Shown here: positions 1-64,000 of the stretch, piece by piece
How the letters are laid out: every line of letters starts with the position of its first letter
Numbering within the stretch: the first letter of the stretch is position 1
DNA from: a virus
Direction: 5' to 3' (one strand)
Virus record (IMG/VR): IMGVR_UViG_3300045988_070924
Location: 1 to 64,000 of that record
DNA length: 64,000 nt
The notes under the pieces: generated by a model
The model's input: only the letters and a program-made list of their open reading frames with translations
What the model was told of the DNA's origin: nothing
Database searches by the model: none
Program-made: the position numbers and the translations under genes

Positions 1-312
1 AGCTTCTTCTTCAGTTTCATAAAAAGTACCTATACAAGGAGACCCATAAGAATCTTCATATATATTTATCCAATATTCCTTTTTCTTAGGAGCAAAGAAC
101 AAATCATTTAAACTTACTTCTGCTTTCGGTATATACTTCTGACCATCTCTTGTATAAGTGACTACGTCTTCTTCATCACCTTTATAAACAAGTGCTACAA
201 TAGGCCATTTACCCTTTTTATCTGTGCAGAGAATCCTCGCAGCATAACCATCTCTAGTTACAATTTTTCGGTCTGGATTCTTCAAGTATTCATCTAAATT
301 AAACTGTTTCAT
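1..312 (-). CDS. hypothetical protein (C-terminus outside window); tandem paralog of 316..705
   Basis: Absent from the ORF track because no stop lies in the window. Read by eye from the ATG at 312: MKQFNLDEYLKNPDRKIVTRDGYAARILCTD...LFFAPKKKEYWINIY. Shares the LxEYLKNPxRKIxTxDG and LFFAPxKKExWINIY blocks with the next ORF. Confidence 0.6.
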   Translation of the reverse strand, partial: MKQFNLDEYLKNPDRKIVTRDGYAARILCTDKKGKWPIVALVYKGDEEDVVTYTRDGQKYIPKAEVSLNDLFFAPKKKEYWINIYEDSYGSPCIGTFYETEEEA

Positions 313-315
313 AGT

Positions 316-705
316 TTACTCCTCCCATTGGATTTTAATTGTTGAAATATAGCCCACAAGACCACTTCCTATTGCTGATTCCGCTTCTTCCTTTGTATTA
401 TAAACTTGTGACCCAGGAGTTATCATTGAAGATAGATTATATTTATAAATATTTATCCAACCTTCTTTCTTCTCTGGTGCGAAAAATAAATCATATGGAT
501 TATCTTTCGTTCCTCTTGTTTCTACTCCATCTTCCCAATAAGTCTTAATAATCTCATCTCCATTTGGTATTGTGATTAACGCTACAATTTGCTTTGTATT
601 TAATCCACATCTGTCAACACAAATAATTCGTGCTCTTCTGCCATCCTTTGTAGTAATTTTTCTTTGCGGATTTTTTAAGTATTCTCTTAAGTTAAACGGT
701 CTCAT
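316..705 (-). CDS. hypothetical protein, paralog of 1..312
   Basis: 129-aa ORF tightly packed in the minus-strand block. Shares motif blocks with the upstream partial ORF. Confidence 0.6.
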   Translation of the reverse strand: MRPFNLREYLKNPQRKITTKDGRRARIICVDRCGLNTKQIVALITIPNGDEIIKTYWEDGVETRGTKDNPYDLFFAPEKKEGWINIYKYNLSSMITPGSQVYNTKEEAESAIGSGLVGYISTIKIQWEE

Positions 706-714
706 ATCTTCTTA

Positions 715-1005
715 TTATTTATGTTTGCCATATCCTGCAATTCCTGTGTAACTGCAATTATCCAAGAACTCCTGTGCATCAGCTTTAAGAGTGTTAGTAT
801 TTATTTTGTCCTTATATCTTATGATAAGAGCACAAGCATTTGCTAACTCTTCTGTCTTTTCTCTTGCTGTTTTCTTGAGAGAATCCTCTTTGTGTTTGAC
901 AAGTTCTGCAATTGAAATTGTATCATCTTCTAACAGAGTCATGAGAATAACGTACCTGTCTAATGGGCTTTCTTTCAAGAATTTTATAATTTCCTTGTTA
1001 GTCAT
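715..1005 (-). CDS. hypothetical protein
   Basis: 96-aa ORF, co-oriented, with 3-9 nt spacing to its neighbours. Confidence 0.5.
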   Translation of the reverse strand: MTNKEIIKFLKESPLDRYVILMTLLEDDTISIAELVKHKEDSLKKTAREKTEELANACALIIRYKDKINTNTLKADAQEFLDNCSYTGIAGYGKHK

Positions 1006-1008
1006 AGT

Positions 1009-1221
1009 TTATTCCTCCATTGCTTTTCTGAATTTAATTTCAAACTCATTAAATGAAGATGTTATTATCTCTTCCTTGTGTTCCTTAAACCATTCAAGAG
1101 CTTTTTCTATCATCAACTTTTCTCCTGCTTCAAAACCACATTTCCAAAGATTAAAATCTCGCTCTTGTCTCTTGGCTATTTCGGCTTTACTTGGGCCGGG
1201 TCTCATTATAACTGAACTCAT
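1009..1221 (-). CDS. hypothetical protein
   Basis: 70-aa ORF, co-oriented and tightly packed. Confidence 0.45.
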   Translation of the reverse strand: MSSVIMRPGPSKAEIAKRQERDFNLWKCGFEAGEKLMIEKALEWFKEHKEEIITSSFNEFEIKFRKAMEE

Positions 1222-1273
1222 AATTATTCCTCCTATTTGTTATTTTATGGTTATTATTTAAGTAGTAACAACT

Positions 1274-1504
1274 TTACCACCTACTTGCAAAAGAAGTTTC
1301 TCCCACTCTATCCATTTCTTCTTGATACCTTCCACTATAAAACTCTTCTCTTGCCTTTTTAGCTGCCATTTCCTCTTCAGGAGTTCTTTGATGGTCTATA
1401 ACAAGTTCACCCTTAAAATTTCGAGTAATAAGGTTGGAATATACCTTCATGTTTTTTGGATACTTTGCTAATGCAGAAATTAGCTCTTCTACTGTTGTTA
1501 TCAT
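1274..1504 (-). CDS. hypothetical protein
   Basis: 76-aa ORF, co-oriented. Confidence 0.45.
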   Translation of the reverse strand: MITTVEELISALAKYPKNMKVYSNLITRNFKGELVIDHQRTPEEEMAAKKAREEFYSGRYQEEMDRVGETSFASRW

Positions 1505-1536
1505 ATTATTATATTATTAAAGTTTCTATTAAAAAA

Positions 1537-1661
1537 CTTCCCTGCTTGGACTCGAACCAAGGACCCTGAGATTACAAATCTGAAGTAACTGTAAATATCA
1601 CCACAATTAGGGAACATTCTTCACAGTTCTGTACATGCTCTACCAACTGAGCTACAGGGAA
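1537..1661 (-). tRNA. tRNA-Thr(UGU)-like gene with a 52-nt insertion (1584..1635) between the D arm and the anticodon arm; possibly a chimeric ncRNA or pseudogene
   Basis: Hand fold of the minus strand. Acceptor TTCCCTG/CAGGGAA, D arm GCTC-AGTTGGTA-GAGC, T arm CTTGG-TTCGAGT-CCAAG. Anticodon arm TCAGA-TTTGTAA-TCTCA with one C-C mismatch. Total length 125 nt. The insertion carries the E-family motif AGTTACTTCA. Confidence 0.55.
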
Positions 1662-1672
1662 GTTTAGATTGA

Positions 1673-1755
1673 AAGGCACTATGTAACAATCTTTAGAGTT
1701 CTATTGAAAACTAAGAAACAGTTGAAGTAACTCTAAATATCAACAATAGTGCCTT
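1673..1755 (-). ncRNA. E-family structured element, copy E2 (transcribed strand not established)
   Basis: Outer stem AAGGCACTAT/ATAGTGCCTT and inner stem TTTAGAGTT/AACTCTAAA. Conserved plus-strand motif TGAAGTAACT at 1723-1732. Conserved internal-loop bases. Confidence 0.5.
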
Positions 1756-1759
1756 ATAT

Positions 1760-1857
1760 AAGATATCATAAGAACATTTAGACAGAGGTGTTGTTATATG
1801 AGAGTCAAAAATTGCAAATTTGATGAAGTAACTCTGTCTGTCACTATACAATATCTT
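1760..1857 (-). ncRNA. E-family structured element, copy E3
   Basis: Outer stem AAGATAT/ATATCTT and inner stem AGACAGAG/CTCTGTCT. TGAAGTAACT at 1824-1833. Confidence 0.5.
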
Positions 1858-1864
1858 TATTTAG

Positions 1865-1950
1865 TACCAGAAATGAGACTTGAACTCACACGGGCATTGC
1901 TGCCCAAGGGATTTTAAGTCCCTCGTGTCTACCAATTCCACCATTCTGGC
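1865..1950 (-). tRNA. tRNA-Leu(UAA), class II
   Basis: Acceptor GCCAGAA/TTCTGGT, anticodon arm AGGGA-CTTAAAA-TCCCT, long variable arm, T loop TTCAAGT. Confidence 0.85.
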
Positions 1951-1959
1951 ATTTTAATG

Positions 1960-2033
1960 TAGGGAGTAAGGGACTTGAACCCTTAGTCTTGAGTGTATAA
2001 GACTCCTGCTTTCACCAATTAAGCTAACTCCCT
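1960..2033 (-). tRNA. tRNA-Ile(UAU)
   Basis: 74-nt cloverleaf. Acceptor AGGGAGT/ACTCCCT, anticodon loop CTTATAC, T arm AAGGG-TTCAAGT-CCCTT. Confidence 0.8.
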
Positions 2034-2092
2034 ATAAAACAGGTGTACTTCACAGCAGACCTGTCCATGTTCATCCTCTAAAAGAAGAATTG

Positions 2093-2164
2093 TACCCCCA
2101 GAAGGAATTGAACCCTCATTTAAAGAGTAGAAATCTTTTGTTCTATCCATTGAACTATAGGGGC
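2093..2164 (-). tRNA. tRNA-Arg(UCU)
   Basis: 72-nt cloverleaf. Acceptor GCCCCTA/TGGGGGT, anticodon arm AAAGA-TTTCTAC-TCTTT, T loop TTCAATT. Confidence 0.85.
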
Positions 2165-2192
2165 ATTGAGGCAGACTTGCTGCCTCTTTTCA

Positions 2193-2465
2193 CTATATCT
2201 CTATAGTGGTATCAAAATCATCCCAGTCTTCTTTTTCACTAACCTCGAACATCTCATCATCAATCTTGCTCCAGAAATCTCTACCTTCAGGGGTCTCCGC
2301 CCAAAAGAAAGCCTTATTAACAGTGCTAGGTGACTCTTTACCAAGAAGATAGTATAGTATCTGCTCTGGGGAGTTCATTGCTACTATACAGTTATTTATA
2401 AACTGAGGTAACCAAGGCTGCTTCAATATCCACTCAGATGCTTTCGGATTGACCTCTATTTCCAT
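2193..2465 (-). CDS. hypothetical acidic protein
   Basis: 90-aa ORF immediately downstream of the AAA+ gene in the same operon. Confidence 0.5.
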   Translation of the reverse strand: MEIEVNPKASEWILKQPWLPQFINNCIVAMNSPEQILYYLLGKESPSTVNKAFFWAETPEGRDFWSKIDDEMFEVSEKEDWDDFDTTIEI

Positions 2466-2476
2466 AATATGCCCTC

Positions 2477-3865
2477 CTATTTGCCTCTAAGAATCTGCTT
2501 GATTCCTTCAGCCATTATAGTCTGCATGCTCTGATAGAACTCCTTCTCAGGAGTCATGCTCATATCCTTCTTTCTTGAGAGGTTTACCTGTCTGTCATAA
2601 GCCTTGACAGCATTCTTGAGAATCTCATCAGTTACAAGATTGTTCTCTGCAAAGATAAGTTTACTCTTGATAGATTCAACTATCTCTGCCATGAATGCAG
2701 GTGCTATCTCCATCTTCTCTATAAGGTCGAGGGATTCTTTAAGTTCACCAACCTTATATCCATCTTTGAAGGACTCTTTGATGAATCTCAATGCTGTCTC
2801 CTTATCAAGGCAGTCCATAGTAATTACTGAACCAATTCTCTTTCCTCTGAGGAATGTAGGTTCAATAAGTTCTATGTGGTTGGTAGTGAACAAAGTAATG
2901 ACATTCATATCTTTGGTATCACCACCATCAAGAGTGTTCAGAATATCCTGAAGAGATGCATCTCTTTCTCCTCTTGTAACCTGGTCAATGTCCTCTACAA
3001 AGACTATCACTCCATTGCATGACCTGTCTATGATTTTCACCATCCTCAAGGTCTCTGCAAGAAGAGAAGGGTCCTTAAGATATACAAAAGTCCAATTGTT
3101 CTTGGTAGCCTCTCTTGCAAGTTTGAATGCAAGAAGGGTCTTTCCAGTACCATACTTCCCTTCAAACAGACATCCATACTTAAGAGGAATGCCTGCCTTG
3201 AGACATTTCTCAGGATACAGGATTCTTGACCTCAAAGGCTGAAGGTCAAACTCTGTCTGCTTTGACAAGACCATCAATTGACTATCTATATGGCTGAGGT
3301 TGAGTCTCTTAGGCTCTTTGCCTCTCTCTGTTATCTCAAGAGCCTGATTCTTGTAGATAGAGTTTGTAGCAAGGAGTTCCCTTGTCCTGTCCACGATATC
3401 ATCAATCATGGACTGATACTTAGACTTGCACACTCCTGTTATAACCAGTTCTGAAGTACTATTGGAGTAGTTCAACTCTATATAGGAATCACCACCAAGT
3501 TCAGGCAATGAAATCCTACCAAAAGGTACTTTTGTTCGTGAGCCATCAGCAAGGATAACATCAAAAGTATTGATATTACCAGAGCCTGAAGGACCTGCAT
3601 CTTTCTCAGCCCTTACTGAGCCAAATATCTCTTCAACAGCCTTGTTAAACTGGAATGCACCGTCAGTCTTCCAACATTTGATGTTGTAATTGAGAGATAC
3701 GTCCTGTTCAGACATTTCTATCTCATTCTTGATGAAGGCAAGAACTTCTGCATACTTCATGTCTGACTTACAGGCTGTAATGATACGCTCTTTTTGCTGC
3801 TGTTCAAAGAAATTTACTTTCTTCTTGAGCACATCCTTTGTGCTCTGGATAATTGTTTGTTCCAT
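2477..3865 (-). CDS. classic-clade AAA+ ATPase with an uncharacterised N-terminal domain
   Basis: Walker A GKYGTGKT, Walker B VIVFVEDID, and TNHIELIEPTFLRGKRIG (second region of homology). The ATG at 3865 is preferred over the track start at 3931, which would overlap the upstream ORF. An A-rich spacer precedes the ATG. Confidence 0.8.
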   Translation of the reverse strand: MEQTIIQSTKDVLKKKVNFFEQQQKERIITACKSDMKYAEVLAFIKNEIEMSEQDVSLNYNIKCWKTDGAFQFNKAVEEIFGSVRAEKDAGPSGSGNINTFDVILADGSRTKVPFGRISLPELGGDSYIELNYSNSTSELVITGVCKSKYQSMIDDIVDRTRELLATNSIYKNQALEITERGKEPKRLNLSHIDSQLMVLSKQTEFDLQPLRSRILYPEKCLKAGIPLKYGCLFEGKYGTGKTLLAFKLAREATKNNWTFVYLKDPSLLAETLRMVKIIDRSCNGVIVFVEDIDQVTRGERDASLQDILNTLDGGDTKDMNVITLFTTNHIELIEPTFLRGKRIGSVITMDCLDKETALRFIKESFKDGYKVGELKESLDLIEKMEIAPAFMAEIVESIKSKLIFAENNLVTDEILKNAVKAYDRQVNLSRKKDMSMTPEKEFYQSMQTIMAEGIKQILRGK

Positions 3866-3876
3866 TGTTTTTTTTT

Positions 3877-4122
3877 TTAATAAATACTTGTCAATATGTT
3901 CTTGGCATTTTCTATAGTTGTTGTTAAGCATCCAAACTCTATAATTTCACCACTTTTCCTTATGACCAGATTCTTCTGAGGTATGTTATATCTGTCCATG
4001 TCACCATAGACAGCCTCCTTAAGAAGGTCATAAGGAACAGCAGTGTTCTTACAGAATAGGATTCTTTTCTCAGGGACATAAATTACATCATATCCCTGAA
4101 TGTTTCCTACTGTTTGTCTCAT
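3877..4122 (-). CDS. hypothetical protein between the Ro60-like and AAA+ genes
   Basis: 81-aa ORF. Its start overlaps the stop of the upstream gene by 4 nt. Confidence 0.5.
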   Translation of the reverse strand: MRQTVGNIQGYDVIYVPEKRILFCKNTAVPYDLLKEAVYGDMDRYNIPQKNLVIRKSGEIIEFGCLTTTIENAKNILTSIY

Positions 4123-5528
4123 TCATCAAAAGTATTTTCAATACCTTCATATGCTGCTATGAATGTTAGGAAATTCTCTGAAAAGCCACTTATTTCAGCA
4201 TCCCAAGCACCCTTATAGTTCACACCATGCCTTTCAGATGATACATCACAGATGTAGTTGTGTTTTCCAAAAGGCTTTGGAACTCTCTTATCAGGATAGT
4301 CACAGTCCTGTGAGTCTGAGAATACAATTATTCTATCAAACTCTCCAGTAAACTGTTCTCTTGACCACTCAAGACACTGTCTTGTGAAGATTCCTCCACC
4401 TCCAACCCTACTATTTGCTTTATCTATCTGCTTGAGAAGGTTGAATCCCTTTGAAGGATATTTGATTACTTCTGATTTATGCTCTTTGGTATAGTCATTA
4501 CCAGCAGTTACTACCAACTCAAAGTCTTCACACTGGTTTGCAGCAAGCATAGCCATAGCCTTTGCAGCATCAAGCCTTGTGAGTTTAGACTTACTTGAGA
4601 TTGAAGCATACTTCATAGAACCAGAAGCATCAAGTATGAACAGAGTCCTACCAGGGACTTTAGGAAGATTAGACCATGAAGTTATCATAGCATCTTCTAT
4701 ATCCCTCTCAAACTCAGGATTCATTCTGGCTGCCTGCAAGAAGTTCATAGGCAATAGCATTGAAGCCTTAAGGTTTTCAAAGCCATATTTTATTACTTTC
4801 TTGTCTACATCTGCATCCCTCATGTTTCTCAGGTTTCTAAGGAATGCAAGACCTCCAATCTTATTCTCACTGATGAGTTTGGTCCATGTTTCCTTCTTGT
4901 CTTTTCCTGCTGAAAGCATGGTCTCCCAAGTTTCAGGTACAGGAAGAGTCCTTGAAGCAATCATCTTGAAGAGTTCTGCTTCCTTTTCATCCCAAGGTCT
5001 TGGGTGAACAAGAAACATTACATCTCTGAGTTTTATTGCAGCATCTCTGTCATACTTTGCAAACTTATAGGCATTGAAATTATGAAATGCTGCTGCAAGT
5101 CCTTTCTTTGCCTGATTAGCCAGTGACTTCTTTCCTCCTTTCCAATATATAGAAAGGAAGTCAGTCAGCATATCTGCCCTTGTTATAATCTTTGGTAGCA
5201 AGTCTCTTACAAATAGCCTATGTTCAGGGTACTTGCACATTCCAGATGCCAGAAACAAAGGTGTGTGCCTGAGTTTCTGTAGAGTTCTTGCTGCCAAAGC
5301 AACAGTATATACATCTTCTGCACTACATAGAGGTATGAGCCTTTCAATCTCTTCAGCAATCTTCTTGCCATCACAATAGGCAACATCTTCCCAAAGAAGA
5401 TTAGCCAAGGTGAGTCTTTTAAGAAGAGCAATGTTTGACTGCTTAGCAGCAAGAGCACCACTACCTCCAGCAAGTCTTTCATCTGTAAATTTAGATGTTG
5501 ACTTGATGTTTGGATTCAATTTAGACAT
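4119..5528 (-). CDS. rsr: Ro60/Rsr-like protein (TROVE domain plus vWA domain)
   Basis: The segments FAKYDRDAAIKLRDVMFLVHPRP, ETWTKLISENKIGGLAFLRNLRNM and LLPMNFLQAARM correspond, from memory, to the human Ro60 segments [44 protein letters not shown] and IHPFHILIALETY. The C-terminal vWA domain has the MIDAS motif LFILDASGSM. Confidence 0.85.
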   Translation of the reverse strand: MSKLNPNIKSTSKFTDERLAGGSGALAAKQSNIALLKRLTLANLLWEDVAYCDGKKIAEEIERLIPLCSAEDVYTVALAARTLQKLRHTPLFLASGMCKYPEHRLFVRDLLPKIITRADMLTDFLSIYWKGGKKSLANQAKKGLAAAFHNFNAYKFAKYDRDAAIKLRDVMFLVHPRPWDEKEAELFKMIASRTLPVPETWETMLSAGKDKKETWTKLISENKIGGLAFLRNLRNMRDADVDKKVIKYGFENLKASMLLPMNFLQAARMNPEFERDIEDAMITSWSNLPKVPGRTLFILDASGSMKYASISSKSKLTRLDAAKAMAMLAANQCEDFELVVTAGNDYTKEHKSEVIKYPSKGFNLLKQIDKANSRVGGGGIFTRQCLEWSREQFTGEFDRIIVFSDSQDCDYPDKRVPKPFGKHNYICDVSSERHGVNYKGAWDAEISGFSENFLTFIAAYEGIENTFDE

Positions 5529-5554
5529 AGTAAACTAATGTTTTAATTGTTTGA

Positions 5555-5586
5555 CAAAGGTAAATAAAATAATTGGTATTACCAAA
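5555..5586 (-). promoter_or_regulatory. Bacteroidota-type promoter for the Ro60-like operon
   Basis: On the minus strand: TTTG (5586-5583), a 20-nt spacer, then TACCTTTG (5562-5555), about 27 nt upstream of the ATG at 5528. Confidence 0.6.
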
Positions 5587-5591
5587 TAATT

Positions 5592-5819
5592 TTACATACC
5601 AAACCTTAAATTCCCATTGTTCCCACCAATAAGTTTTTTCTTACCACAATTCAGACATTCACATACTCTGTATCCATTTATTTCAGAGAGTCCAATTGTG
5701 AATAAGGCATTGAAGAATCTTGGGATTCCTGCTCTTTCTCCCAAGTCATTGGTGGTGTAAATCTCATGGGCTGTGGTTCTGCCACATATGGGACAGTACG
5801 TTTGTATAACTCTGGACAT
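5592..5819 (-). CDS. zinc-ribbon protein
   Basis: 75 aa with CPICG...CLNCG (two CxxC pairs). Confidence 0.55.
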   Translation of the reverse strand: MSRVIQTYCPICGRTTAHEIYTTNDLGERAGIPRFFNALFTIGLSEINGYRVCECLNCGKKKLIGGNNGNLRFGM

Positions 5820-6088
5820 TTCTTGATAGTTCTAACAGTGTCTACCCTGACTTTAAGTTCTACTTTATATTTGCCTCTGTCATAATCTATAACAGCCTTG
5901 TTCATGCTTGTTTCTATACTTGCGTAAGAAATAAGTATACATAGACTAAGTGTGGCTACAGTGAGGACCCAACTTGTGATTTTCAGTAGTCTGTCTGTTT
6001 TTTTCTCAAAAGGTGGGAGGCATATCTTACAAACTATACCAAATCCCATCCATAGCAACACACTGAATATAAATTGTCCATAGTCCAT
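5678..6088 (-). CDS. membrane protein; its 3' part overlaps the zinc-ribbon ORF in another frame
   Basis: Two N-terminal hydrophobic helices. The last ~140 nt overlap 5592..5819, so the true C-terminus is uncertain. Confidence 0.4.
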   Translation of the reverse strand: MDYGQFIFSVLLWMGFGIVCKICLPPFEKKTDRLLKITSWVLTVATLSLCILISYASIETSMNKAVIDYDRGKYKVELKVRVDTVRTIKKCPELYKRTVPYVAEPQPMRFTPPMTWEKEQESQDSSMPYSQLDSLK

Positions 6089-6723
6089 TATAATCTTACT
6101 TTATAGTAGTTAAGTCTTGCCTGTAGTGAATCAATATTATGATTAGTAAGTATATGGGTGTGTATAGTTTTTAATTTACTTTCATAATATTTATCAGTAG
6201 CATACCTATTTCCATTTATATCTGTAAAGGAATCAAATAAATCTTCTATTGTTTTGCCATTAAGATAATTGGAGTTCAATAAATATAGATATGGTTCAAC
6301 AGAATCATTTGGATTTTTGTATTTGAATTTAATATCTTCAAGACTATAATTGTCATAAGCACCTACATTCCAGATGCTGTTTGTCCTATAAGCCAATCCT
6401 GTTGTACCAAATTTACTTTCCAATTCTCCTTGAGCTAATACAAAAGAAATAGGTATTTTATACTTTTCACATTTTTCTACAAGAATCAAAGCTCTAAGAT
6501 TTGAATTAGGAGCTATTGAATCTATGTAATTTTGTGTGGCATCTACAAGGTCTGATTTCACACCTTGATATTTTACATGCAATTCCTTCATATATTCAGT
6601 TGCAGTATCATATTCTCCATTCTCACTTTTAGGAAAAGCCCAAGTAAAAGCAAAAATAGCTATGATAGCTACTATTGAAATACAGATAGAATTTAATGTA
6701 ATTCTAAATCTTTCTGTAGTCAT
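6088..6723 (-). CDS. membrane-anchored glucosaminidase-like peptidoglycan hydrolase (tentative)
   Basis: N-terminal TM helix. AQGELESKFGTTGLAYRTNSIWNVGAYD resembles the glucosaminidase/FlgJ-type catalytic block (ESxxG...N.FG). Confidence 0.45.
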   Translation of the reverse strand: MTTERFRITLNSICISIVAIIAIFAFTWAFPKSENGEYDTATEYMKELHVKYQGVKSDLVDATQNYIDSIAPNSNLRALILVEKCEKYKIPISFVLAQGELESKFGTTGLAYRTNSIWNVGAYDNYSLEDIKFKYKNPNDSVEPYLYLLNSNYLNGKTIEDLFDSFTDINGNRYATDKYYESKLKTIHTHILTNHNIDSLQARLNYYKVRL

Positions 6724-7022
6724 GGTTTTTGATTTTTGTTAAATATGCTAAGAATAGCATTCCAGAATTTTACATACCAAGGAACCTTCTTAGCTTCTTC
6801 TCTAGGAGTTTTATAGGCATTTGCAAGTGCACAATCTATTACATAACTATCAATAATATCCCTATTTCTATAATATCTTGAGGAAACTGCCTTTCTAGAT
6901 ATAAGAATATTAAATTTGTTAATTATTTCATCTTGTGCCTGCATGAAAGCCAAAGTATGATTTCTCTGATGATTCAAGATACATTTAGCTATTATCTTGT
7001 CCATCTCTTTTGTCCACTTCAT
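6720..7022 (-). CDS. hypothetical protein
   Basis: 100-aa ORF with a 4-nt overlap to the downstream gene. Confidence 0.5.
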   Translation of the reverse strand: MKWTKEMDKIIAKCILNHQRNHTLAFMQAQDEIINKFNILISRKAVSSRYYRNRDIIDSYVIDCALANAYKTPREEAKKVPWYVKFWNAILSIFNKNQKP

Positions 7023-7263
7023 TATAATCCTTTATTAGTTGGTTAATAATAAGTTTTATGAGGATAAATACTAATAGTATAGGAACTGTCACTATAATTA
7101 ACTTAATAAAAACTGCCAACATGATGATGAAAATTGATATAATAACAGCTCCTACTCCTATTATTATTCCCATTTCTTTTGCACTAAGTATTTTATTCCA
7201 ATACAGAGTAGTACTATAGGCAAGCCCAATATTGCAATCATCACTAAGAGAGCTATAATACAA
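6985..7263 (-). CDS. small membrane protein (the internal Met at 7173 may be the true start)
   Basis: Long hydrophobic stretch GIIIGVGAVIISIFIIMLAVFIKLIIVTVPILLVFILI. Confidence 0.4.
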   Translation of the reverse strand: MYYSSLSDDCNIGLAYSTTLYWNKILSAKEMGIIIGVGAVIISIFIIMLAVFIKLIIVTVPILLVFILIKLIINQLIKDYNEVDKRDGQDNS

Positions 7264-7321
7264 AATATCACATTTCCTGTTGCTGTTACTGGTTCCATAA
7301 TATTATTCTTTTACTATCTTT

Positions 7322-7717
7322 TTATTGTTTATTCTTTCTTTCTTTTTGTGCTTTGAGCCTTGCTCTTAAACCTTCATTTTCTGCTATTGGCTTATAAGCA
7401 AGATTCATAAAATAATGAAGTAGTGAGAGTACACATACTATGCAGAACCAAGTGAACAGAAAATCATATATTATGTTTCCTGATACTGGCATAAGATGGT
7501 ATTTCAGACCTCTTGTGGTGAACATAATCACCAGCACTACATAGTGACCCAGACAATAAGGGCAGTGAATAAGTTCTTCTATCTTTCCGCCTATGTGGTC
7601 TTCTATAAGATTTCTGAGCCATTCAAATATACTTGTAACACTTATTGTATAGGATATACTGGCTGCACACAATGCTACAGCCAGTATATAAGTCCAATCA
7701 CCACCCATAGTAATCAT
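7322..7717 (-). CDS. multi-pass membrane protein with a CPYC motif
   Basis: 131 aa, 3-4 predicted TM helices, HCPYCLGHY between helices. Confidence 0.5.
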   Translation of the reverse strand: MITMGGDWTYILAVALCAASISYTISVTSIFEWLRNLIEDHIGGKIEELIHCPYCLGHYVVLVIMFTTRGLKYHLMPVSGNIIYDFLFTWFCIVCVLSLLHYFMNLAYKPIAENEGLRARLKAQKERKNKQ

Positions 7718-8033
7718 CAGGATTGTGGTCCTCTACAGAACCTGTATACTCACCCTCATATACTGCCCCTGCTACATCCTCTAGTGCCTTCATCTTGTCA
7801 TAGTCACTATCTATAAGGTCACCATCTTTTACACCCTCATAGTCTTCAGGAACTATTGCATGATAGAGGTTTTCACTAGTGGAACCACATCCACACTTTG
7901 ATACATAGGTGAAGTTTATGACTTTCTTTCTGGTCTCAGGTATTTCCTGAGATTTTATGTTCTCAAACATCTCCTTGAGATTCTCCTCTTCCTGAGGTTC
8001 TTCTCTCTTTTTGAATAATTGTCCTATTCCCAT
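7698..8033 (-). CDS. hypothetical acidic protein
   Basis: 111-aa ORF. It overlaps both neighbours by a few codons, which suggests translational coupling. Confidence 0.5.
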   Translation of the reverse strand: MGIGQLFKKREEPQEEENLKEMFENIKSQEIPETRKKVINFTYVSKCGCGSTSENLYHAIVPEDYEGVKDGDLIDSDYDKMKALEDVAGAVYEGEYTGSVEDHNPDDYYGW

Positions 8034-9097
8034 GTCTTTATTATCTTAGTTAAGATAGATTCAGATAGTTCTCCATTTGCTTCTCTGATGATAGAGTAGG
8101 AAGCCTTGTCTACAATACCCTTTATAAGAGCACCAGACAATTTTCCATTGAATTGGCTGTATGCTTCCTTAGATATGCTTTTAGCCAGTTTATTAACATT
8201 TCCAGATACAGGTTTGCCCTTAAGATATATCTTGAAGATGTCTTCTGCATCCTCAACTGTAGGTCTTGAAATTTCAAGCCTAAGGTCAATTCTTCCTGGT
8301 CTGATGATTGCTGGGTCAAGAGCATCCTTGAAGTTGGTAGCAAGGATTATAAAAGTAGAATTACTTTCAAACCCATCAAGTTCACTCAAGAATGTAGGAA
8401 CAATGGTGAGGTCTACATCTGATGACCTTCTACTGCCCCTTGCATTAAGTACAGCTTCTGCTTCATCAATAAATATGACTGACCTCTGTTTCCTTACTCT
8501 GTAGTTCTGTCTTGCCCTTGAGAACATACTCTTAATATTATTCTCAGTTACACCAACATATGGACTGAGCATTTCTCCACCCTTCAAATAAATAAAAGAG
8601 TCTGGATTCAACTCAGTACCATTAAGGAATGCTGATGCAATAGCCTTGGCTACCATAGTTTTACCACATCCTGGAGGACCATAAAGAAGAACTCCTCTTG
8701 ATGGTTCAAGACCCATTCTCTTGAGATAGTCAGGATGTTTTATAGGCAATTCTATAGCATCTCTTATCTGTGAAATCTGACTCTTGAGACCTCCAATCTG
8801 CTCCCATTTGATATGTTCAAACTCTACAGGCTTGACAGGTTTCTCAAGTTCTTCTGGAAGAATACATATAATCATATTCTTGTTTACCATTACCTTGTCT
8901 CCTATCTTTGGGTTTTCATCGAGTTTAGGTGATTTAGGTATGATTACCTCATTACCATTTACTATAACTCTATACAACCCATTGTGCTGAGAGATGACAA
9001 CACTTTCCATGTAAGGTCCTTCTATGACCATCTCAAGTAGTTTTTCATACTCTGAGATTTTATCTCTCAAAGCATCAATTTCTTCCTGATAACTCAT
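8024..9097 (-). CDS. PAN/ARC/Rpt-like AAA+ unfoldase (coiled coil + OB domain + AAA)
   Basis: N-terminal heptad-like MSYQEEIDALRDKISEYEKLLEMV, then an OB-like YRVIVNGNEVIIPKSPKLDENPKIGDKVMVNKNMIICILP. Walker A GPPGCGKT, Walker B VIFIDEAEAV, and ATNFKDALDPAIIRPGRIDLRLEISRP. Confidence 0.8.
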   Translation of the reverse strand: MSYQEEIDALRDKISEYEKLLEMVIEGPYMESVVISQHNGLYRVIVNGNEVIIPKSPKLDENPKIGDKVMVNKNMIICILPEELEKPVKPVEFEHIKWEQIGGLKSQISQIRDAIELPIKHPDYLKRMGLEPSRGVLLYGPPGCGKTMVAKAIASAFLNGTELNPDSFIYLKGGEMLSPYVGVTENNIKSMFSRARQNYRVRKQRSVIFIDEAEAVLNARGSRRSSDVDLTIVPTFLSELDGFESNSTFIILATNFKDALDPAIIRPGRIDLRLEISRPTVEDAEDIFKIYLKGKPVSGNVNKLAKSISKEAYSQFNGKLSGALIKGIVDKASYSIIREANGELSESILTKIIKTWE

Positions 9098-9206
9098 TTT
9101 AGCACCTCCTTGTTAAATGTTGATACTACTGTGAAGGTCTTTTCTCCTTGAGAAATTCCTTCTTTTTTTTTGTTACATAACATTGTTTTTTTTGTGGGTT
9201 AAATAG

Positions 9207-9280
9207 TGACTCCACTGGGACTTGAACCCAGATAACCTACCTTAAAAGGGTAGTGCATTAACCAATTATGCTATGGAGTC
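9207..9280 (-). tRNA. tRNA-Lys(UUU)
   Basis: Acceptor GACTCCA/TGGAGTC, anticodon arm CTACC-CTTTTAA-GGTAG, T arm CTGGG-TTCAAGT-CCCAG. Confidence 0.85.
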
Positions 9281-9287
9281 CTCCAGA

Positions 9288-9572
9288 CTACTTGTCCTCG
9301 CCAGTATCATTCTTTGAACCACCAGTAGCCATATCAAGCATCAGTGTAGCAGCCAGAATATTCCTAAGATTAGGAGTCTTCTTTATGGCTGATAGAAGTG
9401 CTGTAATAAGATTCTGGTTCTGTCCAACCACTGCACACGTTGATGATTTCTCATCTGTTGCAAGGACTATACATCCTCTCTTTTCCTTGTTTTCAGAAGT
9501 CCATTTGACTACATTCTCACAGACATCTATTCTCTTCTGTTCACCTTTGGTTGGTGTTCTATCATCTTTCAT
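9288..9572 (-). CDS. hypothetical protein; likely paralog of 9575..9886
   Basis: 94 aa. Both ORFs share the pattern W-x4-9-(K/N)R(G)C(A/I)IV(I)L(G/A)(T)D followed by a Cys and an LI(T/A)(A/S)L block. Confidence 0.5.
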   Translation of the reverse strand: MKDDRTPTKGEQKRIDVCENVVKWTSENKEKRGCIVLATDEKSSTCAVVGQNQNLITALLSAIKKTPNLRNILAATLMLDMATGGSKNDTGEDK

Positions 9573-9574
9573 GA

Positions 9575-9886
9575 CTATTTCTCCTCTTCTTCTGATTTGT
9601 TGAACATAGACAGCAGTTCTCCAAGAGACCCCATCAGACTATAAGCTGCAAACTCCTTGAGGTCCTTATTATGGTCCAATGAACTTCCGAGAGATGCTAT
9701 TAGGAGTTCTCCTGGACCTATCATGCCACATAAAGACCTTCCTGCATCTTCCTTGTTTTCTCTGTCACCCAGAATGACTATTGCACATCTGTTGTCTGAG
9801 TCTTGGTCACACCAAGAGGTGATGAGCTCATTGATTTTCCCCTTCTGTTCATCAACAGAGAGAGATTTGAAATCTTTTTCTTTCAT
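9575..9886 (-). CDS. hypothetical protein; likely paralog of 9288..9572
   Basis: 103 aa. Poly-A leader directly upstream of the ATG. Confidence 0.5.
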   Translation of the reverse strand: MKEKDFKSLSVDEQKGKINELITSWCDQDSDNRCAIVILGDRENKEDAGRSLCGMIGPGELLIASLGSSLDHNKDLKEFAAYSLMGSLGELLSMFNKSEEEEK

Positions 9887-9940
9887 TTGTTTTTTTTTTT
9901 AAGATTAGTACTAATATGTTAAGAAATGTATTTTATTTAA

Positions 9941-10035
9941 AAAGGGCTATGCAACAGTTTGTGGAGTATAATTAAGTACCCAAAAACTTATTTCATTATC
10001 AGTGAAGTAACTCCACTATTCAGCAATAGCCCTTT
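9941..10035 (-). ncRNA. E-family structured element, copy E4
   Basis: Outer stem AAAGGGCTAT/ATAGCCCTTT and inner stem GTGGAGT/ACTCCAC. TGAAGTAACT at 10003-10012. Lies immediately 3' of ORF 10050..10820. Confidence 0.5.
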
Positions 10036-10049
10036 GTCTTTAGCTCAGT

Positions 10050-10820
10050 TTATCCCTCAGCCTTCAGCATTTCATATGCCTTTTTGACATCTTCCTGCTT
10101 CTGGAAATATACTATTCCCAGATACATCACTCTTTCATGTGTACCTATACAATAGTTATTATCCAGCTTAATGCTGTTAGGAAGGTTATAGGAATAGTGA
10201 GTCTTTGCCAAGAAATACTTGGTCTTGGTTACGTCTGGCTCCCATGTACCATTGAAATACTTGGCTATAAGTGCCAGTTTCATATGAAGAGTGAGTTCAC
10301 TACCTATCTCTACCCCTATTTCCTTGGAGAGTTTCATGGTGCTTGAAGCATCTTTACTACCCAGTTTCATGTTCAGGTGAAGGCTTGTTATTCCAAGAGA
10401 TTCAAGAACTTCCTTGAGGCTCTGTGGTTCACTCAATTCCTTTTCAGTATATGCCTGAAGAGCCAGCTTATGCAGAGTCTGGTCTTTGCCATTATACCAA
10501 TTTCTTGCCTCTTCAAGAGAGACTTTGACGTTTCTTTTTTCCCTGTTATTACTTGTTTGATGGTTGTTAAATCTTGTTGATGGTGTTTCTACCTGAGTAT
10601 CAATAGGCAGTAGCTCCTTGAGTATAAATTCATTGTAGGTATTGTAGATTCCTACAGGATAATCAAAGACCCTAACTACCTTCATAGGAGCATCTCCATA
10701 GTTTGGATTTCTCAGTATATCTCCTTCCCTCACATAGGGCATCTTTGGGATTTTGAATGTGCATTTCTTTGTTCTTGAAGAACTGCTTTCAGGAAACACT
10801 ACTGTACATAATCTCATCAT
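10050..10820 (-). CDS. hypothetical protein
   Basis: 256-aa ORF with no motif I can recognise. Confidence 0.55.
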   Translation of the reverse strand: MMRLCTVVFPESSSSRTKKCTFKIPKMPYVREGDILRNPNYGDAPMKVVRVFDYPVGIYNTYNEFILKELLPIDTQVETPSTRFNNHQTSNNREKRNVKVSLEEARNWYNGKDQTLHKLALQAYTEKELSEPQSLKEVLESLGITSLHLNMKLGSKDASSTMKLSKEIGVEIGSELTLHMKLALIAKYFNGTWEPDVTKTKYFLAKTHYSYNLPNSIKLDNNYCIGTHERVMYLGIVYFQKQEDVKKAYEMLKAEG

Positions 10821-10866
10821 ATTATATTTGTTTATAAATCTTCTCCGTAAGGGTTTCTCTAATAAA

Positions 10867-10949
10867 AGAGAGGCTATGTAATAAGCTGTAAAGTGTTTTT
10901 CATAATACCCTAAATTGAAGTAACTTTACAAATCAACAATAACCTCTCT
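10867..10949 (-). ncRNA. E-family structured element, copy E5
   Basis: Outer stem AGAGAGG/CCTCTCT and inner stem TGTAAAGT/ACTTTACA. TGAAGTAACT at 10916-10925. Lies immediately 3' of the small ORF 10957..11097. Confidence 0.5.
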
Positions 10950-10956
10950 GATTATT

Positions 10957-11097
10957 TTATTCGTGGTATCCACAGTTTGGACAGTAACATCCATCATACA
11001 TATTGTCACAATTAGGACATCTGTACTCTGGTTCCCAATCTAACCCTTCTGATGTTATATCTTCAGAAGGGTTATCTAGAAGTTCTATATCATTCAT
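10957..11097 (-). CDS. 46-aa zinc-ribbon mini-protein
   Basis: Below the track cut-off. Read by eye: MNDIELLDNPSEDITSEGLDWEPEYRCPNCDNMYDGCYCPNCGYHE. Confidence 0.45.
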   Translation of the reverse strand: MNDIELLDNPSEDITSEGLDWEPEYRCPNCDNMYDGCYCPNCGYHE

Positions 11098-11100
11098 GGT

Positions 11101-11229
11101 CTACTCTTTTAGTAAGACATACAAAACTGTAGAATTTTCCTTTCTGAGCATGTATTTCTCCTCTGTAGGGAATTCAACAGAGTACTTTACTTCCTCTGTT
11201 GGAATAGATTTCTTTTCAAACTGTTTCAT
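11101..11229 (-). CDS. possible 42-aa ORF
   Basis: Read by eye: MKQFEKKSIPTEEVKYSVEFPTEEKYMLRKENSTVLYVLLKE. Sits tightly between its neighbours. Confidence 0.3.
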   Translation of the reverse strand: MKQFEKKSIPTEEVKYSVEFPTEEKYMLRKENSTVLYVLLKE

Positions 11230-11581
11230 TTTTATCTTCTTTGGGGTCATTACCAGTTAATATGGCAATATCTTCTGATGTTATGAATGTTTTACATATG
11301 TAGATTAATGCAAATCCTATCCCAAATACTATCAGTATTCCAGTGGATGTAAAAGAATCTGCAAGACATACTGCAAAAATCCAGTATATCAAAGTTGAAT
11401 ACATCAGTATTCCTTTGATTATGTATATGATTGTTTTCATTTTAGTGAAAATATTGTAAGTTGTGAGTAATTTACTTATTAAAAATAGGACAATCTTTGC
11501 AAGAAATGTGCAGTGATTTGCTCTAAGTTCATCACAGTAGAAAATAAAACAAAAGGACAAAATGGTCATAGAATAGACCAT
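11216..11581 (-). CDS. membrane protein (the internal Met at 11440 is a plausible start)
   Basis: Hydrophobic helices IYWIFAVCLADSF and GILIVFGIGFALIYI. Confidence 0.4.
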   Translation of the reverse strand: MVYSMTILSFCFIFYCDELRANHCTFLAKIVLFLISKLLTTYNIFTKMKTIIYIIKGILMYSTLIYWIFAVCLADSFTSTGILIVFGIGFALIYICKTFITSEDIAILTGNDPKEDKNETV

Positions 11582-11606
11582 TCTGTCCTAATGTCAAGAG
11601 CCATGA

Positions 11607-11897
11607 TTACATGGCTGTACCATCTGCTCTGTAGATGTCATCATCACCATCCCTCTCTAAGGTGATGATGTCTACGGACTTAATGTCCACGGAGTCACCT
11701 TCCTCAAGCTGACTGTCTCTTGAAAGAGGCATAAATTTCTTGCCTCCAGCCTTCATCAAGAAGCACATTGAAAGTCCATACTGACCTTCAACTACCTTAG
11801 CAGATTCAACCTGAGCTACCTCAGCCTTGCTGAGTTTCTCTCTGCCAGCTTCACTCCATGAGCCAGCATAAGTACGGAGTTTGTCCAAAAATCCCAT
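11607..11897 (-). CDS. hypothetical protein; distant paralog of 12328..12633
   Basis: 96 aa, locally GC-richer. Shares the EEGD(S/T)(V/I)D block and the C-terminal pattern with 12328..12633. Preceded by the 34-nt motif. Confidence 0.55.
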   Translation of the reverse strand: MGFLDKLRTYAGSWSEAGREKLSKAEVAQVESAKVVEGQYGLSMCFLMKAGGKKFMPLSRDSQLEEGDSVDIKSVDIITLERDGDDDIYRADGTAM

Positions 11898-11953
11898 AGT
11901 GCTTGAATGTTTGAATGTTTGTAGATAAACTTAGTTGGTCCACATATCTTGTG

Positions 11954-11987
11954 TCCCAAAGTATGGAGAATATGCTGTGTTGTTTTA
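11954..11987 (-). promoter_or_regulatory. conserved 34-nt motif, copy A (candidate phage-specific promoter)
   Basis: Plus strand: TCCCAAAGTATGGAGAATATGCTGTGTTGTTTTA. Lies 56 nt upstream of the ATG at 11897. Confidence 0.45.
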
Positions 11988-12073
11988 CTCTAAGAAATTA
12001 AACTCCCAGCCCTATACCTATATATATTATAAGGTATAAAAACTGAGAGTCCCCACACATAATACATCAAAGG

Positions 12074-12193
12074 TTATTTATCATCATCCTTAGATGAAAA
12101 GGCATCAGGTACCAGGAATATTAGAGTAAGTACTGTAAGTACAATAAACCCTAAGACCCCATGAATATCACCTAATATTCTAATTAATTCCAT
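12074..12193 (-). CDS. possible 39-aa single-pass membrane peptide
   Basis: Read by eye: MELIRILGDIHGVLGFIVLTVLTLIFLVPDAFSSKDDDK. Lies 60 nt downstream of motif copy B. Confidence 0.35.
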   Translation of the reverse strand: MELIRILGDIHGVLGFIVLTVLTLIFLVPDAFSSKDDDK

Positions 12194-12253
12194 ATTTCTA
12201 ACTTAAAATGTTTAGTAAGTATTAATCTAATTATTGTTTATTGGACTGTTTCA

Positions 12254-12287
12254 TCCCAAAGAATGAAAACAATGTTGTGTTGTTTTA
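12254..12287 (-). promoter_or_regulatory. conserved 34-nt motif, copy B
   Basis: Plus strand: TCCCAAAGAATGAAAACAATGTTGTGTTGTTTTA. Confidence 0.45.
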
Positions 12288-12290
12288 TAG

Positions 12291-12323
12291 AAAAAAGAGA
12301 TGACCAGCTACTGCTGGTCTCTC
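12291..12323 (-). terminator. intrinsic terminator after 12328..12633
   Basis: Stem GAGA(T)GACCAGC/GCTGGTCTCTC with loop TACT. On the minus strand it is followed by TTTTTT. Confidence 0.6.
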
Positions 12324-12327
12324 TCTG

Positions 12328-12633
12328 CTACATGGTTCTACCTGTGCATCTGGTGATGGTCTTCTCACCATTGGTGAGCTGGAACACCATGAAGCTGCTT
12401 GGGTCAATGGTGTCACCTTCCTCACCCTTGAACTTGCGGTCAAGCTGCCATGACACATAGCCTGTGTCCAGCATGACTACTGCATACAAGTGGTCATACT
12501 CCTCTGAGTATCTCACTTCAATGGACTTGACCTTCTTGAGGTCTGCCTTCTTAATCTGCTGTGCTGAGCCTGGCACAAGCTTCCAGGAGGACTCTGAGTA
12601 TGTCCTTACCTCTTTACCAAGGAATGTCTTCAT
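12328..12633 (-). CDS. hypothetical protein; distant paralog of 11607..11897
   Basis: 101 aa. Has its own upstream motif and a downstream terminator. Confidence 0.55.
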   Translation of the reverse strand: MKTFLGKEVRTYSESSWKLVPGSAQQIKKADLKKVKSIEVRYSEEYDHLYAVVMLDTGYVSWQLDRKFKGEEGDTIDPSSFMVFQLTNGEKTITRCTGRTM

Positions 12634-12691
12634 GGTGTAAGATGTATTATGTGTTAGGGTTCACTGATGTGTGGGGGGAGGGAACCCATTC

Positions 12692-12725
12692 TCCCAATGA
12701 CCAGGGGGAGTGTTGTGTTGTTATA
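12692..12725 (-). promoter_or_regulatory. conserved 34-nt motif, copy C
   Basis: Plus strand: TCCCAATGACCAGGGGGAGTGTTGTGTTGTTATA. Lies 58 nt upstream of the ATG at 12633. Confidence 0.45.
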
Positions 12726-12798
12726 TCCCATCCATAGAAATCAAGCAAAAATTAAAAAAAAACAAAAAAAAAATAAAGAAAAAAAAATTATTTATATA

Positions 12799-12830
12799 TT
12801 TGGATATGTCAGTTTTTTTACTTACCTTTG
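12799..12830 (+). promoter_or_regulatory. Bacteroidota-type promoter opening the plus-strand block
   Basis: TTTG (12799-12802), a 20-nt spacer, TACCTTTG (12823-12830). A-tracts lie upstream (12741-12790). Confidence 0.65.
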
Positions 12831-12836
12831 CATCTA

Positions 12837-13135
12837 CAGTAGAAATAGCAAGTATACTGAGAATACTGATACCTTTTTAGGTAGGAGGGCATATATAGGA
12901 CTGAACTGCTTCTCACCAAGTCAAGAAAGTAGTGGATATTGACCAAGGGTTGGTAATGAGGAGGCTGCTTTAGGGCAGTGATAAAAGGGGACGGACTAAT
13001 ATTATATAACCAGGGGATGGACTATATATGTTGAGAGCCTTAATCTCAAGCCAGGGTGATGGAAAAGAGCCACCCAGGTCCCTTCTTTATTAAGATAGGT
13101 CTATTAGTTAAACTCCCAGTAGAATAAGGAGAAGT
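12837..13135 (+). promoter_or_regulatory. ~300-nt untranslated leader, candidate structured RNA
   Basis: No ORF longer than ~22 codons. GC-richer than its surroundings. Hairpins TTGAGA-GCCTTAA-TCTCAA and GGGTG...CACCC. Direct repeats AGGGGAYGGACTA at 12986 and 13012, with a third degenerate copy at 13053. Confidence 0.35.
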
Positions 13136-13459
13136 ATGGAATTTAAGAGTAAAAAGTTTAATTTCTTTGGAGAAACATGGTATATTAAGTATGTGGACCA
13201 TGCTCCTGTATTAGAAGACCAAGCAGATGATGCTTTTAATGGTGGTGTTATCATGCCCTTAAAAAGGACCATATATATATCTACCAAATGGCCTAATGGA
13301 AAACCAATAAATAAAGAATCTATTGAGAATAGTTTGAGGCATGAATTGGTTCATCTAATCTTCCTCAATGGTCAATATTTAGGTTGTTATGATGATGAAC
13401 CATTAGTAGAATGGACTGCAAAGTCTCTAAGTATATTACTTAATCAACATGTCATCTAA
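13136..13459 (+). CDS. small HExxH zinc-metallopeptidase-like protein
   Basis: SLRHELVHLIF (HExxH). 107 aa. Confidence 0.5.
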   Translation: MEFKSKKFNFFGETWYIKYVDHAPVLEDQADDAFNGGVIMPLKRTIYISTKWPNGKPINKESIENSLRHELVHLIFLNGQYLGCYDDEPLVEWTAKSLSILLNQHVI

Positions 13460-13488
13460 GCTGCCCGCAGGGCATAGATTAACATACA

Positions 13489-13854
13489 ATGAAGATAATT
13501 TATAATAGATTTATTCCTTTCAAGGGGTTCTCTGTAACTAATTTGTTTGGAACTCTCTTTGTAAGACAAGAGAAGGGAAAACTTGAACCTTATGTATCTC
13601 CAAGAATCATTAATCATGAGTCTATTCATACAGAACAGATGAAGGAACTTGGGTATATCTTCTTTTATATATGGTATTTTATAGAGTGGCTTTTAGAGGT
13701 ACTATTGCCACCTTATAATAAGGCTTACCATGATATATCTTTTGAAGAGGAAGCATACAACAATGAGAATAATCCTAACTACTTAAAGAGTAGGAAAAGA
13801 TACAATTGGATTAAATTTGTATTTAACAAGAAATTAAGAAGAAAGTTAAAATGA
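13489..13854 (+). CDS. small HExxH protein with a hydrophobic segment
   Basis: INHESIHTEQ (HExxH) followed by YIFFYIWYFIEWLL. Confidence 0.45.
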   Translation: MKIIYNRFIPFKGFSVTNLFGTLFVRQEKGKLEPYVSPRIINHESIHTEQMKELGYIFFYIWYFIEWLLEVLLPPYNKAYHDISFEEEAYNNENNPNYLKSRKRYNWIKFVFNKKLRRKLK

Positions 13855-15506
13855 AGTGGAATGACCTTACAATGAAGGAAAGGTCAGACTTGATGAGCCT
13901 ATTTCTGAAAGCAGGAGTAGGCTCTTTGTCTGATATGAAGCATATATATGATGGAACAAAAGACACTATACCTATGCAAACTGATGATAATGGAAATCTT
14001 AGAGACTCTGTTACTCCTACTACAGTTTCTGCATCTCTTTCTAGAGATGAATGGAATAATCTTTATGCACAAGGAAAAGTTTCTTTATCACAAATTCCTA
14101 GAAAATACCAATCTTGGATTGATGGGCAAAACTCTAAATTTAAGGCAGATATAACAAAGGCTATGCATAATGCTGGTGAGAACTATCTTATACCAGCATT
14201 TTTAACAGCCGCCACATTAAATCCTATAATAGGAGGAGCATCAGATATTGCAAGCATAGGTAGCCAAATTGCAACTGGAAATTTTACAGGAGCTGCAATA
14301 GATGCGGCTACTGCATTTTTACCAGAAGTTTTAGAAAAGCCTATTACGCAATTTTTAAGAAAAAGAAGATTTTTAAAAAATATTCCTAAAGTTCCTGATT
14401 TTAAAGGAAGTGAGAGTTCTGTCTACATAGTGGGGGATAGAGCATTTAAAATTACTGACCAAGGAATGGCACCTAATACCAAAGAAGAAGCAAAAAGAAT
14501 AGCTAAAACCTTTATGGATAAAAGAAACTCTATTCCTAATCAAGCACCTCTGAAATATGAAGGATTAGTTCCATCTCAAACACCTAAATTTGACAAAAAC
14601 GGAAATCCTTTGTACTATCCAGTTTTTTCTCAGGAGAAAATGCTGCCTTTCTCAAATGATATATCAGAGACAGAACAAGAATATATTATGAAAAAATTAG
14701 ATGATAGGATGAATCCATTTGGGTGGACCAGACAAGGAAGTGGATATGTACATCCTAGTGGGAAACATGTCAGTGATTTAAAGCCTGAAAATTTAGCTAC
14801 TGGAAATGATGGTAATATATATATTATAGATGGGGATGTTTGGGGCTACAAAAATGGCGGGTTTGTAGAGAATCCTCTTAAGTATAAATATCCAGATGGT
14901 GGAGATATAGAAGTATATGGTGGGGAAATAGCTCCTGCTGTAGTGAAACCATCTCCTGTGTTTGTTGATTTAGTAACATATCCTATAAGCAGAGCATATA
15001 AAATATCACATTCTGCTTTATTTTCAAATATCTCTAGAGACAGTACACAATCCGAAAAGGAGAATTTAAAACCTTTAATAATAGATAAAAGATTTGATGC
15101 TACATATAATCTTCTAACTAACAATTGTTCTGACTATACTGGAAGATTCCTAGAAAATGCACTACACTTAAAAGGGCTTACTAAAGGAATAACTACCCCT
15201 AAGGGATTATCAAACAAGATAAGAGAATATGCCTATAAGGGGGATATAAATATGATGGAAGATGCCAATTGGGATAATAGAAAAAAGAAATATACTGTAC
15301 AGAGCATAGAAATTCCTTGGTATGATTACAGAAAGGCAGAGGATATAGCAAGACAACAGTTATTAGAAGATTTGATTCAGAATAATAAACAATTATCTCC
15401 AAAGAGGATATCTAAACTAAGAGAAAGGTATAATAAAGATTTTCCAAAATTACAGTATTATATTGATGATAAGGGAAATGTGATTCATGAAAGAAATTCT
15501 TTTTAA
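13851..15506 (+). CDS. multidomain protein: Ser/Thr-kinase-like core plus C-terminal PPPDE-like (papain-fold) peptidase motif
   Basis: AFKI (VAIK-like), HVSDLKPENL (catalytic-loop-like), IIDGD (DFG-like). The C-terminal YNLLTNNCSDYTGRFL resembles the PPPDE/DeSI catalytic-Cys block. Confidence 0.5.
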   Translation: MKWNDLTMKERSDLMSLFLKAGVGSLSDMKHIYDGTKDTIPMQTDDNGNLRDSVTPTTVSASLSRDEWNNLYAQGKVSLSQIPRKYQSWIDGQNSKFKADITKAMHNAGENYLIPAFLTAATLNPIIGGASDIASIGSQIATGNFTGAAIDAATAFLPEVLEKPITQFLRKRRFLKNIPKVPDFKGSESSVYIVGDRAFKITDQGMAPNTKEEAKRIAKTFMDKRNSIPNQAPLKYEGLVPSQTPKFDKNGNPLYYPVFSQEKMLPFSNDISETEQEYIMKKLDDRMNPFGWTRQGSGYVHPSGKHVSDLKPENLATGNDGNIYIIDGDVWGYKNGGFVENPLKYKYPDGGDIEVYGGEIAPAVVKPSPVFVDLVTYPISRAYKISHSALFSNISRDSTQSEKENLKPLIIDKRFDATYNLLTNNCSDYTGRFLENALHLKGLTKGITTPKGLSNKIREYAYKGDINMMEDANWDNRKKKYTVQSIEIPWYDYRKAEDIARQQLLEDLIQNNKQLSPKRISKLRERYNKDFPKLQYYIDDKGNVIHERNSF

Positions 15507-15512
15507 AAAATA

Positions 15513-15544
15513 TTTGCATAATTCAAATTTTTTACTTACCTTTG
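15513..15544 (+). promoter_or_regulatory. Bacteroidota-type promoter
   Basis: TTTG (15513-15516), a 20-nt spacer, TACCTTTG (15537-15544). The ATG is at 15569. Confidence 0.65.
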
Positions 15545-15568
15545 TAGTACAATTTAAATAAAGAGAAG

Positions 15569-15805
15569 ATGACAAAGAAAAGATGGATTGCGCTTGCTAT
15601 TGTAGCAGTGGTAGTAGTTGGGTCACTTGGGCTTATTAAGCTGTTCCCATTCTGGGCTACACTTGCCTGCCTTGTTTCAGTGGTTGCTGGATTTGCAGCA
15701 GGTTATCTCTTTAAGAAAGATATTATCAAAGAGGTAGAAAAGGTAGTTGAGGTAGTGAAGGAAGTACCTGTAAAGGCAACAAAGAAAACTACTAAGAAGG
15801 CTTAG
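15569..15805 (+). CDS. small membrane protein with a lysine-rich tail
   Basis: 78 aa with two hydrophobic helices. Confidence 0.55.
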   Translation: MTKKRWIALAIVAVVVVGSLGLIKLFPFWATLACLVSVVAGFAAGYLFKKDIIKEVEKVVEVVKEVPVKATKKTTKKA

Positions 15806-15817
15806 GCCTTCTTATAC

Positions 15818-15890
15818 TGAAGGGTGGTGTAACGGTAAACATTCCTGTCTTTGAAACAGGTAGATGAAAGTTCGAGTCTTTCCCCTTCAA
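15818..15890 (+). tRNA. tRNA-Gln(UUG)
   Basis: Acceptor TGAAGGG/CCCTTCA, anticodon arm CCTGT-CTTTGAA-ACAGG, T arm GAAAG-TTCGAGT-CTTTC. Confidence 0.85.
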
Positions 15891-15913
15891 CAAACTAATA
15901 CCAACTATTATAT

Positions 15914-15986
15914 GCTCTCATCATCTAAAGGTTAGGATGCTGCCCTTTCAAGGCAGAAATGTTAGGTTCAAATCCTACTGAGAGTA
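15914..15986 (+). tRNA. tRNA-Glu(UUC)
   Basis: Acceptor GCTCTCA/TGAGAGT, anticodon arm CTGCC-CTTTCAA-GGCAG. Confidence 0.8.
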
Positions 15987-15990
15987 CCAT

Positions 15991-16064
15991 AGGCTATGGG
16001 TCTGCTTGGTGAAGATGCCACTCTGTCACAGTGGAGAAGATGAGTTCAAATCTCATATAGCCTG
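15991..16064 (+). tRNA. tRNA-Asp(GUC)
   Basis: Acceptor AGGCTAT/ATAGCCT, anticodon arm CCACT-CTGTCAC-AGTGG, T arm ATGAG-TTCAAAT-CTCAT. Confidence 0.85.
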
Positions 16065-16070
16065 CATATT

Positions 16071-16155
16071 GGAAGAGTAACTGAGTGAGACTCAGCCTTG
16101 TCTTGAAAACAAAGGGTACTCTGAGGGGTATGGGGGGCAGGACCTCACTCTTCCG
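16071..16155 (+). tRNA. tRNA-Ser(UGA)-like, class II, with a non-canonical D/T elbow
   Basis: Acceptor GGAAGAG/CTCTTCC, anticodon loop CTTGAAA, 5-bp variable arm TACTC/GGGTA. The D arm is CTGAG-TGAGA-CTCAG (no GG) and the T loop is GGCAGGA (no TTC). Confidence 0.55.
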
Positions 16156-16156
16156 C

Positions 16157-16351
16157 ATGGTAGAGATATATAGAAAGAAAGGTTGGGAATTAAATCCTAA
16201 TGACAAAGTTGTAAATGCTATTCTTAGGAGATGTGAGATGAATAATGGAGAATGTCCATGTCACAATAATTCAGTAGATAAACATTGTCCTTGTTCAGAT
16301 TATAGAGATAATGATATTTGTCATTGTGGATTGTATGTAAAAGGAGAGTAA
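16157..16351 (+). CDS. ferredoxin-thioredoxin-reductase catalytic-chain-like mini-protein
   Basis: 64 aa from the ATG at 16157. Carries the CPC-x8-CPC-x8-CHC cysteine signature (CPCHNNSVDKHCPCSDYRDNDICHC). Confidence 0.6.
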   Translation: MVEIYRKKGWELNPNDKVVNAILRRCEMNNGECPCHNNSVDKHCPCSDYRDNDICHCGLYVKGE

Positions 16352-16428
16352 ACCAGTAAGGTTGCTGGCTCTGTCTGCTAAACATGAGGTTCTCTTAGGG
16401 GGATATGTTTCAAGTACATTGCTCTCCG
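16343..16428 (+). tRNA. tRNA-Ser(GCU), class II
   Basis: Acceptor GGAGAGT/GCTCTCC, D arm CCAG-TAAGGTTG-CTGG, anticodon loop CTGCTAA, T loop TTCAAGT. The 5' end overlaps the stop codon of the preceding CDS. Confidence 0.7.
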
Positions 16429-16443
16429 CAATATGATTGTTAT

Positions 16444-16517
16444 AGGGAAGTACAATAATTGGTTAATTGGCTACATTTGGGATGTAGAAGATGAAGGTTC
16501 GAGCCCTTTCTTCCCTA
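16444..16517 (+). tRNA. tRNA-Pro(UGG)
   Basis: Acceptor AGGGAAG/CTTCCCT, anticodon arm CTACA-TTTGGGA-TGTAG. Confidence 0.85.
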
Positions 16518-16521
16518 CTTT

Positions 16522-16594
16522 GGGCTCTTAGTGATAATGGTTAGCACTTCTGCTTTGCAAGCAGAGAGTTGGGGTTCAATTCCCCAAGAGTCCA
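16522..16594 (+). tRNA. tRNA-Ala(UGC)
   Basis: Acceptor GGGCTCT/AGAGTCC with a G3:U70 pair. Anticodon arm TCTGC-TTTGCAA-GCAGA. Confidence 0.85.
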
Positions 16595-16626
16595 CATTTC
16601 TCATTTGTTTTTTTTTTAGTTGAAAC

Positions 16627-16700
16627 TGGGGTATAGCTGGAAGGTCAAGCAACAGACCGTTAATCTGTGGATGAAGGTTCAATTCCTTCTACCCCAGCCA
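16627..16700 (+). tRNA. tRNA-Asn(GUU) with C at position 33; encoded CCA
   Basis: Acceptor TGGGGTA/TACCCCA, anticodon arm ACAGA-CCGTTAA-TCTGT, T arm GAAGG-TTCAATT-CCTTC, 3' GCCA. Confidence 0.75.
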
Positions 16701-16703
16701 CTT

Positions 16704-16777
16704 GGGTCCTTGGTGTAATGGTAGCATAGAAGTCTCCAAAACTTTTGGTTAGAGTTCAAATCTTTAAGGGCCTGCCA
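16704..16777 (+). tRNA. tRNA-Trp(CCA); encoded CCA
   Basis: Anticodon arm GAAGT-CTCCAAA-ACTTT, T arm TAGAG-TTCAAAT-CTTTA, 3' GCCA. Confidence 0.8.
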
Positions 16778-16780
16778 TAT

Positions 16781-16853
16781 GGGTATGTCTTCTAATTGGT
16801 TAGGAAACCTGACTGATACTCAGGAAATGAAGGTTCAAGTCCTTACTTACCCA
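16781..16853 (+). tRNA. tRNA-Ile(GAU)
   Basis: Anticodon arm CCTGA-CTGATAC-TCAGG. One T-T mismatch in the acceptor stem. Confidence 0.8.
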
Positions 16854-16855
16854 CT

Positions 16856-16928
16856 GGTGTCTTTAGCTTAATGGTAGAGCGCTTGATTGTGGCTCAAGAT
16901 GATGTTGGTTCAACTCCAATAAGACACC
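16856..16928 (+). tRNA. tRNA-His(GUG) with encoded G-1
   Basis: G-1 pairs with C73. Acceptor GTGTCTT/AAGACAC, anticodon arm CTTGA-TTGTGGC-TCAAG. Confidence 0.85.
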
Positions 16929-16934
16929 CTGATT

Positions 16935-17007
16935 CTCCAGGTGGCAGAAAGGTTAATGCAGTAGTCCGCAAAACTACTTTGTGTAAGTTCAATTCTTACC
17001 CTGGAGT
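16935..17007 (+). tRNA. tRNA-Cys(GCA) with C at position 33
   Basis: 73-nt cloverleaf in the standard register. Acceptor CTCCAGG/CCTGGAG, anticodon arm GTAGT-CCGCAAA-ACTAC. Confidence 0.8.
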
Positions 17008-17011
17008 CTAT

Positions 17012-17085
17012 GCTTCCATAGCTGAATTGGTTAAAGCAACTGCCTCTTAAGCAGTGGACTGTAGGTTCAAGTCCTGCTGGAAGCA
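17012..17085 (+). tRNA. tRNA-Lys(CUU)
   Basis: Acceptor GCTTCCA/TGGAAGC, anticodon arm ACTGC-CTCTTAA-GCAGT. Confidence 0.85.
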
Positions 17086-17190
17086 CTACTTATTAGTAGT
17101 TCTATGAAAAGAGTAATTAAAACTGTAAAATGTGCCATGAGGAGATGGTCAGCTAGCTCATCTATGACACCTACAGGGATTATCCCATTT

Positions 17191-17208
17191 AAGGGATAAA
17201 CCCTTTTT
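17191..17208 (+). terminator. possible small intrinsic terminator after the main tRNA run
   Basis: AAGGG-ATAAA-CCCTT followed by TTT. Confidence 0.3.
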
Positions 17209-17286
17209 ACTCTAAAAGAACTTTCTTAAACACTATATATATTGGGAGTACTGCACAGATGGTGATGTGTACTGAAATGATGAAAC

Positions 17287-17673
17287 ATGTTTGAAAATGC
17301 AATAAACAGTAAGAAGCAGGGTGATATAGGAATGTGTTATGCATTAGCATATTTCTCCAAGATGGGGTATACTGTTAGTATTCCTATAACAGATTCACAG
17401 GACTATGATTTAATTATAGATAATGGAACTCTGCTTAAGGTACAAGTAAAAACCACTAAATGCCTTAATAAAGGAAAATACCAAGTGGCATTAAAAACAT
17501 GTGGGGGCAATAAAAGTGGACATGTCATTAAGAAATTTAGTGACAATAGTAGTGATTTATTATTCATATTAGATGATAATGGAAATATGTATCTAATACC
17601 TAAATGTGAAATACAGGGTAATACTGCTATACTTTTAGGAGAAGATAAGGAAAGATATAAAGTGTATCTATAA
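17287..17673 (+). CDS. PD-(D/E)XK nuclease, I-Ssp6803I-like homing-endonuclease family (tentative)
   Basis: KQGDIGMCYALAYFSKMGYTVSIPITDSQDYDLIID...KVQVKT matches the D...(D/E)xK layout of the PD-(D/E)XK group-I-intron endonuclease family. Confidence 0.55.
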   Translation: MFENAINSKKQGDIGMCYALAYFSKMGYTVSIPITDSQDYDLIIDNGTLLKVQVKTTKCLNKGKYQVALKTCGGNKSGHVIKKFSDNSSDLLFILDDNGNMYLIPKCEIQGNTAILLGEDKERYKVYL

Positions 17674-17680
17674 TTTCAAT

Positions 17681-17754
17681 GGAGACTTAACATTGGTGGT
17701 AAATGTGCTGGACTGAAAATCCAGAAAAGTGTGGTTCAACTCCCACAGTCTCCA
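17681..17754 (+). tRNA. tRNA-Phe(GAA)
   Basis: Acceptor GGAGACT/AGTCTCC, D arm ACAT-TGGTGGTAA-ATGT, anticodon arm CTGGA-CTGAAAA-TCCAG. Confidence 0.8.
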
Positions 17755-17776
17755 CTAAAAAAAACTTACAATTTTA

Positions 17777-17808
17777 TTTGGAAGTTTAAAATAAAATACT
17801 TATATTTG
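17777..17808 (+). promoter_or_regulatory. Bacteroidota-type promoter
   Basis: TTTG (17777-17780), a 20-nt spacer, TATATTTG (17801-17808). The ATG is at 17817. Confidence 0.6.
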
Positions 17809-17816
17809 CAGAAGAA

Positions 17817-18275
17817 ATGATAGGAGATTTACTTTTAGACCCTATACCAGCTCCTGGTCAGGCACCAAAAGATGGGGCTCCAGATACCTTCTCATTCTTT
17901 ATAAGTTTTATAAACAGACTTGAAGGATGGAAGACTAAATGTAAGAATCTTCACTGGGCAGCTCCAAAGAAGAATATTCATGTATATCTGGATGACTTTC
18001 TTGAAATTTTAAGTGACTATCAGGACTCTCTTGCAGAAGAGATGCAAGGAATACTTGGTCACATGGCTCCAAACAAGATAGTTGGAACTGAGAGTGACAC
18101 TCTTAATGCAATGGAGTTCATACTTGAGGTGAAGAACCTGACCCTTAAATTCTACTCATCAATTCCAGACTCAGTGGAATATGCAGGAGTAAGGTCAGAG
18201 TGTGAGACTTTCATTCACAACATATGGAAGTACAAGTACTTGTTTGAACTTTGTGATTCAACAAGAAGCTATTAA
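17817..18275 (+). CDS. Dps/ferritin-like protein
   Basis: NLHWAAPKKNIHVYLDDFLEILSDYQDSLAEEMQG parallels the Dps block HWNVxGxxFxxLHxxxxExxxxxxxxxDxxAER. Confidence 0.55.
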   Translation: MIGDLLLDPIPAPGQAPKDGAPDTFSFFISFINRLEGWKTKCKNLHWAAPKKNIHVYLDDFLEILSDYQDSLAEEMQGILGHMAPNKIVGTESDTLNAMEFILEVKNLTLKFYSSIPDSVEYAGVRSECETFIHNIWKYKYLFELCDSTRSY

Positions 18276-18285
18276 AAGAATTGTT

Positions 18286-18358
18286 GCCTTCTTAGCACAA
18301 CTGGTGGTGCAGCTGATTTGTAATCAGCAGGTTATAGGTTCAAATCCTATAGAAGGCT
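18286..18358 (+). tRNA. tRNA-Thr(UGU), canonical
   Basis: Acceptor GCCTTCT/AGAAGGC, D arm GCAC-AACTGGTG-GTGC, anticodon arm GCTGA-TTTGTAA-TCAGC. Confidence 0.85.
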
Positions 18359-18557
18359 CAAGGTGTCAGTAAATCAGACTGCAAGCTGAGACAGGCTGAA
18401 ACTCCTTAGTAATAATTGCAGCTACATAGTAGATTACATGAAGGAGGGTGCTGGAGAAGAAGGTAGACCAGTTCAAGAGAAGTACCAATAGATAAGACAC
18501 CTGTGGTGATGCAGGGAGTCCCTCTCAGAGGATAAAGTCACACAAAGCTTCTCAAAT
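18359..18557 (+). other. 199-nt non-coding spacer inside the tRNA array (candidate ncRNA or decayed tRNA)
   Basis: No ORF longer than 17 codons. Long-range pairing AGGTGTC (18361) with GACACCT (18496). Local hairpins CTGG...CCAG and CCTC-TCA-GAGG. Confidence 0.25.
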
Positions 18558-18629
18558 GCAGTATTGGTGTTAAGGGTAGCATAAGACTCTTCCAAAGTCA
18601 AGGTAACTGTTCAAATCAGTTATACTGCT
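18558..18629 (+). tRNA. tRNA-Gly(UCC)
   Basis: Acceptor GCAGTAT/ATACTGC, anticodon arm AGACT-CTTCCAA-AGTCA, T arm AACTG-TTCAAAT-CAGTT. Confidence 0.85.
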
Positions 18630-18639
18630 CAATAAAAAT

Positions 18640-18722
18640 TGCGGGGTGTCAGAAGTTGGTATCTGGGGAGTCTCATAAGCTCCTGCTTTTTAGCCTCGGG
18701 GGTTCGAGTCCCCCTCCCGCAA
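18640..18722 (+). tRNA. atypical tRNA with a CAU anticodon and a 14-nt variable region
   Basis: Acceptor TGCGGGG/TCCCGCA, D arm CAGA-AGTTGGTA-TCTG, anticodon arm GGAGT-CTCATAA-GCTCC, extra TGCTTTTTAGCCTC, T arm GGGGG-TTCGAGT-CCCCC. Confidence 0.6.
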
Positions 18723-18741
18723 CTGATTAATATTCAATATT

Positions 18742-18897
18742 ATGGGAGAAGATAAGAATGTTAAAATAATGTATGCCATCTATGGTGATACTATCAGGGA
18801 GATAGTAAAACAGTCTAATGAACTGGGCATACAGAGAGATGCTATTGTATCTCTTATTAAGGAAGGAGGTCAGTTTATCTTGACCTATTATGCTTAA
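18742..18897 (+). CDS. possible 51-aa ORF
   Basis: Read by eye: MGEDKNVKIMYAIYGDTIREIVKQSNELGIQRDAIVSLIKEGGQFILTYYA. Confidence 0.4.
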   Translation: MGEDKNVKIMYAIYGDTIREIVKQSNELGIQRDAIVSLIKEGGQFILTYYA

Positions 18898-18908
18898 ATT
18901 TCAAGGCA

Positions 18909-19178
18909 ATGGAAGAGAAGAATGTAAAGGAAGTTGCTCCTATTTCAGAGGAAGAGTTTCAGGGCTTACTTAGAAACACACTTAAACTTCACTACTTTGA
19001 GTGTGTCAAAAGATTTAAGTCAGTAAAGAGAGCCTTTAAGAAGGGATATATAACCAGCTTTGGTTATATTCTCCCAAAGAGACCTTTTAACAATAAGAAA
19101 CATACTAAAGGTAGAGAGGCTAATATTGAAAAGAAGAGAATTTGGGAAAGAATCACAGGTAAAAGAGTAATATGGTAG
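18909..19178 (+). CDS. hypothetical basic protein
   Basis: 89-aa ORF. Confidence 0.5.
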   Translation: MEEKNVKEVAPISEEEFQGLLRNTLKLHYFECVKRFKSVKRAFKKGYITSFGYILPKRPFNNKKHTKGREANIEKKRIWERITGKRVIW

Positions 19179-19387
19179 AACAAGATTTCAATAGTGAACC
19201 AGTATTTTACTGCAAGCATTGTCTATCACTTAACATTAAGTCAGTAGATGATTCTATAGATACTGATTATCTTGATTTCTGTGATGAATGTGGTAGTACT
19301 GAAGTTGGGCAGACTGATATACATACTTGGGAGAAAATGTATGAACAGAAGTATGGTAGGAATTTTTTAACAGGAGAAGAAGTATAA
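19172..19387 (+). CDS. zinc-ribbon protein
   Basis: CKHC...CDEC. 71 aa. Confidence 0.5.
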   Translation: MVEQDFNSEPVFYCKHCLSLNIKSVDDSIDTDYLDFCDECGSTEVGQTDIHTWEKMYEQKYGRNFLTGEEV

Positions 19388-19680
19388 TGGAAGAGAAAGT
19401 AAAAGCACAGGCACCTGAGCAGCCAAAGCAGCTCAGTTATGAGGAACTTAGGAACATAGCTGGACAGCTTCAACAGCAGAATATGCAGTTGAGAAGAGCT
19501 CTTAATGACCTCAACTATAAGAATATGTTTGAGAGACTCAATTACCTGTTCAAGGTTATGGAGTTCTCACATATGTTCAGTGATGAATTTGTAGGTAAGT
19601 GTGTAACAGAGATTGAGTCACTTATGACTATTCCTGAAGATACATCAGAGGATACTACTGAACCTAAAGCAGAGGAATAA
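19387..19680 (+). CDS. hypothetical coiled-coil protein
   Basis: 97 aa. ATGA start/stop overlap with the upstream ORF. Confidence 0.5.
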   Translation: MEEKVKAQAPEQPKQLSYEELRNIAGQLQQQNMQLRRALNDLNYKNMFERLNYLFKVMEFSHMFSDEFVGKCVTEIESLMTIPEDTSEDTTEPKAEE

Positions 19681-19682
19681 TC

Positions 19683-20060
19683 ATGAAGAAGCCTGACAGT
19701 GTAGTAATGGTTCCAGGCAATATTGATTCCTTCTTTAGAAAATGGTTTGAATTTCTTGAGCCATTCCATAGACTTACAGCAAGAGAAATGGATGTGGCTA
19801 CTGCATTTGTCAAGCAGAGATATAAACTAAGTAAGGTAGTTAAAGACCCAGATATACTTGATAAGGTATTGATGAGTGAAGATACCAAAAAAGCAGTGAG
19901 GGAGGAATGCAATATAACCCTTCCTCACTTTCAAGTGATAATGGGTAAACTTAGAAAGAATCAGATAATTGTGGATGGAAAGATAAATCCAAGATTCATA
20001 CCTAATATAGATGAAGAATCTGGTTCATTTAAGCTATTGTTATACTTTACATTGAAGTAA
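19683..20060 (+). CDS. hypothetical protein
   Basis: 125-aa ORF. Confidence 0.5.
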   Translation: MKKPDSVVMVPGNIDSFFRKWFEFLEPFHRLTAREMDVATAFVKQRYKLSKVVKDPDILDKVLMSEDTKKAVREECNITLPHFQVIMGKLRKNQIIVDGKINPRFIPNIDEESGSFKLLLYFTLK

Positions 20061-20335
20061 TGAACTATAAGCCAATATTTGAGAAAGTCTCTCAGGAGAC
20101 AGGAATACCTGAAGAGGTTGTATCTTTAGCCTATAGGACATTCTGGAAGTTCATTAGAGAGACAATCACAGAACTACCTTTGAAGGAGAATCTCACTGAA
20201 GAGGAATTTAAGGAGCTCAGGACATGTTTCAATGTTCCATCATTGGGCAAACTTGTATGTACCTATGAGAGGTATTTGGGAATGAAAAAGAGATTTAAGT
20301 ATCTCAATGGTTTAAAGAGTAGAAGTAATGATTAA
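20060..20335 (+). CDS. HU/IHF-like DNA-binding fold (tentative)
   Basis: The N-terminus MNYKPIFEKVSQETGIPEEVVSLAYRTFWKFIRETI resembles the HU/IHF helix-turn-helix start. Confidence 0.35.
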   Translation: MNYKPIFEKVSQETGIPEEVVSLAYRTFWKFIRETITELPLKENLTEEEFKELRTCFNVPSLGKLVCTYERYLGMKKRFKYLNGLKSRSND

Positions 20336-20774
20336 TATAAAGAAAATTAGACCACTGTTTACTAAAATAGTAACAACACTTGATAGATATGAGGAAGACC
20401 AGACTACTAAAGGTGGTCTTGTAGTAGCACAGAAGCAGGCAGGTTCTGTTAAAGAATACCAGAGGATTGTAGCAGTAGGTTCTAATCCTGCTGGACTTAA
20501 AGTAGGAGATATAGTTATGATTAATCCTGCAAGATATGCAGTGATGAAACATAAGCAGGGTTCTCTAAAGGATGGAGTTATTGAGGACAATCCAGTGCTT
20601 GGCTATAATCTTCCAATCATAGAACTTGATGGAGTCCCTCATTTGCTCCTTGAAACACAGGATGTGGATTTTGTTATAGAGGAATATGAGGATGATACCC
20701 CTGAGGAAACAATAGAATCAAGAGCAGCCAAGGCTGGAATCTATGCCCCAGGAACAAGTAAGATAATATCTTAG
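20328..20774 (+). CDS. GroES-like co-chaperonin (Hsp10 fold) with insertions
   Basis: IRPLFTKIVT...TKGGLVV...RIVAVGSNPAGLKVGDIVMINP...LLLETQDVDFVIEE follows the GroES pattern. Confidence 0.55.
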   Translation: MINIKKIRPLFTKIVTTLDRYEEDQTTKGGLVVAQKQAGSVKEYQRIVAVGSNPAGLKVGDIVMINPARYAVMKHKQGSLKDGVIEDNPVLGYNLPIIELDGVPHLLLETQDVDFVIEEYEDDTPEETIESRAAKAGIYAPGTSKIIS

Positions 20775-20780
20775 TTATAT

Positions 20781-20806
20781 AGCCAGTTTAATAAACTGGC
20801 TTTTAT
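20781..20806 (+). terminator. intrinsic terminator
   Basis: AGCCAGT-TTAATAA-ACTGGCT followed by TTTTATT. Confidence 0.6.
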
Positions 20807-20817
20807 TGGTTATAGAT

Positions 20818-21372
20818 ATGAAGTTAATAGAATATGATAACTACCAGTTAAAGTTGTCAGATGAAGCCTATCTTGTGAGACCTATAAGGAAACTTTTCAA
20901 TCAGGACAGGTCTTCTACTAAGGAGAAATTCTGGCAGCAGATAAGTTATCTTTACTTTATGACTGACCCAATCAGTTCATATATGTATATAACTGACCCA
21001 GAGGAAAGGGCAAAGGAAATAAAAATACAGGAAGGTCTTCCAGAAGACTTCAAACCCTCAAAGGAACTTGAAGAGGCTATGGACATCTATGCAAAGTTAT
21101 GCAATACTTCCTCTACTCTGCTTCTTCAGGATACAAGAGTTGCCATAGACAAGTTAAGGGAGTTTCTTAGGAACGTAGACCTTAATGAAAGGGATGATAA
21201 GGGTAAGCCTGTATATCCTGTGAATACCATAACCTCTGCTATAAAACAGATTCCAGAACTTGCTAAGTCTCTTTCTGAAGCTGAAAGGGCGGTTCAAAAG
21301 GAACTTGAAGAGTCTGGAAGAGCAAGAGGTGGTAATAACAAAACAATTTTCGATGATGGCATAATCTTATAA
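20818..21372 (+). CDS. hypothetical protein
   Basis: ATG at 20818; the track start at 20806 is a non-ATG codon. 184 aa. Confidence 0.5.
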   Translation: MKLIEYDNYQLKLSDEAYLVRPIRKLFNQDRSSTKEKFWQQISYLYFMTDPISSYMYITDPEERAKEIKIQEGLPEDFKPSKELEEAMDIYAKLCNTSSTLLLQDTRVAIDKLREFLRNVDLNERDDKGKPVYPVNTITSAIKQIPELAKSLSEAERAVQKELEESGRARGGNNKTIFDDGIIL

Positions 21373-21386
21373 ATCAGTAAGTTAAA

Positions 21387-21698
21387 ATGGAAGAGATAAT
21401 AAGGGCACTTACAAGGTTAGCAATAGAAAGAACAAAGAATCCATTTATAAGGTTCATTGTAAGAAAGACCAGCAAACCACTGAAGATAAAGGCATATAAG
21501 GAACTTACATTGGAACTGTTTCTTCATTCTGAAGGGAAAAATACTTTAGTATTGAAGGTACAACAGTCTATAAATACATCAGGAACTGATGATTCCAAGG
21601 TATGGGACCTTATGGAACCTTTCTTTACATATGAGGTGCTCAAGTGGGTAATGTCAGGGGAAGGAAAGGAGGTGATAGATGGATATAAGATGGAATAA
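21387..21698 (+). CDS. hypothetical protein
   Basis: 103-aa ORF directly upstream of TerL, overlapping it. Confidence 0.5.
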   Translation: MEEIIRALTRLAIERTKNPFIRFIVRKTSKPLKIKAYKELTLELFLHSEGKNTLVLKVQQSINTSGTDDSKVWDLMEPFFTYEVLKWVMSGEGKEVIDGYKME

Positions 21699-23934
21699 AT
21701 ATCAGACTCCTTATGAACTACTTAATCTTGAAAATGAACCTCAAGAAATACAAGATGGTTTCTGGGACTTCATAAATAATGTTCCTTACATAAGAAGTCT
21801 GATTTCAGAAAACAGACCAAGGGCTTGTGACCTTCCAAGGGATGAAGAAGGTAAGATTATAATTGATATAACAAAACCTCATATAATAGAGGATAGTGAT
21901 TACTTCAGACCAACAGCAATACATTATAAGGAGACTGGAAGATTTACAGACTTGAGACCTAATCCAAATCCAAATTCTGAGTTTGGCAAGTGGATTAGAG
22001 AGGAAATAAGGAGATGCTATGAAGGTTATGTCAGACCTTCTGATGGTGAATGGATAACTGGTGACCTATATTTCTTCCTCAATTATTGTCCTATTCTTCA
22101 AGACAGAAAGGATGAGAAAGGAGGAAGAAGAGCTAATAGGGTTGTAGATTTCCCTAAATTCTGGGAGGGTCATTATTATTTATCACATTATCTTAATATA
22201 GCCAGAAAAAATGGGCATCATGCTGCTGAATTGGCTTCGAGAGGAAAAGGAAAAAGTTATTTTGGTGCAGCCCTGCTTGCAAAAAGGTTCATACTTGGAG
22301 AATCTCTTGAAGTAAACAAGAAAGTACAGTGTGTTGTAACTGCCTCTGAAAAGAAATATCTGTCAGGTGCTAACCAGATACTTGATATGTTCTCTGGATA
22401 TATAGACTTCTGTGCTCAGAATACCCAGTTTCCTTCAAAGAGATTGGTCAATACCATGCAGAATCTTCAGTGGACTATGGGTTACCAGGACCTTGACAGT
22501 GGTACAAAGAAGGGAACTCTCAACTCAGTAATAGGTATCACATCCAAGGATGATGAGTCTAAGCTGAGAGGTTCAAGAGGTGTACTCTATCTTATAGAGG
22601 AGTTTGGTACATTCCCAAGACTTCTTGGTCTTTACAACACTCTTAGACCATCAGTAGAAGATGGAGAGAATATATATGGTCTTATCTTCATGTATGGTAC
22701 TGCTGGAGATAATGAGTCTGACTTTGCTTCAGCTCAGGAGATTATGTACAATCCTCTTGGATATAATATGCAGGACCTTCCAAATGTCTATGATAAGGAA
22801 GGTCAGGGTAGAAAGTTATTTACTTTCTTCTTCCCTGGTTATATGAATAGGGCAGAATGTTATGATAAGGATGGAAATTCAGATGTAACAAAAGCTCTTC
22901 TTGAGATACTTAAGGATAGGTATCTTGTAAAGTACAACTCTACTGATATCAACTCAATAACCAAGAGAATTGCTGAAATCCCTATAACTCCACAGGAAGC
23001 TATCCTCAAGACAAGGGGTAATCTGTTCCCAGTTACAGACCTTAATGAAAGACTTAATCAGCTGGATAATAATCCAAGAGAGTTTGATGATGTCTACACA
23101 GGTACTCTGATACAGAATGCCAAAGGAGAAGTAGAGTTCTGTCCTACTGCTGATTTGCCAATCAGAGATTTCCCTCTAAAAGATAATAAGGCAGAAGGCG
23201 CACTTGAGATATTCAATCTTCCAGAGAAGAACAGAGAGGACAGGGTATTTCCTGACAGGTATATTATAGGTCATGACCCTGTTGATGATGATGAGTCAGA
23301 TACACTTTCTCTCACTTCAACCTTTGTTCTTGACCTATGGACAGACCAGATAGTAGCAGAGTATACTGGAAGAAAAACACATGCTGATGATAACTTTGAG
23401 ATGGTTAGGAAACTTTGCCTGTTCTATAATGCAAAGTGCCTCTATGAGAACAATAAGAAAGGTATATTTGCATACTTCTCAAGAATGAACTGCACATATC
23501 TTCTTGCAGATACTCCTGAATATCTTAAGGATAAGGACCTTATAAAAGTCATAGGAGTAGGTAATAAATCAAAAGGAGTGAATGCAACAGCTCCTATTAA
23601 CAATTATGCTAACACCCTTATAAGGGATTGGTTGCTTAAGCCAATAACAGTTGTACAGGAAGTAGATGGTGAGCAAGTTGAGACTACTATATTCAATCTC
23701 TATAGAATAAGAAATAGGGCTCTCCTTAAGGAGCTTATTCTGTTTAATCCAGATATAAACGTGGATAGAGTAAGGGCATTAGGTATGGTAATGCTGTATA
23801 GAGAGGAGAAAGTAATTCTGTATCAGGGAGATATGAAGAGGGATGATGATAAGGTGTCGGCTGATTATTTAGGTAATGACCCTTTCTTCAAGATTAATTA
23901 TGATGATAGATTGATGAAATTTAGCAAAAAGTAA
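21679..23934 (+). CDS. terL: terminase large subunit
   Basis: 751 aa. Walker-A-like ASRGKGKSYFGA, an acidic nuclease-type C-terminal half, and a position directly upstream of the portal-sized gene. Confidence 0.75.
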   Translation: MDIRWNKYQTPYELLNLENEPQEIQDGFWDFINNVPYIRSLISENRPRACDLPRDEEGKIIIDITKPHIIEDSDYFRPTAIHYKETGRFTDLRPNPNPNSEFGKWIREEIRRCYEGYVRPSDGEWITGDLYFFLNYCPILQDRKDEKGGRRANRVVDFPKFWEGHYYLSHYLNIARKNGHHAAELASRGKGKSYFGAALLAKRFILGESLEVNKKVQCVVTASEKKYLSGANQILDMFSGYIDFCAQNTQFPSKRLVNTMQNLQWTMGYQDLDSGTKKGTLNSVIGITSKDDESKLRGSRGVLYLIEEFGTFPRLLGLYNTLRPSVEDGENIYGLIFMYGTAGDNESDFASAQEIMYNPLGYNMQDLPNVYDKEGQGRKLFTFFFPGYMNRAECYDKDGNSDVTKALLEILKDRYLVKYNSTDINSITKRIAEIPITPQEAILKTRGNLFPVTDLNERLNQLDNNPREFDDVYTGTLIQNAKGEVEFCPTADLPIRDFPLKDNKAEGALEIFNLPEKNREDRVFPDRYIIGHDPVDDDESDTLSLTSTFVLDLWTDQIVAEYTGRKTHADDNFEMVRKLCLFYNAKCLYENNKKGIFAYFSRMNCTYLLADTPEYLKDKDLIKVIGVGNKSKGVNATAPINNYANTLIRDWLLKPITVVQEVDGEQVETTIFNLYRIRNRALLKELILFNPDINVDRVRALGMVMLYREEKVILYQGDMKRDDDKVSADYLGNDPFFKINYDDRLMKFSKK

Positions 23935-23952
23935 TACTACTCTTAATAATTT

Positions 23953-23985
23953 ACTTATCCTATTGTTTAATAGGATAAGTTTTAT
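23953..23985 (+). terminator. intrinsic terminator after terL
   Basis: ACTTATCCTATT-GTTT-AATAGGATAAGT followed by TTT. Confidence 0.65.
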
Positions 23986-23993
23986 TACTTTTG
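23986..23993 (+). promoter_or_regulatory. -7 box of a Bacteroidota-type promoter
   Basis: TACTTTTG, 22 nt upstream of the ATG at 24016. Confidence 0.45.
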
Positions 23994-24015
23994 CACAGTT
24001 AAAAAGTAACTAAGA

Positions 24016-26439
24016 ATGTCAGAATTTATTAATTTTCCAAGGCAACAACTGCCCTTCTCACAGAAGACAAAGAAGTGGAGGAAGCAATGTATGGATTGGG
24101 CAGATTCCAAGACATTCTTCAACTACTCTCCTGTAAGGAAAAGCACAATACATAAGAAGATAAACTATGACCTCATTAATGGAAAGCTCCATATGGAGGA
24201 CATGGAAGCAATCATAAACCCAGAAAGTATAAAGGTAGGCTACATACCTGATAGAATACAGCACTATCCTATCATAAACTCCAAACTGAATGTTCTTAGG
24301 GGTGAGGAGACAAAAAGGGTATTTGACTTTAAGGTGGTAGTGACTAATCCTAATGCTGTATCAGAGGTTGAAGACCATAAGAAGGAACAGCTTTTTGCTT
24401 CACTTCAACAGTTGATTGCTGATAACTCACTCTCTGAGGAAGATTTTAATCAGGAGCTAGAGAAGCTCAATGACTACTATACATACCAGTGGCAGGATAT
24501 GAGAGAGATAAGAGCAAATGCTCTTCTTAATCATTATATAAAGGAATATAATATGCCTCTTCTCTTCAACAATGGTTTCATGGATGCCATGACTGTGGGT
24601 GAAGAGATTTATCAGTGTGATATAGTAGGAGGAGAGCCAGTCATTGAAAGGGTAAATCCTCTTAAGATAAGAGTGTTCAAGTCTGGCTATTCCAACAGAA
24701 TAGAAGATGCAGACATTATAATCATAGAAGATTACTGGAGCCCAGGAAGGGTTATAGATACTTTCTATGATGTTCTCTCTAAAAAGGACATGGAGTATAT
24801 TGAAAAGTTGCCTGACCATATAGGTCAAGCATATTCAGACTCTATGGACAATATAGATGAGAGGTATGGATTTGTAAATAATAATATGGTAGGGGATGAA
24901 GTAGTTACTGATGGTTTCTACTTTGACCCACTTAACCTGTTCTCAGATGCAGTAGTGAACTCTCTTCTCCCTTATGACCTTGCAGGTAATCTTAGAGTTC
25001 TAAGAATGTACTGGAAATCAAGAAGGAAGATAAAGAAGGTAAAGTCATATGACCCTGAAACAGGTGAAGAGACTTTCAACTTCTATCCAGAGACTTATAT
25101 CTGTAATCCTGACTTAGGAGAAGAAGAACAGACATTCTGGATTAATGAAGCTTGGGAAGGAACTAAAATTGGTCAGGATATCTATGTTAATATGAGACCA
25201 AGAGTTGTGCAGTACAACAGGCTTTCAAATCCATCAAGATGCCATTTTGGTATAGTAGGTTCTATATATAACCTTAATGAATCAAGACCTTTCTCTCTTG
25301 TTGATATGATGAAGCAGTACAACTACATGTATGATGCTGTTCATGATAGACTTAACAAGATGATTGCCAAGAACTGGGGTAAGATTATACAGCTTGACCT
25401 TGCCAAGGTTCCAAAAGGATGGGAAATAGAGAAATGGTTGTACTATGCCAAGGTTAATGGAATTGCTGTAGTAGACTCCTTCAAAGAGGGAAATATAGGT
25501 GCTGCAACAGGAAAGCTTGCAGGAGCACTTAATAATGCCTCTACAGGTGTGATTGACGCTGACTGGGGTAATAACATACAGCAATATATAAACCTTCTTG
25601 AGTTTATCAAGCTTGAGATGTCTGAAGTTGCAGGTATCACAAGACAGAGAGAAGGTCAGATAAGCAATAGAGAGACTGTAGGTGGTGTTGAGAGGGCAAC
25701 TCTTCAGTCATCACATATAACAGAATGGCTCTTTACTATACATGATGATGTGAAGAGGAGAGCACTTGAGTGCTTCCTTGAAACTGCAAAAGCGGCCCTT
25801 AAAGGAAGAAGCAAGAAGTTCCAGTATATATTATCTGACAGTTCAATGCAGATAGTAAATATAGAGGGAGATGAATTTGCAGAAGCTGACTATGGTCTTG
25901 TAGTAGACAACTCTGAAGGACTTCAAAAGTTACAGTCTCAGCTTGAGACACTTGCTCAGGCAGCCTTGCAAAACCAGACCCTTTCCTTCTCAACTATAAT
26001 GAAGATATACGGTTCTTCATCCCTTGCTGAAAAGCAAAGAATGGTTGAGAATGATGAAAGGAAGATGAGGGAAATGGCTCAACAGCAACAGCAGCAGGAA
26101 CTTCAGGCTCAGCAGCAACAGGCTCAGATGCAACAGCAGACTGAAATGCAGAAGATGCAGCAGGAAGATATACTTAATCAGAGAGATAATGAGACCAAGA
26201 TTCTTGTTGCTCAGATTAATGCTCAATCTAAACTTCAGGATTCAGAGGTAGACATTAATGATGGTATTCAGGAGCCTATGTCTGAAGAAGCAGCTGCAAA
26301 ACTTAGGGAGCAGATAAGAGAGTTTGATGCTAAAATGATACTTGAAAGGGAGAAACTCAAGGCACAGAGAGATAAGCAGGAAGAGGATGCCAGATTAAAG
26401 GAGAAACAAATAAACAAGAAACCAGTAAGTAGTAAATAA
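24016..26439 (+). CDS. portal protein
   Basis: 807 aa. Lies immediately after terL. Gln/Glu-rich low-complexity C-terminal tail. Confidence 0.7.
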   Translation: MSEFINFPRQQLPFSQKTKKWRKQCMDWADSKTFFNYSPVRKSTIHKKINYDLINGKLHMEDMEAIINPESIKVGYIPDRIQHYPIINSKLNVLRGEETKRVFDFKVVVTNPNAVSEVEDHKKEQLFASLQQLIADNSLSEEDFNQELEKLNDYYTYQWQDMREIRANALLNHYIKEYNMPLLFNNGFMDAMTVGEEIYQCDIVGGEPVIERVNPLKIRVFKSGYSNRIEDADIIIIEDYWSPGRVIDTFYDVLSKKDMEYIEKLPDHIGQAYSDSMDNIDERYGFVNNNMVGDEVVTDGFYFDPLNLFSDAVVNSLLPYDLAGNLRVLRMYWKSRRKIKKVKSYDPETGEETFNFYPETYICNPDLGEEEQTFWINEAWEGTKIGQDIYVNMRPRVVQYNRLSNPSRCHFGIVGSIYNLNESRPFSLVDMMKQYNYMYDAVHDRLNKMIAKNWGKIIQLDLAKVPKGWEIEKWLYYAKVNGIAVVDSFKEGNIGAATGKLAGALNNASTGVIDADWGNNIQQYINLLEFIKLEMSEVAGITRQREGQISNRETVGGVERATLQSSHITEWLFTIHDDVKRRALECFLETAKAALKGRSKKFQYILSDSSMQIVNIEGDEFAEADYGLVVDNSEGLQKLQSQLETLAQAALQNQTLSFSTIMKIYGSSSLAEKQRMVENDERKMREMAQQQQQQELQAQQQQAQMQQQTEMQKMQQEDILNQRDNETKILVAQINAQSKLQDSEVDINDGIQEPMSEEAAAKLREQIREFDAKMILEREKLKAQRDKQEEDARLKEKQINKKPVSSK

Positions 26440-26446
26440 TTAAGCT

Positions 26447-27733
26447 ATGATAATCAGAGATATTGTATTTTCTACTAATCCCCCTGCAACTCCTTATGTA
26501 TTATGGATTAAAGCAGGTGCCAATAATATTAACACACTCCATATATATGATGGAGGATGGAGAAAAATAGGTACTAGTTCTGGAGGAGGAACTTCTGACT
26601 ACAATGACTTAGAGAATAAACCTAAGATTAATAATGTAGTTCTTGAAGGAAACCTTACTCTCAATGACTTGGGGATTATAATTCCAGACCTTAAGAATTA
26701 TATTACAGAGGATGCTTTAAATACAGCACTTCTTGAATATGCTAAAAAGTCTGATATACCTTCAGTAGAAGGATTGCTTTCTGAAACAAAAGCCCAAGAA
26801 CTCTATCAGCCAAGAGGAAACTATGCTCTTAAAAGTGATATTCCAGATACTTCTGGCTTTATCACAGAAACTCAGGTAGATACTAAATTAGAGAACTATG
26901 CTCAAACATCAGATATTCCTGATACTTCTGGTTTAGCTTCTAAGGATGAGTTAAATGAAGCTATTTCTAACCAGAAGTTTAAGACTATCAATGGTCAGGA
27001 AATAACTGGTGAGGGGAATATAGAGATTCAAGGAGGAGGCTCTGTAACTGTAGATGATGTCCTTAGTGAGACTTCTGTTAATCCAGTTCAGAATAAAGTA
27101 ATCACTGAGCAAATCAATACTATGAATGAATTGCTTGCTCAACTTGATGAAAAAGTATTTCCTACTACCCTTTCTGTATCTGGAGGAGGAACTTATGATG
27201 AAGGTACTTCTCAGACAGTTATGGTATCTTGGAAACTCATGAAGAATGGACAGACTCTTACTCCTGATTCAGTAGCTGTAAATGGAGAAACAGTAGACCC
27301 AGCAACAGGTTATAAAGTATTTACTGATGTAACTACAACTACAACTTATAGAGTGGTAGTAGTTTATAAAGGTAAGACTTATAATGGAAGTACTACAGCT
27401 ACTTTCAAGAAGACTTACTATAGATATTATGGTGCTTTACCTGTAGGAACTTCTGTAGGAAGTATTACAGAGCCTATGATAACTTCTTTAAAGAAAGAAG
27501 TATGTACCTCTGCTTCTGCTACTCTAACCTATAATTTAGAAGACCAGAGAGCAGTTTATGCGTATCCTTCTACTTTTGGACTTCTAACAAAAGTATTAGA
27601 TGATGCCACTTCAATGCCTTATGATGATTTTGTAAAAGAGGCAGAAATGGTAATTGATGGAGAAAATTACTATATCTATGCTTTACAAAATCCATCTTCA
27701 GTAACTGATTATAAATTTAGATTTGTTAAATAA
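26447..27733 (+). CDS. fibre-like structural protein
   Basis: YNDLENKPKINNV motif and repeated SDIPDTSG(F/L) units typical of phage fibre proteins. Confidence 0.5.
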   Translation: MIIRDIVFSTNPPATPYVLWIKAGANNINTLHIYDGGWRKIGTSSGGGTSDYNDLENKPKINNVVLEGNLTLNDLGIIIPDLKNYITEDALNTALLEYAKKSDIPSVEGLLSETKAQELYQPRGNYALKSDIPDTSGFITETQVDTKLENYAQTSDIPDTSGLASKDELNEAISNQKFKTINGQEITGEGNIEIQGGGSVTVDDVLSETSVNPVQNKVITEQINTMNELLAQLDEKVFPTTLSVSGGGTYDEGTSQTVMVSWKLMKNGQTLTPDSVAVNGETVDPATGYKVFTDVTTTTTYRVVVVYKGKTYNGSTTATFKKTYYRYYGALPVGTSVGSITEPMITSLKKEVCTSASATLTYNLEDQRAVYAYPSTFGLLTKVLDDATSMPYDDFVKEAEMVIDGENYYIYALQNPSSVTDYKFRFVK

Positions 27734-28179
27734 TGGCAGTACAATTTGCATCTAATATAAAATATGAGGGAAGACTTTCTAATTTTACCAGAGATTCTTT
27801 TCCTACTTTAGAAGCTATGAAAGCTTTTAAGGAATCTGCATTAGACCCTGGACATATATCTTTCTGTGAAGAGGATAGGAACACATATAAATATGACCCT
27901 AATAACTCTGTAGATGTAGTCACTGGAAAGTGGAGATTGTTTGGTGGAGGAATTACTTATCATGAAGTTCCTACTCTTACAGAGGATTATATGATAACTT
28001 CTAATCCTTCTCTTACTAATGAAGTAATTTATTATATTACAATAGGAGAGACAGTGCACAAGGTAATTGGAGATTCTACTATCAAATGGCAAGATGGTAA
28101 GAGCCCAGTTTCTGAAGCAAACTCTGTAATAGTTGTAAGTGTTTTGAATAATTTAGCTGTTTGGGGGATTTTCAAATGA
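27733..28179 (+). CDS. structural protein (fibre/collar associated)
   Basis: 148 aa with coupled start/stop codons. Confidence 0.45.
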   Translation: MAVQFASNIKYEGRLSNFTRDSFPTLEAMKAFKESALDPGHISFCEEDRNTYKYDPNNSVDVVTGKWRLFGGGITYHEVPTLTEDYMITSNPSLTNEVIYYITIGETVHKVIGDSTIKWQDGKSPVSEANSVIVVSVLNNLAVWGIFK

Positions 28180-28331
28180 GTATGTTTAGAAATCTATTAA
28201 AAAACAACTCCTCTTCCTACATTAGACTTTCTCCAAGCTCTTTGAATTATACTACGGATGAGGAGGCACAAACACTTACTGTAGAGTCCAATGATAATTG
28301 GACTTTGCATGTAACTTATAAAGAAAAGTAG
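28176..28331 (+). CDS. 51-aa stand-alone BACON-like domain ORF
   Basis: Read by eye: MSMFRNLLKNNSSSYIRLSPSSLNYTTDEEAQTLTVESNDNWTLHVTYKEK. ATGA overlap with the upstream stop. Confidence 0.4.
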   Translation: MSMFRNLLKNNSSSYIRLSPSSLNYTTDEEAQTLTVESNDNWTLHVTYKEK

Positions 28332-28334
28332 AAA

Positions 28335-29588
28335 ATGTTTACAATACAACAAATACAAGAGATTGCAAGAAAACTTTCTGCAATGTGCAAGAAAGATTCA
28401 GACTTTAAACCTATAGCTTTTTGGAAATCTCTTAGTAAGAAGGACAGTATAGCATTTGTAAAAAATGGAGAAAATAGGTCTATGACTTTAGACCAACTTT
28501 ATACTTATGTGAGACAAAATATAAATAGTGATATTGGGGATGCCTTACAGAGAGTAGCAGCTTTGGAAGAAAGAGCAGATAAGATAGAACAGGATATACA
28601 TACTATTAATGACACTATCAGTTCTCTTACAAGCAATATTAATAATAGATTTGCTTATATAGACAAGAGTTTAGAAGATATCAATACTGCATTAAGTATA
28701 TTAACTACTAAATATACACTTACTGTAAATCCTGTTACTCCTGATGCAACTGTTACTATAAATGGAATAGTACAGACTTCAATGCAAGTAACCAATGGTT
28801 CAATAGTTAACGTTAAAGTGTCTGCTGATGGGTATAAGACTTATGAAGAGTTTATTTTGGTTGACAAGGATATGGTCATTACTCCTGAGCTTCAGAAAGA
28901 AGAAGTGACTTTTTCTATAACTACTATTCCCACAGATTGTGTAGTGAAACTTAATGGTGTTGCTAGAAATTCTATTAATATAATAAAAGGTTCTTCAGTA
29001 AATTGGGAAGTATCTAAAAGTGGCTATATAACAAAAAGTGGCAGTACAATTGTTACAGAAAATACTTCAATGCAAGTATCTCTAGATGTAATAGGAGAAG
29101 GTAAAATTAACTTTACTATAAATGTAATTTCTCCTTTAGATGCAGTTGTAACTATAAATGGAGAAACTACTAATTCAATTATTGTTGATAAGAACTCAGA
29201 AGTTACTTGGTCTGTAGAAGCTCCTCATTATGAGTCTAAGAACGGTACTCAGACAGTAACTGAAGATACTACAGTAGATGTAACTCTTGTTGCAAATAAG
29301 TATACTCTTACTATAAATCCTACTCCAGCAGATGCAGTAGTAGAATTAAATGGAGAAGTTAAAAACTCTATTACAGCAGATTATAATACTGATATTAGTA
29401 TTAAGATATCTAAAAAAGGATACAAGACTTATACTGAAAAGTATAAACTAATACAAACTGAAACTAAAGATATTATTCTTGAAGTAGAAGAGTTTGTAGA
29501 TATTAATCCTGAGCATATGGAATTTAATTCTGGTGGAGAATCTAAGAGTCTACAGATTGAATCCAATACTTCTTGGAACATTGATTAA
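28335..29588 (+). CDS. protein with four PEGA-like repeats and a C-terminal BACON-like domain
   Basis: Four ~60-aa repeats (KYTLTVNPVTPDATVTINGIV..., EVTFSITTIPTDCVVKLNGVA..., KINFTINVISPLDAVVTINGET..., KYTLTINPTPADAVVELNGEV...). The C-terminus reads FNSGGESKSLQIESNTSWNID. Confidence 0.55.
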   Translation: MFTIQQIQEIARKLSAMCKKDSDFKPIAFWKSLSKKDSIAFVKNGENRSMTLDQLYTYVRQNINSDIGDALQRVAALEERADKIEQDIHTINDTISSLTSNINNRFAYIDKSLEDINTALSILTTKYTLTVNPVTPDATVTINGIVQTSMQVTNGSIVNVKVSADGYKTYEEFILVDKDMVITPELQKEEVTFSITTIPTDCVVKLNGVARNSINIIKGSSVNWEVSKSGYITKSGSTIVTENTSMQVSLDVIGEGKINFTINVISPLDAVVTINGETTNSIIVDKNSEVTWSVEAPHYESKNGTQTVTEDTTVDVTLVANKYTLTINPTPADAVVELNGEVKNSITADYNTDISIKISKKGYKTYTEKYKLIQTETKDIILEVEEFVDINPEHMEFNSGGESKSLQIESNTSWNID

Positions 29589-29647
29589 AATTGATTAGTA
29601 ACTTACAAGGGAGAGTTTTAATCTCCCTTGTTAAAAACATAAATAAA

Positions 29648-30283
29648 ATGGCAAAACCAGATTGGATTACATTAAGTAAAAATTCAGGTTCAGGCAATGA
29701 TACAATATCTGTGGAAGCTCAACCTAATGCTCAAAGATATTGCAGAGAGGGAATAATAACAGTAAACTCAGGAAATGGGAGTACCTCTAAACAGGTAAAA
29801 GTATCTCAGTTTGGAGCAGCAACTTATAATATAGATTTAACTTTTGTAGGGGTGCCAGAAGGAAATCTTTTTAAGATATCTTCATGTTACTATACTTTTG
29901 CAGGAGATGCAGCAGAAGATGATGATTCTACATACATAGTTAAAGTTAAACTCCTGAATGATGGACTCCCATTTCAGTTACCTGATGGCAGTACAATTTT
30001 AGAGCTACCTGTTGAGATGGTCACTGGGGAATCAGTAGGAACAGGCAAAAAGACTTTTACTACTTCATTCAAAATAAGTAGTAAGGACGCATTGTCCTTT
30101 TATACCACAATGTTTGCAACATCTTCATTAGGTACTGTAGTTGTAGATGAGAATACAAGTAATGTTAGATGTGAGAAGGAAACACTTGCAGTAGATGTTA
30201 GCAATATTCCTGAAACAGCAGCTGGAGGTGTTACCGTTGTTACTGTAGGTACACAAGATAGTGTAACATGGACTGTTGAATAA
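29648..30283 (+). CDS. BACON-domain structural protein (paralog 1)
   Basis: ATG at 29648. MAKPDWITLSKNSGSGNDTISVEAQPN...VKVSQ. Confidence 0.55.
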   Translation: MAKPDWITLSKNSGSGNDTISVEAQPNAQRYCREGIITVNSGNGSTSKQVKVSQFGAATYNIDLTFVGVPEGNLFKISSCYYTFAGDAAEDDDSTYIVKVKLLNDGLPFQLPDGSTILELPVEMVTGESVGTGKKTFTTSFKISSKDALSFYTTMFATSSLGTVVVDENTSNVRCEKETLAVDVSNIPETAAGGVTVVTVGTQDSVTWTVE

Positions 30284-30300
30284 AATAAAAATAAGTGATT

Positions 30301-30969
30301 ATGGCAAAACCAGATTGGATATCATTTAGTGAATCTTCAGGAGAGGGTTCAGGCAGTTTTTCTATACTAGTTGATAAAAATGACTCAACTTCTGCAAGAA
30401 GTGGAGTAGTTACTATAAAAACTATTAGTGGATTAACTCATGAAATACAAGTAACTCAGGCAGGAAAAGTAGCAAATTCTTTTCAGGGTTCTGGAAAGTT
30501 CTGTTCTATTGGCATAGAAGCAAGTACTTTCCCTAGTGGGGTAAATCAAGTAACTTTTTGTGCTTCAATTATATTATCAGGTAATACCCAGCAGATAAGT
30601 GCAGGTACTTTAACTTTAACTAAAGATGAAAGCACAGGAATGTCTTTTGGAGATTTGTCTTTGGATTCTGAAAAAATATCAGTAGATAGTGGAGTGTATG
30701 TTGGGAGAATATTGGTAACCTGTAATCCAGGAAATATACCTTGGAGCACACCTTTTAATAGATTTACTGGAAGTCTAGAATATGACCCAGGAAATATAGC
30801 ATTTGGAACCTCTACATCTTCTACTTCCTATTCTGCTTCTTTTCAGCAGCCATTTGGCTATGCATGGGGATTTTACATACCTGAAAAAATTCCTATTTCA
30901 GGAGAGACTACTCTTGTTTATAAGACTCCTTCAAACTTACCAGCTATTTTAATTACCGAAGTAAGGTAA
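30301..30969 (+). CDS. BACON-domain structural protein (paralog 2)
   Basis: ATG at 30301. MAKPDWISFSESSGEGSGSFSILVDKN...QVTQ. The first 20 nt are identical to 29648-29667. Confidence 0.55.
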   Translation: MAKPDWISFSESSGEGSGSFSILVDKNDSTSARSGVVTIKTISGLTHEIQVTQAGKVANSFQGSGKFCSIGIEASTFPSGVNQVTFCASIILSGNTQQISAGTLTLTKDESTGMSFGDLSLDSEKISVDSGVYVGRILVTCNPGNIPWSTPFNRFTGSLEYDPGNIAFGTSTSSTSYSASFQQPFGYAWGFYIPEKIPISGETTLVYKTPSNLPAILITEVR

Positions 30970-31023
30970 AATTAATTATATTTTTACAAAAAACATTTCT
31001 TTAATTTAAAATCAATTTAAATT

Positions 31024-32691
31024 ATGGCTAAACCAAAATGGATTACAATTGGAACCACAGAAGGTTCCATGAATGGCTCAAGTGAAATCACTGCTGCTGC
31101 CTACACTGGTAGAGTTGCCAGAGAGGGTACTATTACAGGTACAACAGCAGGCGGAGCTACTGATACTACAGCTGTATCTCAGGCGGGTGCTGAAGAATTT
31201 ATTAATGTGTCTAACCAGAGTTCAGATACCGCAACTGCTGTTGGTCAAAGTATTACTCTTTCAGGTAAATCTAATTCTGCTGACCTTAAAATTGCCCAAG
31301 GAGTCCACATTGAAGGTACTACATATAAACTAGCTATTGCTGGAGTAACAATAGATTCTTGGAATGGTATTGATAATATAGAAATTCCAGGAGACCCAGG
31401 AGCATCAGCAGAGTACGACTTCACTATGACAGTGGTTATTCCTGAAAATAAATCTACTGAGTCTCTAACTGAACAATTTGAGATAATAAATGCAAATGAT
31501 ACTGTAAGGTATTCTCAAGTTGTTATTACTCAAGCAGCTGGTGTTAAGAATTATGCAACTCCAGTCATCTCTGCATTTGCTTACCCTATAGCATCTGCTG
31601 GTGGAGATTTAATTACTCCTTCAGTATTTAGCTACTCACAGACTTGGGGATGGAATGAGTCTAATACAAATGGTGGAACTCTCACTGGTACTCTTGAGGC
31701 TCCAGTTGCTGGTACAACATTTAAGTTTACAGGTCCATATATAGACCAGGAACCAAATGAGACTGGTGAGGTTGTATTTACATCAAAGGAAACCACTGTC
31801 TCAGGCATTACTGAAAGTACAGTTACTGCAACTGTAACTCTTAATGGTAAGACTTCTGCTGAAAAGACTGCCGCAGCTAATCAGGCAGCTAATAATGCTT
31901 CCTATGGAGATGTTAATTTCTCTAGCAGAGTTCCTTCAGCTTCTGATATTCCAGCTTCAGGTGGTTCTGTTGGTTCATCTAACATCACATGGTCTGGTAC
32001 TGGAGTTATTGCTACTCAGACAATTAGCTATACTTCTGGTTCTATAGTTACTATTTCTAATGATGCTGGCTCTTCAGTTCCAACATTTAATGCTATTGCA
32101 GTTACCTATAGTGCAGCTGTTACAGCAGCTTCTAAGGGTACGGCAGTTTCTGCAAGAACTGAAGCAGGTGTCATTACAATTACCGCAGCAGGTGCTGCCG
32201 ACAAGATAGCCACTAAGTCAGTTACTGTATATCAGGCAGCTAACTCTGCAACTTACGGTGATGTAACTATTGGTCAGGCTACTCCAGTATCTCTTGCTGC
32301 TCCAGGTGAGACTTATGCTATTGTTCCTGCAATGAAGCAGACAGTTACTTACACTTCAGGTGCTACTAGAACTGAGGCTACTCCAGCAGACAATAAGGTA
32401 CAGCTCTCTGCTGACTACACAGTTAAGACTGCTAAGGAAGGCTTCTCACTTGAGACTAATACTGGTAAGGTTACTGTTAATCTTAACCCTACAACTGCTC
32501 CTAGAAATGGCTTTGTTGTTACAATCTCAGCTGAGGGTGAGGGTGGTAAGACTGCTACTAAGGATATTACATTCAACCAGCAGGGTTCAGCTTCAACTCT
32601 TGACCTCTCTCCTGATACATTGTCATTCGTTGCAGAAGGTGAGACCAAGACATTGACTATCACATCTAATGATTCTTGGACATTGTCCTAA
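31024..32691 (+). CDS. Thr/Ala/Ser-rich protein with N- and C-terminal BACON-like domains (paralog 3)
   Basis: N-terminus MAKPKWITIGTTEGSMNGSSEITAAAY...AVSQ. C-terminus LSPDTLSFVAEGETKTLTITSNDSWTLS. Confidence 0.55.
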   Translation: MAKPKWITIGTTEGSMNGSSEITAAAYTGRVAREGTITGTTAGGATDTTAVSQAGAEEFINVSNQSSDTATAVGQSITLSGKSNSADLKIAQGVHIEGTTYKLAIAGVTIDSWNGIDNIEIPGDPGASAEYDFTMTVVIPENKSTESLTEQFEIINANDTVRYSQVVITQAAGVKNYATPVISAFAYPIASAGGDLITPSVFSYSQTWGWNESNTNGGTLTGTLEAPVAGTTFKFTGPYIDQEPNETGEVVFTSKETTVSGITESTVTATVTLNGKTSAEKTAAANQAANNASYGDVNFSSRVPSASDIPASGGSVGSSNITWSGTGVIATQTISYTSGSIVTISNDAGSSVPTFNAIAVTYSAAVTAASKGTAVSARTEAGVITITAAGAADKIATKSVTVYQAANSATYGDVTIGQATPVSLAAPGETYAIVPAMKQTVTYTSGATRTEATPADNKVQLSADYTVKTAKEGFSLETNTGKVTVNLNPTTAPRNGFVVTISAEGEGGKTATKDITFNQQGSASTLDLSPDTLSFVAEGETKTLTITSNDSWTLS

Positions 32692-32713
32692 TCATAGATT
32701 AGAATAAAATTAA

Positions 32714-32752
32714 CAAGAGGTTAAGTGTTCTACTTAACCTCTTGCTTTTTTT
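32714..32752 (+). terminator. intrinsic terminator
   Basis: CAAGAGGTTAAGT-GTTCT-ACTTAACCTCTTG followed by CTTTTTTT. Confidence 0.7.
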
Positions 32753-32764
32753 ATTTATACTTCT

Positions 32765-32772
32765 TACCTTTG
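32765..32772 (+). promoter_or_regulatory. -7 box of a Bacteroidota-type promoter
   Basis: TACCTTTG, 19 nt upstream of the ATG at 32792. Confidence 0.5.
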
Positions 32773-32791
32773 CCTATTGGAGGAAAAAGAT

Positions 32792-33412
32792 ATGAAACTT
32801 AAAAGTTGGATATATATAGGAGTAGCTGTTCTTGTACTTGGTATGATTGGTGTTATATCACTACAGTCTTCAAGAATAGATAGTCTGAAGAAAGATTTGT
32901 CAATAAGTATAGCCAATGAGAAGGCTTTATTTGCTGACAATGATTCTCTTAATAATAAAGGAAGAACATTACAGCTTACAGTAGAACAATTAAACTATAT
33001 TAATGACTCCATCATTGTGAAGATGAATGAAGTCAGAAAGGAACTTAAGATTAAAGACAAGAACATAAAGGAACTTGAATATCAATTATCTGAAGCCAAG
33101 AAGACTGATACCTTGATATTCAGAGATACTCTTTTCAGAAATCCAGAACTTAAGATAGATACTACTTTAAGAGATAAATGGTATTCTCTTAATCTAAAAC
33201 TTGAATATCCATCTACTGTAATTGCCTCTCCCAAGTTCATATCAGAGAGGTATGTAGTGCAGAGTTTAAGGAAAGAGACTATTAAACCTCCTAAGAAGTG
33301 TTGGCTGGGGAGACTATTCCAAAAGAGACATAAGGTGATTGAGACGGAAGTAATTGAGAAGAGTCCTTATATAATAAACAAACAGGAAAAATATATAAAG
33401 ATTATCGAGTGA
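32792..33412 (+). CDS. membrane-anchored coiled-coil protein (lysis cassette; spanin-like?)
   Basis: ATG at 32792. N-terminal TM helix WIYIGVAVLVLGMIGVISL followed by a coiled coil. Confidence 0.45.
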   Translation: MKLKSWIYIGVAVLVLGMIGVISLQSSRIDSLKKDLSISIANEKALFADNDSLNNKGRTLQLTVEQLNYINDSIIVKMNEVRKELKIKDKNIKELEYQLSEAKKTDTLIFRDTLFRNPELKIDTTLRDKWYSLNLKLEYPSTVIASPKFISERYVVQSLRKETIKPPKKCWLGRLFQKRHKVIETEVIEKSPYIINKQEKYIKIIE

Positions 33413-33801
33413 TGGATTTAGGAGTATTGATTACAGCAGGTATAGGTACTGTGACTACATTCTGCTCTGCATTTTTTACTTTTCTATTCTCAAAGAAGAA
33501 GTACAATGCAGAAGTAGATAGCACACAGATATCCAATATGCAGGCATCTTTAGATATATATCAGGACATGGTTAAAGACCTTGGCAGAAAACTTGATTTG
33601 TATTCAAAGATTGTAGACAAGAATAAGGCTGAAGTAATGAGACTTAAGAGTGTGGTCATCAAGATGATTGGTAAAATCTGTACAATTGAATCCTGTAAGA
33701 ACAGATGCCCTTATAGTGACACGGAGCTTGATGATTTGTTCAGACTATTAGATTTTGATACTGATGAAACTGACTATAAAGAGAACTATAACAAGAAATA
33801 G
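33409..33801 (+). CDS. small membrane protein (holin-like?)
   Basis: N-terminal TM helix GVLITAGIGTVTTFCSAFFTFLF. 130 aa. Confidence 0.4.
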   Translation: MMDLGVLITAGIGTVTTFCSAFFTFLFSKKKYNAEVDSTQISNMQASLDIYQDMVKDLGRKLDLYSKIVDKNKAEVMRLKSVVIKMIGKICTIESCKNRCPYSDTELDDLFRLLDFDTDETDYKENYNKK

Positions 33802-34222
33802 CTACACTTTAGGTAAGCTGTATATAGATGGGGTCTATTTCTGTGATACTTTGGAGGATAGAGACAGAGGACTTACTCAAAATATGTCAGTAGAGCAAAT
33901 AAAGTCTATTAAAGTACCTGGAGAAACAGCTATTCCAAAAGGAACCTACAGAGTTACTTTAGATGTAGTTAGTCCTAAATTCTCCAAATATCCATTCTAT
34001 ATGGAAACTTGTGGAGGTAAATTACCAAGACTTATTGATGTAAAAGGCTATGAGGGTGTTCTTATTCATGTTGCAGATGGCCCAAAGAGGGATTCCTTGG
34101 TACAGGGATGCATAGGAGTAGGCAACCTTTCAGCAGAAGAATATCTTATGAATGGTAAGAAAGTATTTGCTGAACTCTACAATAAGTTGAAGGGCAATAA
34201 TATAGAACTTGAAATTGTTTAA
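33764..34222 (+). CDS. DUF5675-like protein, possible cell-wall enzyme
   Basis: TLGKLYIDGVYFCDTLEDRDRG...TAIPKGTYRV...GYEGVLIHVADG...GCIGVG follows the pattern I recall for that family. Confidence 0.4.
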   Translation: MKLTIKRTITRNSYTLGKLYIDGVYFCDTLEDRDRGLTQNMSVEQIKSIKVPGETAIPKGTYRVTLDVVSPKFSKYPFYMETCGGKLPRLIDVKGYEGVLIHVADGPKRDSLVQGCIGVGNLSAEEYLMNGKKVFAELYNKLKGNNIELEIV

Positions 34223-34296
34223 TTATGGCTTGCAAGAAAAGTAAAGGTAAGGGAAAGAAGGGTAAGTAGTATTACTCTAAGTGAAAAAGTTTATAG

Positions 34297-34330
34297 GCAA
34301 TAAGGAAAATGTTTTCCTTATTGTCTTTTA
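34297..34330 (+). terminator. intrinsic terminator
   Basis: CAATAAGGAA-AATGTT-TTCCTTATTG followed by TCTTTT. Confidence 0.55.
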
Positions 34331-34343
34331 CATTTTTTGTATA

Positions 34344-34351
34344 TATCTTTG
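34344..34351 (+). promoter_or_regulatory. -7 box of a Bacteroidota-type promoter (scaffold-MCP operon)
   Basis: TATCTTTG, 24 nt upstream of the ATG at 34376. Confidence 0.5.
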
Positions 34352-34375
34352 CATGAAGTTTAAGGAGAAGATAAT

Positions 34376-35521
34376 ATGGAAGAACTTGATTTGAACAACA
34401 TCCTCAGCCCAGAAGAGGTAGATAATCTCTTTGATGAGGAAGGAAGTAAGACACAGGAAACTCCACCTGAACCAACGGAGGATGATAAGAAAAATAATGA
34501 AACTACTGAGGTTCAAGTAGATGCAGAAGATTTATTTGAATCAGAGAGCGTAGGTAGTGGAAAAGAAGATAAGCAAGGAAAGGAAGATACCTCCCCAGAT
34601 GGGACTGGTACTTCTCCCAAAACCAACTTCTACTCTTCCATTGCCAGTGCCTTGAAAGAAGATGGTATCTTCCAGAACCTTGATGATTCTAAAGCCAGTG
34701 AAATAAAAGATGCAGAATCTTTTGCACAGGCTATAAGAGATGAAGTTTCTGCTCAATTTGATGAAAGACAGAAGAGGATTGATGAAGCATTGAATGCTGG
34801 AATTGAACCTTCTGAAATCCAGAAGTATGAGAGAACACTCAATTATCTTGATTCAATCAAGGATGAGAATATTTCAGATGAGTCAGAGCAGGGTGAACAG
34901 TTAAGAAGACAGCTCATCTATAATGACTTCATCAATAGAGGTTACTCTAAAGAAAGAGCTCAAAGGGAAGTAAAGAAGTCTTTTGATACAGGCACTGATA
35001 TAGAAGATGCCAAAGAGTCTCTAAAGAGCAATAAGGAGTTCTTCAAGAGCTCTTATGACTCTATAGTAGAGGAGGCTAAGAAAGAAGAGGAAAAGGAGAT
35101 TGAGGAGAGAAAGAAGGATGCTGAAACTCTCAAGAAGAACATACTTGAAGAGGAGAAGGTATTTGGAGAGCTCCAGATAGACAAGGCTACAAGACAGAAG
35201 GTCTTTGATAATGTAAGTAAGCCTGTCTATAAGGACCCTGAAACAGGGGAACTCTTCACAGCATTACAGAAGTATGAGATGGATAATAGACTTGATTTTC
35301 TTAAGAATGTAGGTCTCATATACACTCTTACTGATGGCTTTAAGAACCTTGATGGGCTTATTAAAGGAAAAGTAAAGAAGGAAGTGAGGAAGGGATTGAG
35401 AGAGCTTGAAACCACTATCAACAATACTGCAAGAACCGCAGATGGTAATCTGAAGTTTGCAACTGGAGTTGATGAAGACCCTGAGTCTTATGTGGGCAAG
35501 GGCTGGCATCTTGATGTCTAA
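34376..35521 (+). CDS. scaffolding-like protein
   Basis: 381 aa, highly acidic and Lys/Glu-rich with coiled-coil character. Lies immediately upstream of the MCP. Confidence 0.5.
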   Translation: MEELDLNNILSPEEVDNLFDEEGSKTQETPPEPTEDDKKNNETTEVQVDAEDLFESESVGSGKEDKQGKEDTSPDGTGTSPKTNFYSSIASALKEDGIFQNLDDSKASEIKDAESFAQAIRDEVSAQFDERQKRIDEALNAGIEPSEIQKYERTLNYLDSIKDENISDESEQGEQLRRQLIYNDFINRGYSKERAQREVKKSFDTGTDIEDAKESLKSNKEFFKSSYDSIVEEAKKEEEKEIEERKKDAETLKKNILEEEKVFGELQIDKATRQKVFDNVSKPVYKDPETGELFTALQKYEMDNRLDFLKNVGLIYTLTDGFKNLDGLIKGKVKKEVRKGLRELETTINNTARTADGNLKFATGVDEDPESYVGKGWHLDV

Positions 35522-35559
35522 CCTCCTATTCTGAATTAACAACAATAACATAAAAATTT

Positions 35560-37074
35560 ATGGCAGGAAAGCTTGGTAAATTTCAGATGTTAGGCTTCCA
35601 GCACTGGAAAGGTACAACCAAGGAAAACCACCTTGGACAAATCTTCCAGTTAGCACCTCAGAAGGCTACAAACCTTATGGTGCAGCTGCTTGCCTACTAC
35701 AGAGGTAAGACCCTTGACACATTCCTCAATCAGTTCCCAACAAGGGAGTTTGATGATGACAATGAATATTACTGGGATGTGATTGGTTCTTCAAGGAGAA
35801 ACATTCCACTTGTTGAAGCAAGGAATGGGAATGGAGATGTTGTAAAGGATACAGATGCACCTGTAGGTGCTGGTTATACTCCATTCTATCTTGTATTCCC
35901 AGAAGATTGGTTTGCTGATGGAGAAATCCTTTGGGGTAACTACAATGAGGCATATCCACTTAGGGTTCTTGGAGAAGCAAGGTTTGAGGGAACTAATGCG
36001 GTTTATAAGGTAGAGGTCTTTGGTACTAATTCTAAGGGTGTACCAGCAGAAAGACTTCTTGCAGGAGAAAGGTTCTCTATTGGTTATGCTCCGGTAGAAA
36101 GAAGTTTCTCAAGGAAGGTTGGTGACATCAGATTCAGCTCACCAGTTTCTATGAGAAATGAGTGGTCTACTATTAGAATTCATCACAAGGTTGGTGGTTC
36201 AATGCTTAATAAGAAGCTTGCAGTAGGTATTCCTATTACTAAGGAAACTGAAGGTGGAAAGCTTGTTAAGGATACCACTAATATGTGGATGCACTATGTA
36301 GACTATGAACTTGAACTTCAGTTCTCAGAAGCAAAGAATAATGTACTTGCTTGGGGTGTTTCCAACAGGAACAGTAATGGTGAGTACCTTAACTTTGGTA
36401 AGTCAGGTGAGGCCATCAAGACTGGTGCAGGTCTGTTTGAGCAGATGGAAGTAGCTAATACAATGTACTACAACCACTTCTCACTTAAACTCATTGAGGA
36501 TGCTCTTTATGAACTTTCAGCATCTAAGCTTGATTTCAATGACAGATACTTTGTTATCAAGACTGGTGAAAGAGGAGCAATTCAGTTCCACAAGGAAGTC
36601 CTCAAGACAGTTTCAGGTTGGACACAGTTTGTACTTGACAATAACTCTATTGGAGTAGTTCAGAAGACTCAGAGCAAGCTTCATGAGAATGCTCTCTCAG
36701 CTGGTTTCCAGTTTGTAGAGTATAAGGCTCCTAATGGAGTAAGGGTTAAGATTGATGTAGACCCATTCTATGATGACCCAGTAAGAAACAAGATTCTTCA
36801 CCCAGAGGGTGGTGTAGCATACTCATATAGGTATGACATTATGTACATTGGTACAATGGACCAGCCTAATATCTTCAAGTGTGCTATCAAGGGTCAGACA
36901 GAGTTCAGGGGCTATGAGTGGGGTCTTAGAAATCCATTCACTGGTCAGATGGGTAATCCATACATGAGCCATGATGAGGATTCAGCAACATTCCACAGAA
37001 TGGCAACTCTTGGAATCTGTGTTCTTGACCCTACAAGAACAATGTCAATTATACCTGCAATACTTCAGGGATAA
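35560..37074 (+). CDS. major capsid protein
   Basis: 504 aa. Lies after the scaffold-like ORF and is followed by a strong terminator. Size and position match the crAss-like head module. Confidence 0.7.
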   Translation: MAGKLGKFQMLGFQHWKGTTKENHLGQIFQLAPQKATNLMVQLLAYYRGKTLDTFLNQFPTREFDDDNEYYWDVIGSSRRNIPLVEARNGNGDVVKDTDAPVGAGYTPFYLVFPEDWFADGEILWGNYNEAYPLRVLGEARFEGTNAVYKVEVFGTNSKGVPAERLLAGERFSIGYAPVERSFSRKVGDIRFSSPVSMRNEWSTIRIHHKVGGSMLNKKLAVGIPITKETEGGKLVKDTTNMWMHYVDYELELQFSEAKNNVLAWGVSNRNSNGEYLNFGKSGEAIKTGAGLFEQMEVANTMYYNHFSLKLIEDALYELSASKLDFNDRYFVIKTGERGAIQFHKEVLKTVSGWTQFVLDNNSIGVVQKTQSKLHENALSAGFQFVEYKAPNGVRVKIDVDPFYDDPVRNKILHPEGGVAYSYRYDIMYIGTMDQPNIFKCAIKGQTEFRGYEWGLRNPFTGQMGNPYMSHDEDSATFHRMATLGICVLDPTRTMSIIPAILQG

Positions 37075-37079
37075 ATCAT

Positions 37080-37113
37080 AAGGGGTAGGGTAGTACCCTA
37101 TCCCTTTATTTTT
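37080..37113 (+). terminator. intrinsic terminator after the MCP
   Basis: AAGGGGTAGGG-TAGTA-CCCTATCCCTT followed by TATTTTT. Confidence 0.65.
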
Positions 37114-37128
37114 AAAGGGAGATAAATA

Positions 37129-38118
37129 ATGGCAAAGAAAATGGAAGAGTCTATTGATTTTGGAGCTATAGATGATAGCCCAATTTCAGTACATGAAGTT
37201 AGTTCTATGGGAGGTAATGAACCACCTGCAAGAATAGAAAGTGAGAAGAAGCCAAAACCAAGTAGAGTGGTTGAATCTTGCTTAAGAAATGAGAGAGTAA
37301 TTATCAGGCATGTCCCTAAGGAGGGAGGGCTTGTTACTAACCCTAAGCATATCCTCTATGGAGGTATGGCTGAAAGTGCAGTGAGATACTTTACAGTTCC
37401 TATCCTTGGGTCTTCTGGTGCATATAAGAATGTACTTACAGATGATGAGAAGACATTTCTTGAGGAGATTATGGGGCTTGAATATAATGCTCTCTCTATC
37501 TATAAGAAGGAGAACAATTACTGGGATAACTATCAGGTTAGACTGACAAAGCAAGACAATTATCTTGACCTTTCAGTACCAGATGATTATATCAAGTACA
37601 AGGTCCTTAAGGCTAACTCTGACTTTATTGCAGATTCTCTTGAGACATTACAGGACAAGCCAAAGGTAACATACCAGTTTGTAATGATTAGGGAGGGTGA
37701 GCAGGAAAGCCAGGAGAGTGAAAAGATGTCAGCTACTATGAAGTGCTACATGGAATATGGTAGAATTAAGGATGACAGAGATGCTCTTAGGTGCATTATT
37801 GAACTTATAGATGGTAGACCTGTAGCCTCTAATTCAAAACTTGAGTTCCTTCAGGGCAAGATTAATAACCTTATTCAGGCTGATTCTAAGTTGTTCCTCA
37901 AGATAATCACTGACCCACTTCTTAGTACTAAGGTGCTTATCAGTAAGGCTATTGAAGCAGGAGTAATATCAAAGAGAGGTGACCAGTTATACCTCAGAAG
38001 TGACAACTCACCACTGTGTGACCACAATGAGGACCCTACTCTGAATGTAGCTGCAAGATACCTTAACCTTCCTAAGAATCAAGAGCTTAAACTTTCAATT
38101 GAAGCAAAGGTAAAATAA
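37129..38118 (+). CDS. virion structural protein
   Basis: 329-aa ORF in the head/connector module. Confidence 0.45.
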   Translation: MAKKMEESIDFGAIDDSPISVHEVSSMGGNEPPARIESEKKPKPSRVVESCLRNERVIIRHVPKEGGLVTNPKHILYGGMAESAVRYFTVPILGSSGAYKNVLTDDEKTFLEEIMGLEYNALSIYKKENNYWDNYQVRLTKQDNYLDLSVPDDYIKYKVLKANSDFIADSLETLQDKPKVTYQFVMIREGEQESQESEKMSATMKCYMEYGRIKDDRDALRCIIELIDGRPVASNSKLEFLQGKINNLIQADSKLFLKIITDPLLSTKVLISKAIEAGVISKRGDQLYLRSDNSPLCDHNEDPTLNVAARYLNLPKNQELKLSIEAKVK

Positions 38119-38119
38119 T

Positions 38120-38794
38120 ATGACAACACAAGAGTTTTCACTTGAATTTGATTTAATGTATAATAACATTTCTTCAAATCAAGCTCCAGGACTTTCAGAA
38201 TATGAGAAAAGCTTGTTCTTAACCCAAGCACAAGAAGCTCTGGTTCTTGATATTTATTCAGGAAAACTTGGAAGTCCTTTTGAAAGTACTGAGGAAGTTA
38301 CTGATTATTTGAGTCCTTTGGTTAAGCAAGTTACATATACAAGTAAAGTAGAAGGTAAGGGATTGGATTCAAGGTCAGTATTCTTTAATATAGATACAGA
38401 CATTTGGTTTAAGACAGGAGAAAAGGCAATAATAAAGGATGATTCCCTTAAATGTGGAAATTCTACAGAAAGAGAAGTAGATGTAGTTCCAGTAACACAA
38501 GATACTTTATATAGAACTAAGAATAGCCCATTTAGAGGACCTAATGAAAGAAGGATATTAAGATTGGACTGTGAAGCCAATAAAGTTGAATTAATAAGTA
38601 AATATCCTATTGAGTCTTATACAATAAGATATCTTTCAAAACCAGAACCTATAATACTTGAAGATTTACCAGAAGGTCTGACTATTAATGGTATAAGTAC
38701 ACCTCAAACTTGTAAATTAAGTTCAGCAATTCATAGAGCAATCCTCATCAGAGCAGTAAGTATTGCTAAGTCTGTTTGGGGTTCACAACAATAG
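38120..38794 (+). CDS. virion structural protein
   Basis: 224-aa ORF. Confidence 0.45.
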   Translation: MTTQEFSLEFDLMYNNISSNQAPGLSEYEKSLFLTQAQEALVLDIYSGKLGSPFESTEEVTDYLSPLVKQVTYTSKVEGKGLDSRSVFFNIDTDIWFKTGEKAIIKDDSLKCGNSTEREVDVVPVTQDTLYRTKNSPFRGPNERRILRLDCEANKVELISKYPIESYTIRYLSKPEPIILEDLPEGLTINGISTPQTCKLSSAIHRAILIRAVSIAKSVWGSQQ

Positions 38795-38824
38795 TTTTAC
38801 AAATATTTTAATAAATAATAATTT

Positions 38825-39847
38825 ATGGCAGCTTTTTCAGTGCATCAGGTAAGGCAGCTCTATGTTGCTAATGCCTACAAAGAGAATCTTGCAGCTCTTA
38901 AGGATGCTGGAGATATCACTGTAGTAAAGGAAGCTAAAGGCAGTGCTATCTATTTCCAGTACATGGGAGCACTTCTTGATAAGATGAGAAGTGACCTTAT
39001 CAAGATTGAGAATATTACCAGTCTCACAGCTACTAAAGCTGAAGACATGGCTACTAAGCTCAAGGGATATACTCTTACTCTTGACCCTGAGGTAAATGGT
39101 GGTCAGCCAGTAGCTGGGCAGGATTATATTCTTAGACTTGCATTTAGAGAGTATATTGGTATGTCAGAAGCAGACCAGTACTTCAAGTATGGTATGGTTC
39201 ATGCTTATTCAGGTCTTTCTGCATCTGATTTCTATAAGAAGATGGCACACTCTTTAGTAATTAATCTTTCAAAGGATGTAACAGCTCTTGTAGATGTTTA
39301 CCTCTATGATGGTTCTAATGAAACTAAAGTAGAGGCAATGAGTTGGGAGGCTTTTGATAAAGCCTATACTGGAACTTATACAGCAATTAGGTTTGTAGAA
39401 GCAGTTCAACCTTGGCATTTAGGTACAATGCCTCAGGCAGTAATTCCTTTTAAGGTTCAGCCAGTAAATGTTCTTGTAGATGGTGACCAGAGAATTTGGG
39501 GAGAAGTTAAGTCTTATGACCCTCAGGCTTCTCTTCCAGAAGGACAGCTTATTGCAGACCTTGAGTACTTCTGCATGGGTGAAAGAGGAGACCAGTACAG
39601 AAATATGGGATGGCCTAATGTTATTCCTACCAAGTATCTGGTTGACCCTAGCAAGAAATATGATGTTCTTAATATCCACTATTTCTATCAGGGTGATGGA
39701 ATTTCAGTACAGAAGTCTGAAAAGGACATCCAGATTGTAGTTCCTAGACCAGGAGAAGAGGATTATACAAAAATCAATGCTCTTATCGCAGCTATTAAGG
39801 ATATTGTCCCAGCTGAGACAAGAGCATCCCTTGAGGAACTTAAATAA
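38825..39847 (+). CDS. abundant virion protein (auxiliary capsid or decoration candidate)
   Basis: 340 aa, followed by its own terminator. Confidence 0.4.
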   Translation: MAAFSVHQVRQLYVANAYKENLAALKDAGDITVVKEAKGSAIYFQYMGALLDKMRSDLIKIENITSLTATKAEDMATKLKGYTLTLDPEVNGGQPVAGQDYILRLAFREYIGMSEADQYFKYGMVHAYSGLSASDFYKKMAHSLVINLSKDVTALVDVYLYDGSNETKVEAMSWEAFDKAYTGTYTAIRFVEAVQPWHLGTMPQAVIPFKVQPVNVLVDGDQRIWGEVKSYDPQASLPEGQLIADLEYFCMGERGDQYRNMGWPNVIPTKYLVDPSKKYDVLNIHYFYQGDGISVQKSEKDIQIVVPRPGEEDYTKINALIAAIKDIVPAETRASLEELK

Positions 39848-39850
39848 ACT

Positions 39851-39880
39851 AAAGGGACCTTAAAAAGGTCCCTTTTATTG
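39851..39880 (+). terminator. intrinsic terminator
   Basis: AAAGGGACC-TTAAAAA-GGTCCCTTT followed by TATTGTTT. Confidence 0.65.
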
Positions 39881-39902
39881 TTTAATTTTCAACTGAATTA
39901 GT

Positions 39903-40463
39903 ATGGTAATTTTTAATGATTTAAGAATAACTCCTGATGGTCAAAATCTTTTTATAGATGTTAAGGTAGCTCCATACAAATACTTTGAAAATATGTATAT
40001 ATCTTCAATAAGTATTGATACAGAAGAAACATTTTCTCCTACAGGAAAACCAAGTTCTAATGCAGTTGTAGTATATGAAAATCAAGATACAACTGTAAAA
40101 GAGTACAGTATAAATCTCTCACCAGATAAATTCAAGTTATCAGCATTTAATAGTCATATATTTTATGTATATGTATCTGTAGCTGGTACTCCTTCTATTG
40201 ATACTCCTTGTGCAATGGACACTGAGTATACTTTAGGGGTAGTATTAAATTGGCAACCTATATATCAAAAAGGTATAAATCATATGAAGCAAGTAGTTAA
40301 TGGCTGTTGTGAATTGCCTAAAGACTTCATAGATTATATACTTAGATTCAAAGCATTTGAACTTGCTATTAGAACTGCTCAATATACTTTGGCAAATGAT
40401 AAGTTCAAAGAGTGGTTTGCAGAAGAGAATGTGAAGTTTAACCCTCCTTGTAGATGTAAATAA
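39903..40463 (+). CDS. virion structural protein
   Basis: 186-aa ORF. Confidence 0.45.
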   Translation: MVIFNDLRITPDGQNLFIDVKVAPYKYFENMYISSISIDTEETFSPTGKPSSNAVVVYENQDTTVKEYSINLSPDKFKLSAFNSHIFYVYVSVAGTPSIDTPCAMDTEYTLGVVLNWQPIYQKGINHMKQVVNGCCELPKDFIDYILRFKAFELAIRTAQYTLANDKFKEWFAEENVKFNPPCRCK

Positions 40464-40464
40464 T

Positions 40465-40854
40465 ATGTATGCAGGAAAAACAACTCAACAAGCTCTTGAT
40501 GCCCTCAATGAATATTTCACTAATCTTAGTCAAACAGGCTATTTAAGATATGATACAGTTGTAAAAATATTAGGATTATTATTAGTAGATTCTTTTCTTA
40601 ATACTGACCTAAATACCTATGTAACTGAGGAAGACTACAACATAATGGCAAAATTTTTATATTGTTTGTATGGAAGTAATTGCCTTATGCCTTATCTTCA
40701 ATTCTATAAAGAAATACCTCAGTTAGGCACTATTCTTCCAAAGCCTGGAGGAATGCAACCTTATAGAGGAACAGAGGAAGATATATTAAGATTTACTGAA
40801 CAAGATTTTAGGGTGAGAGCTACTGAATATAAAACAGATTTTTGGGATAATTAA
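40465..40854 (+). CDS. virion structural protein
   Basis: 129-aa ORF. Confidence 0.45.
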   Translation: MYAGKTTQQALDALNEYFTNLSQTGYLRYDTVVKILGLLLVDSFLNTDLNTYVTEEDYNIMAKFLYCLYGSNCLMPYLQFYKEIPQLGTILPKPGGMQPYRGTEEDILRFTEQDFRVRATEYKTDFWDN

Positions 40855-40877
40855 GTTTACATAATATAACAAAATTG

Positions 40878-40931
40878 ATTAGACTATTGCATGAATGACT
40901 ATTTTTTCTTACATTTGTGCAATAGTCTAAT
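40878..40931. repeat. 14-bp perfect inverted repeat enclosing a promoter -7 box
   Basis: ATTAGACTATTGCA (40878-40891) and TGCAATAGTCTAAT (40918-40931). TACATTTG (40910-40917) lies in the 26-nt loop. Confidence 0.6.
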
Positions 40932-40952
40932 TTAGTTAATATAAGTAGAATT

Positions 40953-41681
40953 ATGGCAACATATAGAGAAGTGGTATATATGGCTTTAGATGAGTTAAAA
41001 CTTATCTCAAATGATGCCACTTATACACCAGAACATCTCATCTTTCTTGCAGATAACTATAGGGCACTCCTTCTTGACAGGAGGTATAGGGATGCAAGAA
41101 AAGGAGAGGTTTCAAGAAGTAATTATCAAGAGATATGCTTTGACCTTATAGAAGTTCCAGCTATTCCTGGAACAAGCTGCTATGGAGTATATCTCAGGAG
41201 TACTGAGAAAGTTCCATCATTAATGAGTGTTGGTATTAAACATATATATCCAGTAGATTACTTTAGCTCAGAACATATATCCTATATACCTCTTGAGAGA
41301 ATGCCTTATGTGGGAAACAACAAATGGCTTTCTAATATGATATATGTTACTAAAGGACCTGATGATTACCTGTATTTGAAATCAGCTAATCCTCAATTCT
41401 TATATCTCAAGAAACTTAGAGTAGATGCAGTTTTTCAGGATTCTCAGAAAGCAGCTAGTATGTCTTGTAGTGCTGAATCTGGTGCTAATTGTGATATACT
41501 TGATTCTGAGTTTCCTCTTGAAGATACTCTCATATCACCTCTTGTACAGCTTATGGTACAGGAATTAAGTGGAGCTAGATATTTGCCTACAGATAAGCAA
41601 AATAATGCTTCAGATGATATGAGTGGAATGATGGGAGTTAATCCTAGAACCACTAAATCTACTAAAACAGAGGAAGACTAA
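40953..41681 (+). CDS. virion structural protein
   Basis: 242-aa ORF. Confidence 0.45.
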   Translation: MATYREVVYMALDELKLISNDATYTPEHLIFLADNYRALLLDRRYRDARKGEVSRSNYQEICFDLIEVPAIPGTSCYGVYLRSTEKVPSLMSVGIKHIYPVDYFSSEHISYIPLERMPYVGNNKWLSNMIYVTKGPDDYLYLKSANPQFLYLKKLRVDAVFQDSQKAASMSCSAESGANCDILDSEFPLEDTLISPLVQLMVQELSGARYLPTDKQNNASDDMSGMMGVNPRTTKSTKTEED

Positions 41682-42238
41682 TGGGAATAAGGGAGTTTAT
41701 GTCTTCTGCTAAGAAGGCTAAAGGAAAAAGAGTACACAAAGCCAGGAATTCCTGGGGAGTAAAAGATGCCTTCCACTACTATAGAAAGACAAGACCAAAG
41801 GAGTCTGAATATGTACTTACTGAATGTGAGTTCCTAAGTATCATAAGAAAGACCAATGATATCCTAAGGCAGCTTATTATACAGGGAGAAGAGATTGTAT
41901 TGCCTGAGAAGATGGGAAAATTGGAGCTCAGGAAGAGACCAACTATAGTAGAATTTAAGGAAGGTAAACTTAGGACCAATCTTCCAGTAGATTGGGACTC
42001 TACTCTAAAACTGTGGTATGAGGATGAACAGTCTTATAAGGATAAGAGGCTTGTAAGACAGGAAACTAAAGAAGTATTCAAAGTCTTCTATAATAAATAT
42101 AGAGCAGACTACCAAAATAAATCTTTCTATCAATTCCATATCAACAGGGAAATTAAGAAAGGACTTAAGCATAAAATAAAAAATGGGGAAATAGATTCCC
42201 TTATGTTATATAGAATTAGGCATGGAGAAGACAACTAA
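41681..42238 (+). CDS. basic protein with an HU/IHF-like segment (tentative)
   Basis: LTECEFLSIIRKTNDILRQLIIQGEEIVLPEKMGKLELRKR resembles an HU/IHF arm region. Confidence 0.35.
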   Translation: MGIREFMSSAKKAKGKRVHKARNSWGVKDAFHYYRKTRPKESEYVLTECEFLSIIRKTNDILRQLIIQGEEIVLPEKMGKLELRKRPTIVEFKEGKLRTNLPVDWDSTLKLWYEDEQSYKDKRLVRQETKEVFKVFYNKYRADYQNKSFYQFHINREIKKGLKHKIKNGEIDSLMLYRIRHGEDN

Positions 42239-42947
42239 CATAAGAAGGGTTGCTGACAGAATAATGAGACATCCTCTTCTCAGAGATGTGCCCTTTGAAA
42301 CTATTCTTGATTACACTGTAGATTTTTTACAGATAGTAGGAGTCCCTTCTCTCTTTGAAGAGAAGACTGCTTTACTTCATGTAGAGGATTACAGATGTAT
42401 GCTGCCTTGTGATTATGTATCTATGATACAGGTAAGGACAGCCAAGAAAGTTGATGGCATAGAACCTAACCATAGGTCTCATATATCCTATAGGTATTCT
42501 ACTGACTCATTTCATATGAGTACTGAGAAACCTGATGTAGGAAGATATGGGACTGACCTTACATATAAGATTCAAGGATGTGTTATATATACCTCAACCA
42601 AGGATACAGATATAGAGATAGCCTATAATGCCATAGCAACTGATGGTGAAGGTTATCCTTTATTACCTGACAATCCTTCCTTCCTCAGAGCTCTTGAAGC
42701 TTATATCAAGAAACAGCAGTTCACTATACTGTTTGATTTAGGGAAACTACAGCCTGCCATTCTACAGAATGCCCAGCAGGAATATGCATTTTATGTTGGA
42801 GACTGTGAAACTGAATTTAACAGACTTTCTCTTGATAAGGCTGAGTCTCTGTTTAACTCTTGGAGAACTCTCCTTATAAGGGATAGTGAGCATAGGCATG
42901 GCTTTGTTAATAATGGAGCCAAAGAATATTTAACCATTCAGCCATAA
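42222..42947 (+). CDS. virion structural protein
   Basis: 241-aa ORF. Confidence 0.45.
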   Translation: MEKTTNIRRVADRIMRHPLLRDVPFETILDYTVDFLQIVGVPSLFEEKTALLHVEDYRCMLPCDYVSMIQVRTAKKVDGIEPNHRSHISYRYSTDSFHMSTEKPDVGRYGTDLTYKIQGCVIYTSTKDTDIEIAYNAIATDGEGYPLLPDNPSFLRALEAYIKKQQFTILFDLGKLQPAILQNAQQEYAFYVGDCETEFNRLSLDKAESLFNSWRTLLIRDSEHRHGFVNNGAKEYLTIQP

Positions 42948-42948
42948 T

Positions 42949-45900
42949 ATGGAACAGAAGATTGCATCATTTCAAAATAAAGGAATGACAAGAGACCTCT
43001 CAATAAGTAAAGTAAATAATGAGTTTGCTTATGAGAACTTTAATGTCAGAATAATAGCTAGAGACCATGATACTCTTCTTTCTGTCACAAATGAAAGAGG
43101 GAATAAAGAGATAGAACTTAAGGGGCAGCCTTTTACTAAAGGCACTCCTTATGTAATAAAGTATTATGCTGATGGAGATTTTGAAGTTGATTCTAAAATT
43201 ACAAGCTATACTAATTCATTAACCCTTCTTTGGAAACTTAAGTCAGGTGAAACTGGAAGTATGACTTATGCTTACAGCGCTAATAAATGGAAGTTCAAAG
43301 ATGGGGATTCTATAATTAGTCCTATTTCAGAAGTAGAGTATTTAAAAGCAGAGCTGGGATATGTATTGGAAGATTATACTTATCACCCTATAAATATTAT
43401 TTATCATGATAGTAATGATGATGAATTTTTATATGAAAGTGAAGATTTTCCAACAGCAGCTCCTCCAATAACTTTAAAGGGGATTCTAATAGGGCACAGT
43501 GTATTAAATAATTATATGGTTCTATTTACTCATGAAGAGGATACTAAGATAGACCATATTTATAGAATAGAGTATGTTGATGAGGAGAATTGGAGAAGCT
43601 TATCACTGTTTGATGGAAATTTAGGATTTGATTCTAAACATCCAATAGAAACTCTTGCCAATTATGAAACAGAAGCTGTTCAAAAAGTTTATTGGGTAGA
43701 TGGAATTAACCAGCCAAGATTTATCAATATAAAGAAACTTGACTATAACAGTGATAATCCAAGTCAGTTTGATTTTGTAACAGAATTTAATCCTAGTCTT
43801 GGTGTTGAGATAACTAAAACATTTTTAGGAACTTCTTCATTCAGTAGTGGGACTATACAATACTTTTTCACTTATTCAAATAATTCTGGACAAGAAACTA
43901 ATATAGTTGGTAAAAGCAATATCTATAATCTCAGTGACCAAGAGAGGGCAACTCCAGCTGATTCCACAGCTTCTTGTGCTTTTAAAATAGACTTGACAGG
44001 TTTAGACAAGAGGTTTGATAATGTAAACATTTATTCTATTATTACTACCTCTACTTTATCTTGTAATAAAGTAGCAACTTTACCTATTACAGATGAAGTT
44101 TCTTATGTAGATACAGGTTCTTATACTATATCAATAGACCCAACTACTCTCCTTTATATAGGAGGAACAGAGATTCATGCAGAGACTCTTGCTCAAAAAG
44201 ACAATACTTTATTCTTAGGAAACATAGAACTTCAAACAGATGCAGTTGATACTGAACTTAAAAATCTTATAGATGCTACTATAGGAAAAGATTCAGATGG
44301 GAATTTTACTGGTGAAAGTTCCATGATTGAATTTGAATATTCTGATAAATATGTATTTCAGAATAACAGCTTAGGGACTGTATATTATGAAGACCAACAA
44401 CTTAATTTAGGTTCTGATAAATATCTGTTCTTTAAGGGTGGAGAAAAATATAGATTTGGACTAGTTTTCTTAACAGGCACAGGAAGAAGAAGTTCAGTAT
44501 ACTGGATAGGAGATAAGGTTAATACTTTGTATCCAAAATCAAACTCTATCAGAACATATAAGGCAGTAGCTAAATGCACAATACCTCAAGAAGTAGCTTC
44601 TTATATTTCTAAAAATACCCCTTATAAAAGGGCTATTTTAGTAAGAGCACTTATGGCTGAATCTGATAGGTCTGTCATAGCTCAAGGTTTTGTTAATCCT
44701 ACTGTATTCAATGCAACTCAAAGAGTATTGAATTCCCCTTATGCAATGTCTTCTTGGTTTTTTAGACCTAAGAACAGCAATGTTATTACAAATACTCATT
44801 TCTCACAAATACCAGCAAACAAAAGTATTTCAGCAGAAATACAGAATGTCAATGGAGAATATGATGAACAAGGTAAAGAAATAACTAAACCACCTTATTT
44901 TACTAAGGATGAAATAGCTTTAAAGAAAAGACAAGTTTGGATTAGGTGGACTGTCAAGGCTTATTATAAAGACAATAAAGGAGGATTTTATGGAGTAACA
45001 GGTGCTGAAGCTAAAGCAGTGTTAGAGTTCTTCAATAATGAAGGAAAACAAGAAATAGACAATAATGATGGATTAATTCCAGAAGCAACTATAAATATCA
45101 GTTCTAAATGGAGAGAAGCTTATGCAACAGGAGGTTTTGATAAAGTATGGCAGGAGTTCGAGAGGTCTTATAGGAAAGATTTATATCCAAGATTATTAGC
45201 TCATTATCCAAAATATGCAAAATTTTTCCCATCAGAAGCTTCAGAAGAAATGAAGAATGCTCTTTATGCAGATTGGAAAAATGCAGGAAAGGCAGCTTAT
45301 CATAAGAGAACCTCTGCTCCTCTACAAAGAAGAAAAATAAAGATAGGAGGAGTATTAGCAAATAATGGACTTTTATATAGTAAGACTTTAGGTAATAGAT
45401 TTTATATAGATGAGTCTATAATAACTCTTAATTCTCCTGATATAGAGTTTGGAGAATATCAAACTCTTCCTGATAATTTTAAATTTAGAATTATAGGTTA
45501 TTCCCCACTTACAGCAGGAGCTACTAATTTCTATATGAATCCTGAAAAGGATAATTCAAATAGTAGTTTCTTGCCAGATAATTTAAATAAAGAGAATATT
45601 TCTCAATATCCAGAACAGGCTCCTACTTTACCATTTTTTAGTGGAGATACTATTATAGAAAAAGACAAAAGTTCTGTGGTAGCTCCTTATATAATATACC
45701 CTTGGCATAAAACAGGTGCCTTATATAAGAAAGATGATGTTGAGGAATATGTAGTTAAAGATAAAATACTTGCTAATCTTAAATATAGTTTATTTACTAA
45801 TTATTGCTGGCTCAATAAATATAGAACAGATTTAGATATAACTAAGACTGGAGATTATAATTATTATATGAAGATGGCTTGGGAGCCTAAAGGAGGAATC

Positions 45901-48633
45901 AGTAATATAAATATAGCTGATGAATCTATAGACAATGTATTCTTAAATATTAGGGATGAAAGGCTTTACTATAATAATTATGATTTTGTTTTAAGTGTTA
46001 GTTCTGATGATACATCTTCAGAAAAATATAAAGAGTATACTACTGGAGATAAGCAATATACAGAAGGATTAGACTTTTTATCAGATACTGCTAATTGGGA
46101 AGCTGTTGTTACAAACTCTACAGCACCAGTAAATGTAGCAGCAAAGAGTAAAAAGAACTGTATTCTGTCTTTTAATCCTGTAGGAGATGAAACAATTATA
46201 TTACCTTCAGTAAATGCAGATACTCCTGATATTAATTTATCTAATTATTATCTTCCTTGGGAAACTTATGTTGATGAATCACCAATAAATGACACTCTTA
46301 TAACTGGGGATTATCCTTATTATATTCCAGATAGATTATTGAATTCTGATTCTGTTTATATAATAGAGCTTGATAATACTTCTACGGTAGATGCTTATAA
46401 TTCTTTTGATAAGGATTTTAAAAATGCTAAAAATGCTTATTCAAATAAATTAGCTATTGCTTTTATTAAAGAAATATCAGGTAGTGCTGTTACTTATCTA
46501 GGAGAAGATGTAGAATATAAAAAGAATGTTTATCCTGGTTTCAAAATAACAGTAGTACCAATCAAAGAATCTGGAATTACCAGTAAATATAATATTACTA
46601 TAACTGAAGGAAATGAGACCGGAACTTATAAACTAATATACATAAATTCTGAAGGAGTAGAAGAAAAGAGTATAGAAATTATTAATTCCATAGTAGTTAC
46701 AAAAGAAGAAGCTAATAATTATTCTTTCAAAGTAAAAGCTACCTACACTCCTTTATTTCCAGGATATTCCTCTACAAGGGAAAATATGCAAATATTTGAC
46801 CTTAAAGCACCTATATTTGCTGGTTCTTCCGTAACTTTAATAGTTAATGATATAAATAAAGGGGTATGTATAAAAACGGATACTGGATTAAATCCTGAAC
46901 TTGAAGTTATATACTTAAAAGATTATAAAGGAACGTCTTATAAATATACTAGAAAAATAAATACTTTGACTGAGGTAGTTTTAAATAATATTATAATAAA
47001 ACCAGACAATTTATCCATTCCTCTAGATACTTATGAATCAGGTAAAATAGATACAGATACTTTTGATACTTCTTTGCTTTTTGTAGGAGAACTTTATAGA
47101 GATATTGAAGATTATTCAAAGAAGGATTATAGATATGGGGGAGTAGCAGAAGATGCTCTAAAAAAGAATACTTTTGTGGATTGTGGTGCTGTTACTGACA
47201 TTACTAAGTCTAATATTCTTTATGGAGTAGAAGGTGACTCTTATTATCAGAGATATGATGTCCTCAAAACTATACCATATTCAAAAGGTAAAGACAACAG
47301 TATTATTGAAATCTTTTCTGGAATGATTGAAAGTAGAATCAATCTTAATGGAAAGACTGATAAGAATATGTCTACTTCTGATTATACTCTTATAAACACA
47401 GAAACCTTTAATAGTATTAATAAAGCTTATACCAGACAGGATTCATTCAATACATCTGTTGTACTTGGCAGCTCTGATACTACTACTTCTTATCCTACTC
47501 AGTTTACTTGGACTAAAGAAAAAACTCCAGGAGAAGATATAGATACTTGGACTAATATTACTTTATCTGAAATTGAAACTCTTGATGGTGATAAGGGACC
47601 ACTTAGAGCTATAAGAAGGTTCCAGAACTCACTTATAGCATTCCAGGATAAAGGTATTGCTGAGATACTCTTTAATTCAAGAACTCAGATTGGAACTCAG
47701 CAAGGAGTACCTATTGAGATTGCCAACTCAGGTAAGGTTGATGGAAAGAGATATATTACTGACAAGGCTGGATGTATCAACAAGTGGTCCATAGTTGAAA
47801 CCAAGAATGGTATGTACTTCATAGATAATATCAACAGTTCACTCAGTCTGTTCACAGGAACTGTGAAATCTCTCTCTGATGAGAAGGGGTTCAAGGATTG
47901 GGTAGGAAGAAACAACTCTACTGATTTATGGAATCCTGTGGACTTTAATAACTTTGTTGCTTACTGGGATAGGGTGAATGATGATGTCTACTTCCTTAGA
48001 GGGAATGAAGAGAAACAGCAGGATGTACTGTGCTATAATGAAATGCTTGGGCAATTTACATCATTCTTCAGCTATGGAGAAGTCCCAATGATGGTTAATG
48101 TTCAAGATAAATTTGTAGCATTCAGAGAGGATAACAAGGGAGTAAATAAATTGTGGCTACAGGGTGAAGGAGAGTTCAATAATCTGTTTGGAAGTCTGCA
48201 AGGCTATCATATGTTATACAGAATTACTCCTGACCCTTATGGAGACAAAACATTCAGTACTCTTGAATATAGAGCTGACATGTTTGATATGAGTGACCCA
48301 AATTATAATCCTTATATGCCTGGTGAGGGAAAACTTACAGGAGATACCTTTGATACTCTTGAAGTATGGAATGAATATCAGGGAAACAAGATTTCTGTAG
48401 GTGACTCTACTTCTCCTCTATATCCTTTTAGGGCAAGAGATAAATATCCTGATGTAAGAAGAAAGTTCAGAATATGGAGAATGGATATTCCAAGAGATAA
48501 GAAGGGTCCTGATAATCCTTATGGATTGAATAGAATAAGAAACCCTTGGATATATCTTAAACTATCTAAGACTCCAACTCTTTCTAATGAAAGAATGGAG
48601 TTCCATGATTTGGCAGTAAGATATTTTGAATAG
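42949..48633 (+). CDS. giant tail-complex structural protein
   Basis: Uninterrupted 1894-aa ORF in the tail module. Confidence 0.5.
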   Translation: MEQKIASFQNKGMTRDLSISKVNNEFAYENFNVRIIARDHDTLLSVTNERGNKEIELKGQPFTKGTPYVIKYYADGDFEVDSKITSYTNSLTLLWKLKSGETGSMTYAYSANKWKFKDGDSIISPISEVEYLKAELGYVLEDYTYHPINIIYHDSNDDEFLYESEDFPTAAPPITLKGILIGHSVLNNYMVLFTHEEDTKIDHIYRIEYVDEENWRSLSLFDGNLGFDSKHPIETLANYETEAVQKVYWVDGINQPRFINIKKLDYNSDNPSQFDFVTEFNPSLGVEITKTFLGTSSFSSGTIQYFFTYSNNSGQETNIVGKSNIYNLSDQERATPADSTASCAFKIDLTGLDKRFDNVNIYSIITTSTLSCNKVATLPITDEVSYVDTGSYTISIDPTTLLYIGGTEIHAETLAQKDNTLFLGNIELQTDAVDTELKNLIDATIGKDSDGNFTGESSMIEFEYSDKYVFQNNSLGTVYYEDQQLNLGSDKYLFFKGGEKYRFGLVFLTGTGRRSSVYWIGDKVNTLYPKSNSIRTYKAVAKCTIPQEVASYISKNTPYKRAILVRALMAESDRSVIAQGFVNPTVFNATQRVLNSPYAMSSWFFRPKNSNVITNTHFSQIPANKSISAEIQNVNGEYDEQGKEITKPPYFTKDEIALKKRQVWIRWTVKAYYKDNKGGFYGVTGAEAKAVLEFFNNEGKQEIDNNDGLIPEATINISSKWREAYATGGFDKVWQEFERSYRKDLYPRLLAHYPKYAKFFPSEASEEMKNALYADWKNAGKAAYHKRTSAPLQRRKIKIGGVLANNGLLYSKTLGNRFYIDESIITLNSPDIEFGEYQTLPDNFKFRIIGYSPLTAGATNFYMNPEKDNSNSSFLPDNLNKENISQYPEQAPTLPFFSGDTIIEKDKSSVVAPYIIYPWHKTGALYKKDDVEEYVVKDKILANLKYSLFTNYCWLNKYRTDLDITKTGDYNYYMKMAWEPKGGISNINIADESIDNVFLNIRDERLYYNNYDFVLSVSSDDTSSEKYKEYTTGDKQYTEGLDFLSDTANWEAVVTNSTAPVNVAAKSKKNCILSFNPVGDETIILPSVNADTPDINLSNYYLPWETYVDESPINDTLITGDYPYYIPDRLLNSDSVYIIELDNTSTVDAYNSFDKDFKNAKNAYSNKLAIAFIKEISGSAVTYLGEDVEYKKNVYPGFKITVVPIKESGITSKYNITITEGNETGTYKLIYINSEGVEEKSIEIINSIVVTKEEANNYSFKVKATYTPLFPGYSSTRENMQIFDLKAPIFAGSSVTLIVNDINKGVCIKTDTGLNPELEVIYLKDYKGTSYKYTRKINTLTEVVLNNIIIKPDNLSIPLDTYESGKIDTDTFDTSLLFVGELYRDIEDYSKKDYRYGGVAEDALKKNTFVDCGAVTDITKSNILYGVEGDSYYQRYDVLKTIPYSKGKDNSIIEIFSGMIESRINLNGKTDKNMSTSDYTLINTETFNSINKAYTRQDSFNTSVVLGSSDTTTSYPTQFTWTKEKTPGEDIDTWTNITLSEIETLDGDKGPLRAIRRFQNSLIAFQDKGIAEILFNSRTQIGTQQGVPIEIANSGKVDGKRYITDKAGCINKWSIVETKNGMYFIDNINSSLSLFTGTVKSLSDEKGFKDWVGRNNSTDLWNPVDFNNFVAYWDRVNDDVYFLRGNEEKQQDVLCYNEMLGQFTSFFSYGEVPMMVNVQDKFVAFREDNKGVNKLWLQGEGEFNNLFGSLQGYHMLYRITPDPYGDKTFSTLEYRADMFDMSDPNYNPYMPGEGKLTGDTFDTLEVWNEYQGNKISVGDSTSPLYPFRARDKYPDVRRKFRIWRMDIPRDKKGPDNPYGLNRIRNPWIYLKLSKTPTLSNERMEFHDLAVRYFE

Positions 48634-48636
48634 TTA

Positions 48637-48680
48637 AAAGAGTAGTAAGTAAATCACTTACTACTCTTTTATTATTTTAT
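48637..48680 (+). terminator. intrinsic terminator
   Basis: AAAGAGTAGTAAGT-AAATC-ACTTACTACTCTTT followed by a T-rich run. Confidence 0.7.
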
Positions 48681-48711
48681 ATACCTTATTGTTTAAGTCA
48701 ATTAATTTTAC

Positions 48712-48719
48712 TACCTTTG
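48712..48719 (+). promoter_or_regulatory. -7 box of a Bacteroidota-type promoter
   Basis: TACCTTTG, 17 nt upstream of the ATG at 48737. ATTG lies 20 nt upstream of the box. Confidence 0.5.
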
Positions 48720-48736
48720 CAACAAATAATTATGTT

Positions 48737-50869
48737 ATGGCTAAATGTAATATTAAAAGAAGACATAGTAAAACACTTGACTTATCTCTACAAAGAAGAA
48801 ATAAGCCAACTGTTGGTAACATATTTGATGGAGAACATAATTTTGGAGCTACCATTCAACCAATCAATAACTTTGTAAGTAACTTTGGAGATATAAGGAA
48901 ACTTACTCCAAAACAAGCAAAGCAAGCTGGAATCACTCCTACTAGTACCCTTACTGCTCCTAGTTCACCTAGTTCAGGGTCTGGATTTGATGTCTCTAAT
49001 TTTATGGGACAAGCAGGAAATGTAGTTGGAGGAATAACTTCAATTATAGATTCTTCATTAAAGAATGCTCAAATTGCAGATACTACTGGAATAGAAAATA
49101 ATATAAGAGATTTAAGAGATACTGATTTCTCAGAAGCTACTAACAGTGATTCTCTTATAGATGCCTACAATAATCTTAATTTTCTTAAAGATGATTATTC
49201 TTGGAGAGATGTAAGAGGAGTATCTAATGGAGAATTAGTTGGAAATACTTTATCAGCTGTAGGTTCTGGAGCTATGGCTGGAGCTTCTGTTGGAGGTCCT
49301 TATGGAGCTATAGCAGGAGCTGCTATAGGATTAGGAGGAAGTCTTGCAGGAATATTTACAGGTAAAAAGAAGGCAAAGAAAAAAGCTAGATTCCTTAATC
49401 AAGCAGCAGAAGCTGCCAATGATTTAGCAATAGATAATTATGATTTCCAAGTGAATGATGTTATGCAGAATAATGCTAGAAATGCTATGCAATATGCTTA
49501 TGCTGCTGAAGGAGGACCTATTAATATAAAAAAGAAGAATAGAGGAAAATTCACAGAGTCTGCTAGTAGAGCAGGTATGGGAGTACAAGAATATGCAAGA
49601 CATATATTAGCCAATAAAGATAAATATTCTTCTACTCTTGTAAAGAGAGCTAACTTTGCTAGAAATGCAGCTGGTTGGAAACATGCTTTAGGGGGATATA
49701 TAAAAGATAGAGATAATATGTATGATAGTTTGTTAGAATCTCAAACACATGGAGGAGACTTCAGTAATGGAGTTACCTTTATAAATAATGGGGGAACTCA
49801 TGAACAAAATCCTTTTGAAGGTGTTCCTATGGGAGTAGCTCCAGATGGGCAACCTAATTTAGTAGAAGAAGGAGAAGTTTTATATAATGATTATGTATTT
49901 TCTAATAGACTTCATCCTACTGATAAAGAGCTAAAGGAATCTAATCTTCCTAAAAAATATAAAGGACATACCTTTGCTCTTATTGCAGAAGATATGAGTA
50001 AAGAATCAGCAGAAAGACCTAATGACCCTATAAGTAAAAGGGGACTTGAAGCTTCGTTAGGTAAGTTAGCTTCAATTCAAGAAGAACAAAGAATGAAGAA
50101 AGGAAAAATAGGTACTCAACAAATGATGGCATTTGGAGGTAGAAAGTTTGCAGGAACTAAAGATACTTATTCAAGATATGCTCCAGCAGCAGGTTCTGCA
50201 ATAGGAGCAGTTCAAAGTGTATTCCAAAAACCTGATTATACTAATTCAGATTTAATTCTTGATGTTGTTAATAATTTATCAAGAAATAAAGTTTCTCCAA
50301 CATTGTTGGGCAATTATTTGAGGTATAATCCTATTAATAGAAATTATTATTTAAATCAACTTCAAGGACAAGCAGGAGCTACAAGAAGAGCAGTTATGAA
50401 TTCCGGGCTTAATTCTGGCCAAAGAATAGCTGGCTTACTTGCAGCAGACTACAATGCTCAACAAGGAATTGCAGATACTTTACTTAAAGCTGATATGTAT
50501 AATGAGCAACTTAGGCAAAATGCAGCACAGTTTAATAGAGGAACTGACCAATATAACTCTGGAGCACTTATGCAGGCTGCTGCACAAAATGCGCAATTAG
50601 CTCAAGCAAGAGATAATATGAGATTATCAGGAACAACTACAGCAGCTAATATGAGAGAATTGGCAGATACTGCATTAGCTACTTCAAGAAGTGCCAATCT
50701 TACAAACTTCTTTGATAACTTAGGTTCAATAGGAAGAGAAAATAGAGATGCTAATATGCTTCAAGCAATGATAGATTCTGATTTATTTGGAACTCTCAGT
50801 GAGCCTATGAAGAGAGGCTGGAATAAGAATGGAGGAATGCTAACTAAAAGAAGTAGGAGGAGAAAATAA
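48737..50869 (+). CDS. Gly/Ala-rich internal virion (cargo-like) protein
   Basis: ATG at 48737. Contains GSGAMAGASVGGPYGAIAGAAIGLGGSLAGIF, a basic tail and Gln/Asn-rich stretches. Confidence 0.45.
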   Translation: MAKCNIKRRHSKTLDLSLQRRNKPTVGNIFDGEHNFGATIQPINNFVSNFGDIRKLTPKQAKQAGITPTSTLTAPSSPSSGSGFDVSNFMGQAGNVVGGITSIIDSSLKNAQIADTTGIENNIRDLRDTDFSEATNSDSLIDAYNNLNFLKDDYSWRDVRGVSNGELVGNTLSAVGSGAMAGASVGGPYGAIAGAAIGLGGSLAGIFTGKKKAKKKARFLNQAAEAANDLAIDNYDFQVNDVMQNNARNAMQYAYAAEGGPINIKKKNRGKFTESASRAGMGVQEYARHILANKDKYSSTLVKRANFARNAAGWKHALGGYIKDRDNMYDSLLESQTHGGDFSNGVTFINNGGTHEQNPFEGVPMGVAPDGQPNLVEEGEVLYNDYVFSNRLHPTDKELKESNLPKKYKGHTFALIAEDMSKESAERPNDPISKRGLEASLGKLASIQEEQRMKKGKIGTQQMMAFGGRKFAGTKDTYSRYAPAAGSAIGAVQSVFQKPDYTNSDLILDVVNNLSRNKVSPTLLGNYLRYNPINRNYYLNQLQGQAGATRRAVMNSGLNSGQRIAGLLAADYNAQQGIADTLLKADMYNEQLRQNAAQFNRGTDQYNSGALMQAAAQNAQLAQARDNMRLSGTTTAANMRELADTALATSRSANLTNFFDNLGSIGRENRDANMLQAMIDSDLFGTLSEPMKRGWNKNGGMLTKRSRRRK

Positions 50870-52701
50870 TGGCTACAGCATATACAACAATAGGAAGTAA
50901 ATTTCAACCATATACTCTTGCTGAAATGCTTGTACCTTATCAAATGTATAAGCAGGAATTTGATAAGAGAGAAGAACTTTATAATACATATGCAGAGAAT
51001 GCAGGACTAATAGGCTCTCAACTAGATGACACTCTTGATAAAGATTTAATGGACACTGTATATAATCCTTATATGCAGGAATTAAATTCAGCAGCTGCAA
51101 CTCTTTCTTCTAAAGGATTGTCTTCTGAAAATAGGAAGACTCTACAGAATCTTAGAAGAAGGTTCGGTTCTGATATAGCTCCAATTAAAGTAGCTACAGA
51201 AGCTAGAGCTGAAGCTAGGAAAAACTGGGATAAATTATCTAGTCAAGATAGAACTCTCATGACTAATGCTAATCCTTATTATCAGGCAGTTTCAAACTAT
51301 ATGAATGGTAAATCTCCAGAGACTTATTATGTAAGTGGGAATGAGCTTTATGGTAGAGGCAAAGCACTTGCAGAAGCTTTCTCTAGAACACTTAGAGATG
51401 TTCCAGAAGGAGAAGCTTTAGCTAGTACTTTAGGAGGACAGTATTATAGAATTACTAAACAATATGGTCCTGATTCTAAACAAATGCAGGACTTTATGAA
51501 TGATGTGGCAGATAGTATTCCTGAATTAAGAAGTCAAATTGAAGATATTCTTAATAATACAGATATTGGTAAACAGGGATTTACACAAGAAGATAGAAAT
51601 AAAGCAGAACAGTATATTATAGAAGGGATGAAAGCAGGTCTTTCGGGTAAAACTGATGTCCAATACTTAGAGAATAAAAATTTCATTGACCCTTATAAGA
51701 GATGGCAAATGAATAAAGGAAGTGACGATACTACTCCTGAATCTCCTTTATTCTATGATTTTGTAGGGACAGAAATTACTCCAGATGAAGATGTTAATCT
51801 TAAACAGATGAATGCTGTTCTTAACAATCTTAGAGCATATAAAGAAGCAACAGATAAGGGCGAAACAATTTCACCATATACTACTAGAATGGGTTATGCT
51901 AATAAAGTGTTAGATGACCAATCTAAAAAAATCGAAGAGTATATTCAAAATAGACAGAAGGAAAATCCAAATTGGAATCCAGATACTGATTTAGGACTTA
52001 TAAATCTTAATAGGGAACTTACTAGAACTCTGGATGCATATGCTAGAGTGGGAGCATCTGTTCCTCAAAGAAATAAAGAGTATAGAACTGAAAATCCAAT
52101 TTATGCAGATTATTCTAAACTGTCAAAACAATTTGGCACAGATGATATCAATGCTCTTATAAAAAATCAGCAGACGGCAATATTACATGCTACCAATATA
52201 AATAAATATGCTAAATTTAAAAATACCCAATCTAGTCTTGCTATGAGAGATTTAAGAACAAATCTCATGTCAGGAATTACAGATAGGTCTGATAGTAGAC
52301 AGGTTAAAAAGATGATACATAAGTTAGGAAATCCAAAAGATGTTCCTAATGAGGAAACTTTAAAGAAAATTTTTGAAGATTCTTCTGCAACTATACAATT
52401 TAATCCTTATACTGGAAAGGCTATTATAGAAGGTAAAGAAGGTAGCTATGAAATTAATAAAGAGGCAGCTTTCCATAATATATATGTTCCAACTCCTTTT
52501 GGTATAATGAGTGGTGATGAAATACTGGATGAAATTACAACATTTGCACAACAGCAGTATGACAGCAATAATAAAGATGCAAAGGCAGTTATGGATGTAA
52601 TGTTGAACTCATTCTTTGGAGCATTAAATAATTCTTATAATGGTGGAGCACCAGAAGCTTCTAAAACTAATAGTAAAGCTTCAACATTTCCTATAGAATA
52701 A
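50869..52701 (+). CDS. virion/cargo protein
   Basis: 610-aa ORF with a coupled ATGA junction. Confidence 0.45.
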   Translation: MATAYTTIGSKFQPYTLAEMLVPYQMYKQEFDKREELYNTYAENAGLIGSQLDDTLDKDLMDTVYNPYMQELNSAAATLSSKGLSSENRKTLQNLRRRFGSDIAPIKVATEARAEARKNWDKLSSQDRTLMTNANPYYQAVSNYMNGKSPETYYVSGNELYGRGKALAEAFSRTLRDVPEGEALASTLGGQYYRITKQYGPDSKQMQDFMNDVADSIPELRSQIEDILNNTDIGKQGFTQEDRNKAEQYIIEGMKAGLSGKTDVQYLENKNFIDPYKRWQMNKGSDDTTPESPLFYDFVGTEITPDEDVNLKQMNAVLNNLRAYKEATDKGETISPYTTRMGYANKVLDDQSKKIEEYIQNRQKENPNWNPDTDLGLINLNRELTRTLDAYARVGASVPQRNKEYRTENPIYADYSKLSKQFGTDDINALIKNQQTAILHATNINKYAKFKNTQSSLAMRDLRTNLMSGITDRSDSRQVKKMIHKLGNPKDVPNEETLKKIFEDSSATIQFNPYTGKAIIEGKEGSYEINKEAAFHNIYVPTPFGIMSGDEILDEITTFAQQQYDSNNKDAKAVMDVMLNSFFGALNNSYNGGAPEASKTNSKASTFPIE

Positions 52702-52712
52702 ATCAATGAATT

Positions 52713-55700
52713 ATGGGAGAGAATGAAATAAAAGACCCAAGAGAAATAGGAGTATCTGGACTTAGAGGATTAAATGCCAGAACTTCAAATGATAGAGACT
52801 ATATAGCAGCATATAAAAATTTTACCCTACCTAATTGGAAGGATAATTCTACAAGAAGACAGGGCTTAATAGATAGCGGTCCTATAGAAAGTGTTGGAGT
52901 AGAAGGATTTGGAGAAAGTAGGTATGATAAAAAAATGAGTCAGCTAAGTGAGCTCAAAGATTTAAATGAATCAAGAGCTAATATACAACCTTGGTATGAC
53001 CAAATAGGAGCAGGTATACTTAAAGGAGGAGTACTTGCTGCTACTACTTTTGCTGACGGTGTTGCTGGTACTATAATAGGAGCTATGAACGCTTTTTCTA
53101 ATGCTGATAAAATTGCAGAAAGTGACAACCCTTGGAGGGAATTAGGCAACCAATTTATTAATAATCCTTTCAGTACATATATGCAGGATATTAATGAAAA
53201 AGTAGAGTCAGTGCTCCCTAATTATTATACCAGGGCAGAACAAGAAGACCCTTGGTGGGAACATATATTTTCTGCAAATTTCATTGGAGATAAGTTTTTA
53301 AAGAACCTTGGATTTACTGTGGGTGCTGCACTTTCTGGTAAAGTAAGTGCTGGTGCTATATCTAAAACTATGGGACTTAAAGGTGTAAGAGATGCCTTCA
53401 AAGGAGCTGTTACTACAGCTTCTGGAAGGACTCTTAATACAGCTTCTGAAATAGCAAAAGCCTATAAGACGGGAGATGCCTTTATGGATGGAGTAAAACT
53501 AACAGAAGATTTAGGCAAAGCAGCCAAACAACTAAAGAATGCAGAATGGACTCTTAAAACTATTGGTGCAGTAAGTGCTGCAATGGGAGAGGGCAGAATA
53601 GAAGCTATAACTAATAGTAAAGAGTGGTCATCATATCATGAGCAGTTATTAAAGGATAAACATCAACAAGATGTAGATAGTATTGAAGGACAGTTATTTG
53701 AAGAGCATCCTGAATGGTTTACAAATGGGCAAATTACAAATCTTGATGGTATAAAAGAATGGAATAAAAGGAAGGAAGGGATTGATGATAAATATAATGA
53801 ATCTCTTGCAAAACTTGCTGAGTATAGAGCAGATATGGCTAATGCCGACTTTGGGCTTAATGTAATCATGCTTTCTGCATCTAATCTGTGGCAATATGGA
53901 AGGTTCTTATCTGGAGGATATAATACAGGAAGGCTTGCTAATGGATTAATTAAAGGAAGTCTTAAAGAAGGATTTAAGAAATCTAAGGGAGCAGTTGTAA
54001 AACAATATGCTAGAGCATTATCAAATCCACTTGCAGAGGCAAATGAAGAAATGATGCAATCTTGGTTTTCTGAAGGTACTGGATTACAGCAGGCTTCTAA
54101 ACTTAATAGTTTTTATGGAGCTAAAGTAGACCCAGAGGCTGAGGAAGAGACTGCTGGATTTCTTAATTCTATGCTTACTGGATTTTCTAATATTTATGGC
54201 AATGCAAAAAGTTGGGAAGAAGGTTTTATAGGAGGACTTACAGGACTTTTAGGAATTCCATCTATATCTAGAACAACTACAGAAGGAGGTAAAAAGAAGC
54301 TCAAATTATCCCTTAAAGGAGAGCTTTGGGAAGGATTGGCAGATGCTAATAAAGATAAAAAAGAAGCATATTCTCTTGTAGATGCTCTTAATACCAGAGT
54401 AAAAGACCCAGAATTTATCAATTATTATCAAGGATTTATAAGGCATCAGAAGTATCAAAATGATATGGAAGCTGCTTTAAAAGAAGGTAAACCTTTTGAC
54501 TATAAGAATGCAGAACATTCTCAATTTATCTCTGATGCTATAATGTTTGAAAAGGCTGGAAGATTGCAGGACTTATATGACATTATAGAGGAGGCAGGAA
54601 ATGTAACTCAGGATGATATAAATGATATAAGAAACCTTACAGTTGATAAGAATACAGGGAAGTCAATCTTTGAAGGTAAATCAGACCAGGAAGTAATTAA
54701 CCATGTTAATAAGCAGGTCAGGGATATAAAGACCAAACTTCAGAAGTATTCTGAAATCTCTGCTAATCTTAAGACACTCTATGGAGAAGATATGGCTGAT
54801 GACTATCTTGAGGAGATGACTTGGATGATGACTCAAATTGATGATTGGGAATCAAGATTCAAGTCTCTTTTTGAAGAAGTAAAGAAGGGGGCTTCTCAGG
54901 TTATCGGGGATAGAGATAAAAGGTTCTTTGGAAGAAATGCAAACAGGAAGATAGGAGAATTGACTGATATTACAGCTGAATCTTTGCTGAATACTCTTAA
55001 TAGAAAGGAAGTCAGGGATATTCTATCTGATGAGAAAATTCTTGCTGATAAAGATAAGGACAAATCACTAAGGAACATGAAACTTTTCAAGGACTTATCT
55101 GATATGCTTAAAATATATGAAGCAAGAAATAAGTTCATTGATAAGTATACTGCACTTTCAAAGAATCCGGAGCTCTTCTCACAGCAGGTACAGGATTCTA
55201 TAAAGGCTGTTAAGGAGGATAACGTAAAGAGGGTTCTTGATGAAGCCAAACTTAAAGCAGACTCAGCAACTTCAGTTAATGACCTTAGGGAAATATTCTC
55301 TAATTATCCTGAGCAAAAGAAGGATATAATAGAGTCATTGAAGAATAGTGATAATGATACTCTCAAGAAGCTGGCAGAGGCTTATGAAGACCTTGATGAG
55401 TCTTCTGCTATATTCACAGATATTCTGTCTGCTACAGAGCCTTCTCCTGAAGTAATATCAGCTAAGAACATCATACAGGATGCTCTTAAAAATGCTGAAT
55501 CACTTGATGATATACTTACTACTCTTGACCAAGCACAGGACTCTTCTATACCAGAAGAAGTAAAGACTACTCTTCAGGAGATAGTTGATAAGTTCATAGA
55601 GCAGAAGAAGTCAGGGAAAACTTCAAGAAAGGACACAAAGAAATCAAAGAATAAGCCTAAGAAAGCTGGAAAGAAAGGGTTCTTTGATATGTTGTCTGAT

Positions 55701-58013
55701 TCTCCAGATGTTAAGGATGCTCTATCTGAGGAAGAAGCTGAAGGTGAGGAGGAAGATAAAGAAAAACCTTCTAAGGAAGAACCTCCTCATGTTCCTTCTG
55801 AACCTGTTGAGGGTAGGGTAGAACCAGAAAGCCTTGAAGAAAAGAGTCAGGATGAACTTGTAGATATAGCCAAGAAGGGTGATAATTCTCTTTCAAAGGA
55901 AGATGATACTGCTCTAAGAAGACTTGCTGCAAAGATACATAACAACAGACTTCTTCCTGCTGCTGGTGAGGAGAGTAATGTGGAAGTTGAAGATAATGCA
56001 TCTCCTGAAGATAATGGTATTACACAGGGACTTAGAAGCTGGGTTGAGACTGAGTATGAATTTAATCCTCTTAAGAACAGAAAAGAGAGAAAGGCTGTAT
56101 TAAGGAATAATCCAATAGTAAATGCCTTACAGGAATTAGGAGCTTTTCAGTATGTGGATGAAGGCTATCTTGCAGATAGAGTTGATGCAAATGAAGATTT
56201 GCCAATACATCTTATCATATCTTCAGATAGCAGACTTAACAGTCATATACTGCTTGCTGTAGAAATAGGAGAAAAAGACAAATCTCTGAATCCAGTAGAA
56301 GGAAATGATGGAAAGAGGTATCAAGTAGTAGGAGTCCTTGGTTTCAATAAGAATAATAAGGAGTCCATAAAGAACTACAATGATATAGTGGATGCAGTAA
56401 ATGATGAGTATTCTGATTCTGAAAGTAATAAAGGAAGTGTATTTGTTTCATCCTATTATACTAAGGTAACCCACATATATAGTGGAAGAATGGTCAAGTC
56501 TACAGAAGACTCACCAGTTGAGAGTAAAGACCTCACAAAGGAATTTCTTAGGGGAAGACCTCTTAGGATTGGTATCTATTACAACAGTACAAGATTTGAA
56601 ACTCCAGGTCTTGATAATGTTGAAATAGTCCCACTCAATACTAATAATCAGAATCCAAGGGCTGGTTCTATATGGCTCATGACCAAGGAAGCTGATGGAA
56701 GATGGTATCCTAAACATCTAAGGGCAAAGAGGTTCACAGAAACTGAATATCCACTTGATACATGGGGGGACTCTCCAATAGTTGAAAGGATAGGAAGGGA
56801 TGCCGCAGTCCTTGTAAGTCCAGAAAGCACTCAATATCAGAAGTCTCTTGCCAAGTATGACCTTAAGGAAGTTCTACATTTCCCAGAAGGGATTGATATA
56901 GCCTTCTCAAAGAAGGGAAATATTATATCTATACCAGGAATTATAGAGAATATAACTGGGGGAGCAACCTCTTTGGATGAAGCAGTAGTACTTCTGGCTC
57001 AGGCACTCCAAAGTGATGAACTTGGATTAAGGTTCAATGTAGTTACTTCAGAACTTACTGACCCTCAGTATCAGGAGGATATACTCAAGTCTGGCATACT
57101 TACCACTGATTTATATCAGCCTGGTAATGTTAATGCAAGTTTTGATATTGCACCAGTTAATTCAGAAGGTAAGCCATCTGTTGAAGGAGGTGAGATTGCT
57201 CTTAAAGGTCATACTGGAAAGAGGGGAATACAGAATGTTCTTAATAGAACCACATTGACTCTTAACAGCAAGAGTTATAGCATAGATTCAGAAGGTAATA
57301 TCTATGATGATAAGGGGGAGGCAGTTTCAAATCAGAATAGTATAGATGAACTCACCTTACTTTCCAAGATAAACCAAGGCTTGATAAATCCAGTTTCAGG
57401 TAGTAAGAGACTTTACTTAGGAGTTTATACCAATGATGGTACAGAGTTTGGTATAGTCAATGGAGTTGTCAAGACAGGAAACTCTCTGAAGGAACTTAAG
57501 AGTAAAGCAGAAAAGCTTCATAAGAAAGAACTTCAGAACAGGAAAGTAGGGGAAACTGCACTTGGAATGGAAGCTGCTGAAGGTGCTAATCTTTCATATC
57601 TTGAATCTCAGTATGGAGTTTCTGACAAAGTTCCAAAGCAGGAAACAGCAAAGGAAGAACCAGCAGATTCTGAAGATGGAATCTCAATGGAGACTATATC
57701 TGATGAACTTGCTATGGCTATCCTTGGAGGAGAAGAAGCTTCAAAGCCAGTAAAGAAAGCACCAGAAACCAAAGTATCAAAACCTACATTTACTCTTACT
57801 GAATCCTTCACTCCAATATCTGATGAAACCAAATTACAGATTTCATCTTATATAAGAGGAAATAGGGGAGTTCTCAGAGAGCTTGGATTTAAGAATGTTG
57901 AAGAGTTTATGGACTTCATAAGAAATCCAGAGAATAATCTTCCAAGTCCTGAGACTATAACCTCAGTAGAAGCATTCAACAGTCTTATTGACACTATAAA
58001 GAATTGTAGATAG
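52713..58013 (+). CDS. giant virion/cargo protein
   Basis: 1766-aa ORF with a long Lys/Glu-rich central region. Confidence 0.5.
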   Translation: MGENEIKDPREIGVSGLRGLNARTSNDRDYIAAYKNFTLPNWKDNSTRRQGLIDSGPIESVGVEGFGESRYDKKMSQLSELKDLNESRANIQPWYDQIGAGILKGGVLAATTFADGVAGTIIGAMNAFSNADKIAESDNPWRELGNQFINNPFSTYMQDINEKVESVLPNYYTRAEQEDPWWEHIFSANFIGDKFLKNLGFTVGAALSGKVSAGAISKTMGLKGVRDAFKGAVTTASGRTLNTASEIAKAYKTGDAFMDGVKLTEDLGKAAKQLKNAEWTLKTIGAVSAAMGEGRIEAITNSKEWSSYHEQLLKDKHQQDVDSIEGQLFEEHPEWFTNGQITNLDGIKEWNKRKEGIDDKYNESLAKLAEYRADMANADFGLNVIMLSASNLWQYGRFLSGGYNTGRLANGLIKGSLKEGFKKSKGAVVKQYARALSNPLAEANEEMMQSWFSEGTGLQQASKLNSFYGAKVDPEAEEETAGFLNSMLTGFSNIYGNAKSWEEGFIGGLTGLLGIPSISRTTTEGGKKKLKLSLKGELWEGLADANKDKKEAYSLVDALNTRVKDPEFINYYQGFIRHQKYQNDMEAALKEGKPFDYKNAEHSQFISDAIMFEKAGRLQDLYDIIEEAGNVTQDDINDIRNLTVDKNTGKSIFEGKSDQEVINHVNKQVRDIKTKLQKYSEISANLKTLYGEDMADDYLEEMTWMMTQIDDWESRFKSLFEEVKKGASQVIGDRDKRFFGRNANRKIGELTDITAESLLNTLNRKEVRDILSDEKILADKDKDKSLRNMKLFKDLSDMLKIYEARNKFIDKYTALSKNPELFSQQVQDSIKAVKEDNVKRVLDEAKLKADSATSVNDLREIFSNYPEQKKDIIESLKNSDNDTLKKLAEAYEDLDESSAIFTDILSATEPSPEVISAKNIIQDALKNAESLDDILTTLDQAQDSSIPEEVKTTLQEIVDKFIEQKKSGKTSRKDTKKSKNKPKKAGKKGFFDMLSDSPDVKDALSEEEAEGEEEDKEKPSKEEPPHVPSEPVEGRVEPESLEEKSQDELVDIAKKGDNSLSKEDDTALRRLAAKIHNNRLLPAAGEESNVEVEDNASPEDNGITQGLRSWVETEYEFNPLKNRKERKAVLRNNPIVNALQELGAFQYVDEGYLADRVDANEDLPIHLIISSDSRLNSHILLAVEIGEKDKSLNPVEGNDGKRYQVVGVLGFNKNNKESIKNYNDIVDAVNDEYSDSESNKGSVFVSSYYTKVTHIYSGRMVKSTEDSPVESKDLTKEFLRGRPLRIGIYYNSTRFETPGLDNVEIVPLNTNNQNPRAGSIWLMTKEADGRWYPKHLRAKRFTETEYPLDTWGDSPIVERIGRDAAVLVSPESTQYQKSLAKYDLKEVLHFPEGIDIAFSKKGNIISIPGIIENITGGATSLDEAVVLLAQALQSDELGLRFNVVTSELTDPQYQEDILKSGILTTDLYQPGNVNASFDIAPVNSEGKPSVEGGEIALKGHTGKRGIQNVLNRTTLTLNSKSYSIDSEGNIYDDKGEAVSNQNSIDELTLLSKINQGLINPVSGSKRLYLGVYTNDGTEFGIVNGVVKTGNSLKELKSKAEKLHKKELQNRKVGETALGMEAAEGANLSYLESQYGVSDKVPKQETAKEEPADSEDGISMETISDELAMAILGGEEASKPVKKAPETKVSKPTFTLTESFTPISDETKLQISSYIRGNRGVLRELGFKNVEEFMDFIRNPENNLPSPETITSVEAFNSLIDTIKNCR

Positions 58014-58023
58014 AGATACTACA

Positions 58024-58071
58024 AAAGAAAAAAAAAGAGGAAGTAGAATAACTACTCCCTCTTTTTTTTTT
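58024..58071. terminator. bidirectional intrinsic terminator between convergent blocks
   Basis: An A-run, then AGAGGAAGTAG-AATAA-CTACTCCCTCT (one A-C mismatch), then a T-run. Confidence 0.7.
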
Positions 58072-61000
58072 ATCTATCAGCAAATATAGTGTACATATAA
58101 TCTTCCTCAGAGAGGTCTGCTACCTTCCTGAGCTGACCAAAAATAGGAATTGTCTGTGAAGCATCCCTCTCCCACTCACTCCATCCCTTGTATCTTCCAG
58201 ATTCAAGTTCATTAAACATATTCCAGAACTTAACCAAATCAAGCAGTCCATTGAAACTGTTTATGGCTGCTGCTGGACTTTGTAGTATAGTCCATGCATT
58301 CTCAATGGCTGAGAACCAAGGTATAGCAGCACCAGTCTCCAGTTGCATTCTTTTAAGCTGATATACAATCATTCTCTCGCCCCATCTGCCTTTTTTATCC
58401 TTCTCAGGTCCTATCATGGCAATAAGTGCTGCAAGTGTAGCAAAGGTTCCAAGCTCTGTTAAAGCCCTTCTTATGTTAGCCTTCTCATGAGTGCTAAGAC
58501 TATTCCAGTTGGTTGCAAGGTCAAACTTTGCTCTTCCTATATCCTTCATAAGGTTTAAAGCAAATCTTCCTATAGTTCTATAATAACCTTCTCTCCAATG
58601 GTCAAGTTTAGCATCATAACTGGCACTTGAGAACCTTCTTGAGTAATGGGCAGGCATCCACTGTCTAAACTGCATAGCAAGTCTTCCAAGAGAATATCTT
58701 TGGATAGCTCCTCTGTCAGTCTCATTGAATGCACCATTAAGAGATTGATTGACTTTTCCAATCCTTAGTTTCTGGTTTGTAATAAAGTTTTCATATCTCT
58801 TCTCCACCTCTTCATACAATTCAGAGCTCCTGTCAAGCCCTTCTGTAGAAAGAAGATTACCATCAAGGTCTTTTATTCCCTCCTTAAGGACTATCTTTGA
58901 TGCTCCTTCATGGTCAGTCTTTACTTCAAAAGCATCAAACAGGCTCATCTCTTTTCCACTTCTGTCCTTTACTTTGACATTATTGAGCATAGCCAACATA
59001 TTCCTACTGTGAAGATAGTGCTCTCCCATGTTGTTAAGGAGGAATATATTTGTTGAACCTATGATTCTTGACAAAGGTCCTTTGTAATACCCTTGTGATT
59101 TAAGGTTTCCATAGAACTCCTCAAGAGCATCAAACTTGTCTATAAGGAGACCAAGCTTACTTGTTTTCTTTGTAGAGTTGAGTTCTGCCATATATTGTGG
59201 AAGAAGTGCATAGTAGTTCTTCTTACCTATGGCTGAGTCTTTCATATTAAAGTATTCTCCAGACATAGCCTCTATGAACAACTGCATTTTACCCATAGTG
59301 ACATTGCTTATAGCAGAAAACACGTTAAGACCAAGTCCAAGTGCTCCTGTATAACTCTTCAAAGTATCCATAGTCTTGGCTTTATCTATCTCCTCACCAA
59401 AAACATTCCAGGTTCCTTCATCTTTCTTATGCTGACCATACAGAACAGAAGCATAATAATTATCTATTCTCTCTCCAATGTTGGTTCTTTCTCCAGGTTT
59501 GGTATAGGTCTTACTGAACTTCTTATGGACAACCTTGAAAACATCTATCAGTTTTGAGTCTCCAGACATCTGCTTGACTTGCCTCTCTTTGATAAGGTCT
59601 CTTGTAAGCTCAAGTGCATCAATCACTTTACTCATCTCATTATAGTTTACAGCCATAGATGCATATGCCATAATAGATGAAGTGAAATCTGTACTCAGCC
59701 TCTCCATATCTTCAAGAGGAGTTGTATAGTACACTGGTAGTTTCTGTATAGGATTTCCTGAGAAATCCAGACTTATCTTCTTTGACTTAGTAAAAGAGGA
59801 TTCTCCATCACCAAGAACTGTTGTATCTCCCCAGTCAGTATCATCACTTCTTCTGAGGAAACTGTCCTTGAGGTTCTCTATAACCATTTTCCCAGCCTTC
59901 TTAGGATTAGTCACATTATCCATAATAGCTTCAGTAACATCATTCCTTATCTGGACTGCATTGAAAGTATTTGCAAACCTTGCTGGTATCAGTGAGTCAA
60001 GAGTAGCCTTAAGGTTAATCATAGTATTGTAATACTCTCTCTGTGCAGGTGCAAGTTTACTTATTCTATCAACACCATAAAGACTCTTCTTAGGAAGTTC
60101 TTCCTTTCTACCTGAGTCTGCATCTATAAGAACAGTTTCAGTATGTCTTCTTTCCCATGCATCAAGTTTTGACTTGACTATGTAGTAAGGAAGTTTTTCA
60201 TCCATAAGTCTCTTCTTTTCAGCATCATACTCCTCCTTAAACTTAACAAAGTCAATATCACTTATTATTCTTCCAGTAAGCTTTCCATCCTTGTCTCTCT
60301 CATACATAAAGTCTGTAGTATACCCAGCCTGTGAAAGTTTAGTATGAGCACTTCTCACTCCTGCAAGAACCTCTTCAAGCACTGAATCCCTCTTAAACTG
60401 TGTAGATTTGACTACTTTATCTACAAGAGACAGCATTGGGTCTGATGCATCACTCATTGAACTGATATAGCTGTCAAGGAAGTTAATATCCTTATCAGCC
60501 ATCTTCATTATCATTTCAAGAGTAATTCTCTTGCCCTTATCTTTTCCAGAATCAATAATCTTATCCTCCCCCCAGTACATTTTAAGGAAGCTGTAAAGAG
60601 TATTGAACCTCATGCTTTTATACCCAGAGTTAATCTTGTTAATTATCCTGAATACAGAAGAAGCTTTGTCTGCAATAGTAGCAGCATCTTCAGTAGACAG
60701 TTCAACTTCTCCTCTCTCCTTCATAGCATCTATACTCATCATTTGTTTGATGATAGGCTCATATGCATCTGAGAACTCTTTAATCTTCCTTAGAGTAGAA
60801 CTAATCTTTCTGATTCTGTTTAAGTCTGATTCTTCATTGAGATTATTAGCATCAAGTTTGCTTAAGTTGGTATTCAGTTGTTCTAGCTGTTGAAGGCTAT
60901 CTGAAAGAAAAGCAAGACAGCTCTTGGAGTATTTCTTCTTTTCAATCAGGTCCTGAAGGTTCTTTATTGACTCAAGGTCATCTTCACTATATCTACCACT

Positions 61001-62146
61001 TTTACTTCTTAACCTTAAAATCTCAAGTCTCTTACTTGCAATCTCAAGAGCTTTCTCAGCCAGTTCCTCCATTCCAGATACAGACTTCTCTGCATTGTAC
61101 AAGGTCTTTGCATTAACTATAAGGTCTTTATCTACTAATGGAAGTATAGACTCATCAAGGATAGAACTTGCTACCTGAGAAGCATCTCTATTGGCCTGTA
61201 GTATGATATTATCAACATCATCTTCAGACATACTGCCAAACTTGGATTTAACCCAATTCCAAAGTCTCTCAAGCAAAGAAGGTCTACTTACAGGAAGAGT
61301 TTCACCAGTGATATACTTCTGAAGCAATTGTCCAGCAGCTTCCTTCTGGAGAGATTCCATATCTCCTTTATAAAGCCTTACATAGGTATCAAAGTTTTCA
61401 CCAAGAATTTCCTTTATGACTTCATAAGAACCTACAGAATTTACAAGCCTCTGAACCAAAGGCTGGTTCATAAGTCCTTCTATCATAAGATGGCTGAACT
61501 CTTCAGGAAAGGCATCTTCCCCTCTCTGACCTTTGGCTATTTGTATAACTGTCTTCAGTCCTTCTGCATTTGTCCTTGCATTCTCAGGACTGAACATAGC
61601 ATTGAATCTTGGGGTATTAAGTACTTCAACATCAAATCCAAGCCTTCTAAGGATACCCCTCAACTGATTGTTAAGAGAACTGTTAAATACAAGCTTCTCA
61701 GGAGAGGTTGCATTCTGAGGAGTCTTAGGCTCAACATTTATTACATACCCTCCATCTTTACTTCCAATATCAGCAACCATCCTTGGATGGTTCTTATTAA
61801 ATTCAACTACTGAATTGATAATCTCATCAGCAGAAGAATGTATAACAGGTTCCCCTTTACTATTTATAGCACCAAGTTCTCTCTTAGCACCTTCTATTGA
61901 TATACCTTCATCTAATAGACTATCTATATCAACAGCCTTAATGAGAGAGGAAAGAGTAGGTTCTCCATTCTTATCCTTCTCAATACCCTTAAGAGAACTC
62001 ATGAACTCTGGAACCTGAGTAAGTCCCCAAATGTACTTTGCTGATTCTCTATTACCAGTGTAGGTAACCAGCTCCTTAAAGAGCTGGCTATCCACTTCCT
62101 GGTTTCCTACTTTTACTGTAGGAACATAAACACAAGATTTAGCCAT
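58070..62146 (-). CDS. giant protein of unknown function (possibly an ejected/virion-associated enzyme module)
   Basis: Uninterrupted 1358-aa ORF. I recognised no catalytic motif. Confidence 0.5.
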   Translation of the reverse strand: MAKSCVYVPTVKVGNQEVDSQLFKELVTYTGNRESAKYIWGLTQVPEFMSSLKGIEKDKNGEPTLSSLIKAVDIDSLLDEGISIEGAKRELGAINSKGEPVIHSSADEIINSVVEFNKNHPRMVADIGSKDGGYVINVEPKTPQNATSPEKLVFNSSLNNQLRGILRRLGFDVEVLNTPRFNAMFSPENARTNAEGLKTVIQIAKGQRGEDAFPEEFSHLMIEGLMNQPLVQRLVNSVGSYEVIKEILGENFDTYVRLYKGDMESLQKEAAGQLLQKYITGETLPVSRPSLLERLWNWVKSKFGSMSEDDVDNIILQANRDASQVASSILDESILPLVDKDLIVNAKTLYNAEKSVSGMEELAEKALEIASKRLEILRLRSKSGRYSEDDLESIKNLQDLIEKKKYSKSCLAFLSDSLQQLEQLNTNLSKLDANNLNEESDLNRIRKISSTLRKIKEFSDAYEPIIKQMMSIDAMKERGEVELSTEDAATIADKASSVFRIINKINSGYKSMRFNTLYSFLKMYWGEDKIIDSGKDKGKRITLEMIMKMADKDINFLDSYISSMSDASDPMLSLVDKVVKSTQFKRDSVLEEVLAGVRSAHTKLSQAGYTTDFMYERDKDGKLTGRIISDIDFVKFKEEYDAEKKRLMDEKLPYYIVKSKLDAWERRHTETVLIDADSGRKEELPKKSLYGVDRISKLAPAQREYYNTMINLKATLDSLIPARFANTFNAVQIRNDVTEAIMDNVTNPKKAGKMVIENLKDSFLRRSDDTDWGDTTVLGDGESSFTKSKKISLDFSGNPIQKLPVYYTTPLEDMERLSTDFTSSIMAYASMAVNYNEMSKVIDALELTRDLIKERQVKQMSGDSKLIDVFKVVHKKFSKTYTKPGERTNIGERIDNYYASVLYGQHKKDEGTWNVFGEEIDKAKTMDTLKSYTGALGLGLNVFSAISNVTMGKMQLFIEAMSGEYFNMKDSAIGKKNYYALLPQYMAELNSTKKTSKLGLLIDKFDALEEFYGNLKSQGYYKGPLSRIIGSTNIFLLNNMGEHYLHSRNMLAMLNNVKVKDRSGKEMSLFDAFEVKTDHEGASKIVLKEGIKDLDGNLLSTEGLDRSSELYEEVEKRYENFITNQKLRIGKVNQSLNGAFNETDRGAIQRYSLGRLAMQFRQWMPAHYSRRFSSASYDAKLDHWREGYYRTIGRFALNLMKDIGRAKFDLATNWNSLSTHEKANIRRALTELGTFATLAALIAMIGPEKDKKGRWGERMIVYQLKRMQLETGAAIPWFSAIENAWTILQSPAAAINSFNGLLDLVKFWNMFNELESGRYKGWSEWERDASQTIPIFGQLRKVADLSEEDYMYTIFADR

Positions 62147-62147
62147 A

Positions 62148-64000
62148 TTAGCAAATTCCCTTTACAATATCTATCATTTTCTTCATAACCTTAGAAGCAG
62201 TCTCAGAGTCTATATGCTCTTCAATCATGCTCTTATACTTATCTACCTTCTTTGACTGTCCTTTGACAAGAGATGTCATAAGATTGTTCAGTTCATCCTC
62301 ATCAAATACCTCGCTGAGTATATTCTCAACATCAGTCTCTGAGAGTTCTACTACTTCAGCCTCTCCATCATCCTCAGGAACTTCTCTTGCTGGAGAATCC
62401 TGAACCTCCTTCTCATGTACATCTTCCTCAGAAGTTCTCTGGATAGAAGTTCTTATCTCACTTCCAGATTCATTCATATCATATTCAAGGAAGTTGTTGG
62501 TATTACCAAGAGTTGTTGTCTCAGTATAGGTAATAGAACCATCTGAGTTGATTTCAGGATTGAAATACACCTTATCATTATAGAGGATAACAGGGACAGC
62601 TACTGTCTCTTTAGTAGATACTTTTCCACTTCCCCTTTTCACCTTTTTGACAATGAACTGTGAAGAAGCACTGTCTGAAGCAAATGTGAAGGTTATCTTC
62701 CTGTTACCAGCTCCATCTTCAGTGATAGAAGATGCAATTCCCTTTCTCTGTGTTATATGAGGAACAACCCTGAAGTTGTCTGTATGATTCCTTCTATACT
62801 GAAGAAGGAAGTCATTCACATCAAAGGAGTCATTATAATTGACATCCCTGATACTTTCAACATATCCTGGAATTGCAAGTTTCACATCAGTTGAAGCAAG
62901 ATGGAGGAAAGTCTTAGGACTAAATGAAAGTCCTGTTCTGTACATATTGTAGAAGAACAGTTTGACTCCAAGGTCTCTTGTACTTTCATTTGTTATAAGA
63001 TTTGTCCAAGCATCTCTCACTCTCTCTTGAACATCCTGAGTATATCCACCAGTCTTTGCTTCCAAAGTTGGAACAGGGCATTTTCCAGTAGAAGGTTTGA
63101 TAGTTATAATCTTGATAAGTTCATTATCTACTATTCCAGCAGCCTTCTCCTTGAACTCTACTATGAAGTCATGTATGAACTCCTCTCTTACTTTTCCATC
63201 TGAATTAAGGACAGGGTTTGGTCCTCCAGTAAGTTTGTAAAGAACAAAGTCACTGACAAGGGAATTGATAGTCTTGCTATCTACATTTGCCTTTGTAGTT
63301 TCTCTGAACTTTCCAAGAACCTGATTGAATTTATCAGAGTACTGAGGAAAATATCCCTGGAATATCAACTGAGAAGCTCCAGTATCAGATACTGTGGTTG
63401 TATAGAAGGCATCAAGAATAGGAGAGTTCTGAATGACATCCTTTGCATTATCTGAGAAGATTGCATTGCTATCCTCAAACTTGTCAAGGAACTTCTTATA
63501 TCTCTGCTTCATTACAAGGGTATCTGCAATGGTTGGACCAACAGCATTAGTTACTGAGTTGAACTTAGTAAGGAATGTAAGTGTGCCAAGGTCCTGTGAT
63601 ATTTTTGACAATCTCTTGAACAGAATAAGAGCTCTTGTCTGAAAGTCTCCTTTATCACTATTAAGTGATATACCCTGAGCAAGTTCTTCTTTAGAGAAGT
63701 TAGTCAGAGTAAGAGTCTTTTCATAACCCTTTGCATTCTTGTCTTGTTCAAGGAACTTATCAATCAGGTCCTCAGCTGAGATGTAACCCTCATTGTTCCT
63801 CCTGAAGTATTCATTAGTCACCCTTCTTATAATAGGCTGGGAGAGGAGCAGACCTATACTGTCAGAATCAAAACCAAGTCTTGCCAGAACCATTGCTGGT
63901 CCAGAGGTAAATGTATTAAGATTCATAAAGTTAAGTACTGGGTCCTTCACAGCATCCACAGAGGCTGCAAGAAAACCTGCAATAGTCTTGCTTATGAGAC
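62148..64000 (-). CDS. large protein, N-terminus outside the window
   Basis: The reading frame stays open upstream of the track start at 63959, which is a GTG, through to the window edge (...LISKTIAGFLAASVDAVKDPVLN...). Confidence 0.5.
   Translation of the reverse strand, partial: LISKTIAGFLAASVDAVKDPVLNFMNLNTFTSGPAMVLARLGFDSDSIGLLLSQPIIRRVTNEYFRRNNEGYISAEDLIDKFLEQDKNAKGYEKTLTLTNFSKEELAQGISLNSDKGDFQTRALILFKRLSKISQDLGTLTFLTKFNSVTNAVGPTIADTLVMKQRYKKFLDKFEDSNAIFSDNAKDVIQNSPILDAFYTTTVSDTGASQLIFQGYFPQYSDKFNQVLGKFRETTKANVDSKTINSLVSDFVLYKLTGGPNPVLNSDGKVREEFIHDFIVEFKEKAAGIVDNELIKIITIKPSTGKCPVPTLEAKTGGYTQDVQERVRDAWTNLITNESTRDLGVKLFFYNMYRTGLSFSPKTFLHLASTDVKLAIPGYVESIRDVNYNDSFDVNDFLLQYRRNHTDNFRVVPHITQRKGIASSITEDGAGNRKITFTFASDSASSQFIVKKVKRGSGKVSTKETVAVPVILYNDKVYFNPEINSDGSITYTETTTLGNTNNFLEYDMNESGSEIRTSIQRTSEEDVHEKEVQDSPAREVPEDDGEAEVVELSETDVENILSEVFDEDELNNLMTSLVKGQSKKVDKYKSMIEEHIDSETASKVMKKMIDIVKGIC

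Follow-up and report, generated by a model that had tools for sequence, protein, structure and literature searches.

A gene for a Ro60/Rsr ortholog and a set of small genes and RNA elements were located on the minus strand of the analyzed viral DNA, a stretch of 64,000 nucleotides that is referred to here as the window (Table 1). All neighbors listed in an earlier note on this sequence, which comprised an AAA+ ATPase, three tRNAs, an interrupted tRNA-like gene, and structured RNA elements, were present on the strand of the Ro60 gene. The same note had described the virus as a crAss-like phage, and this label is correct because the major capsid protein shares 80% identity with its crAss001 counterpart. 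A megablast search of the region against phage genomes retrieved tRNA-sized matches only and thus no near-identical sequenced phage.

Table 1 Genes, domains, promoter-like site, and RNA elements of the Ro60 region, listed in the 5′ to 3′ direction of the minus strand. R1 denotes the covariance model used for the RNA elements; bit scores and E-values refer to this model unless stated otherwise.
Feature	Position in window	Strand	Evidence and remarks
Y-RNA-like hairpin 4	10871..10945	-	intergenic, 5.3 kb upstream of Ro60; R1 58.8 bits, E = 3e-10
Y-RNA-like hairpin 3	9944..10032	-	intergenic, 4.4 kb upstream of Ro60, same early-gene block; R1 71.9 bits, E = 3e-13
Bacteroides-type promoter-like site TTTG-N20-TAccTTTG	5555..5586	-	consensus match; 27 nt upstream of Ro60 start codon
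Ro60/Rsr ortholog gene	4119..5528	-	ORF, ATG start, 469 aa; Pfam TROVE, PDB profile matches, AF2, Foldseek
TROVE ring (helical)	4677-5435 (~aa 32-284)	-	part of Ro60 ORF
vWA domain	4149-4658 (~aa 291-460)	-	part of Ro60 ORF
MIDAS motif D300-A-S302-G-S304	4617..4631	-	in vWA domain; distal MIDAS Asp is D405
81-aa ORF, conserved	3877..4122	-	ORF list; start overlaps Ro60 stop codon
AAA+ ATPase, classical p97/Cdc48-D2-like clade	2477..3865	-	Pfam AAA 52 bits; PDB p97/VCP D2
90-aa ORF, conserved	2193..2465	-	ORF list; same-position 90-aa gene in L002, L004, and L005
tRNA-Arg(tct)	2092-2164	-	ARAGORN; Rfam tRNA
tRNA-Ile(tat)	1959-2033	-	ARAGORN; Rfam tRNA
tRNA-Leu(taa)	1864-1950	-	ARAGORN; Rfam tRNA
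Y-RNA-like hairpin 1 (YrlB-like)	1764..1853	-	R1 57.3 bits, E = 7e-10; P1/P2 pairing
Y-RNA-like hairpin 2 (YrlB-like)	1676..1752	-	R1 76.1 bits, E = 3e-14; seed of alignment A2
Putative permuted YrlA-like tRNA mimic (the interrupted tRNA-like gene of the earlier note)	1537..1661	-	sequence; fold; 18 homologues; RNAalifold

Sequence profiles, predicted fold, and gene context agreed with the earlier assignment of the ORF to the Ro60/Rsr family with TROVE and vWA domains and confirmed that it encodes a Ro60/Rsr ortholog in a phage of the crAss001 group. The segments on which that assignment had been based were found in the translation at aa 155–177 (FAKYDRDAAIKLRDVMFLVHPRP), 224–235 (GGLAFLRNLRNM), 257–268 (LLPMNFLQAARM), and 300–304 (DASGS), and the human Ro60 segments with which the note compared them (including IHPFHILIA) sit opposite the window segments in the profile-to-PDB alignment, where the first stretch is weak when taken alone (domain E = 0.58). 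The proposed HMMER check against Pfam was positive for TROVE (PF05731; 48.5 bits, cut-off 23), which matched aa 194–312 of the window protein only and was detected in 83 of 83 diverse family members. It was negative for the vWA models, as vWA_Ro60 (20.6 bits, cut-off 27.7) and VWA_2 (18.8 bits) both remained under their cut-offs in the window protein; among the relatives, Pfam vWA models reached E ≤ 0.001 in 29 of 83. The intact MIDAS motif claimed for this domain was borne out by alignment A1 of the 83 diverse family members, in which D300, S302, S304, and D405 are invariant, and the MIDAS residues of the window protein align with the DVSxSM motif that phiRo60 shares with its human counterpart. 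A search of the family profile against the PDB recovered phiRo60 over nearly the whole length (4.8e-58), human Ro60 (1.6e-15), Ro60 of 1yvp (1.6e-13), and Rsr (2.5e-11).

The AF2 model of the window protein (pLDDT 90.6, pTM 0.87) predicts a helical-repeat ring closed by a vWA domain, with an alpha/beta fold at aa 291–460. Its 13 best Foldseek matches in the PDB were all Ro60 structures, matched over the full length with TM values of 0.58–0.74, while the next match had a TM of 0.15; phiRo60 was the best fold match by E-value.

The view of the earlier note that the Ro60 gene heads a host-promoter-driven operon is plausible. The promoter-like site in front of the gene is the single minus-strand match to TTTG-N20-TAnnTTTG in the 64-kb window, and both strands together contain six matches, compared with a mean of 2.9 in mononucleotide shuffles. 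A sigma-70 and terminator scan of positions 1300–5700 yielded counts at chance level and no terminator call on the minus strand, and we therefore infer the 3′ operon boundary (the U6 run after 1537) from the fold only. The 81-aa ORF had no match in Pfam or PHROG, and an 81-aa gene occupies the equivalent position in L002, L004, and L005. The AAA+ ATPase likely starts at Met23 of a 484-aa ORF that reaches position 3931, which gives 462 aa as in the relatives, and is syntenic in the same three loci (462–464 aa). It belongs to phrog_10440, a PHROG without assigned function, and its aa 234–391 match p97/VCP D2 at about 1e-15 in a PDB profile search. The three operon tRNAs (1864..2164) scored 55–69 bits with the Rfam tRNA model and are part of a set of 19 tRNA genes detected by ARAGORN in the whole window.

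The adjoining ATPase bears on a very improbable reading, according to which the vWA domain is the business end of the protein and forms a MoxR-like vWA/AAA+ protein-remodeling machine with the ATPase, RNA binding being vestigial. The pairing of vWA and AAA+ proteins is well known, as in NorQ/NorD, and such pairs occurred among the weak Foldseek matches, the MIDAS is invariant, and the module consisting of the TROVE gene, the 81-aa ORF, the AAA+ gene, and the 90-aa ORF is kept in the clade of the window. However, the ATPase is p97-D2-like and not of the MoxR type, crAss001 and almost every other TROVE locus lack such an ATPase next to the TROVE gene, and the linkage of TROVE to Y RNAs described below is far wider than the ATPase linkage.

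One two-helix module (P1 and P2) with strong covariation is common to the structured RNA elements and to the tRNA-like gene with its insert. In hairpin 1, P1 is followed by the box UAUAGUGAC, P2, the loop UUACUUCA, P2, AAAUGUUCU, and P1, and hairpin 2 is arranged as P1, AUUGUUGAUA, P2, the UUACUUCA loop, P2, GAUUGUUAC, and P1. Across 16 seed sequences, 87.6% of the cells pair, compared with 57.6% in shuffles and 35–47% with slid partners, and the covariation score was 0.83 versus 0.25. The same held for 47 distinct sequences (90.1% versus 57.7%), and P1 was recovered by RNAalifold unaided. In the four hairpins, the covarying P1 and P2 form a closing stem with an internal loop, as is characteristic of YrlA and YrlB.

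The layout of the tRNA-like element is permuted, as its stem is placed internally and capped by a loop. The element runs from the acceptor 5′ strand through the D arm, the Ro60-stem module, the V hairpin, and the T arm to the acceptor 3′ strand, followed by the U6 run; within the module, the order is P2 3′ strand, AUGUUCC, a closed or degenerate P1, UUGUGGUGAUA, P2 5′ strand, and UUACUUCA. This is the arm order of a natural tRNA, in contrast to the T-acceptor-D order in YrlA. The fold z-score of the element is −3.1, the 7-bp acceptor stem is perfect in 18 of 18 distinct homologous sequences, and the acceptor, D, P2, and T helices were recovered with compensatory changes by RNAalifold. Against Rfam, these homologues were scored as tRNAs that carry a large insertion. 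Rfam scans at E ≤ 1 of window positions 1–20000 and of the crAss loci L001 and L009 returned tRNA matches only, and a self-cleaving ribozyme or other known RNA family was rejected on these grounds.

Judged by their sequences, the window elements look like Y RNAs, four of them in hairpin form and the fifth a circularly permuted, YrlA-like mimic of a tRNA, because of the shared covarying module, the same-strand adjacency to TROVE, and the YrlA matches enclosed by the module in other phages. In CcrColossus and Xanthomonas phage MET23-P3, matches to Rfam YrlA (RF02553) fall inside or beside R1 matches; these RF02553 matches are below threshold (37–52 bits, gathering score 69), and the R1 matches in CcrColossus are singly weak (E = 0.25–3.7). 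Copies with long inserts fold in the order stem, V, T arm, closed acceptor, D arm, and stem. The boxes GGUGAAG and GGCGUAG of related phages stand at the position of the YrlA box GNCGAAN0-1G and differ from it by one base, and UUAC fits the YUAY that is conserved in YrlA. In the window, the T, D, and acceptor helices of the element at 1537–1661 provide the tRNA-like domain expected in at least one RNA per genome. The strict YrlA box, searched as GNCGAAG or GNCGAANG, had no match in the whole window, its one-mismatch form was absent from the five window elements, and neither YrlA (RF02553) nor Y_RNA of Rfam matched the window or the crAss loci at E ≤ 1. The case for homology to YrlA therefore rests on the architecture, on two further conserved boxes, and on a series of intermediates. 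A possible resemblance of the boxes UAGUG and UUGUUC to human Y1 RNA received no support from the Rfam Y_RNA model. YrlA and YrlB genes lie on the strand of the Ro60 gene within ~4 kb of it, as do three of the window elements, which are located 2.3–2.6 kb downstream of Ro60, whereas hairpins 3 and 4 are on the same strand but lie upstream beyond this distance.

The RNA module adjoins TROVE genes in crAss-like phages and in unrelated, distant phages, always on the same strand. All R1 matches were on the TROVE strand. In crAss001-like genomes, three to four copies start 11–140 nt past the TROVE stop codon and the array closes with a terminator, and 40 loci with TROVE at 39–72% identity contained 54 R1 matches, every one of which was on the strand of TROVE and almost all of which were at most ~600 nt from the gene. 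A motif-first scan of IMG/VR found 47 loci with both R1 and TROVE, 11 with R1 only, 3 with TROVE only, and 58 with neither, counts that are not independent events because most of the linked loci are closely related crAss001-like genomes. A profile search for a hidden TROVE in the available DNA flanking the 11 loci with R1 only found none; four of these loci are on contigs with TROVE farther off, and the other seven have no TROVE in the DNA covered. Among TROVE lineages with 56–58% identity on very large contigs, L017, L019, and L185 had no nearby R1 match at full sensitivity, and L187 had weak R1 matches. R1 gave nothing convincing on Rhizobium phage Y65. The linkage extends to high-GC phages outside the crAss-like group and unrelated to it, where the side of the gene occupied by the module varies.

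We regard it as improbable that the elements act in cis as signals in the early region, for example as virion RNA polymerase promoters (possibly recognized as DNA hairpins) or as stems for processing or stability of tRNA precursors, and are close to TROVE only by shared synteny. The fixed-spacing bipartite box GTG-N10-TTACTTCA resembles a phage-polymerase promoter, and the virion polymerase of phi14:2 transcribes single-stranded DNA only in vitro (phi14:2 paper). Moreover, some copies flank or contain real tRNAs, with whole tRNAs nested inside the stem in relatives, and some sit kilobases from TROVE. Yet both flanking helices covary, including the strand 5′ of the box, and the box therefore lies inside a folded molecule. 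The same three-dimensional module also occurs circularly permuted, an arrangement incompatible with a linear promoter, and the phi14:2 paper reports no early promoter motif; a promoter was thus rejected as the main explanation of the bipartite box. The persistence of the TROVE linkage in the high-GC phages with the module on differing sides of the gene, and the identity of the module as the closing stem of Rfam-recognized YrlA, also speak against cis-acting signals.

We consider it probable, at roughly 75%, that the window encodes a phage Ro60 ortholog which acts early, together with phage-encoded Y RNAs, in a particle that targets host RNA decay or quality control. The analysis shows the family and predicted fold of the protein, the structures of the RNAs with their covariation, and a tight linkage of RNA and protein genes in distant phages. 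The conserved same-strand adjacency of the gene to Y-RNA-like genes suggests that the protein binds Y RNAs, and we infer a physical Ro60-RNA interaction, early timing in the window phage, and an effect on host nucleases. Ro60 would most likely be made early in infection, by analogy with its crAss001 homologue, and would probably assemble with the phage Y RNAs encoded on the same strand, i.e. the four YrlB-like hairpins and the tRNA-shaped RNA. In the latter, a putative Ro60-binding stem would take the place of the anticodon arm, which corresponds to a circular permutation of YrlA. As for the bacterial Rsr-Y RNA-PNPase particles and phiRo60, the particle may engage the 3′-to-5′ RNA decay machinery of the host, and it could redirect or dampen this machinery in favor of phage transcripts and the large phage tRNA set.

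Alternatively, though this is unlikely, the main job of Ro60 would not involve Y RNAs and would consist of quality control or repair support for phage and host tRNAs or rRNAs damaged by RNA-targeting host defenses, as the earlier note suggested, the linked RNAs serving only as gates that regulate entry to the ring. The abundance of tRNA genes, three of them in the Ro60 operon, fits this function, and the tRNA-shaped Y RNA could compete with tRNAs. However, the operon contains no RNA ligase, cyclase, or kinase of the RtcB, RtcA, or Pnkp type, the neighbors being the AAA+ ATPase and two small ORFs, and the close linkage to Y RNAs, which is ancient, favors the RNP as the functional unit. A function of the neighboring RNAs as the protein's own Y RNAs is better supported than the speculative role against anticodon nucleases put forward in the earlier note. 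Another conceivable but doubtful scenario is that crAss001-type Y RNAs were re-engineered into true tRNA-shaped molecules, with free ends in a natural 7-bp acceptor stem, D and T arms, and the Ro60-binding stem at the site of the anticodon arm, which would tether the early Ro60 ring to the tRNA, translation, or tRNA-targeting defense machinery of the host and not to PNPase alone. RNase P could cut such RNAs, CCA could be added to them, and tRNA-binding factors could handle them; as part of the tether, they could serve, for example, as a sensor of anticodon nucleases or as a decoy. A conserved AAA+ ATPase that partners with the vWA domain might remodel the particle.

CrAss-like phages rank with the most abundant viruses in the human gut, and to our knowledge their early genes are almost entirely without known function. 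The annotation of the Ro60 gene is not new, and the RNA side is what is added here: one crAss early gene is placed in a well-studied RNP family, and its probable RNA partners are indicated. As crAss001 is culturable, tagged gp96, the RNAs of the gp96-gp95 gap at about 96,000–96,870 of NC_049977, and the exoribonucleases of Bacteroides are open to direct study. For the Ro60 field, the elements would extend the Y RNA family to a very AT-rich and divergent branch missed by existing models, and they suggest that the putative Ro60-binding stem is a portable module, one that can be circularly permuted around the scaffold of a tRNA.

The supposition that Ro60 had not been recognized in Bacteroidota phages turned out to be mistaken, because gp96 of crAss001 (YP_009910836.1) and its PhiCrAssBcn homologues already carried TROVE-domain or RNA-binding annotations, and the crAss001 TROVE gene has been published as an early gene. 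Together with the homologues in cr112_1 and cr106_1, these proteins are 67–68% identical to the window protein over the full length, with 67% for gp96, and represent the same phage group. As in the window, their genes are followed on the same strand by RNA elements of the same family. The crAss001 array begins ~100 nt past the gene with no AAA+ ATPase adjoining, whereas in the window the 81-aa ORF, the AAA+ ATPase, the 90-aa ORF, and the three tRNAs separate Ro60 from the downstream RNAs. Literature searches on crAss Y RNAs and crAss small RNAs found no crAss paper describing these RNAs, and a search for YrlA in phages beyond Chen 2014 returned nothing relevant.

Ro60 proteins accompanied by Y RNAs were already known from phages in 2014 (Chen et al. 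2014, PMC4201824). The YrlA and YrlB RNAs of Rsr (PMC4201824; RF02553) have in common with the window elements that they are encoded on the same strand near the Ro60 gene, as tandem YrlA-like and YrlB-like genes. They also share with the crAss-type RNAs a closing stem with a conserved 5′ box, the UUAC (= YUAY) that opens the V hairpin, and, in one or more RNAs of each genome, the T, acceptor, and D arms. In contrast, the crAss box is degenerate (UAGUG, UUGUGGUGAUA, or AUUGUUGAUA versus GNCGAAN0-1G in YrlA), the tRNA-like RNA of the window is circularly permuted, has both its ends in a 7-bp acceptor stem, and contains a loop-closed Ro60 stem, and the window contains five Y-RNA-like copies, which RF02553 misses.

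The solved structure closest by sequence is phiRo60 of the Thermus phage phiLo with Yrl1/Yrl2 (PDB 9KOP, 9L5Y; NAR 2025, PMC12135203), which, as proposed for the window, is a phage Ro60 with phage Y-like RNAs encoded beside its gene. It binds the Yrl RNAs of the phage and has an attenuating effect on host PNPase in vitro (PMC12135203). However, phiRo60 is only about 22% identical to the window protein, PNPase binding has been demonstrated for phiLo only, and the phiLo Yrl RNAs are defined by a CGAA motif and lie upstream of the gene; R1 did not match these experimentally bound RNAs. The metazoan Ro60-Y RNA and the D. radiodurans Rsr-Yrn1-PNPase (RYPER) complexes are more distant, as the window protein is 16–18% identical to these Ro60 proteins and ~70 residues shorter, and the conserved metazoan helix (GGUCCGA) is absent from the window RNAs. 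The same ring-plus-vWA fold is nevertheless predicted for the window protein, with Foldseek TM values of 0.58–0.74 for the model against 2i91, 9nep, 1yvr, and 2nvo, and by analogy these systems and the window appear to follow a common logic, in which an RNA built of a stem, an internal loop, and a second stem is provided for the ring.

The phage in the window belongs to the crAss001 group, in line with the earlier note, which had called it crAss-like: it has terminase and portal genes, and its major capsid protein shares 80% identity with the one from Bacteroides phage crAss001 (Steigviridae). No near-identical genome was found in the phage collection searched. The Ro60/Rsr-type ORF (ATG start, 469 aa) contains all segments quoted from it in the note, with DASGS at residues 300–304. 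Pfam TROVE was recovered with 48.5 bits (curated cut-off, 23), the aligned part covering residues 194–312 only, and the vWA domain claimed alongside it scored below the cut-offs of both Pfam vWA models. In a single-sequence search of solved structures, the best match was a "TROVE domain-containing protein" (9KOP/9L5Y; E = 8e-15, residues 24–416), which is phiRo60 of Thermus phage phiLo, and Deinococcus Rsr was marginal. The Ro60/TROVE family is large, with 3,238 representatives after clustering at 50% identity. A profile of 83 diverse members (alignment A1), all 83 of which match TROVE, retrieved phiRo60 from the PDB over almost its full length (E = 4.8e-58) and, with partial coverage, human Ro60 (9NEN; E = 1.6e-15), the Ro60 autoantigen (1YVP; E = 1.6e-13) and Deinococcus Rsr (2NVO; E = 2.5e-11). 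In residue-level alignments, the three human Ro60 segments given in the note sit opposite matching phage segments. D300, S302, S304 and D405 are invariant in A1, and the MIDAS is therefore intact, as had been proposed.

The AlphaFold2 model built from A1 (mean pLDDT 90.6, pTM 0.87) is confident; its N-terminal ~250 residues are helical, and an alpha/beta domain comes after them. All 13 Foldseek matches in the PDB at E ≤ 1e-9 were Ro60 structures (phiRo60, Ro autoantigen entries 2I91, 1YVP and 1YVR, human Ro60, and Deinococcus Rsr), with whole-chain TM-scores of 0.58–0.74, and the next match had E = 1e-3 and TM 0.15. The original observation is thus confirmed and its interpretation supported: the product is a Ro60/Rsr ortholog. 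Neither of the two outcomes that the note had given as refuting was seen. The gene itself is not new and belongs to a known, already annotated family. Homologues were found by tblastn in 92 phage genome records, and IMG/VR holds at least 550 relatives. The genes of crAss001 (gp96), PhiCrAssBcn, cr112_1 and cr106_1 are 67–68% identical to the window protein over the full length and carry the annotation "TROVE domain-containing protein" or "RNA-binding protein".

Between 1.5 and 11 kb of the window, the minus strand holds five exact copies of the 10-mer AGTTACTTCA, all of them intergenic. In crAss001, four copies of this box lie in a ~900-nt unannotated gap right downstream of gp96, and the box recurs downstream of the TROVE operon in all relatives examined. 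In the corresponding RNA module, helix P1 is followed by a 5' box (UAGUG.., UGUGGUGAUA or AUUGUUGAUA) and helix P2; the apical region then opens with UUACUUCA, and after it come the second strands of P2 and P1, with a 3' box (..UGUUCU/C) between them. As read from the sequences, it comes in three arrangements. Type A has a plain loop as its apical region. Type B, a circular permutation of type A, sits inside a tRNA-like gene, following the D arm, and its P1 is loop-closed or itself reduced to a loop. In type C, found in relatives, the apical domain is a complete tRNA in natural order, which ARAGORN calls as Pro, His or Gln and which P1, the boxes and P2 enclose; the 5' strand of this tRNA's acceptor stem and the UUACUUCA box overlap. 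The RNA array of crAss001-like genomes ends in an intrinsic terminator and is thus probably co-transcribed with TROVE.

Applied to 16 copies of type A aligned with MAFFT (A2), RNAalifold recovered P1 unaided, with compensatory changes in nine of nine pairs. For explicit P1 and P2, 87.6% of the cells were paired (shuffled, 57.6%; partners slid, 35–47%), and the covariation score of 0.83 (shuffled, 0.25) was reached by none of 500 shuffles. The corresponding values for 47 distinct sequences (A3) were 90.1% (57.7%; 32–50%) and 0.82 (0.23), which are biased toward the P1+P2 structure because the model was used to fit this alignment. A perfect 7-bp acceptor stem was present in 18 of 18 distinct type B genes, formed by nine different sequence pairs. 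RNAalifold on nine of these genes recovered this stem (7/7 pairs compensated) as well as the D stem, P2, the CC:GG box pairs and the T stem. Rfam reads crAss001-type copies of type B as tRNA with a large insertion, and as no other family.

The covariance model of the module (R1) gave 48 matches in the window, which holds four, and the first 24 loci, all on the TROVE strand. A box-only scan of IMG/VR, blind to TROVE, returned 119 loci, many of which are expected by chance because only 15 bases were specified. Sorted by R1 and tblastn, 47 had both module and TROVE gene, 11 only the module, three only the TROVE gene and 58 neither, the linked loci being mostly close relatives. Module and TROVE gene always shared a strand and typically lay 11–140 nt apart. 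This set includes TROVE proteins with just 25–43% identity to the query, some of them from contigs of 150–255 kb, and next to such genes the module lies upstream, not downstream (L027, L037, L044, L053, L060, L077, L078). A TROVE-first set of 40 loci (39–72% identity) confirmed the linkage, with 54 of 54 R1 matches (GC content 0.26–0.59) on the TROVE strand and nearly all within ~600 nt of the gene. We consider it very improbable that the RNA elements are without relation to Ro60. Seven R1-positive loci had no TROVE gene within the DNA examined. Three TROVE loci (L017, L019 and L185; 56–58% identity, contigs of 158–255 kb) lacked an R1 module within 5–6 kb with filters off, and may have a different Y RNA or none.

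The operon neighbors named in the note (AAA+ ATPase, three tRNAs, interrupted tRNA-like gene and structured RNAs) were all found on the minus strand, and we infer that the features from 5586 to 1537 form one transcript.

Features of the window and of related loci (L numbers; L001, crAss001)
Feature	Position	Strand	Basis or remark
Bacteroides-type promoter-like site	5586-5555	minus	only one on minus strand
Ro60 gene	5528-4119	minus	ORF
81-aa ORF	4122-3877	minus	ORF
AAA+ ATPase, p97-D2-like	3865-2477	minus	Pfam + PDB comparison
90-aa ORF	2465-2193	minus	ORF
Hairpin GAGGCAGACTTGCTGCCTC	2168-2186		perfect 7-bp GC-rich palindrome
tRNA-Arg, tRNA-Ile, tRNA-Leu	2164-1864	minus	tRNA calls
Two Y-RNA-like hairpins	1853-1764 and 1752-1676	minus	R1
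Permuted YrlA-like RNA, then U6	1661-1537	minus	sequence + fold
Second AAA ATPase	8024-9097	minus	357 aa; Pfam AAA, 111 bits
tRNA-Lys(ttt)	9206-9280		
Further R1 matches	9944-10032, 10871-10945	minus	R1
Promoter matches (TTTG-N20-TAnnTTTG)	12799-12830, 15513-15544, 17777-17808	plus	Bacteroides type
Array of 15 tRNA genes	15818-18723	plus	
tRNA-Met call	18640-18721		weak in Rfam, tRNA-Sec-like
Type C modules	L002 14100-14231; L008 9772-9900; L004 about 13530-13660		
tmRNA calls	L005 14402-14803; L006 12503-12855; L013 4198-4550; L014 4519-4866; L015 5580-5958; L024 4559-4959		ARAGORN
Pseudo-tRNA, 4-base anticodon (taat)	L001 1112-1202 (crAss001 record 101478-101568)		annotated; Rfam tRNA, 58 bits

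The order Ro60, 81-aa ORF, AAA+ ATPase, 90-aa ORF is kept in the window's clade (L002, L004, L005, L006–L008) and not in crAss001. The 81-aa ORF, AAA+ ATPase and 90-aa ORF (2477–4122) occur as a set only in this clade and are absent beside gp96. The ~230-aa N-terminal part of the ATPase has no family assignment (phrog_10440, unknown function). A vWA/AAA+ partnership of Ro60 with this neighbor is possible. A vWA/AAA+ protein machine as the explanation of the locus is highly improbable.

Several further features were observed. The hairpin between the 90-aa ORF and tRNA-Arg has a T-run on the plus strand only, where no gene ends. The second, stronger classical AAA ATPase also belongs to this early block, where its gene lies a short way upstream of tRNA-Lys. 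The plus-strand promoter matches, two of which end in TTACTTACCTTTG, are found where the divergent block begins and around the large array of tRNA genes (15.8–18.7 kb); the window has 19 tRNA genes in total. In several crAss001-group relatives, ARAGORN called phage tmRNA genes, with tag peptides ending in AA, at most a few kb from TROVE; it called none in the window. The pseudo-tRNA of crAss001 lies in the same early region.

Taking the Ro60 identity and the Y RNA partnership together, we conclude with a probability of about 0.75 that the phage makes an early Ro60–Y RNA particle, in which an early-made Ro60 ring would combine with phage Y RNAs. Quality control of tRNAs or rRNAs by a Y-RNA-free Ro60 seems unlikely beside the linked modules. 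The action of the Ro60–Y RNA particle can be proposed by analogy with its relatives. Bacterial Rsr–Y RNA tethers PNPase for structured-RNA degradation, with the Y RNA gating the ring (PMC4201824, PMC12135203), and phiRo60, solved in 2025, in vitro binds two phage Y-like RNAs and, as phiRo60–Yrl, attenuates host PNPase (PMC12135203). That the particle would modulate a host 3'-to-5' exoribonuclease is a tentative assignment, at somewhat under even odds.

A 2014 report listed 22 phages that have Ro60 orthologs with adjoining Y RNAs. We found no account of Y RNA elements in the literature on crAss-like phages. In YrlA RNAs, a GNCGAAN0-1G box lies near the 5' end and is similar to GGUCCGA, which Xenopus Ro60 contacts; the V loop opens with a conserved YUAY, and the third feature is a set of T, acceptor-like and D arms. 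The criterion applied was an RNA on the Ro60 strand within 4 kb (Chen et al. 2014, PMC4201824). The strict YrlA box is absent from the window, and the Rfam YrlA model (RF02553) does not match the crAss copies in the window and crAss loci, so their assignment is based on architecture, on two boxes in common, on intermediates and on linkage. The consensus from divergent phages reads P1, GUGGUGAAG, P2, UUACUUC, loop, P2, CGnUUGUUCC, P1. Its boxes GGUGAAG and GGCGUAG are one-base variants of the YrlA box, and UUAC fits YUAY. Run at full sensitivity, R1 found matches in the gap on the upstream side of TROVE, with E = 0.0015 and 0.033 in Xanthomonas phage MET23-P3 and with weak values (E = 0.25–3.7) in CcrColossus. 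Long-insert copies fold into a stem, V hairpin, T arm (GGUUCGAAUCC), closed acceptor stem, D arm and stem, and sub-threshold RF02553 matches lie inside R1 matches in L225 (2019–2132 in 2005–2145) and L227 (2720–2828 in 2705–2842). We read the module as the stem by which Y RNAs of the YrlA/YrlB type bind Ro60, putatively so for the crAss copies, which appear to be a degenerate, AT-rich branch of Y RNAs. On the RNA side, three traits would mark a new variant among Y RNAs: the divergence of the Ro60-binding stem, a YrlA that is tRNA-shaped and circularly permuted, and, in relatives, the nesting of tRNAs.
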